64,000 nucleotides of DNA from Cenarchaeum sp. (lineage in GTDB: Archaea; Thermoproteota; Nitrososphaeria; Nitrososphaerales; Nitrosopumilaceae). Shown here piece by piece: positions 1 through 64,000 of this stretch. The translations under genes were made by a program, and so were the position numbers. Location of the stretch: contig OZ243037.1 in assembly GCA_965212015.1 (NCBI GenBank), positions 1,664,001 through 1,728,000 on the forward strand, written 5' to 3'. The first letter of the stretch is position 1. Each line of letters opens with the position of its first letter. The notes under the pieces were generated by a model. That model was not told the origin of the DNA and searched no databases. It was given only the letters and a program-made list of their open reading frames with translations.

Positions 1-2
1 GT

Positions 3-323
3 ACATTTGCCATACAGGACACGACGGGCCACTATGGAAACCCGATAACCCTGCTTGACGCAAAGCTGACGCGCGGGGACGCAGTACGCCTCATAGACCG
101 GCTCGTCAAAAGCATGCCGGCCGGAATGTGCGACGGGATAATAGACGAGCTCGACGAGCTTGTATCCAAATCCGGACTTCACCTGAGGTTCGACAAGCAA
201 GAGTTTGTCGGCGGCAGGCTCGTTCCAGGAGAGGCAAGCGCAATCAAGATAAGAATCTATACGCCCGTATACGACAAGAAAAATACCGCCGAGTCCTATA
301 CGGAGCTGCTTGATGGGACATGA
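3..323 (+). CDS. RNA-binding protein, COG1325-like (exosome/RNase P superoperon type), 5'-partial
   Basis: Frame is open from the window start: TFAIQDTTGHYGNPITLL...LHLRFDKQ...IKIRI. GHYGNPI and LRFDKQ are typical of this archaeal family. Confidence 0.8.
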   Translation, partial: TFAIQDTTGHYGNPITLLDAKLTRGDAVRLIDRLVKSMPAGMCDGIIDELDELVSKSGLHLRFDKQEFVGGRLVPGEASAIKIRIYTPVYDKKNTAESYTELLDGT

Positions 324-1003
324 TTGTGCCCTTGCAGGTGCATGATGCGCGGGAACACGGTACTACACAATGACTGCCCAAATTTTCCGGGGATCCGGGT
401 TTTGCACGGCAGGTGCAATGGCGGAAGGACCGGCCAAAACACCCGTGGACTGAGATCCTCCGGCGTGAGGGCTCGCACCCGTATGCCTGTCCTGAATCTG
501 GCGCATCCGTCACTCCCGGAATCGAAATCCAGTCCCGCCCTGATGCCGCATGCCACTGTATGATTCCATCCGGCAAGATTGGTGCAAATTCTGCATCTGT
601 CAGTCTTGGAAAGAGCCGTTCCATCTTGGGATGGACTGTTTTATCGGAATCATGTGAAACCTCTTACATTCTTTTGTCAGACGGTGTAATCCGCACACCA
701 GTGATGGCAGGCCCTCCGGCGTGACGCAAGGTATTGCGGCGTGCCGTCCTGAATCCCGCTATACTGAATTTTGCTATACTGTGATTGACAATACCAGAAT
801 CGCAGACGTACGGCCCGTCGCATTCTTGCACCGGCGCATCATTTCCCATTATACACAAAATGCCATCAGGGGGCGATTGTGCCAGAATGCCCTGCCGGGA
901 TTGTCTTTTTCATCATACAGTAAACAGGGAACCAGTGGCCAGTCGAAAAAGCCGGGAATTGACCAAAATTTGGGCATATTTATACTAGGGCTCTGATTAT
1001 ATG

Positions 1004-1063
1004 ATTTTAATATCAAATTAGTATAAAACTATATAAAGAAATATACTAAATTGATATTAAAAT
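1004..1063. promoter_or_regulatory. 22-bp inverted repeat (1 mismatch) flanking a TATA box and overlapping the start codon; probable autoregulatory operator
   Basis: ATTTTAATATCAAATTAGTATA (1004-1025) pairs with TATACTAAATTGATATTAAAAT (1042-1063). The spacer contains TATATAAA (1030-1037) and the ATG is at 1062. Confidence 0.8.
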
Positions 1064-2150
1064 GAATATTACATCAATCCGATTGTTAAAGTCACTCATC
1101 ATGGGGCCAAAGGAATCCGGGGCATTAGTGAAGATACTGGGAATAAAGCAACAGCGGTTGGCACAAATCATAGAAAACCTCTGCAAGCAGGACTATGTAA
1201 AAAAAGACGGCAAAATAGTCCGACTGGAGACGAACTCAAAGACTGCCTTTCTCAAGGCCGTATCGAGGATTGTCGACATTGAAATGCTTCTTTGCAAGTC
1301 AAACGCGACTGTAATATCCTGTATGGTCGAGCCGATCAGAATGGATCATCTGATTCAAAAAACGGGATTTTCGGCAGTCACTGTACACAGGGCAATATCT
1401 GATCTTCGCTCAATAGGTGCGATAACGAAAAAAGGTGCCGTGGTAAAAATCAACGATGCAAAAAAACCCCTGATCCTGTTTGCAAGCCTGCTAAAGGCTG
1501 AAATGGACGAAAAATATGCAAACGAGGGCACAGAAATAATATTTGTCAGTACTTCAAAAATCCTAAAAAGAGTTCCAGCCGGCAAGATTGCAAAAGGCGA
1601 GACTACCGCCTTTTCACTCTTTTCTGATTTTGACGTGGAATATCTAACCGTCCACGATTATTTTTCCGAGCAATCATACGAGATGGATGTGCAGGACGTC
1701 CTGATCGACGCAGTATGTGCGTCCAAATTTGCAGGGGATCGATTGGGCCTGTTGATGTGTATAATTTTTTACATTCGTCATAAAGACAAGATGGATATAT
1801 TTCAGCTGCGAAAAAAAGCCTCAAAATTAGAAATATCCGAGATCTGGCTTGACATCGAATCGTATGTGCGCAGAACAGGGTTGAAAAATCCAGAATTGTT
1901 CCTTCCATGGGAGGAATTCCTTGAAAAAGCGGCATTGTATGACGTGTTGCCGGAAAAATACATGCTGCCAAAACCCAGCGATCTGTTCAAAGAGATTGGG
2001 GATCATCTGGAAAGCCCAATCGTGGTTTATCTGTTTGGGGGGGAAAATATGAGGATTAAAAAGCTGAAACAAAGTACAAAGGACTGTGATATCGTGGTAA
2101 AAGACAAGAACACATATGATGAAATGGAAAAAATCCTCACAAAAAACTAG
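1062..2150 (+). CDS. Winged-HTH regulator/antitoxin-like region plus N-terminal half of an AbiEii/DUF6036-like nucleotidyltransferase (frameshifted at 3' end)
   Basis: Two HTH-like segments (GIKQQRLAQIIENL; TGFSAVTVHRAISDL), then the NTase motif YLFGGENM...STKDCDIVV immediately before the stop. Confidence 0.7.
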   Translation: MNITSIRLLKSLIMGPKESGALVKILGIKQQRLAQIIENLCKQDYVKKDGKIVRLETNSKTAFLKAVSRIVDIEMLLCKSNATVISCMVEPIRMDHLIQKTGFSAVTVHRAISDLRSIGAITKKGAVVKINDAKKPLILFASLLKAEMDEKYANEGTEIIFVSTSKILKRVPAGKIAKGETTAFSLFSDFDVEYLTVHDYFSEQSYEMDVQDVLIDAVCASKFAGDRLGLLMCIIFYIRHKDKMDIFQLRKKASKLEISEIWLDIESYVRRTGLKNPELFLPWEEFLEKAALYDVLPEKYMLPKPSDLFKEIGDHLESPIVVYLFGGENMRIKKLKQSTKDCDIVVKDKNTYDEMEKILTKN

Positions 2151-3190
2151 GCTACAAGGCCGTAATGAAAAGGGAATATTCGGACGAGGATGGCAGGATA
2201 AATCCCGATGATATCTTTGTTCATCCCGAAAGGAGCAGAGTGGATTTATTCACGATAAAGGTAATGCGGGACTTGTCGCTATCTGTTGATATGCAAAAAG
2301 CGGCCGATCTGCTGCACTATGGCAAATTAAGAGTCGGCCTGCTAAGAAACGAGCACGTCTTTGTTCTCAAGGCGATGGCAGGCAGAGAGGGAGACATACA
2401 GGACATGGATGCTCTGGTACGTAAAAGTCCTGATGGGCCGCAAGAGCTCAACCACGGCAAGTTTGACTGGGATGCGGTTTGGAGCGAAATTCTCTTGCAG
2501 GAGCGCATCAATCCGGTCCGGAATTTTACAGTCGCACTATTTGAGAGCATTTCGTATCTGGAGAATCAGACGGGCACAAGGGCCCCGTTTATGGACAAGC
2601 TAAGAAGGCGCGTAATAGATATCATGCTAGGAATCCTGCTGAGGGAGGGCTGCCAACCCGTCTCACACATTGTGGATCTGCTAATCGGGGAGGATATCAC
2701 CGAAACGCGAATTCGAAACAGGATAGATTCACTAGCACGTGTGGGTGTCATAGAAAGACTCCAAATCGGAAAAACCAAACACATCAGGTTAACGACTGGC
2801 GGTGAATTTACCAGACCAAACTGGAAAATAACGGATCAAAATCTGAGGGCCTATCTGGATTGGAGGTTCAATCAAAGACAAAAGGATATTCTCAACGTGC
2901 CTGATTTTGTCGGGGAGCTAACCGGGTTGGGATTTCAAAGAATCGGAGAGATTGATGAAATTATAAGAAATACCTCCGATATTTTGCTACAGTATGAAAA
3001 GGAACAAACAAAGGATCATAGCGATATAGATGCGACAAAGATTTGCATAGGAATGGTTTTCCCAAAAATCGGCACGATACCGTCATCTGGTTATTTCATA
3101 ACTGAATTTGACAGGTATTATACAATCATAAGAAAAAACGTGCCTGCCAGCTTGCTAAAAATGCTGAATCATCTGGGTGCACAAAAATAG
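2141..3190 (+). CDS. C-terminal half of the nucleotidyltransferase plus wHTH, in the -1 frame relative to the upstream ORF
   Basis: The -1 frame reads KKLGYKAVMKREY...RVDLF...FVLKAMAGREGDIQD (NTase C-terminal K..R..D..D motif), followed by a wHTH-like ETRIRNRIDSL. Confidence 0.65.
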   Translation, partial: KKLGYKAVMKREYSDEDGRINPDDIFVHPERSRVDLFTIKVMRDLSLSVDMQKAADLLHYGKLRVGLLRNEHVFVLKAMAGREGDIQDMDALVRKSPDGPQELNHGKFDWDAVWSEILLQERINPVRNFTVALFESISYLENQTGTRAPFMDKLRRRVIDIMLGILLREGCQPVSHIVDLLIGEDITETRIRNRIDSLARVGVIERLQIGKTKHIRLTTGGEFTRPNWKITDQNLRAYLDWRFNQRQKDILNVPDFVGELTGLGFQRIGEIDEIIRNTSDILLQYEKEQTKDHSDIDATKICIGMVFPKIGTIPSSGYFITEFDRYYTIIRKNVPASLLKMLNHLGAQK

Positions 3191-3656
3191 CCACACGTGC
3201 GAGAAAAACCCCCCCAACACGCGCCCTTGCACACTGAATTAATCCGTATTTTTGACTGCTCAAAAAACCTCCGTTTTGTAACCCGGTCTGGCAGAATATA
3301 CACCATTGGTCAGAAAAAACACGACCTATGGGGATACGGGATATACAGAGATATCCAAAATGATCAGCAGGCGGGCCGCCACGGATTTCGGTTAAAAAAC
3401 CACAATGATATCAGGCGTGACAAAGGAATCTGCCGGTACGGATGCGGCACGAGACTGGCAGAAAACCACACCCGGTACCAACTAAGATAAATAGGATCCG
3501 GCACGCCCACACTCTGGGAATGAGGAAATAAAAGCCGCTCCAGTCTGAGCCAAAGCATTGAAGACGCCGCGACGAACCGACCCGTAATTATTCAAGACGC
3601 ACATCCCCTGGCGCCGATAGGCAAACTTTTAGACATCCGGCCCGTAATCCAGACCG

Positions 3657-4034
3657 TTGTCCAGACTGCTGTTGTGGCTCTCAATGCTCGTAGTGGCAGT
3701 ATCCGTGGGATACCTGCTAGACGAAAGGCCGCCTGACGAGCCGCTAGAAGTTGCAACAATGGCCGAAGAACCAGCACCTGCGGCGGCAAGGTCGGGACAC
3801 GCGCAGGCTACAAAGTCGCAGACGGTGACCGAAGAGGCAAAGCTGTGGTTTTATGACGATACGCTAAACGCGGCGGGATCCGGCAGTCCGGACAGGACAT
3901 TTACGCATCTTGCGGGGCAGCGCGAGCCGTTCGTATACCCGGTCCAGGAGAGGAACTTTGAGTGGCCCCAAGTCGGCCTGTGGGACAGTCCCAGAGTCAA
4001 CGAAATCGACACTCCGGCTCATGCGGAGATGTGA
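3657..4034 (+). CDS. Hypothetical membrane-anchored/secreted protein
   Basis: N-terminal hydrophobic helix LLLWLSMLVVAVSVGYLL followed by an acidic/Pro-Ala linker. Confidence 0.5.
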   Translation: MSRLLLWLSMLVVAVSVGYLLDERPPDEPLEVATMAEEPAPAAARSGHAQATKSQTVTEEAKLWFYDDTLNAAGSGSPDRTFTHLAGQREPFVYPVQERNFEWPQVGLWDSPRVNEIDTPAHAEM

Positions 4035-4086
4035 CGCGCAAGTCTCGCACCTGCCAAGATTGTTTTAAATACGGATTGCCAAACGG

Positions 4087-5550
4087 ATGGTTGTGGCAGA
4101 CTATGACGTCATTGTAGCCGGCGGGGGACTGGCCGGAACAGTTGCGGCCCAATCGGTTTCACACTATTCCAATGGCGGCATGAGCGTGCTGGTAATAGAC
4201 CGCAGCCCAGAGTTCATGCCGGGCAGCAAGAGCATCTCTGGATGGATCTGCGGCGACGCAGTAAGCAAGGAGGCAGTCGACTATATGTCAGAAAATATCG
4301 GCGTGCAGTGGGGGGATCCCGAGATCGAGCACAAGGTAAAGGGCGTGATGGCCTTTTCGCCGGACAGGGAGACGTCGATTCCTTTTGACGGGGACGGATA
4401 CATGCTAAACAGGCAGCTTCTCCCCGAGCGGCAAAACGAGCGCTCAAAAAAGATGGGAATCGACTTTGCATTCGAGATAAACCTGACGAGCCTGATTTAT
4501 GACGGCAACCAAATAGTCGGCGTGCAGGGAATCGACACAAAGACAAGGCAGCCGTTCAAAAAGACATCCAAGGTGGTAATTGACGCCACCGGAATGACCT
4601 CGATGCTGCGCAACCAGATCAAAAACACCACCAAAATGGAAAAAAAGATCGACCGCACCGACGTGGAATCGACCGGACGGCACATCATGTACTTTGAGGA
4701 CGGCCAAAAGGATCTGACCGAGTTTGATCCGGACTATTGCATAATACACCTTGACCAGGACATAGCGCCGGGCGGATACGGATGGGTCTTTCCAAAGGCC
4801 GACAACAAGGTCAACATCGGCCTCGGGGTGGAAAAGACGCTGCTAGAAAAGCGCAACAAGAGATTGGGAAAAAGCGACAATGTCTCGATGCTAATCGACC
4901 AGTACGTGGAGAGAAACGGGGCCATACGCAATCCAGTGCTGTCAGGTGACCTGGTGGACAAGAACAATGCGACTGGAAACTTTCAGGTCTCCGTGCGGAG
5001 GCAAAACGACTGCATGGTGGCAAACGGCTTTGTCATTGTGGGAGACTCTGCCTGGATGCCAAAGCCGCTTGACGCAGGCGGAATCGGTCCTGCGCTGGTT
5101 GCCGGCACTATAGTGGGCAAGTGCGTGACTGACGCCATCCAGTCCGGCGACGTCACAGAAAGGGGGCTGTGGAAGTACAACAAGGAGTTCATAAACGAGT
5201 ACGGCTACAAGACTGCCGGCCTTGAGATTTTTCGCAGGCTGATACAGACGCTTACAAACGATCAAATCAACTATGGCATGAAGCATTTCCTGGGAAACCT
5301 GGACGTCGAGGCAATATCCAAGGGGGAGCATCCGGACTTTGGTGCCCTGGGAAAGATTGGCATGATTATACGGGGCGCGATGAACAAGACCCTTGCAGGC
5401 GGCCTGCGCTTTACCACGCAGCAAAACAAGCTGCTCACGCAGCACTATTACGACTATCCGGACTCGCCTGACGGATTCGAGCAGTGGGGTGCAAAGCTCC
5501 ACAGGATACTTGACGAGTCCAACGAGCAGCTTGCAAGATTCCAAAACTAA
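4087..5550 (+). CDS. Geranylgeranyl reductase family FAD oxidoreductase (DGGGPL reductase-like)
   Basis: GGGLAG Rossmann motif, CGDA, VIDATG, GGYGWVFPK, VGDSA...PLDAGGI. Confidence 0.9.
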   Translation: MVVADYDVIVAGGGLAGTVAAQSVSHYSNGGMSVLVIDRSPEFMPGSKSISGWICGDAVSKEAVDYMSENIGVQWGDPEIEHKVKGVMAFSPDRETSIPFDGDGYMLNRQLLPERQNERSKKMGIDFAFEINLTSLIYDGNQIVGVQGIDTKTRQPFKKTSKVVIDATGMTSMLRNQIKNTTKMEKKIDRTDVESTGRHIMYFEDGQKDLTEFDPDYCIIHLDQDIAPGGYGWVFPKADNKVNIGLGVEKTLLEKRNKRLGKSDNVSMLIDQYVERNGAIRNPVLSGDLVDKNNATGNFQVSVRRQNDCMVANGFVIVGDSAWMPKPLDAGGIGPALVAGTIVGKCVTDAIQSGDVTERGLWKYNKEFINEYGYKTAGLEIFRRLIQTLTNDQINYGMKHFLGNLDVEAISKGEHPDFGALGKIGMIIRGAMNKTLAGGLRFTTQQNKLLTQHYYDYPDSPDGFEQWGAKLHRILDESNEQLARFQN

Positions 5551-5581
5551 TTTATTTGTAAAGCGGCAGAAACATCCATTG

Positions 5582-6376
5582 ATGCAGGACGCCGCATACC
5601 TTGACTGGAACAGATCCTTTGAGACGCTAGAGATGGCGCACAGGGCCGGCCTTTTTGCGCTGATAATAGGCCCCAAGGGGACCGGCAAGACGACGCTGGT
5701 CCGGGATTTTGCAAGGACAAAGTCGGCAAAGCTGGACTCTATTAACTTTAGCCTGCGGACCAGGGAGAGCCATTTGGTGGGGACAAAGACGCTTGACTCG
5801 GGCTCTGTCGGCTTTGATGAGGGCCTGCTGGTAAAGTCCATGAGGGAGGGCAGCATGCTGTATCTTGACGAGATAAACGCAGCCGAGGCAGACGTGCTGC
5901 TCAGGCTGGATGAGGCGCTAGACGACAGGAGGCAGCTAGTCCTAAAGGAGGCCGACGGCGAGACGGTGAGGGCGAGTCCGGACTGGTTTGTCGTTGCCAC
6001 CATAAACCCGCTGACGCACGTGGGAACAAAGGAGCTTCCCCCGCAGCTGCTCAGCAGGTTTCCCGTGCGAATAAGGCTGGAATATCCGCCAGAGGAGACC
6101 GAACTGCAGATAGTAAAAAGCCACGCCCCTGATGCCGATGATGACGACCTGATGCGCGCAATAAAGCTTGCAAACACCCTGAGGCAGGCAGCCGCAGTGG
6201 AGGAGATTGACTATTCGCCCAGCCTGCGGGAGACCATATCGTACGGCGTGCTTTTGGGAATGGGCACGTCGGCAAGGGACGCGGCAGATATCATTTTTGG
6301 CAACGTATACGCGCAGTGGGGGGACCTAGAGTACCAAAAGGTCGGCGACATTATAACGTCAATGTTTGGAAGCTAA
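5582..6376 (+). CDS. CbbQ/NirQ/NorQ-type MoxR AAA+ ATPase
   Basis: Walker A GPKGTGKT, Walker B LYLDEIN, ATINP, SRF, SLRE. Start placed at ATG 5582, after the upstream stop. Confidence 0.9.
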   Translation: MQDAAYLDWNRSFETLEMAHRAGLFALIIGPKGTGKTTLVRDFARTKSAKLDSINFSLRTRESHLVGTKTLDSGSVGFDEGLLVKSMREGSMLYLDEINAAEADVLLRLDEALDDRRQLVLKEADGETVRASPDWFVVATINPLTHVGTKELPPQLLSRFPVRIRLEYPPEETELQIVKSHAPDADDDDLMRAIKLANTLRQAAAVEEIDYSPSLRETISYGVLLGMGTSARDAADIIFGNVYAQWGDLEYQKVGDIITSMFGS

Positions 6377-7915
6377 ATGCGCACAAGCACCAGAAACGAC
6401 ACGGTAATACAGGTGGGAACGTTTCTTGCCAGACGGTGGTCTGGCAACCCGCGGGTGACCCTGGAATTTTCCCGCTCAGGCGAGACTAGGACCAGGCTTG
6501 CAGACGCCCGGATAACGCTGCCGTCTACTGACAGGATGCAGGGAGACGACTTTGAGCGATACCGGCAGCTCAGGGCGGTACTCTGGTACGAGTCGATGCG
6601 CTTTAGGTTCTGCGAAAAGATATTCAGCAACGATCACGCCTTTGGATTCGTGCTCAACGCAATAGAGACCAGGAGAATCGAGCTGCTGGGGAGGAGGGAC
6701 TGGCGCGGAATGGACGGCGAGATTGCATTCAACTATATCCACCAGTGGGATTACAGGCCGCCGCTTGACTCTGTGTACGGCAAGGCAAGGATTGTGGAGG
6801 GGTTTTACCAGCTGTTCCTGTTCGGGCAGATAAAGGGCGAGATTGCCGCAAACCAGTCCAAAAGGATAACGCAGGCAGCAAGGCTTGCCGGTACGGTTCT
6901 CGACGAGGCAGTAAGGGACGGCCACGGAACCATATGGATTGAAAAAAAAATCCCGGAAATTATTAAAATCCTGGACGTCGACTCGCTCTTTACAATCCCG
7001 ATATCGCTGCCCTGGATGAGGCGTGATGTGCCGGTGACAAGAAAAGAGTCGCGCATGGCCATGCTCAAGATATCCCGGTACGGGGGCGCCGAGTACAAGG
7101 TTGATCCCGGCTCTGCAATGCGCGGAAGTGACATTGGGGACGAATACAGGATGCTGGTCGAAAAGCAGGACAGGGCTTTTGAGCCGATCGGGGTTCGGAT
7201 TCCGCCAAGGACAGACATTGACGAGACTGCAATATGCGATCTGGATTTGATAAGCAGGCTAAAGACAAAATTCAAGGACTGGAAGTCCGGGTGGAGCGAG
7301 GAGCGCCTGCCGACTGGAGATGAGTTTGACGCTGAAGCGCACATTGAGGGATTGGAGCCGTTTTTTGCCGACATGAAAAAGACGGTAAGGACCAGAATCG
7401 TAATCCTGCTGGATCACTCCTCGAGCATTGCCAGTAATGAGACAGGGTACAAAAAGGCGACGCACGCGCTCTGCGAGGTGCTCGCATACCTCAAGATAGG
7501 CTTTGCCGTGTACGCCTTTAGCACCGTAAACAAGGAGGTGGTGTGCTGGCTGATAAAGTCCGACGCGCAGGGGTGGAACAATGTCTGCGCCAAGAGACTG
7601 GCGCAGATTTCTGCCAACGGCTCCACGCCGCTCGGCGAGGTGTACGAAAAGATGCACAAGATTTTACAGTCAAAAAAGCCCGACATCTTTTTGAGCCTGA
7701 CAGACGGCGAGCCCTCAGATCCGGATGCCGTGCGCTCCATGATACGCTCCCTTAGGGCTATGGGAATCGGCATGGTGGCACTCGGCCTCGGCTCTGACAC
7801 GCTAAGGGCGACGGCCATTGCGTCGAACCTGCGGGGGCTGGGGTATGAGCGGACGCTGGCAGTGGGCAGACTCGCCGACATTCCCGGCAGGGTGCTCGGG
7901 GTGATTAGGGGCTAG
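6377..7915 (+). CDS. VWA-domain partner protein (CbbO/NorD-like)
   Basis: MIDAS motif LLDHSSS, GSTPLGE and LTDGEP; abuts the AAA gene. Confidence 0.85.
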   Translation: MRTSTRNDTVIQVGTFLARRWSGNPRVTLEFSRSGETRTRLADARITLPSTDRMQGDDFERYRQLRAVLWYESMRFRFCEKIFSNDHAFGFVLNAIETRRIELLGRRDWRGMDGEIAFNYIHQWDYRPPLDSVYGKARIVEGFYQLFLFGQIKGEIAANQSKRITQAARLAGTVLDEAVRDGHGTIWIEKKIPEIIKILDVDSLFTIPISLPWMRRDVPVTRKESRMAMLKISRYGGAEYKVDPGSAMRGSDIGDEYRMLVEKQDRAFEPIGVRIPPRTDIDETAICDLDLISRLKTKFKDWKSGWSEERLPTGDEFDAEAHIEGLEPFFADMKKTVRTRIVILLDHSSSIASNETGYKKATHALCEVLAYLKIGFAVYAFSTVNKEVVCWLIKSDAQGWNNVCAKRLAQISANGSTPLGEVYEKMHKILQSKKPDIFLSLTDGEPSDPDAVRSMIRSLRAMGIGMVALGLGSDTLRATAIASNLRGLGYERTLAVGRLADIPGRVLGVIRG

Positions 7916-7942
7916 GAAAATCCTAAATGTGGCCTGAATTGT

Positions 7943-9346
7943 ATGTGCAGTATGGAGCTGGCAATCACTACAGGGCAGCTAGAGTCGAGCATGGGCGGCC
8001 CTAATCCCCCGCTGGTCCTTGACATGCGGGATAAAGACGCGTTCATGGCCGGCCACATTAGTGGTGCGGCAAATGCGCACTGTACGTCCGTACAGCAAAA
8101 GCAGGTCATACTATCCAAGCTTCCGCGCGGCGCCAAGATAGTGCTAGTCGACGGTGACGGGGCAGAGGCGCAGAAAAACGCCGCAATGATGGTACAGTTC
8201 GGCCTTGATGTGTGTTTTTTGCAGGGCGGAATGAATGGGTGGACTGCAGGTACCATACAGAGCGGACAGGACACCATAGTATCCTGCGACGGCCTGTACG
8301 GCATGATCAAAAACAGCGAGGACGTGCTGCTGCTAGACGTGCGGGAGACAGACGAGTTTTCCAGCTTTAAAATTCCCGGCGCGCTCAACATTCCACTCTC
8401 GGAGCTGTTTGCGGCAGACGCAGGCCGGATTCCTGCCGGCAAAAGAATTGTAACTGTCTGCTCGCACGGAAACCGCTCAAAGGTCGCCACGTTTGCCCTG
8501 GCGCAAAAGGGCCTCGAGTCGACGTCACTTGAGGGGGGAATGGCAGGATGGAACCAGGTGCTGGACCGGCGAATCGCGGTACGAAAGGACGGTTTTACCA
8601 TAACGCAGGTCGAAAAGATTGGCAAGGGGTGCCTCTCGTACATTATACAGTCCGGCGGCGAGGCCACCGTAATCGATCCCGCGCATCCGGCGTCCCGGTA
8701 TATGCAGTTTGCCGAGCAGGACGGATGCAGGATAATCCGGGTAATTGACACGCACCAGCACGCAGACCACGTGTCGGCGGCAGCCGAGCTGGCAGGCATG
8801 TGCGGCGCCGAGCTGTGCCTTGGCGGCATGGAGGAGTATACTATACAGGCAAGGCGCGTCGCAGAGGGCGACACGTTTGATACCGGCAAGACAAAGCTAA
8901 GGGCCATTCACACGCCGGGCCACACGGCAGGCAGCATGACGTATGTGCTAGACGGGTACGTGTTTTCCGGTGATGTCCTGTTTGTAGACGGGATTGGCAG
9001 GCCGGATCTCAGGGACCGGGCGCGCGAGTTTGCAGGCAGCTTACATGACACGCTGCACCGCCTGCTGGAAATTCCCAATGCGGTAATATTTCCCGCGCAC
9101 CGCGGCGAGCACACAAAATCTGCGCAAAATGGCGCATTTTACACCACCATACATCTGGCAAAAAAAATGCCGCTGCTAGAGCTGCCAAGGGACGAGTTTG
9201 TATCAAAGGTGGCAGACGCCGTCACTCCCACCACCCCGATGAACCATTCTGCGATAATCCGGATAAACAAGGGGCTGATGACAGTAAATCCGGGACAGAT
9301 TCCGGATCTAGAGATGGGGCCCAACCGATGCAGCATAAGCGTGTAA
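7943..9346 (+). CDS. Tandem rhodanese domains fused to an MBL-fold hydrolase (persulfide dioxygenase-like)
   Basis: LDMR/LDVR rhodanese repeats, active loop CSHGNRS, THQHADH, HTPGHT, GDVLF, GRPDL. Confidence 0.85.
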   Translation: MCSMELAITTGQLESSMGGPNPPLVLDMRDKDAFMAGHISGAANAHCTSVQQKQVILSKLPRGAKIVLVDGDGAEAQKNAAMMVQFGLDVCFLQGGMNGWTAGTIQSGQDTIVSCDGLYGMIKNSEDVLLLDVRETDEFSSFKIPGALNIPLSELFAADAGRIPAGKRIVTVCSHGNRSKVATFALAQKGLESTSLEGGMAGWNQVLDRRIAVRKDGFTITQVEKIGKGCLSYIIQSGGEATVIDPAHPASRYMQFAEQDGCRIIRVIDTHQHADHVSAAAELAGMCGAELCLGGMEEYTIQARRVAEGDTFDTGKTKLRAIHTPGHTAGSMTYVLDGYVFSGDVLFVDGIGRPDLRDRAREFAGSLHDTLHRLLEIPNAVIFPAHRGEHTKSAQNGAFYTTIHLAKKMPLLELPRDEFVSKVADAVTPTTPMNHSAIIRINKGLMTVNPGQIPDLEMGPNRCSISV

Positions 9347-9801
9347 GATGCCTGTCAGTATGCCAGCCGTTTGCCGACCTGATAGTGTCCGGAAAAAAGA
9401 CAATAGAGCTTCGCAGCCGGAACACCCCCTTTAGGGGCGAGTTTTTCGTGCACTCGCCGCAAAGGGTGCGAAAACAGGATTGCAGGCGGCTAAGAGTCGA
9501 GCCGGGCGTGACAGGCGCGCTGGTAGGCCGCGCCGAGCTGTACGATGTAAAACGGTACGATACTATGGCGCAGCTCAAAAAGGACTCCAAGCTACACTGC
9601 GCATCGTATCGTTTCGCGTCTAGTCTCCCGTATTACGGCTATGCGCTCAAAAACGCGCGCAAGCTCCGGGTGCCCATTGCATGCAAGGGCATGCTGGGAT
9701 TCTTTTACACGGATATGCCTAGTGATGTAATTGACGCGGGAACCATTCAGAGGGACATTATCGACGATCAGTACAGGTACCAGTGGATAAACCGGCACTA
9801 G
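9328..9801 (+). CDS. ASCH domain protein
   Basis: LSVCQPFADLIVSGKKTIELR motif. Confidence 0.85.
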   Translation: MQHKRVRCLSVCQPFADLIVSGKKTIELRSRNTPFRGEFFVHSPQRVRKQDCRRLRVEPGVTGALVGRAELYDVKRYDTMAQLKKDSKLHCASYRFASSLPYYGYALKNARKLRVPIACKGMLGFFYTDMPSDVIDAGTIQRDIIDDQYRYQWINRH

Positions 9802-9842
9802 GAATCTTACTATATATACCGCAGTCGTGGTTTTAGTACGAA

Positions 9843-10403
9843 ATGGCCCATACAAAGCCCATAGTCAGCATTGAGAATGTAGTGGCATCCGCATCAGTCG
9901 ACCAAAAAATCGATCTCAACGAGATTACAAAGAAAATTCCCGGCACAGAGTACAATCCCGAACAGTTTCCCGGACTAGTGTTCCGGCTGACCAATCCCAG
10001 GACTGCGACTCTCATATTCAGGACCGGCAAGATGGTATGTACGGGCTCCAAATCCGAAGAGATGGCAGTAAGCGCCGTGAGGACCGTGGTGCAGAGTCTG
10101 AGAAAAAAGGGCATAAAGATCAAAAAGGACGCAGTCGTAATCGTGCAGAATATAGTGGCCGCAGTAAACCTGGGCGGAAAGATACAGCTCGAGCGGGCAG
10201 CAAGAATCCTGCCGCGAAGCATGTACGAGCCAGAGCAGTTCCCCGGGCTCATCCACAGGATGCTGGACCCAAAGACCGTAATCCTCCTGTTTGCATCCGG
10301 AAAGCTAGTCTGCACGGGGGCAAAAAAAGAGTCCGATGTGTACCGTTCGGTGCACAACCTGCACTCGCTTCTGGAAGAGAAAAAGCTAATGACATACAAG
10401 TGA
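9843..10403 (+). CDS. tbp: TATA-box-binding protein
   Basis: Two repeats, NVVAS...YNPEQFPGLVFR and NIVAA...YEPEQFPGLIHR. TATATATA lies about 25-30 bp upstream. Confidence 0.98.
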   Translation: MAHTKPIVSIENVVASASVDQKIDLNEITKKIPGTEYNPEQFPGLVFRLTNPRTATLIFRTGKMVCTGSKSEEMAVSAVRTVVQSLRKKGIKIKKDAVVIVQNIVAAVNLGGKIQLERAARILPRSMYEPEQFPGLIHRMLDPKTVILLFASGKLVCTGAKKESDVYRSVHNLHSLLEEKKLMTYK

Positions 10404-10440
10404 ATGTTAATATAATATTCTGGCACGCCTTGAAGGTGGA

Positions 10441-10800
10441 TTGGAAATTACGGTGGATCCGTGGAAAAAGCTCATAATCCACGAGATAATCGAGTACAGG
10501 TTTGAGGACTGGGTGAGGCAGATCGCCTTTAGCAGCAGGACGTCGGGGGGCGGAATCCCGACTATGCAGTGGGCAAACGGGATTGTCTTTTCACCAATGA
10601 CGTTTCCCACCACGAATTCCGTGATGGAGGAGCAGCTAAAGGGCATACTTCACTGGTCGTCCATATCCTTTGCGATAAAGGAAAAGTTTGAAAAGCAGAT
10701 TGTCCAGGAAAACGCCACCATCAACCTGGTTGATGTGAGCACCAATGACATTTTCAACAAGCTGGCAGACGATCTGAGGCTGCGCTCAAAATACAAGTAA
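10441..10800 (+). CDS. Conserved archaeal hypothetical protein
   Basis: Normal codon usage; PWKKLIIHEI...WANGIVF resembles a cren/thaumarchaeal family commonly found beside tbp. Confidence 0.75.
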   Translation: MEITVDPWKKLIIHEIIEYRFEDWVRQIAFSSRTSGGGIPTMQWANGIVFSPMTFPTTNSVMEEQLKGILHWSSISFAIKEKFEKQIVQENATINLVDVSTNDIFNKLADDLRLRSKYK

Positions 10801-10804
10801 AATG

Positions 10805-11464
10805 CTAGTTGAACCCAAAGCTGGTCTCCTTGACTAGCTGGCCGTGCACCGCCTTTAGCGTGTACGTCTCGCCGGACTCCCATCCGTCCCCGCCTGCAAT
10901 CAGCAGAGTCGTGCACGAGATGCCCTTCCCTATGGCGCAAGTCTCTGTCCAGACTGTCCCGCCTGCACCGTCTGACACCGACAGGTCCAGCTCTCCGGAA
11001 TAGTCAGAGACACCGGATATGGAGATTACGTCTCCTGCCGTGTATGTAGCAGCATCCGTGCTTATGATTAAATCGATTGGCTCTGCTGCCGGCACTGCCA
11101 GGCCAGAGTATGCCAAATATGCCGAATATGCGGCGCCTACAAAGATTACCATCAGTAGCAAGGCGGCTATGCCGAGTATGGCTTTTTTTGATCTGGGTCT
11201 GAACTTGGAGAGGATTCTGCGCAGCCGCCCTGGCCCCTTGGGCTCCGGCTCAGGTTCGTGTACGGGCTCCGGTGCCGGCTCATCGACTGCATCCTCGACG
11301 TACTGCGGCCTGACAAATGCGTCTGCCAGATCCTTTACGTATTTTCGCTCGTGTATGGATATGACCTCGTCTTGCTGCGCTGCGCGCCTTATCCTGTTCA
11401 GGGTGTTCACGTCGCCCTTTTCGCGCCTTAATAGCTCATTTACGTCATCGAGTATAGAATCCAT
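10805..11464 (-). CDS. Hypothetical single-pass membrane protein with C-terminal Ig-like domain
   Basis: Transmembrane segment ILGIAALLLMVIFVGAAY; ISTDAATYTAGDVISISG Ig-like strand pattern. Confidence 0.7.
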   Translation of the reverse strand: MDSILDDVNELLRREKGDVNTLNRIRRAAQQDEVISIHERKYVKDLADAFVRPQYVEDAVDEPAPEPVHEPEPEPKGPGRLRRILSKFRPRSKKAILGIAALLLMVIFVGAAYSAYLAYSGLAVPAAEPIDLIISTDAATYTAGDVISISGVSDYSGELDLSVSDGAGGTVWTETCAIGKGISCTTLLIAGGDGWESGETYTLKAVHGQLVKETSFGFN

Positions 11465-11555
11465 CTGTATGTGGTGTGTGGACGGGGGATTTTATTCTTT
11501 GAGGTTGCCCTTACACCTGAAAGACTGTTATACCTGCCGGATCGGCACCACCATA

Positions 11556-11846
11556 ATGCCGCTGACCAACCCCGTGATTATACGGCTCAACGAGATTACC
11601 GTAATAGTCGAGGACAAGTCGAGTCCCACAAAAGACGAGCTGGATCTGATAAGGTCGGCCTTTGAGGTGATTCTCAGGGACGGCCACGACTATAACGTAG
11701 ACGAGATAGAGTCGTGGTTTGAGCACGAGGGCAGCTGGCACGACAGGGCGGTCAGAACCAGGATAACGAATCTCGCCCACTATGTCCAAAGCAAGCACGA
11801 GCAGACTTCCCGGCTAAAGATGGCGTCTGACGACTGCGGGTGCTAG
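11556..11846 (+). CDS. Conserved thaumarchaeal hypothetical protein
   Basis: MPLTNPVIIRLNEIT...YNVDEIESWFEHEGSW. The 5' extension in the ORF track is antisense to the previous gene. Confidence 0.7.
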   Translation: MPLTNPVIIRLNEITVIVEDKSSPTKDELDLIRSAFEVILRDGHDYNVDEIESWFEHEGSWHDRAVRTRITNLAHYVQSKHEQTSRLKMASDDCGC

Positions 11847-12064
11847 GCCTCCAGCTTTGCGAGCAGCCTGCCGGCAATCTTTGCGTTTTCCTGCCGCTGC
11901 CGCATAATCTCGTCTTGCCTGTCCTTTGTGCCGGTATTGTTTGTGATCATTCCAAAGTATTCGTCGTCAAGATCATTGTTGCTCTGAAGCCGCTTTATCA
12001 CCTCGAATAGTATCCCGATTACCTGCTTTTGCGCCTCAATCAGCTCGTCTTTTTGATCGGCCAC
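11843..12064 (-). CDS. Small helical hypothetical protein
   Basis: GTG start, MADQKDELIEAQKQVIGILFEVIKRLQSNNDLDDEYF. Confidence 0.7.
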   Translation of the reverse strand: MADQKDELIEAQKQVIGILFEVIKRLQSNNDLDDEYFGMITNNTGTKDRQDEIMRQRQENAKIAGRLLAKLEA

Positions 12065-12087
12065 GCACTGTACGTCATTCCATTCTA

Positions 12088-12621
12088 TTAATTTCCTTGC
12101 GAGGCCGTACCGCACAGTCCGTCCAGGATTTTTTTTAGCTCGGGGCTGCGGACCGATTTTTTTGCCGTATCCAGAAACGAAGACAGCTCTATGTTATGGT
12201 CCGAGTATGATACTGCCTGCATTGCCATCTCTAGCTTGTCAATCTCGTGGAGCAGTTCTGACTCTGCTGTCCTGCCGCCTGTGTATTCGGCCCATATGCC
12301 TGTATAGTCCTGCCTCAGATGTATGGGCAGGCAGGCGAGGATCTTTTTCATTGCCTCCTGCTCCTTTGCCCTTTTTTCGTCTGCGGGCATCTGCCTTGGG
12401 GTAATGTCGCCTGTCAGCGATTCTGCAAGATCGTGCAAAAGTGACATCTTTACCAGCTTGTGCGTGTCCAGCCTTAACGCGTCTCCCATCACCATGGCCA
12501 TAATGCTTGTACAGTAAGAGTGGTCTGCGACTGACTCGGGGGCCGGTATTCCGGCGTCTGCCCAGCCCTGCCTTGGTATGGATTTCAGCCCGGCTGCAAT
12601 CCTGAAAAAATCCCCGATCAA
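12088..12621 (-). CDS. HD-domain hydrolase (YfbR/HDDC2-like 5'-deoxynucleotidase)
   Basis: LKSIPRQGW, ESVADHS, LLHDLAE, DKLE. Confidence 0.9.
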   Translation of the reverse strand: MIGDFFRIAAGLKSIPRQGWADAGIPAPESVADHSYCTSIMAMVMGDALRLDTHKLVKMSLLHDLAESLTGDITPRQMPADEKRAKEQEAMKKILACLPIHLRQDYTGIWAEYTGGRTAESELLHEIDKLEMAMQAVSYSDHNIELSSFLDTAKKSVRSPELKKILDGLCGTASQGN

Positions 12622-12624
12622 GGC

Positions 12625-12750
12625 CTAGAACTTTCTAGAGTCGCCCTCAAGCAGTCCGGAACCGTGGTGGATTCTGTCAATGTGCTTTGAGAGCTCCTCT
12701 TTGCCGTCAAACTCGGAATCACAATACGGGCATGCGCTTTTCTCTGACAT
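12625..12750 (-). CDS. Small C2H2 zinc-finger protein (41 aa), missed by the ORF track
   Basis: MSEKSACPYCDSEFDGKEELSKHIDRIHHGSGLLEGDSRKF*; C-x2-C-x3-F-x5-L-x2-H-x4-H. Confidence 0.8.
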   Translation of the reverse strand: MSEKSACPYCDSEFDGKEELSKHIDRIHHGSGLLEGDSRKF

Positions 12751-12816
12751 GCGTATAATCTCTCAGTCTCGGTATTAAAGAGTTCGAATAAATATCGCAT
12801 GCTCAACTGTACAACG

Positions 12817-13350
12817 TTGAAGATCTATACTAGAACGGGCGATGACGGGACCACCGGCCTTCGTGGAAACAGGCGTACTCCAAAGTCCGATCCCAGGATA
12901 GCCGCATACGGGGCGATAGACGAGGCAAATTCCGTTCTGGGAGTGGCCCTGTCGCATGATATGGATGCAGACCTGTCTGCAATGATTACGCAGATTCAGG
13001 GCGAGCTGTTTGTGGCAGGAGCAGACCTGTCAAATCCGGACATGAATGACGGCAAAAACAGGGTCACAGGTACGATGGTGGAAAATTTGGAGGCGCTAAT
13101 AGACGGATTGGAGTGCGAGCTCGAGCCGCTGACAAACTTTATCCTTCCGGGCGGGGACGGCGCTGCTGCCATGGTGCACCTTGCGCGGACCGTAATCCGG
13201 CGCGCAGAGACCCATGTTGCAATGCTGGATGCAAAAGAGACAAACCCGCACTGTATGGCGTATATCAACCGGCTGGCAGACCTTTTGTTCGTGCTGGGCC
13301 GGACCTGCAACAGGCGCAAAGGCCACCCAGAGACGGTCTGGAATCCGTGA
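12817..13350 (+). CDS. pduO: ATP:cob(I)alamin adenosyltransferase, PduO type
   Basis: KIYTRTGDDGTT, YGAIDEANS, FILPGG, ARTVIRRAE, YINRLADLLF. Confidence 0.95.
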   Translation: MKIYTRTGDDGTTGLRGNRRTPKSDPRIAAYGAIDEANSVLGVALSHDMDADLSAMITQIQGELFVAGADLSNPDMNDGKNRVTGTMVENLEALIDGLECELEPLTNFILPGGDGAAAMVHLARTVIRRAETHVAMLDAKETNPHCMAYINRLADLLFVLGRTCNRRKGHPETVWNP

Positions 13351-13460
13351 ATCTTTCGTAGTAGGTTTAGGTTCAAGAGGGATCTTTGGATCAACAGGCA
13401 CCAGACCTAACAGGTTACAATCTTTCTGACACATGCTTTATTAGTCGTGAAAATACGGCG

Positions 13461-14615
13461 ATGCCATTGATGTCCAAAAAAATACTGCACGGTATGGTGT
13501 TTTTAATTGCAGTCTCACTGGTGGGACAGGCGTATGCGGCGTGTCCGCCCATGATGTCGCCTCCTGATTTTACCATAATGCCAGACGATAACACGCAGGT
13601 GCTAGTCGCATATTCCCACCATGACAGGATGCAAAGCCTGGTAATAGCCCCCGCGTTTCACGGGACTGCCACGGAATTCGGAATGGTCCTGCCGCTGCCA
13701 GACAGGCCAGAGATTACAGAGGCGAAAGAGTCGATATTCGACGATCTAAACGAGCTGACCTATTTCCGGACGGATATCTGGGAGTCCTCGCATCAGGCAT
13801 TCTCGGAGGGAGTCACCGTAATAGACACAAAGGACGTGGGCGACTTTGAGACTACAACGCTTACCGCCGAGAGCTCCGATGCGCTAATCTCGTGGCTTGA
13901 CGAAAACGGATACGAATACACGGCAAAAGACGCGGCGAATTTCGAGTACTATGTCCAGAAAACGGGATATTACTTTGTGGCGCTAAAGGTGAACATGGGC
14001 GAGGCCGCGCTAGATGAGCACGGGGGAATTGACGGCAGGCTAAGGCCAGTAGAGTTTTCATTTACGAGCGAGGCGCCGATGCTTCCCTTTAGGAGCATGG
14101 CCTCTGACATGGAACAGATGAGCCTTACGCTGTATACCGTCTCTGACTATGCGTACTATGTTCCGGGGACGAACGTCTCATTTGCAGCGCCCATACATGA
14201 CAGCTCATTTGCCCATTTCGTTTTGGAACGGTATGATCCGGCCGGAAAATGGCTGGTCCGCATGGACATGGACTTTGATCCGTTAACGATTGAAAGAAAC
14301 ATTGTACTGTCGCGCGCAGACGATATAAGGGACTCTGTCCGGATAAACGACGACTTGCTGCCATCAGACAGCGGGGTGCTAGCAGGCACATTTCCCGCAA
14401 TAGACCTGCCACCATTTGCAGAGTCTGTCGCGCCGCTAAAGCAGCAAAAAAGCGGAATTCCGGCAGATGCCATAGAGTGCGCCGAAGACATGCAGCTCAT
14501 GCTGCGCCCGAACCAGCAGGGCGCCTGCATAAGCGCAGACAGCATAACCCCGCTGTCAGAAAAGCAGTGGCAGGTCTCAAACCACTATACAGACGAGCTG
14601 GCCAGAATATCGTAA
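13461..14615 (+). CDS. Secreted DUF2330-like protein
   Basis: Signal peptide; EFGMVLPLP.RP, VGDFE, LISWLDENGY, YFVALK, LRPVEFSF, PMLP. Confidence 0.7.
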   Translation: MPLMSKKILHGMVFLIAVSLVGQAYAACPPMMSPPDFTIMPDDNTQVLVAYSHHDRMQSLVIAPAFHGTATEFGMVLPLPDRPEITEAKESIFDDLNELTYFRTDIWESSHQAFSEGVTVIDTKDVGDFETTTLTAESSDALISWLDENGYEYTAKDAANFEYYVQKTGYYFVALKVNMGEAALDEHGGIDGRLRPVEFSFTSEAPMLPFRSMASDMEQMSLTLYTVSDYAYYVPGTNVSFAAPIHDSSFAHFVLERYDPAGKWLVRMDMDFDPLTIERNIVLSRADDIRDSVRINDDLLPSDSGVLAGTFPAIDLPPFAESVAPLKQQKSGIPADAIECAEDMQLMLRPNQQGACISADSITPLSEKQWQVSNHYTDELARIS

Positions 14616-14717
14616 TACGGATACCGCAGATCCAAGGTACCGGCAAAACCGGAAATTTCTGCGGCCTCGTCTGCAAGGGATAACCTTTAATTCTACAATC
14701 GGAAAAATTTTCCGTGT

Positions 14718-14791
14718 GCCAGGGTAGCTCAGCCTGGGAGAGCACTCGGCTGAAGACCGAGCTGTCGCGCGTTCAAGTCCCGCCCCTGGCA
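14718..14791 (+). tRNA. tRNA-Phe(GAA), intronless
   Basis: Acceptor stem GCCAGGG/CCCTGGC, D arm GCTC/GAGC, anticodon stem CTCGG/CCGAG with loop CTGAAGA, TTCAAGT T loop. Confidence 0.97.
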
Positions 14792-14793
14792 CC

Positions 14794-14800
14794 TTTTTTT
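14794..14800 (+). terminator. Oligo-T archaeal terminator after tRNA-Phe
   Basis: T7 run immediately downstream of the tRNA 3' end. Confidence 0.6.
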
Positions 14801-14955
14801 GTATGCCGTGCGGTGTATGGCGGATTCGGGCCCGGGATGCTTTGATGGACTATACGCATGGCCCAAGCTCAGGCCTGTAGTCGGGGATTGGCCGGCATGC
14901 CGTATTACCAATAAGGTTAAATGAAAACAAGACCCATACAAAAGCGTCAAAAACC

Positions 14956-15375
14956 ATGGATTTTAGCAAAATCTTCCAAGTAAAGACCTACCTTATGACG
15001 TACCTAGTGACGGCCCTCGCCGTAATCTCGTTTTCGCAGTTTATGGTGCAGCTATTCGGGCAGACCATACCCAACATTATCTGGACGTTCTTCAAGGACG
15101 TGGGCGAGGCATTCGTGCTGGCAGCGGTGTTTGTGTTTGCCTTTGCGTGGATACTAAAGGCCAGGCCGCACAACCGGCCCAAAAACTATTCCATAGTCGT
15201 CTTTGACGTATTTGGTAAAGAGGCCGCACTTGACGGGATAAGGACCGAATTCAAGACGCATGATGTGGCATGGAGCTTTATGAAGCAGTACAAGAAATCA
15301 TACCCCCTGTACAACTTTGCCCTGGTGTCTAGCACGCCCCAGGCGGCAAAAAGGACGATATTCCGGTACATCTAG
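14956..15375 (+). CDS. Conserved membrane protein
   Basis: Two transmembrane helices followed by a soluble domain (RTEFKTHDVAWSFMKQYK). Confidence 0.75.
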   Translation: MDFSKIFQVKTYLMTYLVTALAVISFSQFMVQLFGQTIPNIIWTFFKDVGEAFVLAAVFVFAFAWILKARPHNRPKNYSIVVFDVFGKEAALDGIRTEFKTHDVAWSFMKQYKKSYPLYNFALVSSTPQAAKRTIFRYI

Positions 15376-15419
15376 CTTGTAAACTAGACTTTTATTCGTG
15401 GGTGTGTGGAAAAATCAAA

Positions 15420-17183
15420 ATGCAGTTCTCTGTATTGTCTGAGTCATTTGAAAGGATGGAGTCGACTGCCAAGCGGCTGGAGCTTACGGCTATTCTGGTG
15501 GAGCTGTTCCGGAATACGCCTGTTCCCGTACTGCCAAAGATAGTGTATTTGATTCAGGGCAAGCTGAGGCCGGACTATGAGGGAGTCGAGCTGGGAGTGG
15601 CAGAAAAGCTCGCCATTCGCGCAATCTCCAAGTCCTCCGGAGTTCCTACCAAGAAAATCACCAGTATATACCAGGAGGACGGCGATCTGGGACGCGCGGC
15701 TGCCAAGGCTATCCAGCTAAAGACACAGACGACGTTTCTAGTCCAGGACATTACAGTAGAGCGCGTCTATGACACTCTGCTAAAGATATCAAAGCTGTCA
15801 GGTGCCGGCTCGCAGGATATGAAGCTAAAGTATATCTCCAGCCTGCTCAATGATGCCACGCCGCAGGAGGCGAGCTTTTTGCTAAAGATTCTACTGGGCA
15901 CGCTCCGGCTTGGAATAGCGGAAAATACCGTAATGGACGCACTGGCTGTTGCCTTTACGCAGGACAAGAAAAACAGGGAGATATTAGAGCAGGCGTATAA
16001 CGTATCAAGTGACCTGGGCCGCGTGGCAGAGTCTGTTGCCTCTGACGGCCTGCAGGGGGTTGAGGACTATACGGTGGCAGTCTTTCACCCGGTGCGCCCA
16101 ATGCTTGCGGACCGCGTCAAAAGCGAGCGCGAGTCAATTGAAAAGCTTGGGGAGAACTTTGCAGCAGAGTTCAAGCTAGACGGCGAGCGGGTGCAGGTGC
16201 ACGTAAAGGACGGCCGTGCCGTACTGTTCTCGCGCAGCTTGGAGAACATTACGAGCTATTATCCGGACATTGCAGAAAAGATTCCCGGCATACTGAATGC
16301 AAAGGAGGCCATACTGGAGGCAGAAGCTGTAGCGATAAACGAGGACTCCGGCGAGTTTCTGCCGTTTCAGGAGCTCATGCATAGGAGGCGAAAGTACAAG
16401 ATTGAAAAGGCTGTATCAGAGTATCCGATTACCGTGAATTTTTTTGACGTCCTGTATGTGGACGGGCGCAGCTGCCTGGATAAGCAATATTCTGAGCGCC
16501 GCAAGCTGCTTGAGGGGATTGTGCCAGAAGGCGACTATGCAAAGTGCGTCCAGATGGAGATTGTGCATACGGAGGGCGACATTGAGGATGTGCTGGAGAA
16601 TAGCATCAATTCCGGATGCGAGGGCCTCATGCTAAAGATGCTTGATGCGCCGTACCGTGCAGGCTCGCGGGGAAGCTATTGGCTAAAGCTGAAAAGGGAG
16701 TACAGAAACGAGCTCGGCGACAGCCTTGATCTTATAGTGGTGGGTGCGTTTTTTGGCCGGGGCCGCAGGACGGGAAAATACGGGACGCTTTTGCTCTCCA
16801 CGTATAACGATGATGCGGACACGTACCCGAGCATCTGCAAGGTCGGAACCGGGTTTACCGACGAGTACTTGGACCAGCTGTACCAGCTGCTCTCGCCAAA
16901 GGTAATACTAAAGAAACACCCAAAGGTGGACAGCGAGATGGAGGCCGACGTGTGGTTTGAGCCCGAATTGGTAATCGAGATTGTGGCTTCTGAGATAACG
17001 CTGAGCCCGATTCACAAGACTGCGCTGAATGCTGTCAGAAAAAACAGCGGCCTTGCCCTGAGGTTCCCAAAGTTTACCGGAAAGATACGGACCGAAAAGT
17101 CAATAGAGGACGCATCGACTGACCAGGAAATAATTGCGCTGTTCCGGGGGCAAAAAAAGATATCGCAGAATTATCCGGGTTAA
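15420..17183 (+). CDS. lig: ATP-dependent DNA ligase
   Basis: Motif I EFKLDGERVQVH, EGLMLK, WLKLKREY, LRFPKF. Confidence 0.98.
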   Translation: MQFSVLSESFERMESTAKRLELTAILVELFRNTPVPVLPKIVYLIQGKLRPDYEGVELGVAEKLAIRAISKSSGVPTKKITSIYQEDGDLGRAAAKAIQLKTQTTFLVQDITVERVYDTLLKISKLSGAGSQDMKLKYISSLLNDATPQEASFLLKILLGTLRLGIAENTVMDALAVAFTQDKKNREILEQAYNVSSDLGRVAESVASDGLQGVEDYTVAVFHPVRPMLADRVKSERESIEKLGENFAAEFKLDGERVQVHVKDGRAVLFSRSLENITSYYPDIAEKIPGILNAKEAILEAEAVAINEDSGEFLPFQELMHRRRKYKIEKAVSEYPITVNFFDVLYVDGRSCLDKQYSERRKLLEGIVPEGDYAKCVQMEIVHTEGDIEDVLENSINSGCEGLMLKMLDAPYRAGSRGSYWLKLKREYRNELGDSLDLIVVGAFFGRGRRTGKYGTLLLSTYNDDADTYPSICKVGTGFTDEYLDQLYQLLSPKVILKKHPKVDSEMEADVWFEPELVIEIVASEITLSPIHKTALNAVRKNSGLALRFPKFTGKIRTEKSIEDASTDQEIIALFRGQKKISQNYPG

Positions 17184-17339
17184 TGGACTAGGCAACTCAG
17201 GAAGCATAAAGTTCATCATAGAAGGCAGGAAGATTACAGTAAAGACAGAACACAAGTGATTATGACAACAAACGAATATTTTTTAGACACTCACAAATAT
17301 AACAGGCTAAAATCTATCTCCGTTATCTTGACACGCACA

Positions 17340-17373
17340 CGCCTACAGGCTTACATCGCCTACAGGCTTACAT
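17340..17373. repeat. Perfect 17-bp tandem duplication
   Basis: CGCCTACAGGCTTACAT occurs twice, at 17340-17356 and 17357-17373. Confidence 0.9.
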
Positions 17374-17402
17374 AAAACAAGACCAATTTTCGAGGAGCCG
17401 CT

Positions 17403-20312
17403 TTGAGTGGCGGTCACTTGGAAGTACAAGAATCTTCTTCCAAGATTCAAATCGGTACGTCTATAGCTAACGTGCTGGATGAAATGAGCAGTAGGTGGAC
17501 TGTTACTCATTCTAATGGAGAGATCGTGATCCAAGATGCCAATAAAAATAAAATAGTTATTGAAACCATGATTTCTTCAAAAACTCCATCAAAGATCAAC
17601 CTAGAACTCAAACGCAAGTCTGATTTGGAGAAAAGAAAAATATCATCAATAATCAATATACTCGTACCACATAATTTTTCTGAACTAGAAGAAAACAGAT
17701 TAAAAGACAAGATCCTACAAAGCAATGATTACGAGTATGTGGTTTATGCTCCAGAACGATATCCATTAGAAGGATTAATAAAAGGAACGATACACAATAT
17801 TGGATTTTCAGCAATGGTTACTCTGATTCCGGCAAAACAAATCGTGGAATACATGTCTCCTATCCACTATTGCATGAATGTGATAGAAAATGTGGTTCAG
17901 GAAATAGACAATCAGGCAAAGGCCAAGATTGCCAAATTATTGAACCAACCGGAGGACATACAAACATGGAGAATGGCAGGCCTCATACTGTCAAATGCTA
18001 TGGTGTTTTATGACCTCATTTCAGATAAAATAACACTACAGGATGGCAAAAATTGCAAGACACTTGATAGTTTACACAATAGAAAAAAATTCATAACAAA
18101 AAAAGATCTCATGTTAGTGTGGCAGAATGTATTGGACTACAACTATAATCCCATCTTCTCCGTGGCCATCAATATCCTATCTGCGTTGGGCATGTCTGAA
18201 TCCACTAAGATTATAGATGCTCTGTATACATCTAGTAAAAAAATTAGAGAAAAAAGAGTTGCAGGATCATCAGACATGTATGGCAAATTACTGCAAAAGG
18301 TGATCGTGGACAGATCCAACCTTGCGTCATATTATACCCGACCAGAAGCTGCAGCATTGATGGCAAAACTAGCAGTCCCAGACGTGAATCACCCCATATA
18401 TGAGGTCGGCTCAGTTTCTAAATACAGGATAGTAGATTTTGCGTGCGGCACTGGACTTCTATTGTCGTCTGCGTACAGACAACTACTATTCAATTATGAG
18501 GCAAGCCATACTGTTGGCAAAAAAATGCCTATAACCAGCCTTCATAAGACGCTGATAGAGAACTGTTTTGTGGGACTAGACGTACTGCCAATAGCTACAC
18601 ACCTGACAGTTTCGTCGTTAGCCATGATGTTTCCAACGGAGGTGTTTGGAAAGACAAAGGTAAAAACTATGCCCATAGGTTTGCAACACACGGAGACGGT
18701 ATATGTAAAAAAGAGAGGCATAAAAAGAAAGGTCAAAAAAGAAATAAATCATTACAGGCTTGGATCGCTGGATCTAATATCAAATGACACCAATGCAACT
18801 CTTACTCATTCTATAGAAGTGATAACGGGAAAAGAAACCAATGTTAAGAATGCCAAACCTTGGTCAATCGAAGAATCCCATCATCTTATTGGCGATGGAT
18901 CTTGTGATCTTATTGTGATGAATCCACCATTTGTTAGGTCTACAAACGATGCTAAAAAATATAGAGGAAACGCAGTACCAAAATATGCTGCGTTTGGTTC
19001 AACCAAAAAAGATCAATCGAACATGGGAAAATTGGAAAGCAAGAAATTTGCTGGCACATGTTCACATGGCCATGCAGGACTTGCATCTAATTTTATTGCC
19101 ATATGTGACAAAAAAATACATGAACACGGTACGATGACACTGATCATGCCTGCTACCATAGCAAGTGGCAAGACTTGGAGTAATGTTCGGAAATTGCTAA
19201 AGTACAATTACGACATAAAGGTAATCAGTATAGCACGGCCCAAGATAAGATCAAATGAACGATCTTTCTCTTCAGATACAGGCATGGCCGAGATAATACT
19301 CGTCGCAAAAAAACGAGCTAATAAAAAAGATTCCAGAGGATTGTTTGTTTCACTTCGTGAAAGACCATCATCAATGATTGACGCTATACAGATAGGTACG
19401 GCTATAAACAATTTACAGGGAGTAGACAGACTGGAGACTGGGCACGGCGGAACGAAGTTGAGGATAGGCGAATATACCGTAGGCAATTGCCTAGACTGCT
19501 CCATACATGACGTTTGGAAGTTTGTAAACGTAGTAGATCCAGTCGTGGAACAATTAACATACAAAATCAGGCAGACAATGGTGCCACTCAAATTGTGTTT
19601 TGAAATAGGTCCTGGTGACCGGGACATAACAGGTGGAAACATGCAGGGGCCATTCAATGGCTATGCCCATGATGGTAATCCAAAATATACTGCCTTGTGG
19701 AACAATGTTCAGAAACAACAAACTAAGCTGATCGTACCGCCGGATCAGAAACTGAAGCCAAAGTCAGATGCTACAGATGAACACATAGATAGCATATGGA
19801 AAACTGCATCCATTGTCCACATGAACATAGGTCCAGATTTTACATCAAATAGTCTAATCGCTGCATATGTATCGAAAAAATCAGTTGGAGGCCGAGTCTG
19901 GCCTAGCATCATAATGGACAGAAAATATGAAAAGCCATTTGTGGCTTGGTGTAATTCATCCATAGGTGTGTTATGTTTTTGGTCACTTGCTGGAAAACAA
20001 CAACTTGGTCGAGGAGCAATGTCTAGGACGAATATCCAAGATCTGCCGATACCGGATTTTACCAAGATGAACAAAACTACACTTGGTGTTCTTTCTGACA
20101 TATTTGATAGATTTTGTAATATGGAACTAGATCGTATGAAGAATCTTTGGAAAGACAAGGTTAGGATAGCCATGGATAAAGAAATTGTAAATGTGATGGG
20201 CATGAACATAGAACTGGATGACATACGAGTAAGGTTTTGCATGGAACCATCGATCAGCGGTGGCAAGCCAGAATCTATCCTGACCAAAAAACACGAGGAA
20301 ATTATTGAATGA
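17403..20312 (+). CDS. Type IIG-like N6-adenine DNA methyltransferase with target-recognition region
   Basis: YYTRPE, motif I DFACGTGLLL, motif IV NPPF (gamma order), 969 aa, AT-rich. Confidence 0.85.
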   Translation: MSGGHLEVQESSSKIQIGTSIANVLDEMSSRWTVTHSNGEIVIQDANKNKIVIETMISSKTPSKINLELKRKSDLEKRKISSIINILVPHNFSELEENRLKDKILQSNDYEYVVYAPERYPLEGLIKGTIHNIGFSAMVTLIPAKQIVEYMSPIHYCMNVIENVVQEIDNQAKAKIAKLLNQPEDIQTWRMAGLILSNAMVFYDLISDKITLQDGKNCKTLDSLHNRKKFITKKDLMLVWQNVLDYNYNPIFSVAINILSALGMSESTKIIDALYTSSKKIREKRVAGSSDMYGKLLQKVIVDRSNLASYYTRPEAAALMAKLAVPDVNHPIYEVGSVSKYRIVDFACGTGLLLSSAYRQLLFNYEASHTVGKKMPITSLHKTLIENCFVGLDVLPIATHLTVSSLAMMFPTEVFGKTKVKTMPIGLQHTETVYVKKRGIKRKVKKEINHYRLGSLDLISNDTNATLTHSIEVITGKETNVKNAKPWSIEESHHLIGDGSCDLIVMNPPFVRSTNDAKKYRGNAVPKYAAFGSTKKDQSNMGKLESKKFAGTCSHGHAGLASNFIAICDKKIHEHGTMTLIMPATIASGKTWSNVRKLLKYNYDIKVISIARPKIRSNERSFSSDTGMAEIILVAKKRANKKDSRGLFVSLRERPSSMIDAIQIGTAINNLQGVDRLETGHGGTKLRIGEYTVGNCLDCSIHDVWKFVNVVDPVVEQLTYKIRQTMVPLKLCFEIGPGDRDITGGNMQGPFNGYAHDGNPKYTALWNNVQKQQTKLIVPPDQKLKPKSDATDEHIDSIWKTASIVHMNIGPDFTSNSLIAAYVSKKSVGGRVWPSIIMDRKYEKPFVAWCNSSIGVLCFWSLAGKQQLGRGAMSRTNIQDLPIPDFTKMNKTTLGVLSDIFDRFCNMELDRMKNLWKDKVRIAMDKEIVNVMGMNIELDDIRVRFCMEPSISGGKPESILTKKHEEIIE

Positions 20313-23300
20313 TCATCGACAACGAAAATATCACGATGGTGAACCGTCTTCAGGAGATGATGCCCCATGCAAAGAGGATCAACGTGGCCGTGGGTTACTT
20401 CTTCATAAGCGGGTTTGCAGAGATCATGGACAGTCTCAAGTGGATTGAAGCTGACGATACAGATCACGTTATGAGGATATTGACCTCGCCTGTGACTGAC
20501 AGGCCTACGGCCGAGGTACTATTTGCGGCCCATGAAGCACGGGAAGACATAGGCCGGAAGATGGGCGGCAGGGCATCGCCGGAGGAAGCACTGGTCACCA
20601 CTAACAGGAACATGCGGGGAGAGCTTGAGCATATGCAGCAAACGAAACCCCAGAGGGATACCGTCGTGCGGCTCATCGACCTCATACGCAGGAACAAGAT
20701 CCAGATAAAGGTCTACATGAAAGAGCAACTCCACGCAAAGCTGTATCTTGCGGAGCTTGACGGATATGTGTCACAAGAGTCGATCATAGGTTCCAGCAAC
20801 TTTTCGATAAGCGGTCTGCGGACGCATACAGAGCTTAATTTTTCCACTAACGATGATTCACATTATAAGGATTTTTTGGAATGGTTTGAGGAACACTGGA
20901 ACGATCCGAGCTGCCGGCCATTTACCAAAGACGTGGCACAGATACTTGAAAACTCATGGGCTGGACGGGACTATACACCTAGGATGGTTGCAGGCAAGGT
21001 AGCAATAACAGAAAACCCCGAGATCCTATTCACGCCTTCTCAGATAAGACTGTACGATTTTCAGCAAGATGCTGCAAATGCAGCGATAAAAAAACTAAAA
21101 GACTATGGAGGTGTCATGATAGCAGACGTCGTCGGCACGGGCAAATCATACACCGGCATGGCCGTCCTCAAACATCTTGTGGATGAGGAGATTCTCGAAC
21201 CTCTGATAATATGTCCTGCCCGTTTGATTCCAATGTGGCTGGATCTTACATCAAAATATGGGCTTGCACCCAACGTCCTCTCAAACAGCGGACTTGACAA
21301 GATTGCTAGATATAATTACTGCAACGCCATACTGATAGATGAGAGCCACGCCTTCAAGGATGACAAAAGAGCCAGATATCAGAAACTTGCAGACTATATG
21401 AACAACAAAATGACGGACGCGCGAATCATAATGCTTACCGCTACTCCCATCGCCAATACGGTGAACGATCTTAGAAACCAACTCGGCTTGTTCCAGCCAG
21501 ATCTACTAGAAAAGATACCCATACTAGATGAAACCGAAACCATAGAGGGTCGCTCAAAACTTGAGGCATATTTTGAAGGAATTACAAGGGATGAAGAAGT
21601 AAGGGACGTAGACGGTAACGTGGTAATTATCAAGAACAAAAAAGGCGAAGAAAAACACAAGATGACAAAGGTCGTGACCGATGAGGGCAAAGAAAAAATT
21701 CGAGATCTTTTAAAACACGTCCTCATACGGAGAACTCGAAAATCAATACATGACAGGCTTAGGAAGGAGAGAAGAGTGGACGAGCGTGGACCATATCTGC
21801 TAATGGATGGGGAAAAACACTATTTTCCTGAACCGGTACTTCACAATCCCAAATATGACGCAGAAAAAACCTACGAAACAAAGGAAAAATTCGCGAAAAT
21901 AGAATCCCTCATAAAATCCATGACATTTGCAAGATATGTTCCAGGAAATTACGTGCGTGAGGAGTGGGAAGACACAAAGCCGTATGACAACCTCTCAAAC
22001 CTAGTCTCCTTGGGTGGAATAGTCCTGACGTCGCTTCTAAAGCTGATGGAGAGCAGCATAATGGCATTCGATAGCAGTGTCAGAAGATACGGTGAGGGAC
22101 ACAAGTGGTTTCTGAAACAGTTAAAGCAAGACAAGGTGGCCGTGGGAAGAGATTTTCAGGAGATAATACACAAGATTATGGATTCTGACGATGCAGATGC
22201 GGAGAGGGATCTAATGAAAGAGATGGAAAACATGACGTCGCTGTATGAATCAAAGGCATTCCATATGGACAAATGGCGGAATGACGTCTCAAACGACATG
22301 GAAAAATTCTACCAAATAACAGAAATTCTACGAGGTAGAGGCATGGGTGAGGACATGAAGGAGTGGCATGTGCAGGATTTGGACAATTTGTTCGTTCCAC
22401 GAGATGACAAGCTGGCTAAACTGCTTGAGCTTGTAAAGAAAAAACAGGAAAAACTGCTCATATTTACAGAATCTGCAGTGACTGCAAGATACATGTTCCG
22501 GTTTCTTAATAGCAGGATCAACAGAAAGATCGTACAGATTGATTCCGGCAAAGGCAAGGACGTAATCGATGATGCGGTAAACCAGTTTGCACCCAAATTC
22601 AACAATGGAGGCGTGCAGCCAGAAGATGAAATAGACATTTTGATAAGCACCGACATGCTTTCAGAAGGACTGAACCTTCAAACGGGTCGGATAGTGATTA
22701 ACTATGACTTTCACTGGAACCCAGTAAGGCTAATTCAGCGCGTGGGTCGGATAGACAGGCTCGGTTCGGAACACAAGATAATAGAGGTGTACAACTTTCT
22801 GACCACCCCTCTAGTGGACAAAAAGCTCGGTTTGCGTATGCGTGTAAGAAGAAGGATAGGCGTGATGCGCGACATAGTGGGGGTAGGTGCATCTAGGGTA
22901 TTGGAGACTACGGAGCCGCTTGATGAGGAAGGGGTATGCGACATATACGACGGTAATGAATCCATACTGGATCCCAAGATAGGGGAATATGGAATGCTTG
23001 ATCCCGTGGATACAAGATCCGAAGAGATGGCAGATGACATACGCAGAAACGAATCTATGAAAAAACAGTATGAGGATCTCCCATATGGCATGAGATCCGC
23101 CGTGGGATCCGACAAGCTCTTAGTGGCCTGTGCCGCAGAAGACGTGCTTACCGTTTCTGACTCGCATGACACATCCGAGTTCAGGAGGTATTACGAAGTG
23201 ACGGACGACGGAATTAGGCGCATACGGCAGTCGTCTTTTCTGAACCAGATGATGTCTGCCAGCAAGAGGCCACAGATCAAGAATCCACCCGCCTATGACG

Positions 23301-23662
23301 AATTCGTTGCCAAGGCGTGGCAGCAGTTCCATAAGGACGGCAGGAATGCGATGAGGGGCATTCCCATACACAAGTATCAGAAGCATTTTGACAAACTTCT
23401 TAGAAGAATCGAGTCTTCGGAGGATTCATCGCTGAAGCGCAGGGTGCTTGAGGTGCGCAGATTCGTAAGATCAAGGATGCCTCAGGCAAGACACCCGTAC
23501 AGGGATCTGATAAGGCTACATCGTGAGGCAAAAAAGGACGGCCTGAATGATGAGCTCGTACTTGAAAGGCTCGAAGATATACGCGGCAGATACGGCAGCT
23601 TGACATTCAAAAAGATGATCAGACGGCCCCGCATACTGTACAGCATGATGGTGGGGAAATGA
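20309..23662 (+). CDS. PLD-family nuclease fused to an SNF2-type SF2 helicase (RM-associated)
   Basis: AVGYF, HAKLY...GSSNFS (HKD-type), ADVVGTGKS, IDESH, LTATP, SEGLNLQ, WNPVRLIQRVGRIDR. ATGA overlap with the MTase gene. Confidence 0.9.
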   Translation: MIIDNENITMVNRLQEMMPHAKRINVAVGYFFISGFAEIMDSLKWIEADDTDHVMRILTSPVTDRPTAEVLFAAHEAREDIGRKMGGRASPEEALVTTNRNMRGELEHMQQTKPQRDTVVRLIDLIRRNKIQIKVYMKEQLHAKLYLAELDGYVSQESIIGSSNFSISGLRTHTELNFSTNDDSHYKDFLEWFEEHWNDPSCRPFTKDVAQILENSWAGRDYTPRMVAGKVAITENPEILFTPSQIRLYDFQQDAANAAIKKLKDYGGVMIADVVGTGKSYTGMAVLKHLVDEEILEPLIICPARLIPMWLDLTSKYGLAPNVLSNSGLDKIARYNYCNAILIDESHAFKDDKRARYQKLADYMNNKMTDARIIMLTATPIANTVNDLRNQLGLFQPDLLEKIPILDETETIEGRSKLEAYFEGITRDEEVRDVDGNVVIIKNKKGEEKHKMTKVVTDEGKEKIRDLLKHVLIRRTRKSIHDRLRKERRVDERGPYLLMDGEKHYFPEPVLHNPKYDAEKTYETKEKFAKIESLIKSMTFARYVPGNYVREEWEDTKPYDNLSNLVSLGGIVLTSLLKLMESSIMAFDSSVRRYGEGHKWFLKQLKQDKVAVGRDFQEIIHKIMDSDDADAERDLMKEMENMTSLYESKAFHMDKWRNDVSNDMEKFYQITEILRGRGMGEDMKEWHVQDLDNLFVPRDDKLAKLLELVKKKQEKLLIFTESAVTARYMFRFLNSRINRKIVQIDSGKGKDVIDDAVNQFAPKFNNGGVQPEDEIDILISTDMLSEGLNLQTGRIVINYDFHWNPVRLIQRVGRIDRLGSEHKIIEVYNFLTTPLVDKKLGLRMRVRRRIGVMRDIVGVGASRVLETTEPLDEEGVCDIYDGNESILDPKIGEYGMLDPVDTRSEEMADDIRRNESMKKQYEDLPYGMRSAVGSDKLLVACAAEDVLTVSDSHDTSEFRRYYEVTDDGIRRIRQSSFLNQMMSASKRPQIKNPPAYDEFVAKAWQQFHKDGRNAMRGIPIHKYQKHFDKLLRRIESSEDSSLKRRVLEVRRFVRSRMPQARHPYRDLIRLHREAKKDGLNDELVLERLEDIRGRYGSLTFKKMIRRPRILYSMMVGK

Positions 23663-24108
23663 CTGGGGAAGATATTAGTGAGGAAGGCTTTGAGACAGAC
23701 GTCTCGGCCATGCACGACTTGTTCATAGGAGCAGGCTTTGAGACTGTGAACGATCCATATACGTTAGATCATGTGGAGGAAAGGAAGAATGTCATAGACT
23801 GCATACTTGTAGCAAAGCACGGGGAATACGAGGTCGTGTATGCTGAGGTAAGATCCAATCAGGAGAGCATAGCTGCTGATCTGGCGCGATCACATCTTAC
23901 ACCGTGTCTGGTCATCACGAAAATGGCTGGCAAATACGTCTTTACCGTACTTGATGTTAACGACAGGCCTTATCATGCACGGATCAGGGAAGATGGAGAG
24001 TCAATGTTGAGAGAGTTCGTGGGTATGATTGCTGATATTCCGAAGAACAAGTGGGAGGCCGGCCAGAAAGTGGGCGACATGCTACGTTCCATCAAAGAGT
24101 TCCAATAA
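23659..24108 (+). CDS. Hypothetical protein, possibly a truncated N-terminus of an RM enzyme
   Basis: ATGA overlap with the helicase gene; 149 aa; no catalytic motif recognised. Confidence 0.55.
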   Translation: MTGEDISEEGFETDVSAMHDLFIGAGFETVNDPYTLDHVEERKNVIDCILVAKHGEYEVVYAEVRSNQESIAADLARSHLTPCLVITKMAGKYVFTVLDVNDRPYHARIREDGESMLREFVGMIADIPKNKWEAGQKVGDMLRSIKEFQ

Positions 24109-24118
24109 TCGAGATTTT

Positions 24119-24142
24119 GGATATGTAGGGGTTTACATATCC
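24119..24142. repeat. 9-6-9 inverted repeat between convergent RM operons
   Basis: GGATATGTA-GGGGTT-TACATATCC. Confidence 0.6.
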
Positions 24143-24380
24143 CATGCCTACCCCTTGCTGATTATACGGAATCCACAAATAAATTCCGTGTAATTCTGGT
24201 TATCTAGGAACGGATCTCCAGATTCAAAATTGAGCAAATTAGCCTGGAATCCTCAAAGAATCAGGAATGAATCTTGTGCAGTACTGCATTTTTGGATTAG
24301 GGCGTTCATTTGTTCTTCTAATGGTTATATAATCGTGATATGGGAGTGAATTTGATTTTATGGATTTGATTTTGAAAATA

Positions 24381-24728
24381 TCACTGATATCGGGAGATCA
24401 GTCTATATTGGATGCCTCGTACATCGCACCATTTTTTGGCATATTTTGCCTTGCTTTTCGTATTGGGTGTTTTTAGCAGCTGTGTACTCTTCATCTCGAC
24501 CAGCTCTATCGTATTGTCAGTATTTTCTACCAAAAAATCTGGATTATAGTACTTGTATTTCTTATCATCCTCAGAATATGGAATTCTTATACCATGATTT
24601 TTTGTCCATTTCATAACAGTGTTATCTCTTTCCAACTCCCTCATGTAGTCATACTCCCATTTAGAATCATAGTATTCTATGGAAAATGCGCTTTTTTTTG
24701 GATTGTCGTAATAACCGTGCTTTGACAT
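24381..24728 (-). CDS. Stand-alone PD-(D/E)XK endonuclease (TnsA-N/type III Res C-terminal nuclease-like)
   Basis: YDSKWE...WTKN...IPY...YNPDFLV...LVEMKS...KAKYAKKWC. Confidence 0.8.
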   Translation of the reverse strand: MSKHGYYDNPKKSAFSIEYYDSKWEYDYMRELERDNTVMKWTKNHGIRIPYSEDDKKYKYYNPDFLVENTDNTIELVEMKSTQLLKTPNTKSKAKYAKKWCDVRGIQYRLISRYQ

Positions 24729-24730
24729 GC

Positions 24731-26677
24731 CTATGCTTCAACAATTCCTGCGACTATCGCATTTGAAAAATTACTTTTTATCTCGGGCATGACATCTATG
24801 GCAAATTCAATATCATCACGTTTTGCATCGGATAATGATTTTCCAGAAAATATTTTGGTAGTAACGTGCTTTAGCATTACATTGTATAGTCTTCCACGAT
24901 TCATGTTTCCAAACCCTGCCTCTTGTAACAGTCCAGCACACAAATCCAATAGCGTTTTTTTGAACAATTCTTCCAGTACATCACGTTTTAGCTCTCCTGA
25001 CACCTCAAAATCATAGTCACTGACACCGCCAAGTATTTCAAGCCGTTTACTTTGCAGCTCTTTTGCTTCTACTGCTGTGATCTGCGTTCTAGATATGACC
25101 CATCTTTCTTTGTCATAAGACTTTCTATCTAGTATTGCATTCCAGTCATCTTCTTTTACATCATCAGGAGTATCTCGTTCTATTTTATCCCAGGGAATAC
25201 TTGTTGGATATTCGGGATCTGGAATTTTTATGATTTTTTCGGGCCTTGTTAGTTTTTGTATTACAGGCTTTGGTAGATCATCTCCAGGTGGAAATATCTG
25301 ATCCTCTCCTTCGACTTGCTTTATTCTGCTTACAGCTACTATTTGCCACAACCAGTCATGTTCTAAACGCGGATGATCAACTACTGCCAGTATCTCGCTA
25401 TTTGTAGGCTCTTTGATTATTTTTCTCAATCCCCTGCCTATTACCTGTTGACCGTACACTGGGGAAGAAAACTTTCTCAACAGCAAAATCGTGGATACCT
25501 CTGGAACGTCCCATCCTTCCCTTAGCATGAGCACACTGACAACTGCCTCATATCTGCTGTCAAATGTCCCGATCTGTAATGCCTCTTCTCTGTCTTTCTC
25601 GTTTGATTCCTCTGTTACTAGCAGCGTGTTTATTTTGAATATGTCCTGAAGTGTTCTTTGGACCCTCTGGCCTTCCTGTATGCTCATGGTAACTACGAAC
25701 AAGATTGGCTTGTATCGTCCCCTAGCTCTGACAATTTGTTCCTTGTGACGTTGTAGTGCTATGGCAATCTGTTTTCTCATTGGTTCGGGATCCAAAATCC
25801 ATTGGAATGATTTTAGATTTCTTTCTGCTTCTTGAAATTCTGCGTCAAGCTCGGTAACGTCTTTTTTCTCGCCTGTTATCGGATTGGTATATGTCATCTT
25901 GAGCAGCTTGACTTCGGGTTGGTATACTACTACTGATTTTATTATTCCATCATCCAGTGCATTTGATACGTCATAATAATAGATCATTTCAGAGTCTGGC
26001 TCCTGTCCGTCTGCACGATTTGGCGTGGCAGTAGTGTCCAATCGAAATTTACTTTGTTCAGATAAAAGATTCAGCACATTGGTGTATTCAGGTGCAGGCG
26101 TATTATGCGCCTCATCATTAAAGATTGCAATATCTCCTACAAGATTCTTCAAATATCCAAGGTTCTGATTTGTGCCCCCGGAGGTATAAAGCTGCTGTAT
26201 GTTACCCAATATGATTCCCGATTCAAGCATTCCCTGTGGCTGTTCACCACTTTTCATCATGTGCAATCCGAGCTCATTTATCAACATGTTGGTTTGTGGT
26301 GTAGCAAATTCAAATTTATCAAATACTACTCCATCCTTAAAATCCGATTCTAGTCTTGCTCGCACAATAGTGTTGGGTGTCAGTATGACAAATTTGTTGA
26401 TATTATGTGCTGATTTCAGCCAGAATATCACTGCCGCTATTATAGCTGTCTTTCCACCACCTGTAACTATGTTTAGAAGGTTGTTCTTTTTTTGCAATAT
26501 TTCAAACGAATAGATGACCCTAAGCGTGCCTTCAAGTTGGTGTTTCCACATCTTGAGTTTTTTATCCTGCTTTAATAAATTCTCGATAAATTCGCGTGTC
26601 TCATGCTTTACATTTGGATATCCAGAATGCATCCAATCTTTGAATTTTTCTTCATGTTGTAAGAACGAATCTAGCAA
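24731..26677 (-). CDS. Type III restriction Res subunit helicase lacking the nuclease domain
   Basis: VTGGGKT, NDEAHN, TTATP, LREGWDVP, QVIGRGLR. Confidence 0.88.
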   Translation of the reverse strand: MLDSFLQHEEKFKDWMHSGYPNVKHETREFIENLLKQDKKLKMWKHQLEGTLRVIYSFEILQKKNNLLNIVTGGGKTAIIAAVIFWLKSAHNINKFVILTPNTIVRARLESDFKDGVVFDKFEFATPQTNMLINELGLHMMKSGEQPQGMLESGIILGNIQQLYTSGGTNQNLGYLKNLVGDIAIFNDEAHNTPAPEYTNVLNLLSEQSKFRLDTTATPNRADGQEPDSEMIYYYDVSNALDDGIIKSVVVYQPEVKLLKMTYTNPITGEKKDVTELDAEFQEAERNLKSFQWILDPEPMRKQIAIALQRHKEQIVRARGRYKPILFVVTMSIQEGQRVQRTLQDIFKINTLLVTEESNEKDREEALQIGTFDSRYEAVVSVLMLREGWDVPEVSTILLLRKFSSPVYGQQVIGRGLRKIIKEPTNSEILAVVDHPRLEHDWLWQIVAVSRIKQVEGEDQIFPPGDDLPKPVIQKLTRPEKIIKIPDPEYPTSIPWDKIERDTPDDVKEDDWNAILDRKSYDKERWVISRTQITAVEAKELQSKRLEILGGVSDYDFEVSGELKRDVLEELFKKTLLDLCAGLLQEAGFGNMNRGRLYNVMLKHVTTKIFSGKSLSDAKRDDIEFAIDVMPEIKSNFSNAIVAGIVEA

Positions 26678-28492
26678 TTATCTCACCTGGATTATCTCCG
26701 TGTGTATCTTTTCTCCTCCCAGATCATCTTGGACGCGGCATGCGATGGGGATTTTGCCTATGTGCTTGAACTTGTATGGTACTTTGAATAGAGGCTTTTT
26801 CTTGTCATCGCTTCCAGCTCGACCATATGCGAATCCTTGAGTGGGTGTGAATCTTCCCTTATATTCAAAATCCCACTGTACGTTTATGATTTTTGCCCCT
26901 GTGTTTATTGCGATTGATTCGGATGCATCAAATTCGTATGTCATGGATGTGATTTTCTTGTGATTGACCGATACTTCTGGTGGCAGAATGAATGTCAGCA
27001 GAGATTTGTAGTCGTCGTGTAGCTTTATTATATGATCTTTGAATGTTGGTGAGTCAAGTTCCGTCAAAGTAATCTGAATTAGATCAATCTCGGCATGATT
27101 TTCCCCCTTTAGTTTTTCAGCTGCCGTCTTGGCAGATTCTGCAAAGGACCAAGCAAGCATTATCCCCTTTCGCAATCCCTTTGTTTCTGCTATTTCTCGT
27201 GCAAATTCGATCACATCATTTTTGATTACACGGTTTTTTTGTCTAGCTTTTCCCACAAACAATGGTGTTTGTCTCTTAAAACCGTGAATATGTCCGTCAC
27301 CCGATGTCACTCTTCCACCATATGCGGATATCACAAAACTTCTAAATTCCATATCTGTGAGGGCTACAAGAGCCGGAATTTCATATGTTCCCCAGTATTC
27401 TATGGATATGTCGGGTATTGGAAGAAGTGTTTGTTGGGTTCCAGCATCTAATTTTTCATGCAATGCTTCCAGCCTGCCTTGTGTGATTGCAACTGCAACT
27501 CTGGATTGGTCACAGGCAATCCATTTCCGATTTAATTTTTGTGCTGTAGAAGGTAAGGTGCCTCCACCACAAAAAAAATCGGCTACCACATCTCCCTCAT
27601 TTGTTGACGCCTTGATTATTCTCTCTAAGAGTGCTTCAGGTTTTTGAGTTGGATACCCCAAACGTTCTTTTGCTTGTGAATTAAGATATGAAATTTCCCA
27701 TACATCTCTCATAGCCTTTTCCCTAGATTTATCATCTGTGTAATATTGTTCAAGTTTTTTATTTTTTCCAACTGTCGTAATTCTAGATCCCATATGCTTT
27801 GATTTTTCACTGTATGGTTCTTTTTGCATGTTAAAGATAGGTGTTTCAGTCTTTCCATAAAATAATAATACATCATGCATGCGTTGGAAATTCTTTGTAG
27901 CTCCTGTCCATCTTTGATATGCCCAAATTATTTCATTTCTAAAATTATCATATCCAAAAATCTTGTCTAATTCTATTTTAACATAATGGGATGCATGCCA
28001 ATCCAAATGTACATAAATCGAACCTGTCGACTTTAATAATCGTTTCATTTCTAACAGTCTGGCATTTAACCAAATCAGATAACTCGGCAAACCTCCTTCC
28101 CAAATATCAGTAAATGATCTTACTTCATTTTGATCTCCAAAAATTACATTATAATTTGCGCCAGAGAAAAATGGCGGATCAATATAAATTAAATCAATAG
28201 AATTTGATGGAAGCATTCTCATTACATGTAGATTATCTCCCCAAAATAGTCGATTATGTTCTAATTTTGAATGACCAAATGTAACCCTGTCTGCCTTTTG
28301 AAATGGTAATGCGACACGAGGATATATCTTATGATATTGTTTGTCCTTGTCACAACCAAATGGAAGCTCATTAACTGGAACAGAACCAAATCGCCTTGGA
28401 ATCTTATAAAATTCCGGTTGTTTTGGAATTTCAGTAATTTCGCTAAGATCATCAAATACTTCATTGTCTGTATATTCTGAAATACGATCCAA
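26678..28492 (-). CDS. Type III Mod-like beta-class adenine methyltransferase with degenerate Mrr-like and PKD-like C-terminal domains
   Basis: GDNL, YIDPPF, YPTQKPEALLERII, DFFCGGGT. The frame stays open upstream to a CTG at 28525. Confidence 0.9.
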   Translation of the reverse strand: MDRISEYTDNEVFDDLSEITEIPKQPEFYKIPRRFGSVPVNELPFGCDKDKQYHKIYPRVALPFQKADRVTFGHSKLEHNRLFWGDNLHVMRMLPSNSIDLIYIDPPFFSGANYNVIFGDQNEVRSFTDIWEGGLPSYLIWLNARLLEMKRLLKSTGSIYVHLDWHASHYVKIELDKIFGYDNFRNEIIWAYQRWTGATKNFQRMHDVLLFYGKTETPIFNMQKEPYSEKSKHMGSRITTVGKNKKLEQYYTDDKSREKAMRDVWEISYLNSQAKERLGYPTQKPEALLERIIKASTNEGDVVADFFCGGGTLPSTAQKLNRKWIACDQSRVAVAITQGRLEALHEKLDAGTQQTLLPIPDISIEYWGTYEIPALVALTDMEFRSFVISAYGGRVTSGDGHIHGFKRQTPLFVGKARQKNRVIKNDVIEFAREIAETKGLRKGIMLAWSFAESAKTAAEKLKGENHAEIDLIQITLTELDSPTFKDHIIKLHDDYKSLLTFILPPEVSVNHKKITSMTYEFDASESIAINTGAKIINVQWDFEYKGRFTPTQGFAYGRAGSDDKKKPLFKVPYKFKHIGKIPIACRVQDDLGGEKIHTEIIQVR

Positions 28493-28652
28493 TTGTTGCT
28501 TAGTTTTTTTATAACCTTTTGTCAGGGGAAATTACCCCCATTAATTTTTACAGTTTGATCAAATTTACCATTATGATAATATGGTCTAATATTCCATGTA
28601 AAATTATGATATTCTTCCCTCCGAAGATTAAGAACTAAACCACTATTTTGTG

Positions 28653-28694
<42 letters not shown>

Positions 28695-29013
28695 AGACAA
28701 ACTAACCGACGTTGATTTTTTTAAAATATTCATTGCAGTCATAATTCCCTGACAACTACGCATATTTTATCGTTTTTAATGTTTTGTTTTGCATATCCTC
28801 CGCCTCATGTCGTTATCTTCCCACTAGCACTGGTCTTTTAATCTGTACCCGATCTGACGGATCAAAAAACCCCTCATATTTTGACAAAATTGTAATCGAT
28901 AAAGCCAGAACCGACATGAATTACACCAAAAATGACTGCAATTGCTAAAAAAACGGGAAAAATACGCCCTTAAAAGGATTTAATTATAGTAGTATGGTCA
29001 GGTCTTTTACAAA

Positions 29014-29667
29014 ATGTACAGCGGGGAGCTTGAGGTTCAAGCCAAAAGAAAGGCCATAGCAGTTTTACAAGACGAGATACACCGGATTCTGCACGCCTCA
29101 AGGGAGCTATCCACCCTGCCGGAACTAATGATGAAAAAGGACAAGGCGGGCATCAAAAACAGCCTGGAGCAGATATCCAGTATAGAGGAGGAAGTCGAGG
29201 CGCTGCGCCGCAAAATCACAAGGGAGGTCGCCGACGTGGGCGGCCTGATCATGAACCGCGAGAACCTGCTAAACACCGCGTACACCATGGACGAGATTGC
29301 AGGATACATTACGGGGATTTCATTCAAGCTATCCAGCATAAAGCCGGCCACGCTCAAAAGCGCAAAGCTGGACCGCGACATTACAAAGCTAATCGAGCTG
29401 GTAGTAGACGAGGTCTCAAAGCTAAACGAGGTCATACGCAGCCTCAACAAGAACAGCGCAAGCGCAATAGAGCTGGCGCAAGAGACGCAGAGCATAGAGC
29501 GCGACATCGACATCAGGTACAGGCAGACCACGCTCAAGATTCTCACCGAGATCTCTAACACAAAGGAGCTATTACTAATGAAGGACGTAGTCGAGGGAAT
29601 CGAGGAGATGGCAGACAAGTGCCAGAGGGTCTCTGACTCTTTTATCTTGCTTGCGCTGAGCTTGTAG
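29014..29667 (+). CDS. DUF47/PhoU-like phosphate transport regulator
   Basis: Helical repeats IEEEVEALRR and IERDID, plus EEMADKCQRVSD. Confidence 0.85.
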   Translation: MYSGELEVQAKRKAIAVLQDEIHRILHASRELSTLPELMMKKDKAGIKNSLEQISSIEEEVEALRRKITREVADVGGLIMNRENLLNTAYTMDEIAGYITGISFKLSSIKPATLKSAKLDRDITKLIELVVDEVSKLNEVIRSLNKNSASAIELAQETQSIERDIDIRYRQTTLKILTEISNTKELLLMKDVVEGIEEMADKCQRVSDSFILLALSL

Positions 29668-29668
29668 A

Positions 29669-30202
29669 TTGAAAGGCGAACTGGTGGAGAACCGCATCAT
29701 AATATGGGACGTCAAAGACTCGCGCAAGCTGTTCGGCTCTGGATATTTTGGCAAGCCAATAGGAATGCCAAAACCAAAGCTGGAAGAGATTGACGTGCCG
29801 CTAGTCCTGGACTTAATCGAGGGCCTGTATCTTGCGCAAAAGGGCACAATATCCGTATACAAGCTGAAAAAGAAAATGTCAGAGGATGCGCTGCTAGAGA
29901 TCTGCCGCAAGGAATACCACAACTTTGATAAAAAATATACGGTATACGTGGACTTTCGGGACAAGGGATATATAGTAAATCCGGGGATAAAGTTCGGATG
30001 CGACTTTGCGGTGTACGAGCGGGGGCCGGGAATTGATCATGCGCCGTATCTGGTGCAGGTGTACAACAAAAAGGACGTAATGACGTCCACCGGGATGGTT
30101 CTTGCCGGCAGGCTTGCAACTACGGTGCGCAAGCAGTTCATACTTGCAATACCCGGCAGAAACAAGATAGATTTGCTCGCCCTTGACTGGTGGCGTGCCT
30201 AG
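29669..30202 (+). CDS. endA: tRNA-intron endonuclease, catalytic subunit
   Basis: LDLIEGLYL, VYVDFRDKGY, GIKFGCDFAVYERGPGIDHAPY, GRLATTVRK. Confidence 0.95.
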   Translation: MKGELVENRIIIWDVKDSRKLFGSGYFGKPIGMPKPKLEEIDVPLVLDLIEGLYLAQKGTISVYKLKKKMSEDALLEICRKEYHNFDKKYTVYVDFRDKGYIVNPGIKFGCDFAVYERGPGIDHAPYLVQVYNKKDVMTSTGMVLAGRLATTVRKQFILAIPGRNKIDLLALDWWRA

Positions 30203-30570
30203 AGTTTCTTTATGTGGCCGGCAATCTTGTCGTAAATTTCAAACATCTCGCCTGACACGCCAAACTCCAGGTGGTTCTTCCACTTGCTGTGGATTCTTAT
30301 TCCCTTTTGCGTGGGCTCTATGAATATCGATGCATCACTAATTGACTGTTTTGCAATTTTTTCGTTTAGCTTGACGTCTGCGTTCAGCATTTCGGCAAGC
30401 TTGCCGCCGTTCCAGGATATGCCGGTGATTTTTTTTGCGCCAAAGTGGCCGCTAGTCTCCAGTACGGTCTTTACTGCGACGTCATAATCGTTTGCCACCT
30501 GTTTTCGCACTATATAGTGGGCCTGAAACCTGTCTAGCGCGCCCCATGGAAGTGGTGTTGTATCCTGCAT
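30199..30570 (-). CDS. Conserved hypothetical protein
   Basis: WNGGKLAEMLNAD...EIYDKIAGHIK; normal codon usage. Confidence 0.75.
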   Translation of the reverse strand: MQDTTPLPWGALDRFQAHYIVRKQVANDYDVAVKTVLETSGHFGAKKITGISWNGGKLAEMLNADVKLNEKIAKQSISDASIFIEPTQKGIRIHSKWKNHLEFGVSGEMFEIYDKIAGHIKKL

Positions 30571-30572
30571 CT

Positions 30573-30809
30573 CTATCCCTTTTGTATTATCTGGATGGCG
30601 TCAATGTTGGTGCCGCTTATCTCCAGGCTCCCCCTGTTTGTGTGCATTCTCGGGCTCGGCACAAAGTACCTGCTGTAATACTCGTCGGACTCTACGTCGG
30701 CGCTTCCCTGCTCGTTCGGACTGGCCTTTATGCCGATCTCGCCTAGTATGTCGCAGAGCTTTTCAGGCAGTGTCTTGAGAACAAACGTGTCTGGCTCGTC
30801 ATCATGCAT
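30573..30809 (-). CDS. Conserved hypothetical protein (probable start at MHDDEPD)
   Basis: LPEKLCDILGEIGI...NIDAIQIIQKG; ends 2 bp before the next gene. Confidence 0.65.
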   Translation of the reverse strand: MHDDEPDTFVLKTLPEKLCDILGEIGIKASPNEQGSADVESDEYYSRYFVPSPRMHTNRGSLEISGTNIDAIQIIQKG

Positions 30810-31095
30810 GGTTGGGCTTGGATTTGCCCCACAAATAAACATATCAGGATCGGCCTGACGACCCTGATCGGGACATCCCGGCACTCTGGGATCGGGCTGG
30901 TGTTGCCAGCTTTGTGGCCTTTTTTTGGTGAAAATCATGTGCGAAACTCGAATAACTGGGTCTTGGGCATGTACGCCATCACTAACAAACATGCGGATAC
31001 GATTCGACATTGGGATCCAGATGCCTGTATGAAATTCCCAAAGATTTTGCCGTTTTCCGCCGTGAGTTTTTTGCATTTATGAGTGAGCATATGGT

Positions 31096-32043
31096 TCAGG
31101 AATACCTAAAGCGATTCTGCTCAAACCAGTGATATGTCTTTTTCATGCCCTCATCTATGGTAAAACGTGGGTTCCATAGGTTGGACTGGCCGTCTACATC
31201 AAACGAAATTGGTTTTCCATCAACTAACTCTCCGGGTTCGTATTCGCCGGGACTGATTTCAATACTGCTGTTTCCAACGTCTGAAATCATTGCTGCAAGA
31301 GACATATTCGTAACTATCTTGCCGCCCTTGTTTCCCGCACAGTGGAGAGTCTTTCCCACGTGCTGATCCAAATCTTCAATGAGCTTGCCGTAAAAATCAG
31401 CGATATCCTCGCCATATGTCCAAAATCTTTTTGCGTCAGGGGATTTTACGGTAATGTCTTTTTTGTCCAATACGTTCAGTATCAGTCGGGCCGGAAGCTC
31501 GTCACTTCTCATTCGCGCTCCATATCCGCTTCCAACCCTTGTTATCACGTATGGTATGTCATGGGCCTTGTGGTACGTCATGTAAAGCAGCTCCACGGCG
31601 GCCTTTGTCCATCCATACAGTGATGACGGGTTTGGTAACATCCGTTCATGGTATTTTTTATCGTGATGGCCATACAACGTATTGAACGAACTGGGATAGA
31701 TGACGGTGGGTTTTTTTCCAGACAGGTTCTTGATCGTCTCTAGTATTCGAAGCGACGGGGAGACATTTGAAGCAAATGTATATGCCGGGCTGGAATTTCC
31801 CAGTGGACGATCTGGCACGCCCAAACCGGCATCAACAATGACGTCAATTCCTCTAATATCGTCGTACAATAGATCATTTGATGCCTTCCACACGTATTTG
31901 ATCTGATGCCTAGTGTCATCCAGCCTCCAGGCTTCGGCAAACCTGCATACATCCATGCAAGTCACACCAAGTCCCATTTTTAGGAATTTTTCAGTCAATG
32001 CAGAGCCTATGACGCCGGCGGCTCCAATTATCAGCACCTTCAA
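31096..32043 (-). CDS. NAD-dependent epimerase/dehydratase (extended SDR)
   Basis: GAAGVIGS, PSS, YGWTK (YxxxK), GYGA. Confidence 0.9.
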   Translation of the reverse strand: MKVLIIGAAGVIGSALTEKFLKMGLGVTCMDVCRFAEAWRLDDTRHQIKYVWKASNDLLYDDIRGIDVIVDAGLGVPDRPLGNSSPAYTFASNVSPSLRILETIKNLSGKKPTVIYPSSFNTLYGHHDKKYHERMLPNPSSLYGWTKAAVELLYMTYHKAHDIPYVITRVGSGYGARMRSDELPARLILNVLDKKDITVKSPDAKRFWTYGEDIADFYGKLIEDLDQHVGKTLHCAGNKGGKIVTNMSLAAMISDVGNSSIEISPGEYEPGELVDGKPISFDVDGQSNLWNPRFTIDEGMKKTYHWFEQNRFRYS

Positions 32044-32173
32044 GATGCTTTCCCCAAATACGTGTACATTACACGTGTAGGCAAAAACACATTATTTGAG
32101 TCTAGGCTTTTGTGTTGACTGCCGAATTCTGTCACAATGTTGCCGCTTGAAGCACCATACTGCTCCTGCAGAT

Positions 32174-33271
32174 TCATAGCCCATATATTAGCAGGATTGA
32201 AGCAGAAAACAAAATAAATTTTGCTGCCGCAATCTTTCTTTCAAACGGAATGGATTCCCCAGTCATGAAATAGTCAAAACGGGTAAAACCCGATTCCTTT
32301 CTCCTCAGACATCCTGCAATCCTGCCGAGATCGTTTGATAGCCTTATGACCGTGGCTTCGAGAGAATCCCTCATTGATGAATTCGGATGCCTTATCCTTG
32401 TGCGTATTCGCTCTATTGAAAACTCGGATAGCACGACCAATCCGATCCATACCGGAACGTGGTATGACGGAAACAATCCCAAAAAGGACAGCGCGGCAAT
32501 TATGGGGATTCCTGTAAACAGCGTTTCAAACATGTTTGGAAAGTTGTAATATCTGTTTTTCGTGTACATGTTTGGCAGGCGTGAATCCCCAAGCGCCCAC
32601 CTAAAAAAACGAGTGTATGAGCGAGCACCGTTTGCCCACCAATTGTGGCATACGGCAGCATCGGGAACGCTTCTGAGCCATTTGCCATTTTTTTTGATTA
32701 TCCGTATGCAAAAATCAATGTCCTCACCCCCTCCGTGTTTTGGAAACAACGGAGAGAATCGAATGCCGCCTAGTTTTTTTCTGGATATCATGAGATTAGA
32801 CGTCGTCCCCCATGCCACCCAACTTCGTGTCTGCGAAATGTCAAAAAACGTCATAATATCGCTAGTACGTATCCCCCGGGTAAATGCATTAATCGGGGCT
32901 GGAAATTTCGTGGGGCCGACATATCCCGGAGCATCTGGTTCATCTTTTATTGAATGGACATACGAGAACAATATGTCAGGAGACGGAATCACGTCATCAT
33001 CTATAAAGAGAATATAATCCCCTGATCCGACGTCTATTCCTACGTTTCTTGATCGAGAAGCCCCTAGGTTTTCTGGATTTACAATAAAATCAACCGGATG
33101 CCCCTCGTGGGCCATACTTGTACTGGAAATCGACGGATTATCACTGATAATATAGTAATGAACCTTTACATAACGTGGAATATTCACACACAACATTGAC
33201 AATAATCTTTCAACATCAAGCCTGATGCTGGGAATGACTATGTCTATTTTTAATTCCTTTATTTCAACCAT
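32174..33271 (-). CDS. Glycosyltransferase family 2 with C-terminal membrane segments
   Basis: DIVIPS, NLGASRSRNVG, LFIDDDV, GGGEDIDFC. Confidence 0.9.
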   Translation of the reverse strand: MVEIKELKIDIVIPSIRLDVERLLSMLCVNIPRYVKVHYYIISDNPSISSTSMAHEGHPVDFIVNPENLGASRSRNVGIDVGSGDYILFIDDDVIPSPDILFSYVHSIKDEPDAPGYVGPTKFPAPINAFTRGIRTSDIMTFFDISQTRSWVAWGTTSNLMISRKKLGGIRFSPLFPKHGGGEDIDFCIRIIKKNGKWLRSVPDAAVCHNWWANGARSYTRFFRWALGDSRLPNMYTKNRYYNFPNMFETLFTGIPIIAALSFLGLFPSYHVPVWIGLVVLSEFSIERIRTRIRHPNSSMRDSLEATVIRLSNDLGRIAGCLRRKESGFTRFDYFMTGESIPFERKIAAAKFILFSASILLIYGL

Positions 33272-34215
33272 GTGTGATCCATTCTTTGATTACAAAAACA
33301 ATACAGTCCTACTTTGCATCTTTTTTTCTCTTTTTTAAAATTTTCCTGTATTCGTGATAATTCGTCCCTACTTGTGGTTTCCGCAGACATTCCGTATGAC
33401 GAGGAACCCACCCAATAGCACATGCTAAGGTTTCCACGTATGGATATGGCGTGTTTGGAGTCCAGCCCACACCCGCATCCACTAATTGGCTTGCCTTTTA
33501 CAACTCTGGCAACATCCGTCCAGAATTCAGGAGGGTTTGTTGGAGGATGAACCATGCTATCTAGCTTGGATGCGATCTCTACCAACGATCGCGTGTCCTT
33601 GTTGGACAGTAAAAGATCTGGGGCATTTTTTGACACATAGCTGTCGTCAAATATGGGCTGAAATTTTATAAAATCTACGCCAATCCTGTGACCAAAATCT
33701 AACAATGATTTTATGGTTTTCCAGTTGGCAGTAACGTGTGAAACTACGGCGTTTATCCCAAATTCAAAATCACGTGGCTTGTGTGAAATCTTTTCGATAT
33801 TTTCAAGTATTTGTCCGTGCAGATATGGCGGAGTATGGCGTGTCAAAAAGGATTCTTTACTGTCAATAGAATCAAGCGAAACGGTAAACCCCGTTGCGCC
33901 TACCTCACACAATCGTTTGGCCTCCTTTACCGTTAACCTATATGCGTTTGTTATGATTATTATCTCATCGACTAGACGGCTATAATAGCGTAGGATGGAT
34001 TCCAATTCAGGATGGATTCTAGGCTCGCCTCCGGACATTACAATTCGCTTTATTCCCAAATTTGCCAAAGTTTCTGCAGGAATCAGTATATTTTTGAGAC
34101 TCTGTTTCCTGTCTGGGGTTTTATTGCTTCCCCATTGGCAATACCGACACTCTGCATTACACTGGTATGTCAAGTCTACAGTCAGGGCAGGTTTTTGTGA
34201 TCTCAATGTTTGCAA
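33259..34215 (-). CDS. Radical SAM enzyme with C-terminal Cys cluster (Twitch/SPASM-like)
   Basis: CNAECRYC, SGGEP, TN, VSLD, CGCG...GNLSMC...C.C; overlaps the GT2 start. Confidence 0.9.
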   Translation of the reverse strand: MQTLRSQKPALTVDLTYQCNAECRYCQWGSNKTPDRKQSLKNILIPAETLANLGIKRIVMSGGEPRIHPELESILRYYSRLVDEIIIITNAYRLTVKEAKRLCEVGATGFTVSLDSIDSKESFLTRHTPPYLHGQILENIEKISHKPRDFEFGINAVVSHVTANWKTIKSLLDFGHRIGVDFIKFQPIFDDSYVSKNAPDLLLSNKDTRSLVEIASKLDSMVHPPTNPPEFWTDVARVVKGKPISGCGCGLDSKHAISIRGNLSMCYWVGSSSYGMSAETTSRDELSRIQENFKKEKKRCKVGLYCFCNQRMDHTWLK

Positions 34216-34385
34216 GCAATTATTTGTACTACATGTTAGATTTATCTATATGCTGGAAATTCACATCTATAAGGGCTGTTTAGTAAAAAACTCTGGTTTA
34301 CAATGACCATGCCAGAATCTCTGTTATTGTCCATATGATATGCAGATCTACAAGATGGCAAAGGTTTGCCTATATTACCAATCGG

Positions 34386-35534
34386 TCACAATTGTTCCGC
34401 TTCCAATAATTGGTCATAAAGAAACGCTGATTCTACAAATAAACTCTTCATGACCTTGCAAATCTTTGAGCTTTTCCTATGTTTAGAAATTATCTTCTCC
34501 ATCTCCACAATTTTCTCATTGCGATTTAATTTTGATATGTTGTCTAATTCTTCTAAGGCATATGTAGATTTGTCAATGAGAAATTTTGTTTCCATATTCT
34601 TGTTAATTTTTTTTAAAAGCAATTCGATTATGAATCTGATTAGTAAAATATCTGCCACGTGAATATGTCTGGGATAATTCCTACTACCCAATAATTCAGT
34701 CTTAAACTTATTAAATCTACCCTCATATGATTTATCCAATTTAATTGAATCTTGTATTTGTAATATGCCAACATGGAAATTTTTAATGTCATTCAATATT
34801 TCATCAAAACTTGGCTTGTTATTAGTGAAATATGATATTTCATCCTTTGAAATTTTTTTAAATGCGTTTATTATCTCTTCCATAGGAAATATACCTTGTG
34901 TTGTTTTTATGAGGGTTGCAATATCATAAATCTGTTTTGGAATATCACTTTTTCTTTTAGATTTGATTCCTATTGTATTGGATGGAAGTGTAGTCAGCTT
35001 GTCCCCAATTAATGTGCCACGATCATAGATTGAAATTGGAAAGGGCAAATCAAAACCTATTATTTTGAAATTCTTGTTGATTTGTCTTGTTTTAAGATCC
35101 ATCCGATTTTCATGAAAAATATCTATTTTTATCTCTGGATTTTCATTTAATGATGATTTATAATTGCAGTAATAAGTTAAAAGCGGTAATTCCTTTTCTT
35201 TTGGTTTTTTTGGCACATGAGGTTCATCTATGCTTATAATATCGCTTAATTTTTCAGAAATTTTTTTCATTCTTTTCATTGTTTGTTCTCTGGACAAGCT
35301 TGTAACTATGTCTATATCTACGCTTAATCGTCGCAGTGTAGGATCCTGTAGATGAAATGGTACTGCCATCCCGCCTTTTACGACCGAGTCTTGTATTACT
35401 TCTTTAATATGTCCATAAACTTCAAAATCCATTATGAATTTTTCTAGTGACAATAAATCTCTAAAGCCATATTCTTTTCCCAATTTTTCAATTTGTGTCT
35501 TATTCCGGATTGCCTGAAAGTACTGTTTCACCAT
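34386..35534 (-). CDS. AbiEii/AbiGii-family nucleotidyltransferase toxin
   Basis: VVKGGMAV...RRLSVDIDI, IKIDI, GDKLTT, KQIYDI. The start overlaps the upstream stop (TAATG). Confidence 0.85.
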   Translation of the reverse strand: MVKQYFQAIRNKTQIEKLGKEYGFRDLLSLEKFIMDFEVYGHIKEVIQDSVVKGGMAVPFHLQDPTLRRLSVDIDIVTSLSREQTMKRMKKISEKLSDIISIDEPHVPKKPKEKELPLLTYYCNYKSSLNENPEIKIDIFHENRMDLKTRQINKNFKIIGFDLPFPISIYDRGTLIGDKLTTLPSNTIGIKSKRKSDIPKQIYDIATLIKTTQGIFPMEEIINAFKKISKDEISYFTNNKPSFDEILNDIKNFHVGILQIQDSIKLDKSYEGRFNKFKTELLGSRNYPRHIHVADILLIRFIIELLLKKINKNMETKFLIDKSTYALEELDNISKLNRNEKIVEMEKIISKHRKSSKICKVMKSLFVESAFLYDQLLEAEQL

Positions 35535-37444
35535 TATCTGATAATCTCCATTATCTTTTCTAGCCGTGAAGATTTCTTCATTATTTTGCCGCATCTTTTT
35601 AATTCCTTATGGTTGATCAGATTATAGTTTTCCATGCTTTGAAGCATTCTTTTCAGATCAGTGTCGTCCAGCGGTATGTCGTGCGTGTATTTTTCAACTA
35701 ATAGATCCACAAATGCCTTTTCGGGAGTCGCAATTGTAGAGCCTTTGATTGTACTGTATTCCCTTATAGCGATTATCCTGTCTATATTGTGTAATCCAAA
35801 CAGCGTGTTCAATGAACCAGGATCTGGTCTGTCCACTATAACAAAGCGGTCATTGAATTTTGACAGCAAATCTGTGATATATTCGCCTTTATCGGGCGTT
35901 GTATGGACGGTATAGACTAGTTTTCCTCTCATATTGTGAAGATATGGTGCCAGCGTGGATAATGCAGTAAATTGAAACTGAAATTCAAAATTCTCTTTTA
36001 GAAATTCATGCATGTCGATTAGCTCATTTACTAGATTATAATTCCTTAAATTTGGTGTCTTTGATTCCTTTGTTCTACTAACTATGGGTTTTTCTATATT
36101 TTTTGTCCATTTCTGTAAAAAATCACTCATTTCACGGTTTCGCTCTTTTATCAGCTCCTCAAACTCTGGCCTCTCTTCCAATAGTTTTGCCTCAGATGCA
36201 ATCATACCTATTAATAACAACGGGTTTTTTACAAACTTGAATGTATCATCTTTGCCATTTATAGTGATTTTGAGGTGTGAATTTTTCTTTTCGATTGTAT
36301 ACAATGGTTCATTTTCGAGTGGCCTTATGTCAATCTCTATCGGATTTTTACCTCCATTCATCATAAATGGCGTGGCATTTTCCAAAAGTTCCCGAGATAT
36401 CTTTGAGCGTATATTTGGCACTAGATGTTTTGCCGGAGATGATCCATCAAAATATCCTAGCACTGACTCTATGGATACTGTATCCGCACCCCTGGATCTT
36501 GACGAGTGCAATGTCTGCATGAACATTTTTGATTTACCAAACTCCTCCAAAGCCTCCCGGTATTCGGGACTTTCCTTGATGAATTCACTCTTGCTGAAAT
36601 TCACCGGAACGTGATCTAGGCTCAGCTCGCCCATAATCATAGAGTTTTCCGGATGTGCTGCAAACCCAAATTTGTCAAATGCTTTTATCAGCCTGTTATT
36701 TCGAAACAAATGAATCCCATAATTCCCTTTTATAGATCGTTTTTTTAACAGTGCTACATAACCGTGAATCTCTTTTCCAAAGGAAAGCTTGATCTTTATT
36801 TTTTTCTTGCTGGCCTCCACAATGGGGGGTTTCTCTGGCATGCACTTGACCGTATTGACATGTATGGAGACCTGTCCGGACTGTAGATATGGAGAATAAC
36901 GTATCCCGAAACCCTCCTTGAATTTTGAGACCTGATTTGGATACAATGACACGTTTAACTCGGTTACCGTTATCCTTGTCCCGTGCCAGTCCTCTTTTTT
37001 GTCCAGTATCTTCTCTGTAATGGTGAAATTCCGCCAGTTTTTTGATTTGTCTGACAGCCAGTCATTTTCATCATACACCGTCCTGTACTCTTTGCATGAT
37101 TTTACCTTTGAGGTAGTGATTGTAAACCTTTTTCCCAGTGACGAGCAGGCACTCTTCATTCCTATTCCAAATCGCCCAAGACTTTGTTCGGATTTTGTAT
37201 CTTTTGCAATAGTCATTGCATTTGTCAGATCGTCTTTGCTCATGCCTTGGCCATCGTCATTCACATGAATCTCTCTTGCCTCAAAGTCCAGACGGACCAG
37301 AATTTCCTCCTTTTTGCCTGGGATTCTTGCATCGATGGAATTATCCAAAAGCTCTGCAATGGCATATTCTGTCCGATACCCAACGAGACCGATCTTTTGT
37401 ATTAGGGACTTGTCAGGCGTAATATCAACCTGAATTTTGTTCAT
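35534..37444 (-). CDS. MORC-like GHKL ATPase fused to a C-terminal AbiEi-like antitoxin domain
   Basis: AELLDNSIDA, NDDGQGMS, GRFGIGMKSA, HGTRIT and an S5-like GIHLFRNNRLI...NFSKSEF; C-terminal FTALSTL...IATPEKAFVDLL. Confidence 0.75.
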   Translation of the reverse strand: MNKIQVDITPDKSLIQKIGLVGYRTEYAIAELLDNSIDARIPGKKEEILVRLDFEAREIHVNDDGQGMSKDDLTNAMTIAKDTKSEQSLGRFGIGMKSACSSLGKRFTITTSKVKSCKEYRTVYDENDWLSDKSKNWRNFTITEKILDKKEDWHGTRITVTELNVSLYPNQVSKFKEGFGIRYSPYLQSGQVSIHVNTVKCMPEKPPIVEASKKKIKIKLSFGKEIHGYVALLKKRSIKGNYGIHLFRNNRLIKAFDKFGFAAHPENSMIMGELSLDHVPVNFSKSEFIKESPEYREALEEFGKSKMFMQTLHSSRSRGADTVSIESVLGYFDGSSPAKHLVPNIRSKISRELLENATPFMMNGGKNPIEIDIRPLENEPLYTIEKKNSHLKITINGKDDTFKFVKNPLLLIGMIASEAKLLEERPEFEELIKERNREMSDFLQKWTKNIEKPIVSRTKESKTPNLRNYNLVNELIDMHEFLKENFEFQFQFTALSTLAPYLHNMRGKLVYTVHTTPDKGEYITDLLSKFNDRFVIVDRPDPGSLNTLFGLHNIDRIIAIREYSTIKGSTIATPEKAFVDLLVEKYTHDIPLDDTDLKRMLQSMENYNLINHKELKRCGKIMKKSSRLEKIMEIIR

Positions 37445-37502
37445 AATCTATGAATTTAGATCTAGAATTTAAGCGTTTTTATCGATTTATAGTCATGTAC
37501 GA

Positions 37503-37528
37503 TTATACGGTACAGCCATACCGTATAA
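37503..37528. promoter_or_regulatory. Perfect 10-6-10 inverted repeat upstream of the MORC-AbiEi gene
   Basis: TTATACGGTA-CAGCCA-TACCGTATAA. Confidence 0.65.
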
Positions 37529-37701
37529 CTGGAATATGGGCGATTTTCCGGATTTAACATCATTGCTTAAATATGCAGCCATAAGGGACTGCCAGCCTTG
37601 TACCGGCGCATATGCCACACAGGCTCCCTGATGCAACCACCGGCAGAAAAGCCCCCCATTTTACCTCAAAAGTTTTATGCCACACAAAATAACCATATCC
37701 A

Positions 37702-38529
37702 TTGTCCGAAGACGCCAAAACAACACTCGAAAAGGCAGACCAGCTCTTTGAGCATGAAAAATACGAGGCGGCGCTAAAACAGTATAACATTGTGCTAAAG
37801 GCCGACCCGGACAACATACCTGCCATAGTGAGCAAGGACATGGCATGCCTGCATCTCAAGAAAACAAACCCCGCCACACAGAAATTTCTAGACAGAAACA
37901 ACATGGATCCGCTAACGCTGTACATTATGGCCGCAAGAATGTTTAGCGACGCAAAGATGCACACAAAGGCAATCGACGCCCTCAGTATAATGGCGGCCAT
38001 ATTCCAGGACAACCATCTGGTATATCACAACCTGGGAATTGCGTTTGACGCCCATTACTCGGATAGCATGGACGAAAAACTGCTCGATGAGGCCATGCAG
38101 TGCTATGATCAGGCGCTAGAGATAAAGCCGGATTTCACCGATGCCGCACATAACAAGGCGCTCATACTTCAACAGCTGCAAAGGTTTGATCAGGCCATAA
38201 AGCACTGCGATAAAGTCCTCAAGTCGTGCCCGAACGACCCGACGATGCTTGAGCTTAAAGGCGCGACCCTGAACATCATGCACGAGTACAAAAAGGCCAT
38301 ACGGTGCCATAATATGGCGCTAAAGGCAAAACCCGACTCCATACCTGTCCGATATAACAAGGCCGTGACACTTTACCACCTGGGAAGGATGGAGGAGTCA
38401 CTCGACATGCTAGACGAGGCAGGCAGGATAGATCCGAATCTCGCAAACTATGCAAACCTGAGGGAAAACCTGGTAATCCAGCTGGGCTTTAACACCATGA
38501 GCGAGTACAAGAGCTATTCCGGCCGTTAA
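37702..38529 (+). CDS. Tetratricopeptide repeat protein (copy 1)
   Basis: Multiple TPR helix pairs (EAMQCYDQALEIKPD; AIKHCDKVLKSCPND). Confidence 0.9.
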   Translation: MSEDAKTTLEKADQLFEHEKYEAALKQYNIVLKADPDNIPAIVSKDMACLHLKKTNPATQKFLDRNNMDPLTLYIMAARMFSDAKMHTKAIDALSIMAAIFQDNHLVYHNLGIAFDAHYSDSMDEKLLDEAMQCYDQALEIKPDFTDAAHNKALILQQLQRFDQAIKHCDKVLKSCPNDPTMLELKGATLNIMHEYKKAIRCHNMALKAKPDSIPVRYNKAVTLYHLGRMEESLDMLDEAGRIDPNLANYANLRENLVIQLGFNTMSEYKSYSGR

Positions 38530-38581
38530 TGACTGTCGGCGCACAAACGAGCAGTCCAATAAACTTAATTCCCGTGAATAC

Positions 38582-39766
38582 GTGGCACAACTGTTGTCCG
38601 AATCAGAAGATCAGACCATACAAAGACTGCAACGAGATATCAGGGAGCAACGCAAAGAGCTCAGACAATTACGGCAAAAGGCCAGGAAAGCACACGAAAG
38701 AACCGAGCTGGAAAACGACAGACTATACAAGCAGGAAATGATGCAGAGCACGGGCAAGGGCAATCTCACGGAATGGGACAAATCCCAGCTCTGCGCCGTG
38801 ATCGAAAAGCTCGACGGTATAATTGCCGACAAGAAAAAACTATACATAATAGCAATGATGAGCCGCAAAAAGTTCGATTACCTCCTGGAGGAATTCACAA
38901 AAGAGGTCAAAAAACGCCCCGACGCGCCGGATTTTTTGGGCGACAAATCCCTGCCTGATGACAGGTATATGCTGCGCATAAGGCACGCACTGCTATTGGC
39001 ACTATTTGAGTGCGCCACTAGCATGGACCGGGATCTGACCGGCATGACACTCGTCATGAATCCGGATATGGCAGAGAGATATATCGGGTTTGCAAGCGCC
39101 ATACTGCGAGACATCCTGCCTACCGCAGCCAGAATCTCCCAAATCATACGGGATGCAAGAACCGTCGATGAAACAAGACACCTGGTTTCAGGAGCAAACG
39201 GCGGGGAGATAATATTATACGAGACGCACACGCCGCTAGACCGGGAGACAGACGAAGTGCACTATCCCGGCAGGAAAATCACATGTATGATGAGCAGTAC
39301 AATGGCCCTCAACAGTTCCGGACTAATCCTTGCGGCGACAATGCCGAGACAGGATTTGACGCACAATCCTGCCATATTAAGTGACGCTCTGGGGCCGCTG
39401 AGCCGCATCATGAAGGATCCGGACGCGCCAGAAACGGACAGGGTAACAATATACGGGGGCGAGGAATATCCCGGCATTGGCGACCTTCCAGGCATTCTCA
39501 TACACAGGCCTGTAAAGTCAAAAAACTCTAGACTGAACAGGATTCAGAAAAACGCAGGGCTTGATTATACAAGGGTAAAGACGCGCCTTGCAGAGCGCCT
39601 AAACAGGTACAAGGTACTGATAAACCCATACAATGACTCTGACGTCGTTTATAACGAGAATCATTCGGTGGTGACGGGACTGGCAAACTTTGAGCTGCTG
39701 TGGGATGAAGAGCAGGAGCGGCCAAAATACGAGCTTTTGCAGCCGGCGTCCAAACAATCAGAGTGA
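38582..39766 (+). mobile_element. IS5/DDE_Tnp_4-like transposase derivative; ORF intact, catalytic residues apparently lost
   Basis: RHALLLAL HTH region; ILYETHTPLDR, YPGRK, SSGLIL, IYGGEEYPGI, RLNRYKVL, GLANFELLWD. Confidence 0.6.
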
Positions 39767-39835
39767 TTCTCACAGGACGGCACTCATTCGGGGTACGGCG
39801 GGATCGTTTATTATGGCGTACATAAAGACCGAATC

Positions 39836-40663
39836 ATGCACAATACAGTTGCCATAATATGCGACTGCGACGACACCCTGGCGCCGGACACTACAAACTT
39901 TTTGCTGGAACAGAACGGAATAGATACGGACAAGTTCTGGCACAATATAGACGTCAATTTCACGCAAAAGGGCTGGGATCCCCCGCAGGCGTACCTGGGC
40001 GAGATTCTAAGCATGATAAAGACAGGCAGGATAAAACAAAACACGGCAGCCAAGATGAAGGCGCTTGCAGAAAAAGTCGAGCCGTACAACGGCGTAAACA
40101 CGTTCATCTCTGAGCTGCAGGAACGGACATCAAACGATCCCGGATTCATCAGGGCCGGGATAAACATAGAGGGGTATATCATCTCGTCTGGCATAGAGGA
40201 TTTACTGCGGGGATGCCTGTTTGCAGGACAGTTCAAGGATGTATTTGCCGGCAATTACGAGGTGGATAATGACGGCAAATATACTGCGATAAAGTCCACC
40301 TCCACGTTTACCGAAAAGACAAAGTTTCTTTACGCGATAAACAAGGGAATAGACGGCGAAAAACTGCGCAAGTACCCATATCTGGTAAACGACTCTATAG
40401 AAAAAAGCCAGAGGAGGATTCCCTTTGAGAACATGCTGTATATAGGCGACGGCCCGAGTGACATTCCGTGCTTTTCTGCGGTGCGAAGCAACGGCGGCCA
40501 CTGCATCGGGATAATGGACAAGAAAAACCCCAAAAAGGCCTACGAGCTGGCCAGCGGAAGGCGGACCAATTACGGGATTTATTCAGGCGACTTTGGGGCC
40601 GGCAGCGATCTCCGCCTGACCATAGATATCATCCTAGATGAGATAAGAAAAAGGGTCGCGTAA
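39836..40663 (+). CDS. HAD-superfamily hydrolase
   Basis: ICDCDDTLAP, IISSG, KTKFL, YIGDGPSDIPC. Confidence 0.85.
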   Translation: MHNTVAIICDCDDTLAPDTTNFLLEQNGIDTDKFWHNIDVNFTQKGWDPPQAYLGEILSMIKTGRIKQNTAAKMKALAEKVEPYNGVNTFISELQERTSNDPGFIRAGINIEGYIISSGIEDLLRGCLFAGQFKDVFAGNYEVDNDGKYTAIKSTSTFTEKTKFLYAINKGIDGEKLRKYPYLVNDSIEKSQRRIPFENMLYIGDGPSDIPCFSAVRSNGGHCIGIMDKKNPKKAYELASGRRTNYGIYSGDFGAGSDLRLTIDIILDEIRKRVA

Positions 40664-40775
40664 TCGAATGCCGGCGGGGATCAGACGTAACTGCCGGCCA
40701 AAAGGCCTGCGATCAGTGCACTGCCGCGGTTTTGGACACCTCAAAGATTTTATGCTAATACGATAACCTAGTCTG

Positions 40776-41606
40776 TTGGACAGCAAGCGGATCCAAAAAA
40801 TACTCCAAAAGGCAAACAAACTGGCCGATCTTGAGGAATACGAGTCTGCGATCAAAAACTATGACATGGTGCTGAAAATAGATCCGGCCAACATAGCTGC
40901 CATAGTGTGCAGGGACATGGCGTGCAGGCCCCTTAAAAAAACCAGCATTCACACGGAGCGTTTTTTCAAGAAATTCGACATGGACCTGCCAACGATGTAC
41001 CATCTGGGCGCGCAGATGCTTGTAGAACACAAGGAATATGCGATTGCCATCGACATATTTAATATAGTGGCAGAGATGCGCCCGGAGAACCACCTGGTGC
41101 ATTTTAACATGGGCGTTGCATTCTTTAACTATTCAAAAAAGAAAAAAAAGGACCTGCTTGCAAAGGCGTTAAAGTGCTATGAAAAGTCGTTGAAATTAAA
41201 GCCGGATTTTGTCAACGCCGCACACAACAAGACAGAGGTGCTTTTGTGCCTAAAGCGGTACGATCAGGCGATAAAACACTGCGACGAGCTTCTCGAGACG
41301 GACCCGAATGACACCAAGGCACTCGAGCAAAAGGCATTTAGTTTTGACTATACGTATGAATACCAAAAGGCCCTAGAGTGCTATGACAGAATGCTAGAGA
41401 TAAACCCCAAAAACGGGATAACCATGTACAACAAGTCCATATCGCTTTCCCACATGCGCAGGACAGAGGAGGCACTAGAGATGCTAGACCGGGCAGTCAG
41501 TTTTGAGCCCAGCCTAAAACGCAGTACAAGCCTCAGAAAATCGCTGACAGCTCAGCTGGAATACGAGAAATCGCTAAAGTCGCAACCCAACCTGGATTCC
41601 TCGTAA
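40776..41606 (+). CDS. Tetratricopeptide repeat protein (copy 2)
   Basis: Collinear paralog of 37702-38529 (AAHNK, DQAIKHCD, YNK). Confidence 0.9.
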   Translation: MDSKRIQKILQKANKLADLEEYESAIKNYDMVLKIDPANIAAIVCRDMACRPLKKTSIHTERFFKKFDMDLPTMYHLGAQMLVEHKEYAIAIDIFNIVAEMRPENHLVHFNMGVAFFNYSKKKKKDLLAKALKCYEKSLKLKPDFVNAAHNKTEVLLCLKRYDQAIKHCDELLETDPNDTKALEQKAFSFDYTYEYQKALECYDRMLEINPKNGITMYNKSISLSHMRRTEEALEMLDRAVSFEPSLKRSTSLRKSLTAQLEYEKSLKSQPNLDSS

Positions 41607-41657
41607 ATTACGGCCGTCCCGGCATGTACCGTTATGATTGGTGTTATCTGGATGCGG

Positions 41658-41873
41658 TCATCTTCGCTGGCTGTCCTTTTTGTCCCTGCCCTCGACTTTC
41701 CTGTGGCATTCGATGCAATAGATTCTGACGTTTTTCCAGTCATCATCGTGCGACTTGCCGTTTTTGTGGTGGACAGAGAGGCTGACCTCCGGAATCCGCC
41801 CTTTACACCTGTCGCATTCTGCCCTTAGATATCTCAGTATGGCAGTCTGATTGAAGCGCTTTCTGTCTGACAT
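41658..41873 (-). CDS. Small HNH endonuclease-like protein
   Basis: CDRC...SVHHKNG...DDDWKNVRIYCIECHRK. Confidence 0.75.
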   Translation of the reverse strand: MSDRKRFNQTAILRYLRAECDRCKGRIPEVSLSVHHKNGKSHDDDWKNVRIYCIECHRKVEGRDKKDSQRR

Positions 41874-42014
41874 TTCACGGATTAATGGATGCGGCAATTA
41901 TATTCCTTGCCGGAACAGGCACGGCTGCTCTGGGAGGCCCCAAAAACCACGCGGCAGTCCTCGCCAATGCAAAAACACCTTTTATAAAATGGGCAAAATC
42001 AGGACAGCTGTCAA

Positions 42015-43091
42015 ATGTTCATCCTAGAGCTGATTCAGGCCAACCTACTCACCCCGATAATACTGTTCTTTCTGTTCGGGATAATAGCTGCCCGGATAAA
42101 GTCCGACCTGAGAATCCCGGAGGCCATATCGGAATTTCTGCCCATATACCTGCTTGCGGCGATCGGACTACACGGGGGAATCGAGATGAGAAACAACGGC
42201 TTTGAGAACATGCTTGTCCCCATGCTAGTCGCAGTGGGCTTGTCCCTTCTGTTCACCATAAACCACTATCAGATACTGCGCAGGCTGGGAAAATTCAACG
42301 TCTTTGACTCTTATGCGCTGGCATCAACGTACGGCGCAGTGGGTGCAGTGACGTTTTCTGTAGGCCTGTCGTTTCTCAAGAACCAGGGCGTCTCATCGGA
42401 GGGCTATCTCACGGCAATCCTTGCGGTTCTAGAGCCTGCGGCGTTTATCATGGCGATATTTCTCACCAACGTGGCAGTATCCAAGCAGATGCGCGCAAAA
42501 AAGCAGTCGCTGCCAGACGGCATAGACATTGATACGGGGATGCAAAAAAGCAAGACAAGGCTCTCACAGGTATTGCACGAGTCAGTCACCGGCAAGGCCA
42601 TAGTGATACTTCTTGGCAGCATTGTAATTGGGTATATAATCGGCGAGGAGGGCTTTGGGCCGATCAGCATTGTGTTCGACGAGATGTTTGTCGGCGCCAT
42701 CGTGATATTCATGATAGAGATGGGAATAATCGCAGGACAGAGGCTCGATGACATCAAAAAGGTGGGCGTGTTTCTCTCTGCGTTTGCCGTACTGGTGCCC
42801 ACCTTTAACGGTATAGTGGGAGTGGTGGTGGCCACCGTAATCGGCCTGAGCCTGGGCGGCTCAGTAATGTTCGGGCTGCTGCTTGCCAGCGCGTCGTTCA
42901 TTGCCGCACCGGCAGTCCTGCGCCACGCAATACCTGAGGCAAAGCCGAGCCTGTACATAACGTCGGCGCTTGGAATCACGTTTCCGTACAACATTATAGT
43001 GCTGCTGCCCATAATGTTTACCGTCTCATCCATGCTGCACGATGCGGGATCGATAGCCTTATTCGGTATAATTACACAGGACGGGACATGA
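42015..43091 (+). CDS. sbtA: Sodium-dependent bicarbonate transporter
   Basis: KSDLRIP, YGAVGAVTF, EMG, ASASFIAAPA, LGITFPYN. Confidence 0.92.
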   Translation: MFILELIQANLLTPIILFFLFGIIAARIKSDLRIPEAISEFLPIYLLAAIGLHGGIEMRNNGFENMLVPMLVAVGLSLLFTINHYQILRRLGKFNVFDSYALASTYGAVGAVTFSVGLSFLKNQGVSSEGYLTAILAVLEPAAFIMAIFLTNVAVSKQMRAKKQSLPDGIDIDTGMQKSKTRLSQVLHESVTGKAIVILLGSIVIGYIIGEEGFGPISIVFDEMFVGAIVIFMIEMGIIAGQRLDDIKKVGVFLSAFAVLVPTFNGIVGVVVATVIGLSLGGSVMFGLLLASASFIAAPAVLRHAIPEAKPSLYITSALGITFPYNIIVLLPIMFTVSSMLHDAGSIALFGIITQDGT

Positions 43092-43390
43092 AGCTCTACA
43101 ACATAAAGCTGCTGACTGTCACCTGCGAGATTCTGGCGCAAAAAAACGTAATTGAAATCCTGAAAAGGCACAAGATTACGGGATATACCACCTACGAGGT
43201 GGAGGGCAACGGAGCCCGTGGCATGCGGGGCCGGGGATTCAAGAACGAAAAAAATGCAAAAATCGAGGTAATGATGAGGGAAAACATTCTCTCGGACGTG
43301 ATAGAAGAGATCTCGCGCACGCTGTTTGCCGACTTTGCCCTGGTGCTGTATGTGAGTGACATTGGAATAGTCAGGACCGAAAAGTTCTGA
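43088..43390 (+). CDS. sbtB: PII-like regulator SbtB
   Basis: KLLTVTCE, GYTTYEVEGNGARG, NAKIEV, VRTEKF; ATGA overlap with sbtA. Confidence 0.88.
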   Translation: MKLYNIKLLTVTCEILAQKNVIEILKRHKITGYTTYEVEGNGARGMRGRGFKNEKNAKIEVMMRENILSDVIEEISRTLFADFALVLYVSDIGIVRTEKF

Positions 43391-43432
43391 ACGGCAATAG
43401 GGCTATAAGCGGGGGTATATCACGCATGTTCA

Positions 43433-43561
43433 TTGAGTGATTGCGGCGTCTGCGGGGAGCATTTTGAGGACGAGGTCAGGTTTCTCAACCACATGATGGT
43501 AAAACACGGCTTTCGAAACCCCGAAATCGCAAAGCCCGACAGGAACAGCCGCGGCTACTAG
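43433..43561 (+). CDS. Small C2H2 zinc-finger protein (42 aa), missed by the ORF track
   Basis: TTG start; MSDCGVCGEHFEDEVRFLNHMMVKHGFRNPEIAKPDRNSRGY*; TATAAG about 25-30 bp upstream. Confidence 0.75.
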   Translation: MSDCGVCGEHFEDEVRFLNHMMVKHGFRNPEIAKPDRNSRGY

Positions 43562-45084
43562 CCTGACAGGTGCTCTATTATCAGCCTGACTCCAAACCCG
43601 GTGGCCCCCTTTGGGTTGTACGGCTTTGGCTTTGTAGGGGCCTGCGTCCATGCGGTTCCCGCAATGTCAAGATGCACCCACGGCACGTCGCCTATGGCGT
43701 TTTTCAGAAATGCGGCAGCCGCAATCGTTCCTGCCGCACGTCCTGTCCCCATGTTCTTCATGTCTGCCACACCGGACTTTATCATGTCCATATAGTCTGC
43801 GTTTAGGGGCAGCTGCCACACCTCTTCTGCCGTCCTGAGCGAAGCTTTCCTTATATTTCCGGCAAGTGAATCGTTATTGCTGACCATTCCGGCCACGTTT
43901 GTGCCGAGTGCCACAATGCACGCCCCGGTGAGCGTGGCAAAGTCTATCATCTCTTTTGGTTTGTAATGTTTTTCCCCGTACGCCATGGCATCGGCAAGTA
44001 TTAGCCTGCCTTCTGCGTCCGTGTTGAGTATCTCTGCTGTCTTGCCGCTGTACAGTCTTATAATGTCGCCCGGCCTGTACGACTCGCCGCCGGGCATGTT
44101 CTCCACTGCCGGTATTATCCCCACAATGTTCTTTTGGATTCCCAGATTAGCCGCCGTTTTCATTATTCCAAGGACCGTGCAGCCGCCGCACTTGTCAAAC
44201 TTCATCTCGTCCATCTTTTCTCCGGGCTTTAGGGATATGCCGCCGGTGTCAAACGTTACTGCCTTGCCCACCAGTATAGTCGGCTTTTGCCTGCCGGCCC
44301 CCTTGTATTCCATTATGATCAATACCGGCTCGTTTTTGCTTCCGCGGCCCACAGCAGAGATTCCGCCAAACCCTCTTTTTTGCAGCTCGGCCTTGCCGAG
44401 AATCCTGCATTTTAGCTTTGTGCCTGCGCACATTTTTTTTGCAATCCTTCCAAGTGCGTCCGGCGTGCACTCGTTTGGCGGCATGTTTCCAAGATCCTTT
44501 GCAAACATCACGCCTTCTGATATCCTTGCTGCCGTGCGCACGGCCTCTGTAATCTTTGGCGACTTTGGCGCAAGGATGGTAATCTTTGGCAGTGCCTGTT
44601 TTTTTCCAGACTTGTAAACATTATACGAATACAGGGACAGCCTTGCGCCCTCCGTTATTTGTGATGCTGCCAGTGCTTCATCGCACATGCCGGCCGGCAG
44701 CATGATTGAAAAATCCACCAGGTTCATCTCTTGGGCTTTTTTTGCAATCATTCCCGAGACAAACCGGAGCGTGTCACTTGTAATGTTCTTTTTTGCGCCA
44801 AGGCCTGCGGCCATGATCCTTTTGGCGGGCATTTCCCCGAGCGTGTTGAACGTGGCAATCTTGCCCATCTTTCCGCGCATCTCACCTGCGGCATCCCGTA
44901 TGGCGCGCTTGACTGCCGGGCTGACCCCGTCTAGTCCGATTATACTGTCCGTGCCCTCTAGGACAAACCCGCATAGCGCGGCAGTCTTTATTTTGGCCGG
45001 ATTAGTGGAGTCTGTGGCTATCCTGTGAATCTTTGTAGCCGGGAACGGCGTCTTTGTCATGCCTTTGGACACAGTATCCCACAT
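43558..45084 (-). CDS. pepA: Leucyl aminopeptidase (M17)
   Basis: VGKAVTFDTGG, MKFDKCG, NTDAEGRL, ATLTGA, HLDIAG. The true start may be slightly downstream. Confidence 0.95.
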   Translation of the reverse strand: MWDTVSKGMTKTPFPATKIHRIATDSTNPAKIKTAALCGFVLEGTDSIIGLDGVSPAVKRAIRDAAGEMRGKMGKIATFNTLGEMPAKRIMAAGLGAKKNITSDTLRFVSGMIAKKAQEMNLVDFSIMLPAGMCDEALAASQITEGARLSLYSYNVYKSGKKQALPKITILAPKSPKITEAVRTAARISEGVMFAKDLGNMPPNECTPDALGRIAKKMCAGTKLKCRILGKAELQKRGFGGISAVGRGSKNEPVLIIMEYKGAGRQKPTILVGKAVTFDTGGISLKPGEKMDEMKFDKCGGCTVLGIMKTAANLGIQKNIVGIIPAVENMPGGESYRPGDIIRLYSGKTAEILNTDAEGRLILADAMAYGEKHYKPKEMIDFATLTGACIVALGTNVAGMVSNNDSLAGNIRKASLRTAEEVWQLPLNADYMDMIKSGVADMKNMGTGRAAGTIAAAAFLKNAIGDVPWVHLDIAGTAWTQAPTKPKPYNPKGATGFGVRLIIEHLSG

Positions 45085-45160
45085 TTATTTCCCATTCCAT
45101 GCCTGTCCTGCTTTTTCAGGGCCGTGCGGCGGTGGAATCGTGGGTGATTTTTAGTCAAAC

Positions 45161-45239
45161 GAGATGATATTATATGTATCATAACATCTCACATTGTGAG
45201 AGTATATTATATATATCATAATATCTCGTATGGTACGAG
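45161..45239. repeat. Two imperfect 30-bp AT-rich direct repeats (37-bp period) with hairpins
   Basis: GAGATGATATTATATGTATCATAACATCTC (45161-45190) and GAGAGTATATTATATATATCATAATATCTC (45198-45227). Confidence 0.75.
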
Positions 45240-45420
45240 GTTTGAGGATTAATGAGGGATATTTTCACAATAAAATGGTGCATGTCGACTATTTTCTGGA
45301 TTTTCTAGATGTATGATTGGGGTGAAAATCTCCAAAAAAATCACGAGTTAAATACACTTTATAGGGCAGTAAGGTTGGTTCTACAGAACTCTTTTATCAT
45401 TCTATGTGATCCAGTGATTA

Positions 45421-47733
45421 TTGACTGAAAAATACTCTATTCTACTGGCAGGCATCTGCATTATTACCCTTTTTGCCATAAATACGGTAGATGCTCAACC
45501 ATACAAGGGAATTCTTGTTCTGGATCCTATATCGTCCAAAATAAAGATTGGAGACACGATTGTCTTTTCGGGTCAGCTGTACACGGATTCCAGATACCCA
45601 GTATCCAATGCCGTGATCTACATAATGGATGACGTATCTTTTGGGAAGGACAAGATAATTACAAAGACAATTACAAATAGCATTGGAGAATTCTATACAA
45701 CATGGACTGCCAAACAACGGAGTAGTGGTGCATATGACATTTATGCGATATTTGATGGGGATTCAAGTGTCAATAAAGCACGAAGTGAGGAATACAAAGT
45801 TAAGGTTTCATCTTCGTCTTATTCCGAAAAACATCCTACAACAATCAAATTGTATCGAATTCCATTATCCATCAATGCCGGAGATTCAGTCACATTTACA
45901 GGTGAGTTGACATCGAATGGATGGCCTGTCAAGAACGCATTGATCAAAATCAAGGAAGATGATCCGGCTTTGCCTGATGAAATACTTGGATATGGCCGAA
46001 CAAATTCCGATGGAATATTTTCGATCTCAAGATCCGTTGGTGCGGCGGATTTGGAAAAAAGTTTTGACGTTTATGCAGTATTTGACGGATCCAAATCATA
46101 TTACAAAGATCGATCAATTAATCAGATTATGAAAGTGTCAAAACAAGGAGGTTCGATAAAATTGGATCCACTTCAATATAGTGCCAAAGTTGGCGAAGTA
46201 ATTACATTTTCAGGGACGTTATATTTTGACAATCATTCCACAAAAGGCGCAATAGTATATATCAAAGACGAAGATGCGTTGAATCCAGATGATCTGCTTG
46301 CCACAGGCTATGTTGATCGGAATGGTAAATTTTCGGCAAATTGGTTTGCTCATCGTGTTGATCCTGACAATACCGTTGACATTTATGCTGTATTTGAGGG
46401 AAACAGCAAGATATCCAGACTTACAACATGCGATAAAAACCCCACATTTTCGGTAGGTGGCTTATGCACCAATACGATTGATTTGATAATAAGTGGAACT
46501 GTACGTACGGATCCACCTTCAAATTATATACCTAAAAAAGATGTATACATGGAGTTAAAGTATGCTTTAAATTTCGTTGATTCTCCACATGTAGCAATAA
46601 TTCCAAGTCCCGATTCATACAATAAAGTGAAGTCACATATTGTACCAGTTATGGAAGGAATTAGAATGTGGGAATACGATATTGAACGAAAATATGGTGG
46701 AAATTGGGACATAAGTTTTGAGGTGGCAGAGAAGGGACAGGGTTTTTTTAAATCCAAGCCAGATGTTATTGTAAATTTGATTACATCAGGAGAAGCAAAT
46801 CCGGTTAGATCAAAAGATGGCAGTGCATGTTCTACAGATTATTATGGTGTTGCATATTCTCGTGCACCATCGGTTAAAAAACCCGTTCAAACAATAGTCT
46901 GTTCTACCATCAAAGGCGAACAAAGATCAAACGACGGTATTGCCGCTACTGCTGCCCATGAATTCATTCATGCAGTGGGATTGGGACACACATTCAACAA
47001 AGCCGGTGATCTGATGTGCAGCAAGGAGGACGATAAATGGACGTGTCCTCCAGTCATTAAATCTAAAAATCCGTCTGCCCTAAATCTTGATGCGGTTGTA
47101 AAAATTTATGGTCGTGATGGATTCAAGAATCCAAACAATCATGTAACATATAAGGAAAGATTTGTATCAGGTACTTTAACTAACAATGATCAACGTGTTA
47201 TGCCGAAAGTAACTATTCCTTCACAAACATTCACGTCTCTTTCAACATGGAATGACAAACAACACGGTCTGACTATAGATTATCCGAAAGGTTGGATAGT
47301 CGATTCATCGGAGGAAGACGGCGATATTGTAAGCTTTTATGACAAAAATTATGTAAATTCATATATTTCCATATATTATCAGGGTGATCCGTTAAAAGAT
47401 GATATTTTGAACACTCTCAATCAGATAGAAAGAGATTATTGCAGAAATGCCACATTCGATTATGATGGGTTTACATGTAATAACTTTGTCTTGATCGGTC
47501 AAGACATAGACCATGACATACCGGGTTTTGATTATGTGGCAGCCATGACATATTATGTGACAAGACAATATGATGATACAGGCTCTGATCCCAAAAAAAT
47601 GCTCATAATAGCATACGAAATATCAAATGGATCGCTGGCCTATCAATTTTATTCAGAAACAAATAATGAATATACGCCGAAATATGGAAGGATATTATGG
47701 GAATCATTACAATCCTTCAAATTTACCAGATAA
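45421..47733 (+). CDS. Secreted metzincin-type metalloprotease with three Ig-like repeats and a PsbP-like C-terminal domain
   Basis: Signal peptide; three GD.(I/V).FSG.L...DIYA.F(D/E)G repeats; HEFIHAVGLGH with a downstream Met-turn (DLM); IDYPKGW. Confidence 0.8.
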   Translation: MTEKYSILLAGICIITLFAINTVDAQPYKGILVLDPISSKIKIGDTIVFSGQLYTDSRYPVSNAVIYIMDDVSFGKDKIITKTITNSIGEFYTTWTAKQRSSGAYDIYAIFDGDSSVNKARSEEYKVKVSSSSYSEKHPTTIKLYRIPLSINAGDSVTFTGELTSNGWPVKNALIKIKEDDPALPDEILGYGRTNSDGIFSISRSVGAADLEKSFDVYAVFDGSKSYYKDRSINQIMKVSKQGGSIKLDPLQYSAKVGEVITFSGTLYFDNHSTKGAIVYIKDEDALNPDDLLATGYVDRNGKFSANWFAHRVDPDNTVDIYAVFEGNSKISRLTTCDKNPTFSVGGLCTNTIDLIISGTVRTDPPSNYIPKKDVYMELKYALNFVDSPHVAIIPSPDSYNKVKSHIVPVMEGIRMWEYDIERKYGGNWDISFEVAEKGQGFFKSKPDVIVNLITSGEANPVRSKDGSACSTDYYGVAYSRAPSVKKPVQTIVCSTIKGEQRSNDGIAATAAHEFIHAVGLGHTFNKAGDLMCSKEDDKWTCPPVIKSKNPSALNLDAVVKIYGRDGFKNPNNHVTYKERFVSGTLTNNDQRVMPKVTIPSQTFTSLSTWNDKQHGLTIDYPKGWIVDSSEEDGDIVSFYDKNYVNSYISIYYQGDPLKDDILNTLNQIERDYCRNATFDYDGFTCNNFVLIGQDIDHDIPGFDYVAAMTYYVTRQYDDTGSDPKKMLIIAYEISNGSLAYQFYSETNNEYTPKYGRILWESLQSFKFTR

Positions 47734-47942
47734 CAGTACAAATGGAAATCAAGTACAAATAAAGAGATAAATAATTTCTCTACTCTTACTATAGTTATGT
47801 ACGAGATGGATATCGGGTCTGGTTATTGTATGAATATCCTGCGCCCTGTCTGATTCCACTTCCCAGTACGATTTCTCGCGTTCCCAACGTATCTGAAAAA
47901 AAGGAAGCAGAGACAGATCCATGCACCGTGTTCTGATGCGGC

Positions 47943-48317
47943 CTAGAGCGGAATCTTTTTGCTGTTCGTAATCAGGCTTGCAGAGCGCAAAAACACGGCC
48001 CTTGCCGTCTTGCAGCCGGCGTCACACGACTCGTTTATGGGGGGACTCTTGCGATCCGGCCCCCCGGAGATGACGGCCCTGAGCAGGGGAAGCAGCGCGG
48101 CCCTTCCGCCATAGGCGGTCTTTTTGTCAATAAGCCAGAACATGTCCCGGGCGTCAGAGTCCAGAACCTCGTCGCGCAGCTGCTCGCCGAGTGCCGAATA
48201 GTGGCCCACCATCGAGAACTTGCCGCCGGACACTGCGTTTACAAGCTTTGCAAACCTTATGCACAGAACGCACCGGTCGTCGTACACCAGGACGGGTATC
48301 ATCCCCATAACATCCAT
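47943..48317 (-). CDS. DCC1/DUF393 thiol-disulfide oxidoreductase-like protein
   Basis: LVYDDRCVLC motif. Confidence 0.8.
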   Translation of the reverse strand: MDVMGMIPVLVYDDRCVLCIRFAKLVNAVSGGKFSMVGHYSALGEQLRDEVLDSDARDMFWLIDKKTAYGGRAALLPLLRAVISGGPDRKSPPINESCDAGCKTARAVFLRSASLITNSKKIPL

Positions 48318-48391
48318 GCCCTGTCAGCGCAGCCGCCGAATTAATATTTTCAGAAATAGACTTTTATTCGTTATACGGGGAATAGTGCAAG

Positions 48392-50056
48392 ATGGGCCTT
48401 GACTATTATAAAATCAAAAGAAACATCCGCAAGGCGCGCAAGCTGGTAATACGCGGCACCACTGCGGCCGGATCCGGCCATCCCGGCGGCTCGTTTTCCA
48501 TGGCCGAAATCATGGGCGTCCTGTTTGGAAATCACCTGAGGCATGATCCAAAAAACCCCGGCTGGGAGGACAGGGACAGGCTGGTGCTCTCAAAGGGCCA
48601 CGCAGCACCCGGATTATACTCGAATCTGGCAGTGGCGGGTTTTTTTGAGGGATCCGAGCTAGAGACGCTGCGGAAATTTGGCAGCAGGCTGCAGGGGCAT
48701 CCGGACCTAAAGTGTCCGGGAGTGGAATTCTGCGGCGGATCGCTTGGGATAGGACTGTCGTTTTCAATAGGCATGGCGCTTGCAGCAAAGATCGACGGCA
48801 AAGCTCACCGCATATACACTGTAATTGGTGATGGCGAGTCCGACGAGGGACAGGTGTGGGAGGCGGCAATGACTGCGGCAAAATACAAGGTGGACAATCT
48901 CACGGCGATTCTTGATAGGAACTTTATCCAGCAGGACTCTTATACTGAAAAAATCATGCCGCTCGACGAGGAGCTAGTTGGCGACGATCTCTCAGAAATG
49001 TGGAAGGACGCATCGCGCTGGAAGACTGGCGACAAGTGGCGCTCCTTTGGGTGGAACGTAATCGAGATAGACGGCCACCGCATAGAGCAGCTAGACGGCG
49101 CGCTCCGCAGGGCGCGCGCGACCCGCGGCGCACCGACTATAATCATTGCGCGCACCATAAAGGGCAAGGCAGTAGAGCACATGGAGGACAATCCGCAGTG
49201 GCACGGCAAGGCAGCAGACCCCGACATTGCGCCGATAATCGACGCAGAGCTTGACTGCCAGTTCATGATTGCACCCTCAATTATCGCCGGCGACATGTCA
49301 AACCTGGAAAACGAGGTGCGGCGCTGCGCAGAAGGCAGGGCAGACTATATCCACCTAGACGTGATGGACGGCCGGTTTGTCCCAAACAGTACCTTTGATC
49401 ACGTGAAAATCAAGGAGCTAAGGCCGCTCACGCAAATCCCGTTTGATACGCACCTCATGATAGAGGAGCCCCAAAGGCACGTACGGGAATATGTGGAGGC
49501 AGGAAGCGACATCGTTACGGTCCATGCCGAGGCCTGCGACGAGTCAAGCTTTGGCGAGATACACGACTATCTGAGGCAGAACAAGGTGGGAGTCGGCCTT
49601 GCGATAAACCCCGGCACGGAGCTTCCCGGATGGTCGCCGCAGTTCGCGCCCACGCTAGACCAGATAATAGTAATGTCAGTAGTCCCCGGAAAATCCGGGC
49701 AAAAGTACATTGAATCATCGCACGAAAAAACATCCTCGCTGCTGGCAACGCTTGGCAGACACGGCTTTGATGGAACAATAGAGGCAGACGGGGGCGTCAC
49801 GCTGGAAAACGTCGCTGCGTGCTTTGCCGACGGCGCCAGGGCGTTTGTAGGGGGCAGCTCCATAATAGGTCAGCCAGACGTCCGCGTGATGATTAGGGAG
49901 TTTCGCAGAATAATTCTCAACGCCCGCAGAAAGCTCCTGCTGCAAAAGGCAGCCGAGCTCGGAGGAGCAGAGCTGGTACAAAAATGGATAGGCCTGCACA
50001 GGATTGGCAAGAAAAAAGTACAGCTGGAACTGCTGGCAGAAAGGGGCACTCCATGA
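48392..50056 (+). CDS. rpe: Transketolase N-terminal subunit fused to ribulose-phosphate 3-epimerase
   Basis: SGHPGGS, LSKGHAAP, GDGE..EGQVWEA, followed by IAPSI, HLDVMDG, DTHLM, EADGG. Confidence 0.92.
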   Translation: MGLDYYKIKRNIRKARKLVIRGTTAAGSGHPGGSFSMAEIMGVLFGNHLRHDPKNPGWEDRDRLVLSKGHAAPGLYSNLAVAGFFEGSELETLRKFGSRLQGHPDLKCPGVEFCGGSLGIGLSFSIGMALAAKIDGKAHRIYTVIGDGESDEGQVWEAAMTAAKYKVDNLTAILDRNFIQQDSYTEKIMPLDEELVGDDLSEMWKDASRWKTGDKWRSFGWNVIEIDGHRIEQLDGALRRARATRGAPTIIIARTIKGKAVEHMEDNPQWHGKAADPDIAPIIDAELDCQFMIAPSIIAGDMSNLENEVRRCAEGRADYIHLDVMDGRFVPNSTFDHVKIKELRPLTQIPFDTHLMIEEPQRHVREYVEAGSDIVTVHAEACDESSFGEIHDYLRQNKVGVGLAINPGTELPGWSPQFAPTLDQIIVMSVVPGKSGQKYIESSHEKTSSLLATLGRHGFDGTIEADGGVTLENVAACFADGARAFVGGSSIIGQPDVRVMIREFRRIILNARRKLLLQKAAELGGAELVQKWIGLHRIGKKKVQLELLAERGTP

Positions 50057-51018
50057 CAGAGTACACCGACATGCGCTCAGAGTACGGAAAAAAGCTAGTA
50101 GAGCTGGGGCACAAAAACCCTAACATTGTCGTGCTCGGGGCGGACACTACTGACTCGCTAAAGACCGCCGGCTTTGGACGCGAATTCCCGGACAGGTTTT
50201 TCAACGTGGGAATCGCAGAAGCCAACCTGGTATCTGTCTCCGCCGGGCTTGCCATGTCCGGCAAGACTGCGTTTGCAAGCACGTATGCGATATTTGTCCC
50301 CGGAAGGGCGGTAGACCAGATAAGAAACGCAGTGTGCTATCCGTCCCGGGGCGAGCAGAGGGGCCTTGATGTAAAGCTGGTCGTCTCCCACGGCGGCCTG
50401 TCTGTGGGCGCAGACGGGGGATCACACCAGCAGATAGAGGACATTGCAATAATGCGCGCCATTCCCAACATGCGGGTGCTAATCCCCGCAGACACTATAT
50501 CCGTAAAGTCCCTGACCTATACAATGTCAGAGCAGTACGGCCCGTTTTACATGCGCATGACGCGCTCAAAGACGCCGGTAATCCACCCTGAATCGCAGGA
50601 TCTTGAGGTGGGAAAGGCAGTGACGCTGCGCGACGGGGCGGACTGTACGATTGCCGCCTGCGGCATTACGGTACAGATGGCGCTAGATGCGGCAGACTCG
50701 CTGGAACAACAGGGAGTCTCGTGCCGCGTGCTTGACGTATTCTCCATAAAGCCGCTGGATGCGGGCGCACTGGACAAGGCGGCAAGGGAGACTGGCGGAA
50801 TCGTCACATGCGAGGAGCACAATGTGCTCGGCGGCCTGGGCTCGGCAGTCGCAGAGACCATATCTGAGAACAGTCCGGTTCCCATCCGGCGCATAGGCGT
50901 GCAAGACAAGTTTGGCGAGTCGTGCAGGGATGATGAAATCCCGCGGCTGTTCGAAAAACACGGAATAACATCTTTTAATATAGCAGAGGCCGTACAGGAG
51001 GTAAGGGACAAGTTATGA
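50053..51018 (+). CDS. Transketolase C-terminal subunit
   Basis: NVGIAEAN, DGGSHQ, EEHNVLGGLGS. Confidence 0.93.
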   Translation: MTEYTDMRSEYGKKLVELGHKNPNIVVLGADTTDSLKTAGFGREFPDRFFNVGIAEANLVSVSAGLAMSGKTAFASTYAIFVPGRAVDQIRNAVCYPSRGEQRGLDVKLVVSHGGLSVGADGGSHQQIEDIAIMRAIPNMRVLIPADTISVKSLTYTMSEQYGPFYMRMTRSKTPVIHPESQDLEVGKAVTLRDGADCTIAACGITVQMALDAADSLEQQGVSCRVLDVFSIKPLDAGALDKAARETGGIVTCEEHNVLGGLGSAVAETISENSPVPIRRIGVQDKFGESCRDDEIPRLFEKHGITSFNIAEAVQEVRDKL

Positions 51019-51662
51019 AGATATTTCTTGACACGGCAAATCTTGACTCTATTCGCAAGTACAACGACATGAACCTGCTGGACGGAATCACGACAAACCC
51101 GTCGCTTCTGTACCGGGAGGGCGGGGATCCAAAGCAGATAATGAAAGAGATTACGGGAATGGTGCGCGGCGACATCAGCCTCGAGGTCCTCAGCGTGGAT
51201 TACGAGGGGATGGTAAAAGAGGGAAAAAAACTGCGCGAGTACGGCGAGAACGTGGTGGTAAAGTGCCCAATGACTGCGGCGGGACTAAAGGCCTGCAAGG
51301 AGCTAAGCTCGCAGGGAATCCCGGTAAACATTACGCTAATCTTTTCTGCCAACCAGGCGATTCTTGCGGCAAAGTCCGGCGCAAAATACGTCAGCCCGTT
51401 TATTGGCAGGCTCGATGACATCGGTCAGGACGGCATGGCCCTGATCCGGGACATCAAGCAGATATTCTCAAACTATACATTTTCCACGCAGATTCTCGTT
51501 GCAAGCATACGGCACCCGCTGCACGTAGTCGATGCGGCAAGGATTGGTGCCGACGTCGTGACGCTGCCGCCGGCCGTACTGGAAAAGATGCTGGCCCACC
51601 CGCTGACTGACATTGGCCTAAAGAACTTTTTGGCGGACTGGGAAAAGCTAAAGACCGGCTAG
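51015..51662 (+). CDS. fsa: Transaldolase / fructose-6-phosphate aldolase
   Basis: FLDTAN, GITTNPSL, VVKCP, YVSPFIGRLDD, ASIR, HPLTD. Confidence 0.95.
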   Translation: MKIFLDTANLDSIRKYNDMNLLDGITTNPSLLYREGGDPKQIMKEITGMVRGDISLEVLSVDYEGMVKEGKKLREYGENVVVKCPMTAAGLKACKELSSQGIPVNITLIFSANQAILAAKSGAKYVSPFIGRLDDIGQDGMALIRDIKQIFSNYTFSTQILVASIRHPLHVVDAARIGADVVTLPPAVLEKMLAHPLTDIGLKNFLADWEKLKTG

Positions 51663-51979
51663 ACGCCGAGGCTTTCGGCCTTTGTGAGCTCCACGAACAC
51701 CTTGTCGCCCACTGACAGGTTCATCTGCTTGTACTCGTGCATGTCGAGCTTTATGGCAGTGACCCCGCCTGACATCCCGCCTGCGCCTGCGAACATTTTG
51801 TTTATGTCCTTCATCATGTCGTTCATGTTTGTAAAGCCCATGACCTTCGGGCCGCCAAAGGGCGACTGGGGCTGCTTCATTCCCTCCTGCATCTCCTTTG
51901 CCGAGGACAGCGAGACTGTCACGTACGGGGATCCGTCCGGCGAGGCATCTATGCTCTTTACGATATACTCCTTTTTCAT
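51659..51979 (-). CDS. Conserved thaumarchaeal hypothetical protein
   Basis: MKKEYIVKSIDASPDGSPYV...EYKQMNLSVGDKV. Confidence 0.75.
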   Translation of the reverse strand: MKKEYIVKSIDASPDGSPYVTVSLSSAKEMQEGMKQPQSPFGGPKVMGFTNMNDMMKDINKMFAGAGGMSGGVTAIKLDMHEYKQMNLSVGDKVFVELTKAESLGV

Positions 51980-52097
51980 GCTAATGTGGATATTTCCCGA
52001 TATTTTAAACTTCAAACCGCGCTGCGGCGGCCCGTCCGGCGTGCGGGTTATATCATTATCCGGCCTGCTTTTATCCCAAAACCCCCCGACCAATGCC

Positions 52098-52289
52098 ATG
52101 AAAAGCGACGAAAAGAGATCGCACCGCCTCAACTTTCTCCTGCGGTGCTATCTGCAAAACCCCGCCGAGCGCGAGCTATACAGGCGGGCAAAGCAGATGG
52201 GCGTCTCTGACTCGACTGCCCGGGACTATATGAGAACGGTGATAATCCAGGCAAGAAAGATCGCCCTTGGTTCGCGCCGCACCCGATGA
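52098..52289 (+). CDS. Small HTH-like hypothetical protein
   Basis: MKSDEKRSHRLNFLL...MGVSDSTARDYMRTVI. Confidence 0.65.
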   Translation: MKSDEKRSHRLNFLLRCYLQNPAERELYRRAKQMGVSDSTARDYMRTVIIQARKIALGSRRTR

Positions 52290-52328
52290 GTGCCAGTTAC
52301 ATTGTATATATAAAGCGGGAACCGAGCC

Positions 52329-54119
52329 GTGCCCATGACGCATAGGGTGGCGGTGCTAGACGGGGATTTGTGCCAGCCAAAAAAATGCGGCCTCGAGTGC
52401 ATAAAGTACTGCCCGGTAAACAAGTCCGGCGCCGACTGTATAGTGCTAAACGAGGAGACAAACAAGGCGCAGATTGACGAGGACATTTGCAATGGCTGCG
52501 GGATATGCGTAAAGGTCTGCCCGTTTGACGCAATAACAATAGTAAACCTGGCATCGGAGCTTGCAACTGACAAGGTGCACCAGTACGGGCAAAACTCGTT
52601 TCGACTGTACCGGCTGCCGACCCCGAAAAAGGGGCAGGTCGTGGGACTGCTTGGGCGCAACGGCATGGGCAAGAGCACGGTGGTAAACATACTGTCCGGA
52701 AGCCTAAAGCCGAACCTCGGGCGGTATGATGACGCCCCAGAATGGGACGACATACTGGATTACTATGGCGGCACCGAGCTAAAGTCCCACTTTGCAAGTA
52801 TTAGGGACGGGCAAATCAGGGCGTCGATAAAGCCGCAGCAGGTGTACAATGTGGCGCAGGCATTTGACGGAACCGGCGGGGAGCTGATCGAAAAGTACGA
52901 TCAAAGGGGGGCGGCAAGGCAGCTAGTCGAGCGGCTGGGACTGCAAAACGCAATGGATCATAACATAAAGGAGCTAAGCGGCGGCGAGCTGCAGAGGATA
53001 GCAGTAGCGGTGACTGCGGCAAGGGACGCCGAGTTTTACTTTTTTGACGAGCCGTCGTCGTACAATGACGTGTTTCAGAGGTCGGGGGTGGCAAGGGTGA
53101 TACACGACCTGGCAAGGATGGGAAAAAGCGTGATGGTAGTGGAGCACGACCTGACGCTGCTTGACTATCTGAGCGACTATATCGAGGTGCTGTACGGGGA
53201 GCCTGCCGCATACGGGATTGTCTCTAGCGTTCTTTCCACAAAGGTAGGCATCAATGTGTTTCTGGACGGGTACCTGCCGAGTGAAAACGTGCGCTTTCGC
53301 GACAAACAGTTCACATTTGATGTCTCATCATCGACTGACGAGTTTCAGGAGGGCACGCCGATAATCACATACCCGTACATGGAAAAAAAATACCCGGCAT
53401 TTTCCGTAAGCATAGAGTCCGGCCAGGTCAGGCAGGGCGAGGTGCTCGGGATAATGGGCGCCAACGCCCTTGGCAAGACCACCGTAATGAAGCTGCTGAC
53501 CGGAGTCGAAAAGCCCGATTCCGGAAAAATCGACAAGACAGTAAGGATATCATACAAGCCGCAGTACCTCCAGAACGACACGGACGTGGAGGTCGTATCC
53601 GTGCTGGACCGGGCAAACGGCGGGCCCGTCGAGGGAAGCCTGGAAGAGGAGCAGACAATCGATCACCTGGGGATCAAAAAGCTGTACAACAAGCAGGTCA
53701 GAAACCTTTCTGGCGGCGAGCTGCAAAAGGTGGCCATTGCCTCGTGCCTGCTGCAGGAGGCAGACGTGTATGCGCTAGACGAGCCGTCGGCGTTTCTGGA
53801 CGTGGAGGACCGCATAGTGATTGCAAAATTCATCCAAAAGTTCGTCCGCTCCTTTGCAAAGTCCGCAATAGTGATTGACCACGACATTCAGCTGATGGAC
53901 CTGATATCTGACTCGATGGTAATGTTCGAGGGACAGTCCGGAGTGCGCGGCTGCGCCACGGCGCCCATGAGCAAGGCAGACGCCATGAACCGGTTTCTAA
54001 GGTCCCTTGGCATCTCATTTAGGCGCGACGAAAGGTCGATGAGGCCCAGGGTGAACAAGGCAGACAGCAGGCTGGACAAGCAGCAAAAGCAGGCGGGAAA
54101 CTTTTACTATCGGAATTGA
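52329..54119 (+). CDS. rli: Ribosome recycling ATPase ABCE1/RLI
   Basis: N-terminal 2x[4Fe-4S] Cys motifs and two ABC domains (GRNGMGKS, LSGGELQ twice). Confidence 0.97.
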   Translation: MPMTHRVAVLDGDLCQPKKCGLECIKYCPVNKSGADCIVLNEETNKAQIDEDICNGCGICVKVCPFDAITIVNLASELATDKVHQYGQNSFRLYRLPTPKKGQVVGLLGRNGMGKSTVVNILSGSLKPNLGRYDDAPEWDDILDYYGGTELKSHFASIRDGQIRASIKPQQVYNVAQAFDGTGGELIEKYDQRGAARQLVERLGLQNAMDHNIKELSGGELQRIAVAVTAARDAEFYFFDEPSSYNDVFQRSGVARVIHDLARMGKSVMVVEHDLTLLDYLSDYIEVLYGEPAAYGIVSSVLSTKVGINVFLDGYLPSENVRFRDKQFTFDVSSSTDEFQEGTPIITYPYMEKKYPAFSVSIESGQVRQGEVLGIMGANALGKTTVMKLLTGVEKPDSGKIDKTVRISYKPQYLQNDTDVEVVSVLDRANGGPVEGSLEEEQTIDHLGIKKLYNKQVRNLSGGELQKVAIASCLLQEADVYALDEPSAFLDVEDRIVIAKFIQKFVRSFAKSAIVIDHDIQLMDLISDSMVMFEGQSGVRGCATAPMSKADAMNRFLRSLGISFRRDERSMRPRVNKADSRLDKQQKQAGNFYYRN

Positions 54120-54952
54120 CGCGGATGCTAAGACGGGCGCTGGAGGGCGTCCTCACAAAAGAGGAGGGCGACGAGCTGTATTCTGCCTTTGATCAGATTG
54201 GTGATATTATCGTGGTGCGCATCCCCGAGTCGCTAGAGTCGCGTAAGAAAATCATAGGCCGGACGCTGCTCGAGGAGGTAAGGCCGGCCAGATCCGTGTA
54301 CTGCCAGTCATCTGACGTGCGGGGAAGCCACAGGACCCGGGATCTGGAGCTGCTTGCGGGAGAGGAGGGCACGCAGACAGAGTACCGCGAGCACGGCTGC
54401 AGGTTTGCAGTGGACGTGGAGAGGGCGTTTTTCTCGCCGAGGCTGTCCACTGAGAGGGGGAGGATTGCGGATCTGGTCTGCGACGGCGAGACCATAGTCA
54501 ACATGTTTGCAGGAGTCGGCACATTCTCGATAGTTGCGGCAAAAACAAAGGCGTGCTGCGTGTACAGCATGGACCTCAACCCCGTTGCCTCCGCACTCTG
54601 CGAGAAAAACATTTCGCAAAACAAACTGGCCGGATCCGTCGTGTCAATCAACGGCGATGCAGCAGAGCTAGTCGGCGCGCGATTCCGTGACGCAGGCGAC
54701 CGGACGCTGATGCTGCTGCCGGAAAGATCCGACGAGTTCCTCCAGTGTGCCGTCGATGCGACAAAAAGCGGCGGGACCATACACTATTACTCGCACGTGC
54801 ATGCTGATGCAAAAAAGGACGCAGCCAGGCTCTCTGAGGAGCACTATATGGGGATTGTCCCGGTGGAATCAAAAATAGTCAGCTCAAGAATAGTCCGGGC
54901 GGTGGGGACCAGGTACTACCAGACAGTGGTGGACGCAACGATACAAAAATAG
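54116..54952 (+). CDS. Trm5/TYW2-family SAM-dependent tRNA modification enzyme
   Basis: IGDI, FFSPRLSTER, NMFAGVGTF, DLNP, GTIHYY. Confidence 0.9.
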   Translation: MTRMLRRALEGVLTKEEGDELYSAFDQIGDIIVVRIPESLESRKKIIGRTLLEEVRPARSVYCQSSDVRGSHRTRDLELLAGEEGTQTEYREHGCRFAVDVERAFFSPRLSTERGRIADLVCDGETIVNMFAGVGTFSIVAAKTKACCVYSMDLNPVASALCEKNISQNKLAGSVVSINGDAAELVGARFRDAGDRTLMLLPERSDEFLQCAVDATKSGGTIHYYSHVHADAKKDAARLSEEHYMGIVPVESKIVSSRIVRAVGTRYYQTVVDATIQK

Positions 54953-55171
54953 TCACTCGTCTGACGTGATGGACGACTGCGAGGGCCTCGTGGTGGCCAT
55001 AGAGTACCCTATCCACGATATGACTCCCAGCACGCCGCCGGCAATCATCAGCACGGAGAGCTGCAGCACTATGGGGCTCCATTCTGAGAACATTAGCAGG
55101 TACGCATAAAGGAAAAACCCAGCAATGCACGCAACAAAGATGAGAATTCCCGTCGTCTTGCGCGCATCCAT
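54953..55171 (-). CDS. Small two-TM membrane protein
   Basis: Two hydrophobic helices ending in WIGYSMATT, a pattern typical of a small archaeal family. Confidence 0.75.
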   Translation of the reverse strand: MDARKTTGILIFVACIAGFFLYAYLLMFSEWSPIVLQLSVLMIAGGVLGVISWIGYSMATTRPSQSSITSDE

Positions 55172-55212
55172 GGGGTGCCTGCCGGCGCAATATTATTAAT
55201 TGTTTTTTCTCT

Positions 55213-55713
55213 CTAGTACGAGAATTCCTTGGCCATGCAATAGGCGTCCTCGCCGTCGCGATAGTACGTCTTTAGCCTCTGCCTGATATCAAAGCCCATG
55301 CCCTCGTACAGGCCGACTGCGTCGTTGTTGCTGCACCTCACCTCGAGGTACAGCTCGTCGCACTTTTTAATCTGCGCGCCCTTGAGTGCCTCCTCCACCA
55401 GCGCCCTGCCTATGCCCCTCTTTCTGAACCCGTCTAGAACGGCGACAGATACGAGGTGGCCCTTTTTTACAAACCCGAGCTTTTTAAAGCTCGAAAAGCC
55501 GTACTCTGTCTTGCACATTATGTATCCGACTGCCTTGCCTGCAACCTGGCCCACCAGAAAGGCCTCGGGCATCTCGGCAAGAAGGCTCTCGTAGAAATAG
55601 TCCGAATAGTGCTCCGGCAGCGTCTTTAGGTTTATCTCCATTACCGGTATGAGATCGCACGGCTCGACGCGCTTGATGAGGCAGCCGCCCACCTGCCGCA
55701 GTATGACTTGCAT
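55213..55713 (-). CDS. rimI: N-terminal acetyltransferase (RimI/Ard1)
   Basis: LPEHY, GHLVSVAV, RKRGIG, LEVRCSN, YYRDGEDA. Confidence 0.93.
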   Translation of the reverse strand: MQVILRQVGGCLIKRVEPCDLIPVMEINLKTLPEHYSDYFYESLLAEMPEAFLVGQVAGKAVGYIMCKTEYGFSSFKKLGFVKKGHLVSVAVLDGFRKRGIGRALVEEALKGAQIKKCDELYLEVRCSNNDAVGLYEGMGFDIRQRLKTYYRDGEDAYCMAKEFSY

Positions 55714-55936
55714 GTGTGTGGTGTGGCAGAACAAATATTTAATTTTAAGGCATCGTCCCGTATGGTCGCAGCATCCCCGTGACTGGTCTGCACATGCCGC
55801 AGTCCTGATGCGGGGCTGCGATTATTAGCCGCACAGGCAGCACGGCACATGTGGATGTAATGGCGGCCAGATGCCGGCCTGCGCTGCATGCTTCAAGACC
55901 ACAACAGGCATTAATGGCAAGAAACCACCACGTCTT

Positions 55937-57028
55937 ATGAGCGGGCCCACTGCCGAAGAGATTATCGGAATCGTCTCCTCCCAGTTTGAGGTGCACGCCA
56001 TTGGAAAAAGTCCGGATCTGATCCAGTTCAAGATTGCCTCAGACGGCGTAAAGTCAAAGTTTGTAAAGCTCGCGCAGGGACTGGAGGATCACGACCTGGT
56101 CTGCACCCTGGAGAGGCTTCCAGACGGGCTTTACGTGTCGGTACGGCGCTTTATACCTAAAAAGCAAAAATGGCTCTCAAAATCCTGGATGCCGCGGTTG
56201 CTCTTTGCAATAGTGGTCGCCTTTGTAATGGTGGACGGATACTATAGGACGCTTGGGGTAAACGGGATAATACACATCGGCGACCCGCTAGAGATTGCCG
56301 CAATCTATACCCTGTCGCTGCTAGGGATACTCGGAATCCACGAGTCCGGGCACCTTGTCGCATCAAAATGGCACAAGCTAAAGACTACGTGGCCCTACTT
56401 TATTCCGGGAATCCCCGTGTACGGGATTCCGACCTTTGGCGCCTTTATCAGGTCGCGAAGCCTGACTATCAACAGGGAGATACTCTTTGACATAGCCATT
56501 GCCGGCCCGATTGCGGGGCTGGTAATCACGATTCTGGTGTCAGTTTACGGCGCATACACTGCGCCGGTAATCCCGCCGGAGCTCACAGAGCAGCTCTACC
56601 AGGAGAACAGGCTTACTGAGTGGAGCCAGGGCGAGCCGCTGTTAATGACTGCCACGCTGGCGCTATTTGGCAAGGGTGGGCAGGGCGGCGAGGTGCTGCT
56701 TACGCCGGTCCTGTTTGCCGCGTGGATTGGGTATTTGATCACCTTTCTGAACCTGCTGCCTGCGTGGCAGCTCGACGGGGGACACATGGCGCGCACGCTC
56801 TTTGGCGCAAAATGGCACAAATACGCCACGTATGCTAGCATGGGCGTGCTGGTGCTTTTGGGATACTGGATAATGGCAATGTTCATCCTGGTCCTGAGCT
56901 CGCGAAACACTGCGGCAAACCCGCTGGATGACGTCACCGAGCTTCCAAGGAACAGAAAGCTGGCCTATATAGCGGTGATTGCGCTTGCCGTTCTGTGCGC
57001 CCCGCTGCCGTCGTCGTTTCTAGCGTAA
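55937..57028 (+). CDS. Site-2 protease (M50)
   Basis: HESGH, PTFGA, AGPIAG, NLLPAWQLDGGH. Confidence 0.93.
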   Translation: MSGPTAEEIIGIVSSQFEVHAIGKSPDLIQFKIASDGVKSKFVKLAQGLEDHDLVCTLERLPDGLYVSVRRFIPKKQKWLSKSWMPRLLFAIVVAFVMVDGYYRTLGVNGIIHIGDPLEIAAIYTLSLLGILGIHESGHLVASKWHKLKTTWPYFIPGIPVYGIPTFGAFIRSRSLTINREILFDIAIAGPIAGLVITILVSVYGAYTAPVIPPELTEQLYQENRLTEWSQGEPLLMTATLALFGKGGQGGEVLLTPVLFAAWIGYLITFLNLLPAWQLDGGHMARTLFGAKWHKYATYASMGVLVLLGYWIMAMFILVLSSRNTAANPLDDVTELPRNRKLAYIAVIALAVLCAPLPSSFLA

Positions 57029-58096
57029 GAGCACGCGCGAGCCGTCCTCGACTAGCGTGATCTTTTGCCTGGCGCCCTGCGTCTTTAGGATATAGTCCAT
57101 TACGAGCTTTGCGCCGTTCAGCGAGATCATGCCCAGCTTTTTGACGTAAAACTCTGGAAGGATGGAGACCAGGCCTATCTGGAGCGTCTTTTGAACCTCT
57201 GTCAGAAACAGCAGATCCTCCATTCCGCCGACGTACTTTGACGGGTTCTTGAGCCGCTCCGGCGTCATTCTGCCCTCTATGAACTGCTGTACCGCATCAG
57301 AGCCGACGCCGAACTTGGATTCTGCAAGCAGCACCGCAAGTCCGTCCCTTCCCACCGCCGGACTGCAGCTCCAGAGCGAGTTGAGCGCCTTTCCAAGCGT
57401 TCCGTTGCTGGAATGTTTTCCGGTGCTGATTATCACGGACTTGTGCACACCTGCGTCCTTTACTGCCATGGCCTCAAAGGACTTTGAGGGGTCCGACTTT
57501 GAGGGGTGGCCCACCTCAAAGTCGACTATGCCCTCGCTGCTTGCCACAATGTCTATTGCCTGTATCTCAAACTTGTCTGCAAACGCCCTTGCCTCGCCGG
57601 CGCTCTGGGTTATCTGGCCCGGAGCAGGACTGTTGCCTGCGCGCTTTGCGTATGCAGACAGCATGTGCTCCTGGCCGAATCTGCGCAGCAGCCTGGTTGC
57701 GACAGTCTCGTATCCGAACAATCCGTCAAGCTCAGTCTCTGCTATAAAGACCAGCCTGGAATCCGGCATCTCGTCTCCAAACTCGCTGACTATACCCCCC
57801 TCCGGAAGCGAGGCCTTTACGACGTTTACGGTCCTCCTGTCTGCCAGGATTTTGGGCGTCGGAAGCGACTTTTGGCCGCACAGGGAAAATATGGCCTCGA
57901 CTATCCCGCGTACCGCATTAGAGCTGTCAAGTATCACCAGCTCGAATGGCTTTTTCAGATCAAGTGCGCCGAGCTTTTCGGCGACTGCCTTGCCGTCTAG
58001 CGGCGATCCGGTGGAGCGTATGCTCTGGTTATAGTTTTCTGCCTGCACGTCAAAGACGACGTCGGTTGCTCCATAGTTGAGCCAGATTTCGGGCAT
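57020..58096 (-). CDS. LarA (lactate racemase)-like fold protein, probably degenerate
   Basis: MPEIWLNYG start; VIISTG...TLGKAL and LLAESKFGVG resemble LarA C-terminal motifs. Confidence 0.6.
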   Translation of the reverse strand: MPEIWLNYGATDVVFDVQAENYNQSIRSTGSPLDGKAVAEKLGALDLKKPFELVILDSSNAVRGIVEAIFSLCGQKSLPTPKILADRRTVNVVKASLPEGGIVSEFGDEMPDSRLVFIAETELDGLFGYETVATRLLRRFGQEHMLSAYAKRAGNSPAPGQITQSAGEARAFADKFEIQAIDIVASSEGIVDFEVGHPSKSDPSKSFEAMAVKDAGVHKSVIISTGKHSSNGTLGKALNSLWSCSPAVGRDGLAVLLAESKFGVGSDAVQQFIEGRMTPERLKNPSKYVGGMEDLLFLTEVQKTLQIGLVSILPEFYVKKLGMISLNGAKLVMDYILKTQGARQKITLVEDGSRVLLR

Positions 58097-58286
58097 ACGG
58101 TGTCAGGGATGCGAGATCAAATAAACCCAACACAGTCAATTTTGGTGTATTGTTTGTAAAAGAATTTGCGGCGTTTATGTGCGCCAGCTGGGCACGATTG
58201 GAGCGGCGGCTCAGACAAATGCCTTTACATCATTTTTCAGGTATAACTCTGATTCTTCATTGCAGCCATGGCAAGCTAGTCGCGCA

Positions 58287-58700
58287 TCATTTTAAAACTA
58301 GCGCAGTCCGGAGTAATGGGCGTGATTTGGGCGCGGCCCGCGCCGGTCTTTTCGGCACATGATCGCACGGGGACCTGCGGGAATGTCTGACTCGCCATCT
58401 CTGGGTTTTCCTCGTCCCTGTCAGATGCCTTTTATGCGCCTTTGCCTTTTTTTTATAGTTTTTCTCCTGCCACGCCCGCTGGTATTTCCGGATCTTTTTC
58501 CACGCCTCCGGCCCCTGCTGGTATTCCCGCTGATACTCTCTCAGCCGTTTTCTTGCCTCCGGCCCCTGATTGTATTCCCTGCGTTGTTTCCCGAGTCTTT
58601 GCAGTCAGGCTAGATTTTTTTCCTTGCCTTTCTGATGGTATTCCCTCTGCCGTCTTGGTCTTTCCAGTCTTTTTCTGGCAGATTCCCCGGGTTTTGCCAA
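58287..58700 (-). pseudogene. Basic repeat-protein gene with an in-frame TGA
   Basis: TTG start MAKPGESARKRL...; TGA at 58605-58607; 17-aa repeats REYNQGPEARKRLREYQ and REYQQGPEAWKKIRKYQ. Confidence 0.55.
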
Positions 58701-58947
58701 TACGGGATATATCCTGTTTGGGAATTATTATGGGTTGTGACGTTTTCGGCGTGTCATTCAGGCATGGTTCGATCAGGAGTAATAATGGTCCAGTCAGTCC
58801 ATAGTCTTTTCAGGAATCCGCACACGCCGGTGATTCTGATCAGAGGCCAATAGTTTGTTTCTCAAGACGTCTTCTTTACGCCATTCTTTTCATCAGAGTT
58901 CAATCTGCACCGATAGGATATCCCGCATGCGGATGATACAGATTGGA

Positions 58948-60297
58948 TCACTGCCCGGAAATTGTCACATTAGCTGCGATCAGATAATAGTCGCCTGAAA
59001 ATATCCTGTATTGATCGGGGGGTACAGACTGATTCCAGTAATTGGTCTGGTTCCAGACAAAGGACATCTCTTGGCCCGGATGCAGATATGTTATTTTTGT
59101 GTCTCTGGAAAACTCGTATAGCGGGTGCCAATCCTGATTAGCTATTGTTGCACTCAATGAGGCAGTCTGAAATCTCAGTTTTGAGTCGCCGGAATTGACA
59201 ATGCGGAACTTTACATCCTCGCCCACACCATAGTCGGTTTTTTCTACAATTATCAGTAACGGATGGTCATCTAGTGCAAATTCCTTCTGATAATCCTCTC
59301 CTGTCCACCAGGAACCCACGGGAAATGCCCCAGCAGGCGTCAGATCCAACTGTCTCATACAGTCGTATTTGTGTGCTGATCCGCACTCTGCATTTTTTGT
59401 CTGTTCATATGTGTCTATGTGTATGCATTCATACTTGCCTGTAAACGGGCTTTTTTGCAGCTGAAATTTATAATCTATGTATTCATGAAATCTATATTCC
59501 TCACATTGAAAAGCAGTGACTTTCCCATCATGGTGGTTAAAGACGCATTCATCCTCGACGCATCCCTCAAAAGGTTCAAAATTCCAATCTATCATACGAT
59601 GCTGTAGGTAGCCGCAATAAACATCCTTGTTGTCTCCTATATCCAGGCATCCCCACCAGTGCCATTCGGGTTCATAATCGGTAAGACAATAGCCTGTGAG
59701 AAAACCCAGCTCGTTGAATCTTTCTGTGGCATTTGTAATATCGTTCATCTGCTGGTATCTTGACCACCACTGCTGGCAGTCCTCCACATGTACAGAAATG
59801 TTTTCATAAAGATCGCACTTCAAGTCGGAATATTGTATGGGTCCAATAAACGAATAGCTGCTAATGGGAAAATTATACAATTCAAGGTATCCATGTATGT
59901 ATTTTTCCATGCATTCGGAGGCAGTTCTGGGCCTAATGTCGTAATCAAGACATGAATCCAGCGGTACTCTAATAGCACATCGATCCAATGATGATTTGTT
60001 CAAGCCGCACGATGGATTATCATCATATGCTGCCGTCTTTGAAGCGCATACGTCACCCCATCCCGCTCCAAGGCCTGCCCAGCCCCTCTCAACTAGCGGC
60101 TTTACTGATGACTCAAAGACGCATATTGTTCTGCCATCTGATGCCCGATATAGTGTGATGTGCTCGTCACATTGAATGGCATCGGCATTTGCAAATATCA
60201 TGAATGAAAGGATGATCGGGGCAAGGAGAAATGTTTTCTTGTATTCCAGATGGTATTTTCTGAGCCTTTCTCTGACAGATTCCTTGGGTTTTGCCAA
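58948..60297 (-). CDS. Cys/Trp-rich secreted protein with C-terminal Ig-like (BsuPI-like) domain
   Basis: Signal helix; C-x15-CV...LVERGW module; more than 20 Cys; YGVGEDV.F...LHPGQE...WNQ. Confidence 0.7.
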   Translation of the reverse strand: MAKPKESVRERLRKYHLEYKKTFLLAPIILSFMIFANADAIQCDEHITLYRASDGRTICVFESSVKPLVERGWAGLGAGWGDVCASKTAAYDDNPSCGLNKSSLDRCAIRVPLDSCLDYDIRPRTASECMEKYIHGYLELYNFPISSYSFIGPIQYSDLKCDLYENISVHVEDCQQWWSRYQQMNDITNATERFNELGFLTGYCLTDYEPEWHWWGCLDIGDNKDVYCGYLQHRMIDWNFEPFEGCVEDECVFNHHDGKVTAFQCEEYRFHEYIDYKFQLQKSPFTGKYECIHIDTYEQTKNAECGSAHKYDCMRQLDLTPAGAFPVGSWWTGEDYQKEFALDDHPLLIIVEKTDYGVGEDVKFRIVNSGDSKLRFQTASLSATIANQDWHPLYEFSRDTKITYLHPGQEMSFVWNQTNYWNQSVPPDQYRIFSGDYYLIAANVTISGQ

Positions 60298-60935
60298 TAT
60301 GAAATGTCTTTTTTGGGAATTATTATGGGTTGTTCTTTAAATTCAGAGATTTACTCGTGTAGAAAAGCACGACTGTGTTGGGAATTCCCACATAATCCTG
60401 TCACAGGGCAAATATGGCCACAGGATCTATTTTTTCTTTAATTGGATTTGATTTCGGCAAAACCATTAGAACGCGGATTTATGCCGATTTTATACATGTG
60501 TTTTGTAGTATTGTACAACAAGAATTAATCCGAAATAGGATAAAAAATAAGATGGTTGGCGATCATCTAGTTGTTGTCTCTGCCGCCACCGGATGGCTTG
60601 CCTGGATTTTTGCTGGGCCAGCCGCCGCCCTTGCCTTTTGAGGTGATTTTCATGCCAAACATGCTGTCTAAAATTATTAAAGCCTTTCTTATGATTTGTA
60701 CATGTGTACAATCCTGAAAACCACTGCTTTTTTGATGCCATAAAACTGCCACGTATTTGCCGGGCATCCCTGCCGTCGTCTCTTGCATGCCGGGCCCGGA
60801 AAATGCGGCCCTGTAGGCATTTCTGGCACGGCCAGAACAGGGAAGCCAGGCCCGGGGTTTTAAAATCTTGTCCAATGGTGTAAAAATCCGCCGCATTTAC
60901 TATTTATTGCAGCAGTATGGAGTTTCAAGCCGGAA

Positions 60936-61292
60936 ATGAAGCGAAAAAAGATCGACGTCCACTGGCTGAACAGGCTGAGGGGAACCCCGGTTAACACCAA
61001 AATCCGGATCTGCATAGACTGCGGGGACGCAAAGATCTCGATTACCGAAAAGACCATAACGTGCAAGAACTGCGGCACGACCCACAAGCGCAAAGAGTTT
61101 TCCAACTTTGAGTTCCAGCCCGGCGACAGGGTGAGGATTGCAGACTCTGACAGGGGCGCCAACCTGATATACAAGATACAAAAGCTCCGCCAGGACTCCG
61201 ACGGCGTAATGCACTATATCCTAAAGTCAAAGTCAAGCCCGATTACCCTGTTTTACCACGAAAACCCAGAGTCCCATCTGGAGCGGGCCTAG
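60936..61292 (+). CDS. Zinc-ribbon protein with SH3-like C-terminus
   Basis: CIDC...CKNC; FQPGDRVRI. Confidence 0.65.
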   Translation: MKRKKIDVHWLNRLRGTPVNTKIRICIDCGDAKISITEKTITCKNCGTTHKRKEFSNFEFQPGDRVRIADSDRGANLIYKIQKLRQDSDGVMHYILKSKSSPITLFYHENPESHLERA

Positions 61293-63613
61293 TCCACGTG
61301 CGGCCTCAGATTGTGCATGGAATCAAGATCCCCTTTGAACGCGGCAAGCTCCTCTGGAACCGCAATGTCTATGGGATCCTTGAGCGAGAGGCCCCTGGAT
61401 TTTTTTTCATTCCATACCATAGAGTTGAATGCCGTAATCCGGCCCGTGAGCGGTATAGTATCGGCGGCCGGCCCGGCCTCTGCCTGCCTCTGTACGTGTA
61501 TGCTCTCGTCTGAGTACATGGTCTGCCAGAGATAATCCGTTATGAACGGGGTTATGGGTGCCAGCAGCTTTAGTACAGTCGCAAGCGTCCTGTGGAGCGT
61601 ATACACCGCCGAATCCCTCTCCTTTTTTGAGAATCCTTCGCCGTTTGCCCTGGACTTTACCATCTCGATATAGTGGGCGGCAAACAGATTCCACGTAAAC
61701 TCTCTTACCGCAATGGCGGGGATGAAAAAGTTGTACTGGTCATAGCCCTTTTTGCACTCTGCTACCAGACAGTCAAGCTCCGATAGTATCCATCTGTCAG
61801 TGTCGGTGGGCTCTGCTGATTCCACCGCCTCAAAGCCAGAGATGAACCTAGAGACGTTCCACAGCTTGCTGAGGAATTTTTTTGTCGACTGGATTTTCTG
61901 CTCATTACATCTAAAGTCGTACCCGTGGTTGACCTCGCTTGCGCTCCAGAACCTGAACGTGTCTGCGCCTATACTGTGTATGACGGGAAGCGGATCTATT
62001 GCGTTCCCCTTGCTCTTGCTCATCTTCATGCCGCGCTCGTCCAGGCCATAGCCCATTATCCACGCCTCGGACCACGGCACCTCGCCGGTGAGCTGATCGC
62101 AGCGCAGGAGCGTATAGTACAGCCACGTCCTTACAATGTCCTTTGACTGGGGCCTGATTGCAACAGGATACGTCCTTTTGAAAAACCCGTCGTCGCTCTG
62201 GTATTTCGTAATGAACAGCGGCGAGACACTCGAGTCCATCCACGTGTCAAATATCCTCTGCTCGCCTTCAAACTCTGTTGCGCCGCATTTTGTGCACGCC
62301 CTTATGGGACACGCATCCTTCCACGGCCTATAGTATGCTCCCGGCTCGGGAACGTGCGGCTCTGTGCAGGCCTTGCAGTGCCATATGGGAATCTCTGTCC
62401 CGTAATACCTGCGCCTTGAGATCGGCCAGTCTATCGTGATTGAGTCAAGCCAGTTCAGGAGTATTTGCCTGTGCATGGGCGGATAAAACGTGATACTTGA
62501 GCTGATCTTTTTTATCCTCGCCACTGCGTCTGTCTGTTTTAGATAGTACTCCTCCATGGGTATTATCTCAATTGGAATCCTGCTTCTCTCCGAGACCGGC
62601 GTCCTGTGGGTAATGTCCTCCGTCTTTTCCACATGCCCGCCGTCTTGCAGGTCTTTTATGATCCTTGTGCGCGCCTGCTTTGGCCTCAGTCCGGCATAGT
62701 CCCCCGCCACTTTTGTCATCTTGCCGTCCGTGCCGATTGCCACAGTCTCCTCAAGGCCCAGCTCCCTGAAGAGTATCACGTCGTTTTGATCCCCATAGCT
62801 GCACACCATTACCGCACCGGAGCCGAACTCTTTTTGTGCCAGGCGGTGGGTCCTTACCTCTATTGCGTTTCCAAATATCGGCACGGTCGCCTTTTTGCCC
62901 ACAATCTGCGTGTATCTTTGGTCGTCCTCGTTGACGATTATCGCCCTGCAGGCGCAGAGCAGCTCGGGCCTCGTGCTTGCAATGACTATGTGGCCGCCAG
63001 AGTCGAGCTGAAAGCTAATGTGTACAAGCTTTGTCTGAATGTCCTCGTATGTAATCTCGGCGTCGGCTATCGTGGTGCCAGACACCCAGTCATAGCTGTT
63101 GGGCCTCGTATCGAGATAGACCAGCCCCTTTTTCCACAGCTCGATGAACGTCGACTGTGTCAGGGCGCGGTACCGTGCAGAATCCGTCCTATAGTGCCCG
63201 TCAATCTCGCCGCTGACTCCCAGGCCCCGTATTATCTGGATCATCTCCTCTTCTAGCTCATCGAGCGTCTTTTTGCACAGCGCAAGAAATTCCTCTCTGT
63301 CCGTCTCGTTCATGCGAATATTGTGCTTTTTTTCAGTATACAGCTCTACTGGGAGGCCGTTGCGGTCTATGCCTATGGGAAAATGGACGTTTTTGCCCCT
63401 CATCCTTGCGGTCCTTGCAATCATGTCGATCTGCGAATAGTGGGCCGCAGCTCCGATGTGCCACGGCCTTCCGGACGGGTACGGAGGGGGGGTGTCTATG
63501 GTATAGTTGTCCGCACCCGGCACAAACTCGTACATGCCGGATTCCTGCCATCTCTTCCGGACCTGTTCCTCTATCTCCGGATTCCACGTCTTTTCTCGTA
63601 TCTTTGGTTCCAT
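61289..63613 (-). CDS. valS: Valine--tRNA ligase
   Basis: DTPPPYPSG, HIGA (HIGH variant), DWPISR, DTWMDSS, KMSKS. Confidence 0.97.
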   Translation of the reverse strand: MEPKIREKTWNPEIEEQVRKRWQESGMYEFVPGADNYTIDTPPPYPSGRPWHIGAAAHYSQIDMIARTARMRGKNVHFPIGIDRNGLPVELYTEKKHNIRMNETDREEFLALCKKTLDELEEEMIQIIRGLGVSGEIDGHYRTDSARYRALTQSTFIELWKKGLVYLDTRPNSYDWVSGTTIADAEITYEDIQTKLVHISFQLDSGGHIVIASTRPELLCACRAIIVNEDDQRYTQIVGKKATVPIFGNAIEVRTHRLAQKEFGSGAVMVCSYGDQNDVILFRELGLEETVAIGTDGKMTKVAGDYAGLRPKQARTRIIKDLQDGGHVEKTEDITHRTPVSERSRIPIEIIPMEEYYLKQTDAVARIKKISSSITFYPPMHRQILLNWLDSITIDWPISRRRYYGTEIPIWHCKACTEPHVPEPGAYYRPWKDACPIRACTKCGATEFEGEQRIFDTWMDSSVSPLFITKYQSDDGFFKRTYPVAIRPQSKDIVRTWLYYTLLRCDQLTGEVPWSEAWIMGYGLDERGMKMSKSKGNAIDPLPVIHSIGADTFRFWSASEVNHGYDFRCNEQKIQSTKKFLSKLWNVSRFISGFEAVESAEPTDTDRWILSELDCLVAECKKGYDQYNFFIPAIAVREFTWNLFAAHYIEMVKSRANGEGFSKKERDSAVYTLHRTLATVLKLLAPITPFITDYLWQTMYSDESIHVQRQAEAGPAADTIPLTGRITAFNSMVWNEKKSRGLSLKDPIDIAVPEELAAFKGDLDSMHNLRPHVD

Positions 63614-63616
63614 TTT

Positions 63617-64000
63617 CTATGTTCTTGAAATTCTTGAGATAATGTGCGAGCCCTTGTTGTAGCCCTCGTATATGTAGACTCCTACTGCCTCTATGTTTGC
63701 AGAAAGCTTGGGCTCTAGCACCTTGATTATTTCTGTAGAAAGGTTCTCGACTGTCGCCTCGCCTTGCAGCAGGTACGTGGTGTCGCTTGGAACATTGAGG
63801 TCAAATGCGCCCCTCGGGCCCTCAAAGGAGACGCGATAGCTGTCCGGCGTCTGCTCTATTACGTATCTCTCGTTGATAAAGAATTTGTGATCAAAGACTG
63901 ACATGACCTGCTTGATTATCTTTTTTGCCTCGCCAAAGTCTATCAAAAGATTGTCCTTCATCTGTCCTACCAGCTCTACCATTACAGACGACGTGTGCCC
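63617..64000 (-). CDS. queD: 6-carboxytetrahydropterin synthase/PTPS family, 5'-partial
   Basis: GHTSSVMVEL, IDFG..K, FDHKF, TVENLS, YEG. Confidence 0.85.
   Translation of the reverse strand, partial: GHTSSVMVELVGQMKDNLLIDFGEAKKIIKQVMSVFDHKFFINERYVIEQTPDSYRVSFEGPRGAFDLNVPSDTTYLLQGEATVENLSTEIIKVLEPKLSANIEAVGVYIYEGYNKGSHIISRISRT

What the first reader, a model, noticed from the sequence alone, without database searches (positions are those of the whole stretch)
34386..37528. MORC-type GHKL ATPase fused to an AbiEi-like antitoxin, coupled to an AbiEii toxin: candidate new anti-viral system
Seen: the 636-aa ORF has all four GHKL motifs and an S5-like domain of the prokaryotic MORC type. Its last ~170 aa carry the T-x-E-K-A-x-x-D-L signature I associate with AbiEi C-terminal domains. 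It overlaps (TAATG) an AbiEii-type NTase with KGG..A..R.S.DID, and a perfect 10-6-10 palindrome lies upstream. Established: AbiEi antitoxins normally carry an N-terminal wHTH, and prokaryotic MORCs typically partner nucleases or RM systems. Inference: the wHTH has been replaced by an ATP-dependent DNA clamp, giving a sensor-antitoxin that may release a tRNA-nucleotidylating toxin during infection. This is logically like PARIS but built from different parts. I do not recognise this architecture as described.
Basis: partly seen in the sequence, partly recalled or inferred. Interest (0 to 1): 0.85.

Follow-up and report, generated by a model that had tools for sequence, protein, structure and literature searches.

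The report
MORC ATPase fused to AbiE antitoxin
An archaeal two-gene module pairs an AbiEii-type toxin enzyme with an antitoxin domain whose usual DNA-binding head has been replaced by a MORC-type ATPase; it is a conserved variant of a known phage-defence/toxin-antitoxin system that I could not find described.

Summary
Window 35534-37444(-) encodes a 636-aa protein. It has a MORC-type GHKL+S5 ATPase (aa 1-~310), an unassigned middle domain, and a C-terminal ~165-aa domain.

The C-terminal domain's best structural match is the C-terminal domain of AbiEi (6Y8Q: Z 9.5). It is homologous (hhalign 99.9%, E 1e-34) to stand-alone wHTH(AbiEi_4)+DUF6577 proteins. Those stand-alone proteins sit upstream of AbiEii genes.

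The fusion overlaps (TAATG) a 382-aa AbiEii/DUF1814 nucleotidyltransferase whose catalytic motifs are intact.

The pair is conserved. Of 24 assessable related loci, 15 carry a full-length AbiEii immediately downstream. In 2 more the toxin gene is split by an IS element. Distribution is patchy (19 of 121 genomes of the family), and the pair lies in a low-GC defence island.

The 10-6-10 palindrome is real and belongs to a recurrent upstream repeat class.

Best reading: an AbiE-type toxin-antitoxin or abortive-infection module whose wHTH is replaced by a MORC ATPase. Toxicity, neutralisation and sensing are inferred, not shown.

PADLOC v2 has no dedicated model, and nine literature searches found no description. 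Verdict: new variant of a known kind; interest 0.62.

The parts
35534..37444 (-). CDS of the 636-aa MORC-AbiEi fusion protein (stop codon at 35534-35536)
   Evidence: ORF list. 354 homologues at E<=1e-3; 118 of the 120 listed cover >=97% of the query, and 119 of those 120 are 633-715 aa long. The full length is conserved in A1.
36515..37444 (-). GHKL (Bergerat) ATPase plus S5-like transducer domain, MORC type (aa 1-~310)
   Evidence: Pfam HATPase_c_3 1e-22 and Morc6_S5 1.8e-4. PDB hits to MORC4/3/2. Motifs I-IV invariant in 34 of 34.
36095..36472 (-). Middle alpha/beta domain of unknown function (aa ~325-450)
   Evidence: AF2 model of aa 285-470: mean pLDDT 83, ~90 over the core. Only weak fold hits: TTHA0227 Z 5.9 and minigluzincins Z ~4; Foldseek E >= 0.49. 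No HExxH motif in the sequence. No wHTH detected. The protein-language-model look-up gave scores < 0.9.
35537..36028 (-). AbiEi-C-terminal-domain-like (DUF6577-type) antitoxin domain (aa ~473-636)
   Evidence: AF2 model pLDDT 88.6. 6Y8Q AbiEi is rank 1 by Foldseek (E 0.012, prob 0.97) and by VIA-align (Z 9.5, rmsd 3.3 over 123 residues, chain 57-195; next best Z 6.6). Pfam DUF6577 E 1.3e-4 (below cut-off), with 11 of 23 family members matching. hhalign against stand-alone wHTH+DUF6577 proteins: 99.9%, E 1.1e-34.
34386..35534 (-). CDS of the 382-aa AbiEii/DUF1814 nucleotidyltransferase (start ATG 35532-35534 overlapping the upstream stop as TAATG; stop 34386-34388)
   Evidence: Pfam AbiEii 2e-14, above cut-off. 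PADLOC AbiEii 7e-26. Invariant G54 G55 R69 S71 D73 D75 K179 K200 D204 in 16 of 16. The start is inferred from homologues whose starts lie -7 to +25 nt from the upstream stop.
37503..37528 (.). Perfect 10-6-10 palindrome TTATACGGTA-N6-TACCGTATAA; candidate operator
   Evidence: A TATAC...GTATA repeat occurs in 8 of 26 homologous upstream regions vs 6 of 1741 control windows.
37445..37487 (-). Conserved promoter-proximal element (...GATAAAAACGCTTAAATTCTAGAT...); probable BRE/TATA-type core promoter flanked by short inverted half-sites
   Evidence: Alignment of 16 upstream regions (A6): TTAAATTC is nearly invariant. The flanking half-sites change together in some loci: CTAGAA/TTCTAG, CCGGAA/TTCCGG (L008), CTGGcAA/TTCCAG (L007). 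The BRE/TATA assignment is my inference.

Best explanation
The two genes form an AbiE-family toxin-antitoxin / abortive-infection module with an unusual antitoxin.

Toxin/effector: the downstream gene encodes an AbiEii (DUF1814) nucleotidyltransferase. By analogy with AbiEii and MenT it would block translation by adding nucleotides to tRNA acceptor ends.

Antitoxin: the upstream protein carries an AbiEi-type antitoxin domain at its C-terminus. In place of the winged-helix DNA-binding head of ordinary AbiEi it has a MORC-type GHKL-S5 ATPase plus a middle domain.

Proposed working: in the resting cell the C-terminal domain binds AbiEii and keeps it off. The most likely route is the one shown for AbiEi and MenA, promotion of toxin auto-phosphorylation, here at the invariant Ser71 of the R-x-S-x-D-x-D motif. 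The MORC part is an ATP-driven dimerising module. It couples a cue, most plausibly loading onto foreign DNA, to loss of that inhibition, so that infected cells stop translating.

Shown here: domain composition, homology, gene overlap, conservation of the pair, intact catalytic motifs in both enzymes, accessory distribution, defence-island context.

Inferred: toxicity, neutralisation, the phosphorylation site, DNA binding by the MORC part, and any role in infection.
For: Architecture.
- Pfam, PADLOC and PDB hits for MORC-type GHKL+S5 and for AbiEii.
- For the C-terminal model, AbiEi (6Y8Q) is rank 1 in Foldseek (E 0.012, prob 0.97) and in VIA-align. In VIA-align it scores Z 9.5 and is the only chain of 48,161 with Z>=8; Rv2827c/MenA3 (1ZEL) scores Z 5.9.

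Homology of the C-terminal domain.
- Its profile finds 214 proteins at E<=1e-3 in 1.84 billion representatives. They fall in two size classes, ~620-676 aa fusions and ~220-310 aa stand-alone proteins.
- Of 10 relatives scanned, all 10 have DUF6577. Three of the eight stand-alone-sized ones show an N-terminal AbiEi_4 wHTH, two of them above the cut-off. L082 does too.
- hhalign of the fusion C-terminus against 49 stand-alone proteins gives 99.9%, E 1.1e-34. The match starts just after their wHTH.
- 5 of 7 stand-alone DUF6577 loci in the same phylum have an AbiEii of this subfamily directly downstream (E 9e-19 to 3e-49).

Coupling.
- TAATG overlap.
- Among 25 full-length loci from genome contigs, 24 are assessable. 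15 have a 336-394-aa AbiEii ORF starting -7 to +25 nt from the MORC stop (+131 in L025). 1 more is cut by the contig end, and 1 has a hit with a broken or uncertain frame.

Toxin-like behaviour of the second gene. It is split by a DDE transposase in L005 and by an IS605 OrfB/TnpB element in L011. It is reduced to remnants in L010 and L034 and gone in L006, L015 and L017, while the MORC-AbiEi gene stays (truncated to 520 aa in L015).

Accessory, defence context.
- GC is 0.27-0.36 across the pair, against 0.51 for the genome.
- The C-terminal domain is found in 19 of 121 genomes and 8 of 27 genera of the family, with up to 5 copies per genome.
- Neighbours include an Eco57I-like methylase with an HKD-SNF2 protein, a type III R-M system and a PDC-S34 homologue.

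Binding. Complex prediction of the C-terminal domain with AbiEii gave 'weak support'. The score was 0.49 and the best of 3 controls 0.00. That mark was reached by 58 of 80 solved complexes and 2 of 110 mismatched pairs. At 0.60 or under, however, it was reached by only 7 of those 80 and by both passing mismatches. The runs agree in at least 79% of contacts, and the partner's pLDDT is at least 81. Like complexes exist (MenA1:MenT1, title seen in the listing; AbiEi:AbiEii), so this may reflect likeness only.

Mechanistic precedent. AbiEi binds AbiEii and induces auto-phosphorylation at T65, and an antitoxin loop is required (bioRxiv 10.64898/2026.01.19.700257; abstract and sections 9, 10 and 12 read).
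Against: - No experiment and no expression data: no RNA run is listed for this stretch.
- Sequence evidence linking the C-terminus directly to named AbiEi models is weak. PADLOC AbiEi gives E 0.013 and 0.024. No Pfam AbiEi family hits the fusion, and DUF6577 is below cut-off for the window's own protein. Profiles A3 and A7 do not hit 6Y8Q by sequence.
- Z 9.5 is only modestly above the best Z of 7-8 that the tool reports as typical for models without a clear match.
- The complex prediction is only 'weak support'.
- The fusion is well conserved, including the FQFT.LSTL.PYLHN and REY...PEKA..DL motifs, in loci with no toxin gene (L006, L017). The second copy in this genome, 43% identical, also lacks a toxin gene. 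The protein may therefore have a role that does not need a cis toxin.
- Nothing shows that this MORC binds DNA or senses infection.
- S. agalactiae AbiE gave no protection against 32 coliphages in E. coli.
Confidence: 0.6

Rival explanations
1. Plain addiction or autoregulated TA module. The MORC plus middle part only replaces the wHTH as a DNA-binding or tethering module. It would repress the operon at the upstream inverted repeats and sense nothing. The module persists as a selfish stabiliser of the island.
For: Canonical AbiEi uses its wHTH for autoregulation at promoter inverted repeats (abstract start of PMC7319586, seen in the listing). Here the promoter region carries recurrent inverted repeats and a conserved element whose flanking half-sites vary between loci. 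The same AbiEi-type domain is also fused to an HsdS-like target-recognition domain in P0244 and P0253, which suggests the N-terminal slot is simply 'a DNA binder'. The pair sits next to a transposase-like ORF in a low-GC island.
Against: A ~450-aa ATPase with all catalytic motifs invariant in 34 of 34 homologues is costly for a mere repressor head. No sequence-specific DNA-binding fold was found in the fusion. The closest relatives of the MORC part in CPR and DPANN genomes carry or neighbour other effector-like modules: SMODS, an SDH-type protease, pentapeptide repeats. That fits a sensor/effector logic better.
Confidence: 0.22
2. The MORC protein is the main actor, for example by ATP-dependent compaction or silencing of invading DNA. 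The AbiEii-type nucleotidyltransferase would then be an accessory enzyme that modifies or regulates the MORC protein or a nucleic acid, not a growth-arresting toxin. The AbiEi-like domain would merely dock it.
For: The fusion persists without the NTase in several loci and in this genome's second copy. A close MORC-N relative is followed by a SMODS nucleotidyltransferase (L027), so MORC+NTase pairing recurs with a signalling-type NTase.
Against: The NTase is a clear AbiEii/DUF1814 member with the family's motifs invariant. Characterised members of that family are toxins. Stand-alone relatives of the C-terminal domain pair with the same NTase subfamily without any MORC. Repeated IS disruption and decay of the NTase gene alone is the pattern expected of a toxin.
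Confidence: 0.12
3. The adjacency and the AbiEi-like fold are coincidental or decaying, and there is no functional unit.
For: Some loci are degraded.
Against: There are hundreds of full-length homologues. Overlapping or abutting start and stop codons are conserved in 15 of 24 assessable loci. Catalytic residues are invariant in both proteins.
Confidence: 0.02

Closest known systems
AbiE (AbiEi/AbiEii) of Lactococcus and Streptococcus agalactiae, and MenAT of Mycobacterium tuberculosis (type IV, now proposed type VII, TA / abortive infection)
   Same: A DUF1814/AbiEii nucleotidyltransferase with the GG...R-x-S/T-x-D-x-D, K and D motifs. An upstream partner with an AbiEi-CTD-like fold. A bicistronic, overlapping gene pair. 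Inverted repeats in the promoter region.
   Different: The partner lacks the N-terminal wHTH that defines AbiEi/COG5340. Instead it has ~450 aa of MORC-type GHKL+S5 ATPase plus an unassigned domain. The toxin carries a ~90-aa C-terminal extension. The host is an archaeon.
Stand-alone wHTH(AbiEi_4)+DUF6577 proteins paired with AbiEii (uncharacterised; found here in the same phylum)
   Same: The C-terminal domain is homologous (hhalign 99.9%, E 1e-34). The same AbiEii subfamily lies directly downstream in 5 of 7 loci.
   Different: They have a wHTH where the fusion has the MORC part. They are the likely ancestors of the fusion (inference).
Prokaryotic MORC/paraMORC ATPases (Iyer, Abhiman and Aravind 2008), MzaB of the MZA system, Tiamat
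   Same: A GHKL+S5 ATPase module in defence islands. The N-terminal ~100 aa hit MzaB (PADLOC 2e-10; NCBIfam 56 bits) and weakly TmtA.
   Different: Those proteins partner with or carry nucleases, helicases or R-M components. For MzaB the score is 56 against an 850-bit cut-off, so this is not a member. None is described with an AbiE-type toxin: the terms nucleotidyltransferase, Abi and toxin are absent from Iyer 2008.
PARIS (AriA/AriB) - analogy only, recalled from memory
   Same: Logic: an ATPase holds a tRNA-directed toxin inactive until an infection cue arrives.
   Different: There is no homology of any part. Sequestration and triggered release are unproven here.
HsdS-like (Methylase_S) + DUF6577 fusions (P0244, P0253)
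   Same: An AbiEi-type C-terminal domain with its wHTH replaced by another large N-terminal module.
   Different: The N-terminal module is a type I R-M specificity-like domain, not an ATPase. Their gene neighbours were not examined.

Membership tests
MORC-type GHKL ATPase | Bergerat-fold ATP-binding motifs I-IV | tested here: met
   HATPase_c_3 E 1e-22. E31/N35, D63/G65/G67, G90/G93/G95 and G155/T156 are invariant in 34 of 34.
MORC-type GHKL ATPase | S5-fold transducer domain directly after the GHKL domain, MORC-like rather than MutL/Hsp90/GyrB-like | tested here: met
   Morc6_S5 E 1.8e-4, below the cut-off for the window's protein; above the cut-off (32.6 bits) in relative L023. PDB: MORC4 aa 300-355 aligns with query 240-297, E 2.9e-7. 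Family-profile top hits are MORC4/3/2.
MORC-type GHKL ATPase | ATP-dependent dimerisation / DNA clamping | not testable with these tools
   Needs biochemistry.
AbiEii / DUF1814 nucleotidyltransferase toxin | Match to the family model above its curated cut-off | tested here: met
   PF08843: 54.5 bits vs 22.5. PADLOC PDLC02299: 6.8e-26 over aa 31-330 of the 402-aa frame.
AbiEii / DUF1814 nucleotidyltransferase toxin | Conserved NTase catalytic motifs (GG; R-x-S/T-x-D-x-D; K; K...D) | tested here: met
   G54 G55 R69 S71 D73 D75 K179 K200 D204 are invariant in 16 of 16. Assigning these residues to the family's named motifs is partly from recall.
AbiEii / DUF1814 nucleotidyltransferase toxin | Growth arrest when expressed alone; tRNA nucleotidylation | not testable with these tools
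   Indirect only: the gene is disrupted by IS elements in L005 and L011.
AbiEi / COG5340 antitoxin | N-terminal winged helix-turn-helix (AbiEi_4-type) DNA-binding domain | tested here: not met
   No AbiEi_4 or other HTH hit in the fusion. The hhalign match to stand-alone relatives begins after their wHTH. The fusion is therefore not filed as a canonical AbiEi.
AbiEi / COG5340 antitoxin | AbiEi C-terminal domain fold | tested here: met
   6Y8Q is rank 1: Foldseek E 0.012, prob 0.97; VIA-align Z 9.5, rmsd 3.3 over 123 residues, chain 57-195. 1ZEL (Rv2827c) Z 5.9.
AbiEi / COG5340 antitoxin | Sequence match to AbiEi family models | tested here: inconclusive
   PADLOC AbiEi E 0.013 and 0.024. No Pfam AbiEi_1-4 hit. 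The link is indirect, through DUF6577 proteins that carry AbiEi_4.
AbiEi / COG5340 antitoxin | Encoded immediately upstream of, and neutralising, an AbiEii toxin | tested here: inconclusive
   Gene order and overlap are met. Neutralisation is untested. Complex prediction gave 'weak support': 0.49 vs best control 0.00.
Pfam DUF6577 (PF20217) | Match above the curated cut-off (27.8 bits) | tested here: inconclusive
   The window's C-terminus scores 22.1 bits, E 1.3e-4. 11 of 23 family members match at E<=10, best 4e-6. PF20217 is precomputed for 7 of the 120 listed homologues. Profile-profile homology to DUF6577 proteins is strong.
Named defence systems in PADLOC-DB v2.0.0 (MZA, Tiamat, AbiE, PDC-M02) | Full-length match of the fusion to a system's protein model | tested here: not met
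   MzaB covers only aa 15-114. TmtA E 0.006-0.018. PDC-M02A E 0.0026 over aa 553-630. NCBIfam MzaB scores 56 bits against a cut-off of 850. The PADLOC and DefenseFinder system-level pipelines could not be run.

The most novel reading that the evidence does not exclude
A MORC-family ATPase, the kind of enzyme that silences foreign DNA in plants and animals, acts in archaea as the infection sensor of a toxin-antitoxin-type suicide switch. ATP-driven clamping of the MORC part on invader DNA would pull its fused AbiEi-like domain off an AbiEii tRNA nucleotidyltransferase and unleash it. That would be a new sensor-effector coupling for both MORC and AbiE systems. It would also give a modular platform, since close relatives of the MORC part are joined to SMODS, protease and HTH modules.
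Probability: 0.3. Interest if true: 0.8.

Novelty: new variant of a known kind. Interest (0 to 1): 0.62.

Why it matters
AbiE/MenAT modules are widespread. Their trigger is unknown, and their antitoxin has so far been a small wHTH repressor. A conserved family in which that head is replaced by a catalytically intact MORC ATPase points to an obvious place to look for the input signal, and it offers a tractable two-protein system.

It also gives prokaryotic MORC ATPases a non-nuclease partner. That bears on how MORC proteins came to act in immunity.

The family is concentrated in ammonia-oxidising archaea (Nitrosopumilaceae-type genomes), whose antiviral defences are barely studied.

The finding also assigns a likely role to Pfam DUF6577, as the C-terminal domain of an AbiEi-type antitoxin.

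Tried and rejected
- Sequence-profile searches of the C-terminal family (A3) and of the stand-alone family (A7) against PDB sequences did not find AbiEi (6Y8Q) or Rv2827c. A3 gave one chance-level row. A7 hit only wHTH proteins through its N-terminus. The full-length profile A2 was swamped by GHKL hits.
- Middle domain (aa ~325-450). Fold searches gave only weak zincin-like rows: best Z 5.9, Foldseek E >= 0.49. There is no HExxH motif. I do not call it a protease or a DNA-binding domain. The protein-atlas feature search gave scores of 0.89 with no common family.
- Expression: no RNA holder is listed for the stretch.
- Mobile-element collections: tblastn found no record covering >=80% of the fusion, in 0 of 23 plasmid records and 0 of 3 phage records with any match. 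The best is a Haladaptatus plasmid MORC (aa 6-302, 34% identity) followed by a hypothetical gene and a helicase-related gene.
- The earlier-findings index returned nothing for this protein.
- Literature. These term sets found no paper describing the architecture: AbiEii+MORC, DUF6577, PDC-M02, AbiEi+GHKL, DUF1814+HATPase, any two of MORC/DUF1814/COG2253/COG5340, MORC+anti-phage+prokaryotic, and AbiE+Thaumarchaeota+defense systems. A ninth search, AbiEi+AbiEii+C-terminal domain+structure, returned the AbiE/MenAT papers cited here but none describing the fusion. Haber et al. 2021 (PMC7848895, passages read) notes an 'AbiE family' Pfam signal in sponge Thaumarchaeota only. Its supplementary tables could not be seen and might list these genes.
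- What PDC-M02 consists of could not be established.
- I considered that the palindrome alone is statistically significant and rejected this. Its recurrence across loci is what counts.

Full report
WHAT IS THERE

On the minus strand, a 636-aa ORF (35534-37444) is followed by an ORF listed as 402 aa (34386-35594). The DNA reads ...AGA TAA TGG..., so the upstream stop TAA and an ATG share a base (TAATG, 35532-35536). The product from that ATG is 382 aa. It begins MVKQYF, like its homologues (MVELHF, MVKLYF), whose starts lie -7 to +25 nt from the upstream stop.

GC across the pair is 0.27-0.36, against 0.51 for the 1.76-Mb genome.

THE FIRST PROTEIN

N-terminal part (aa 1-~310).
- Pfam gives HATPase_c_3 (E 1e-22, aa 23-130) and Morc6_S5 (E 1.8e-4, below cut-off).
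- Single-sequence and family-profile searches of PDB sequences put MORC4, MORC3 and MORC2 first (2.9e-7; profile 9.5e-17), ahead of Hsp90, GyrB and MutL-type entries.
- The four GHKL motifs are invariant in 34 of 34 aligned homologues.
- PADLOC and NCBIfam match MzaB only over the first ~100 residues (56 bits against an 850-bit cut-off), and TmtA weakly. The protein is therefore MORC-type but not a member of a named defence protein family.

C-terminal part. I modelled aa 455-636 with a 101-row alignment (pLDDT 88.6).
- AbiEi of S. agalactiae (6Y8Q) is the first hit in Foldseek (E 0.012, prob 0.97).
- It is also first in a Foldseek-independent scan of 48,161 chains: Z 9.5, rmsd 3.3 over 123 residues, with model residues 19-182 on chain residues 57-195, which is the AbiEi C-terminal domain. 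The next hit is Z 6.6. Rv2827c/MenA3 scores Z 5.9.
- By sequence, the window's C-terminus hits Pfam DUF6577 at E 1.3e-4 (below cut-off), and 11 of 23 family members hit it.
- PADLOC AbiEi models give E 0.013 and 0.024.

A profile of the C-terminal domain, run against 1.84 billion representative proteins, finds 214 proteins at E<=1e-3.
- They fall in two size classes: ~620-676 aa (the fusion) and ~220-310 aa.
- Of 10 relatives scanned, all 10 carry DUF6577. Three of the eight stand-alone-sized ones show an AbiEi_4 wHTH at the N-terminus, two above the cut-off. L082 shows the same.
- The N-terminus of the stand-alone family hits wHTH regulators in PDB.
- Profile-profile comparison of the fusion C-terminus with 49 stand-alone proteins gives 99.9% probability, E 1.1e-34, over 165 columns. 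The match begins right after the wHTH.
- In the same phylum, 5 of 7 stand-alone DUF6577 loci have an AbiEii of this subfamily directly downstream (E 9e-19 to 3e-49 with my HMM).

So DUF6577 is the C-terminal domain of an AbiEi-type antitoxin, and in the fusion the wHTH has been replaced.

Middle part (aa ~325-450). It models confidently but has only weak zincin-like fold matches, no HExxH motif and no recognisable DNA-binding fold.

THE SECOND PROTEIN

It is a clear AbiEii/DUF1814 member: Pfam 54.5 bits against 22.5, PADLOC 7e-26. In 16 of 16 orthologues G54, G55, R69, S71, D73, D75, K179, K200 and D204 are invariant.

S71 sits two residues before the first catalytic Asp. By position this is where the phospho-acceptor T65 of S. 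agalactiae AbiEii is described. This equivalence is my inference; the paper passages are.

CONSERVATION OF THE PAIR

The search for related loci kept 79 loci. Of these, 25 encode a full-length relative, nearly all in Nitrosopumilaceae-type genomes. One ends inside the MORC gene, leaving 24 assessable:
- 15 have a 336-394-aa AbiEii ORF starting -7 to +25 nt from the MORC stop (+131 in L025).
- 1 is cut by the contig end.
- 1 has a tblastn hit but a broken or uncertain frame (L020).
- 2 have the toxin gene split by an insertion: a DDE transposase in L005 and an IS605 OrfB/TnpB element in L011.
- 2 retain only remnants (L010, L034).
- 3 have none (L006, L015, L017).

This genome has a second copy of the fusion (43% identity) with no AbiEii. 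tblastn of the whole genome finds only one AbiEii.

Within the taxonomic family, the C-terminal domain is found in 19 of 121 genomes (16 of 95 high-quality ones) and in 8 of 27 genera, with up to 5 copies per genome. Of the 35 places, 32 lie in open frames of 603-700 aa.

CONTEXT

The window is a defence island:
- an Eco57I-like methylase and an HKD-SNF2 protein (17403-23662; PADLOC C3a139 7e-59);
- a type III R-M pair (24731-28492);
- a PDC-S34 homologue (39836-40663; 6e-55).

More distant relatives of the MORC part (36-41% identity over ~300 aa) occur in CPR and DPANN genomes. They carry or neighbour other modules: a SMODS gene downstream (L027), a fused SDH-type protease (L028), fused sigma70-r4/DnaA-C HTH domains (L032), a pentapeptide-repeat gene (L038), or another AbiEii (L022).

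UPSTREAM REGION

The 10-6-10 palindrome is at 37503-37528. Alone it is not beyond chance: there are 2 in the window against a mean of 0.9 in 10 simulations. But TATAC...GTATA repeats occur in 8 of 26 homologous upstream regions, against 6 of 1741 control windows.

Closer to the start codon there is a strongly conserved element...AGAAAAAGnCTTAAATTCTAGATTTAAGTTC. Its flanking half-sites differ between loci in a matched way in some cases: CTAGAA/TTCTAG, CCGGAA/TTCCGG, CTGGcAA/TTCCAG. I read this as a core promoter embraced by an operator, which is inference. What binds it is unknown.

HOW IT LIKELY WORKS

Published work shows that AbiEi binds AbiEii and provokes its auto-phosphorylation, through a loop of the antitoxin C-terminal domain. 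This reclassifies AbiE as type VII (bioRxiv 10.64898/2026.01.19.700257; abstract and sections 9, 10 and 12 read). MenT-type relatives modify tRNA acceptor ends (titles and abstract starts seen in the listing).

By homology I propose that the fusion's C-terminal domain does the same to its AbiEii, probably at S71. By the offset of the structural alignment, the AbiEi loop D85-E86-I87 would fall on the nearly invariant P-Y-L-H-N (aa 500-504). This is inference only.

A complex prediction of the C-terminal domain with AbiEii gave 'weak support':
- The score was 0.49 and the best of 3 controls 0.00.
- The mark was reached by 58 of 80 solved complexes and 2 of 110 mismatches.
- At 0.60 or under, it was reached by only 7 of the 80 and by both passing mismatches.
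- The runs agree in at least 79% of contacts, and the partner's pLDDT is at least 81.
- Likeness to solved complexes may explain the result.

The MORC part, with intact catalytic residues, most plausibly couples an ATP-dependent event on DNA to the state of the antitoxin domain. Whether that event is infection sensing (my preferred reading) or only promoter binding and tethering (the main rival) cannot be decided here. The persistence of conserved, toxin-less copies is unexplained by either reading and is noted as evidence against the simplest model.

KNOWN OR NEW

The parts are known families. The combination is not a canonical AbiEi, because the defining wHTH was tested and is absent. It also matches no named PADLOC v2 protein over its length. 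Nine full-text searches found no description of it, nor did passages of Iyer 2008, Makarova 2013, the 2026 Tiamat preprint, a 2026 ParA preprint and Haber 2021. Supplements were closed, and subscription journals are not covered.

I rate it a new variant of a known kind: an AbiE-type module with a MORC-fused antitoxin. It is conserved in hundreds of sequences, mostly from ammonia-oxidising archaea.

Noticed in passing
G000:C1:1554487-1556316 (locus L081), outside the window: A second, 43%-identical copy of the MORC-AbiEi fusion (636-644 aa frame) lies in the same genome with no AbiEii gene downstream. A convergent 389-aa gene follows instead. The whole-genome tblastn finds only one AbiEii.
   Followed up: partly
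window 17403-23662 (+): An Eco57I-like N6 methylase (969 aa) overlaps an HKD(PLD)+SNF2 helicase protein (1117 aa; PADLOC C3a139 'HKD+Snf2' 6.7e-59, with DrmD-like hits). This is a likely DISARM-like or HKD-SNF2 defence pair.
   Followed up: partly
window 24731-28492 (-): A type III restriction-modification pair: a Res-like helicase (ResIII 3.6e-18) and a Mod methylase (N6_N4_Mtase 3e-45; PADLOC MTase_III 1e-49). It lies in a second low-GC stretch (0.39).
   Followed up: partly
window 39836-40663 (+): A HAD-like hydrolase matches the PADLOC candidate defence protein PDC-S34 (5.9e-55). It is flanked by two paralogous proteins that look TPR-like by eye (37702-38529 and 40776-41606; not scanned). 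A 394-aa ORF with no Pfam hit (38582-39766) lies alongside and may be a transposase.
   Followed up: partly
window 33259-34215 (-): A radical SAM protein lies directly downstream of the pair, with moderate PADLOC pVip (viperin-like) hits (2e-17). It sits in a cluster with a glycosyltransferase-like ORF and an epimerase-like ORF (named by eye, not scanned), so it may be sugar or cell-surface chemistry rather than defence.
   Followed up: no
L005:7534-8757 and L011:7263-8600: In two other genomes the AbiEii gene next to the fusion is split by mobile elements: a DDE_Tnp_1 transposase and an IS605 OrfB/TnpB-type gene with a Cas12f1-like TNB domain.
   Followed up: yes
proteins P0244 (698 aa) and P0253 (713 aa): The same DUF6577/AbiEi-type C-terminal domain is fused to an N-terminal region with type I R-M specificity-subunit (Methylase_S) similarity. 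This is another case of the wHTH being swapped for a large DNA-recognition module. Their neighbours were not examined.
   Followed up: partly
L027, L028, L032, L038 (CPR bacteria and relatives): The closest relatives of the MORC part outside the fusion family carry or neighbour other modules: a downstream SMODS nucleotidyltransferase, a fused ClpP-like SDH protease, fused sigma70-r4 + DnaA-C HTH domains, and a downstream pentapeptide-repeat protein. This suggests a modular MORC platform.
   Followed up: partly
window 37529-37552 and homologous upstream regions (A6): Just distal to the palindrome the window has CCGGAAAA-N9-TATTCCAG. It resembles the promoter-proximal sites of L008 (CCGGAA...TTCCGG) and L007. 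Several loci (L002, L003, L005, L025) have a second TCTAGAAAA-N-TTTTCTAGA repeat ~100 nt upstream. This looks like a two-operator layout, as in S. agalactiae abiE; it was judged by eye only.
   Followed up: partly
window 57494-57524: This is the only other perfect inverted repeat in the window with arms >=10 (11-9-11). It was not examined.
   Followed up: no
window 29669-30202 (+): This ORF looks like an archaeal tRNA-splicing endonuclease (by eye, not scanned), which first indicated an archaeal host. Homologues and related genomes then pointed to a Nitrosopumilaceae-type archaeon with unusually high GC (0.51).
   Followed up: no
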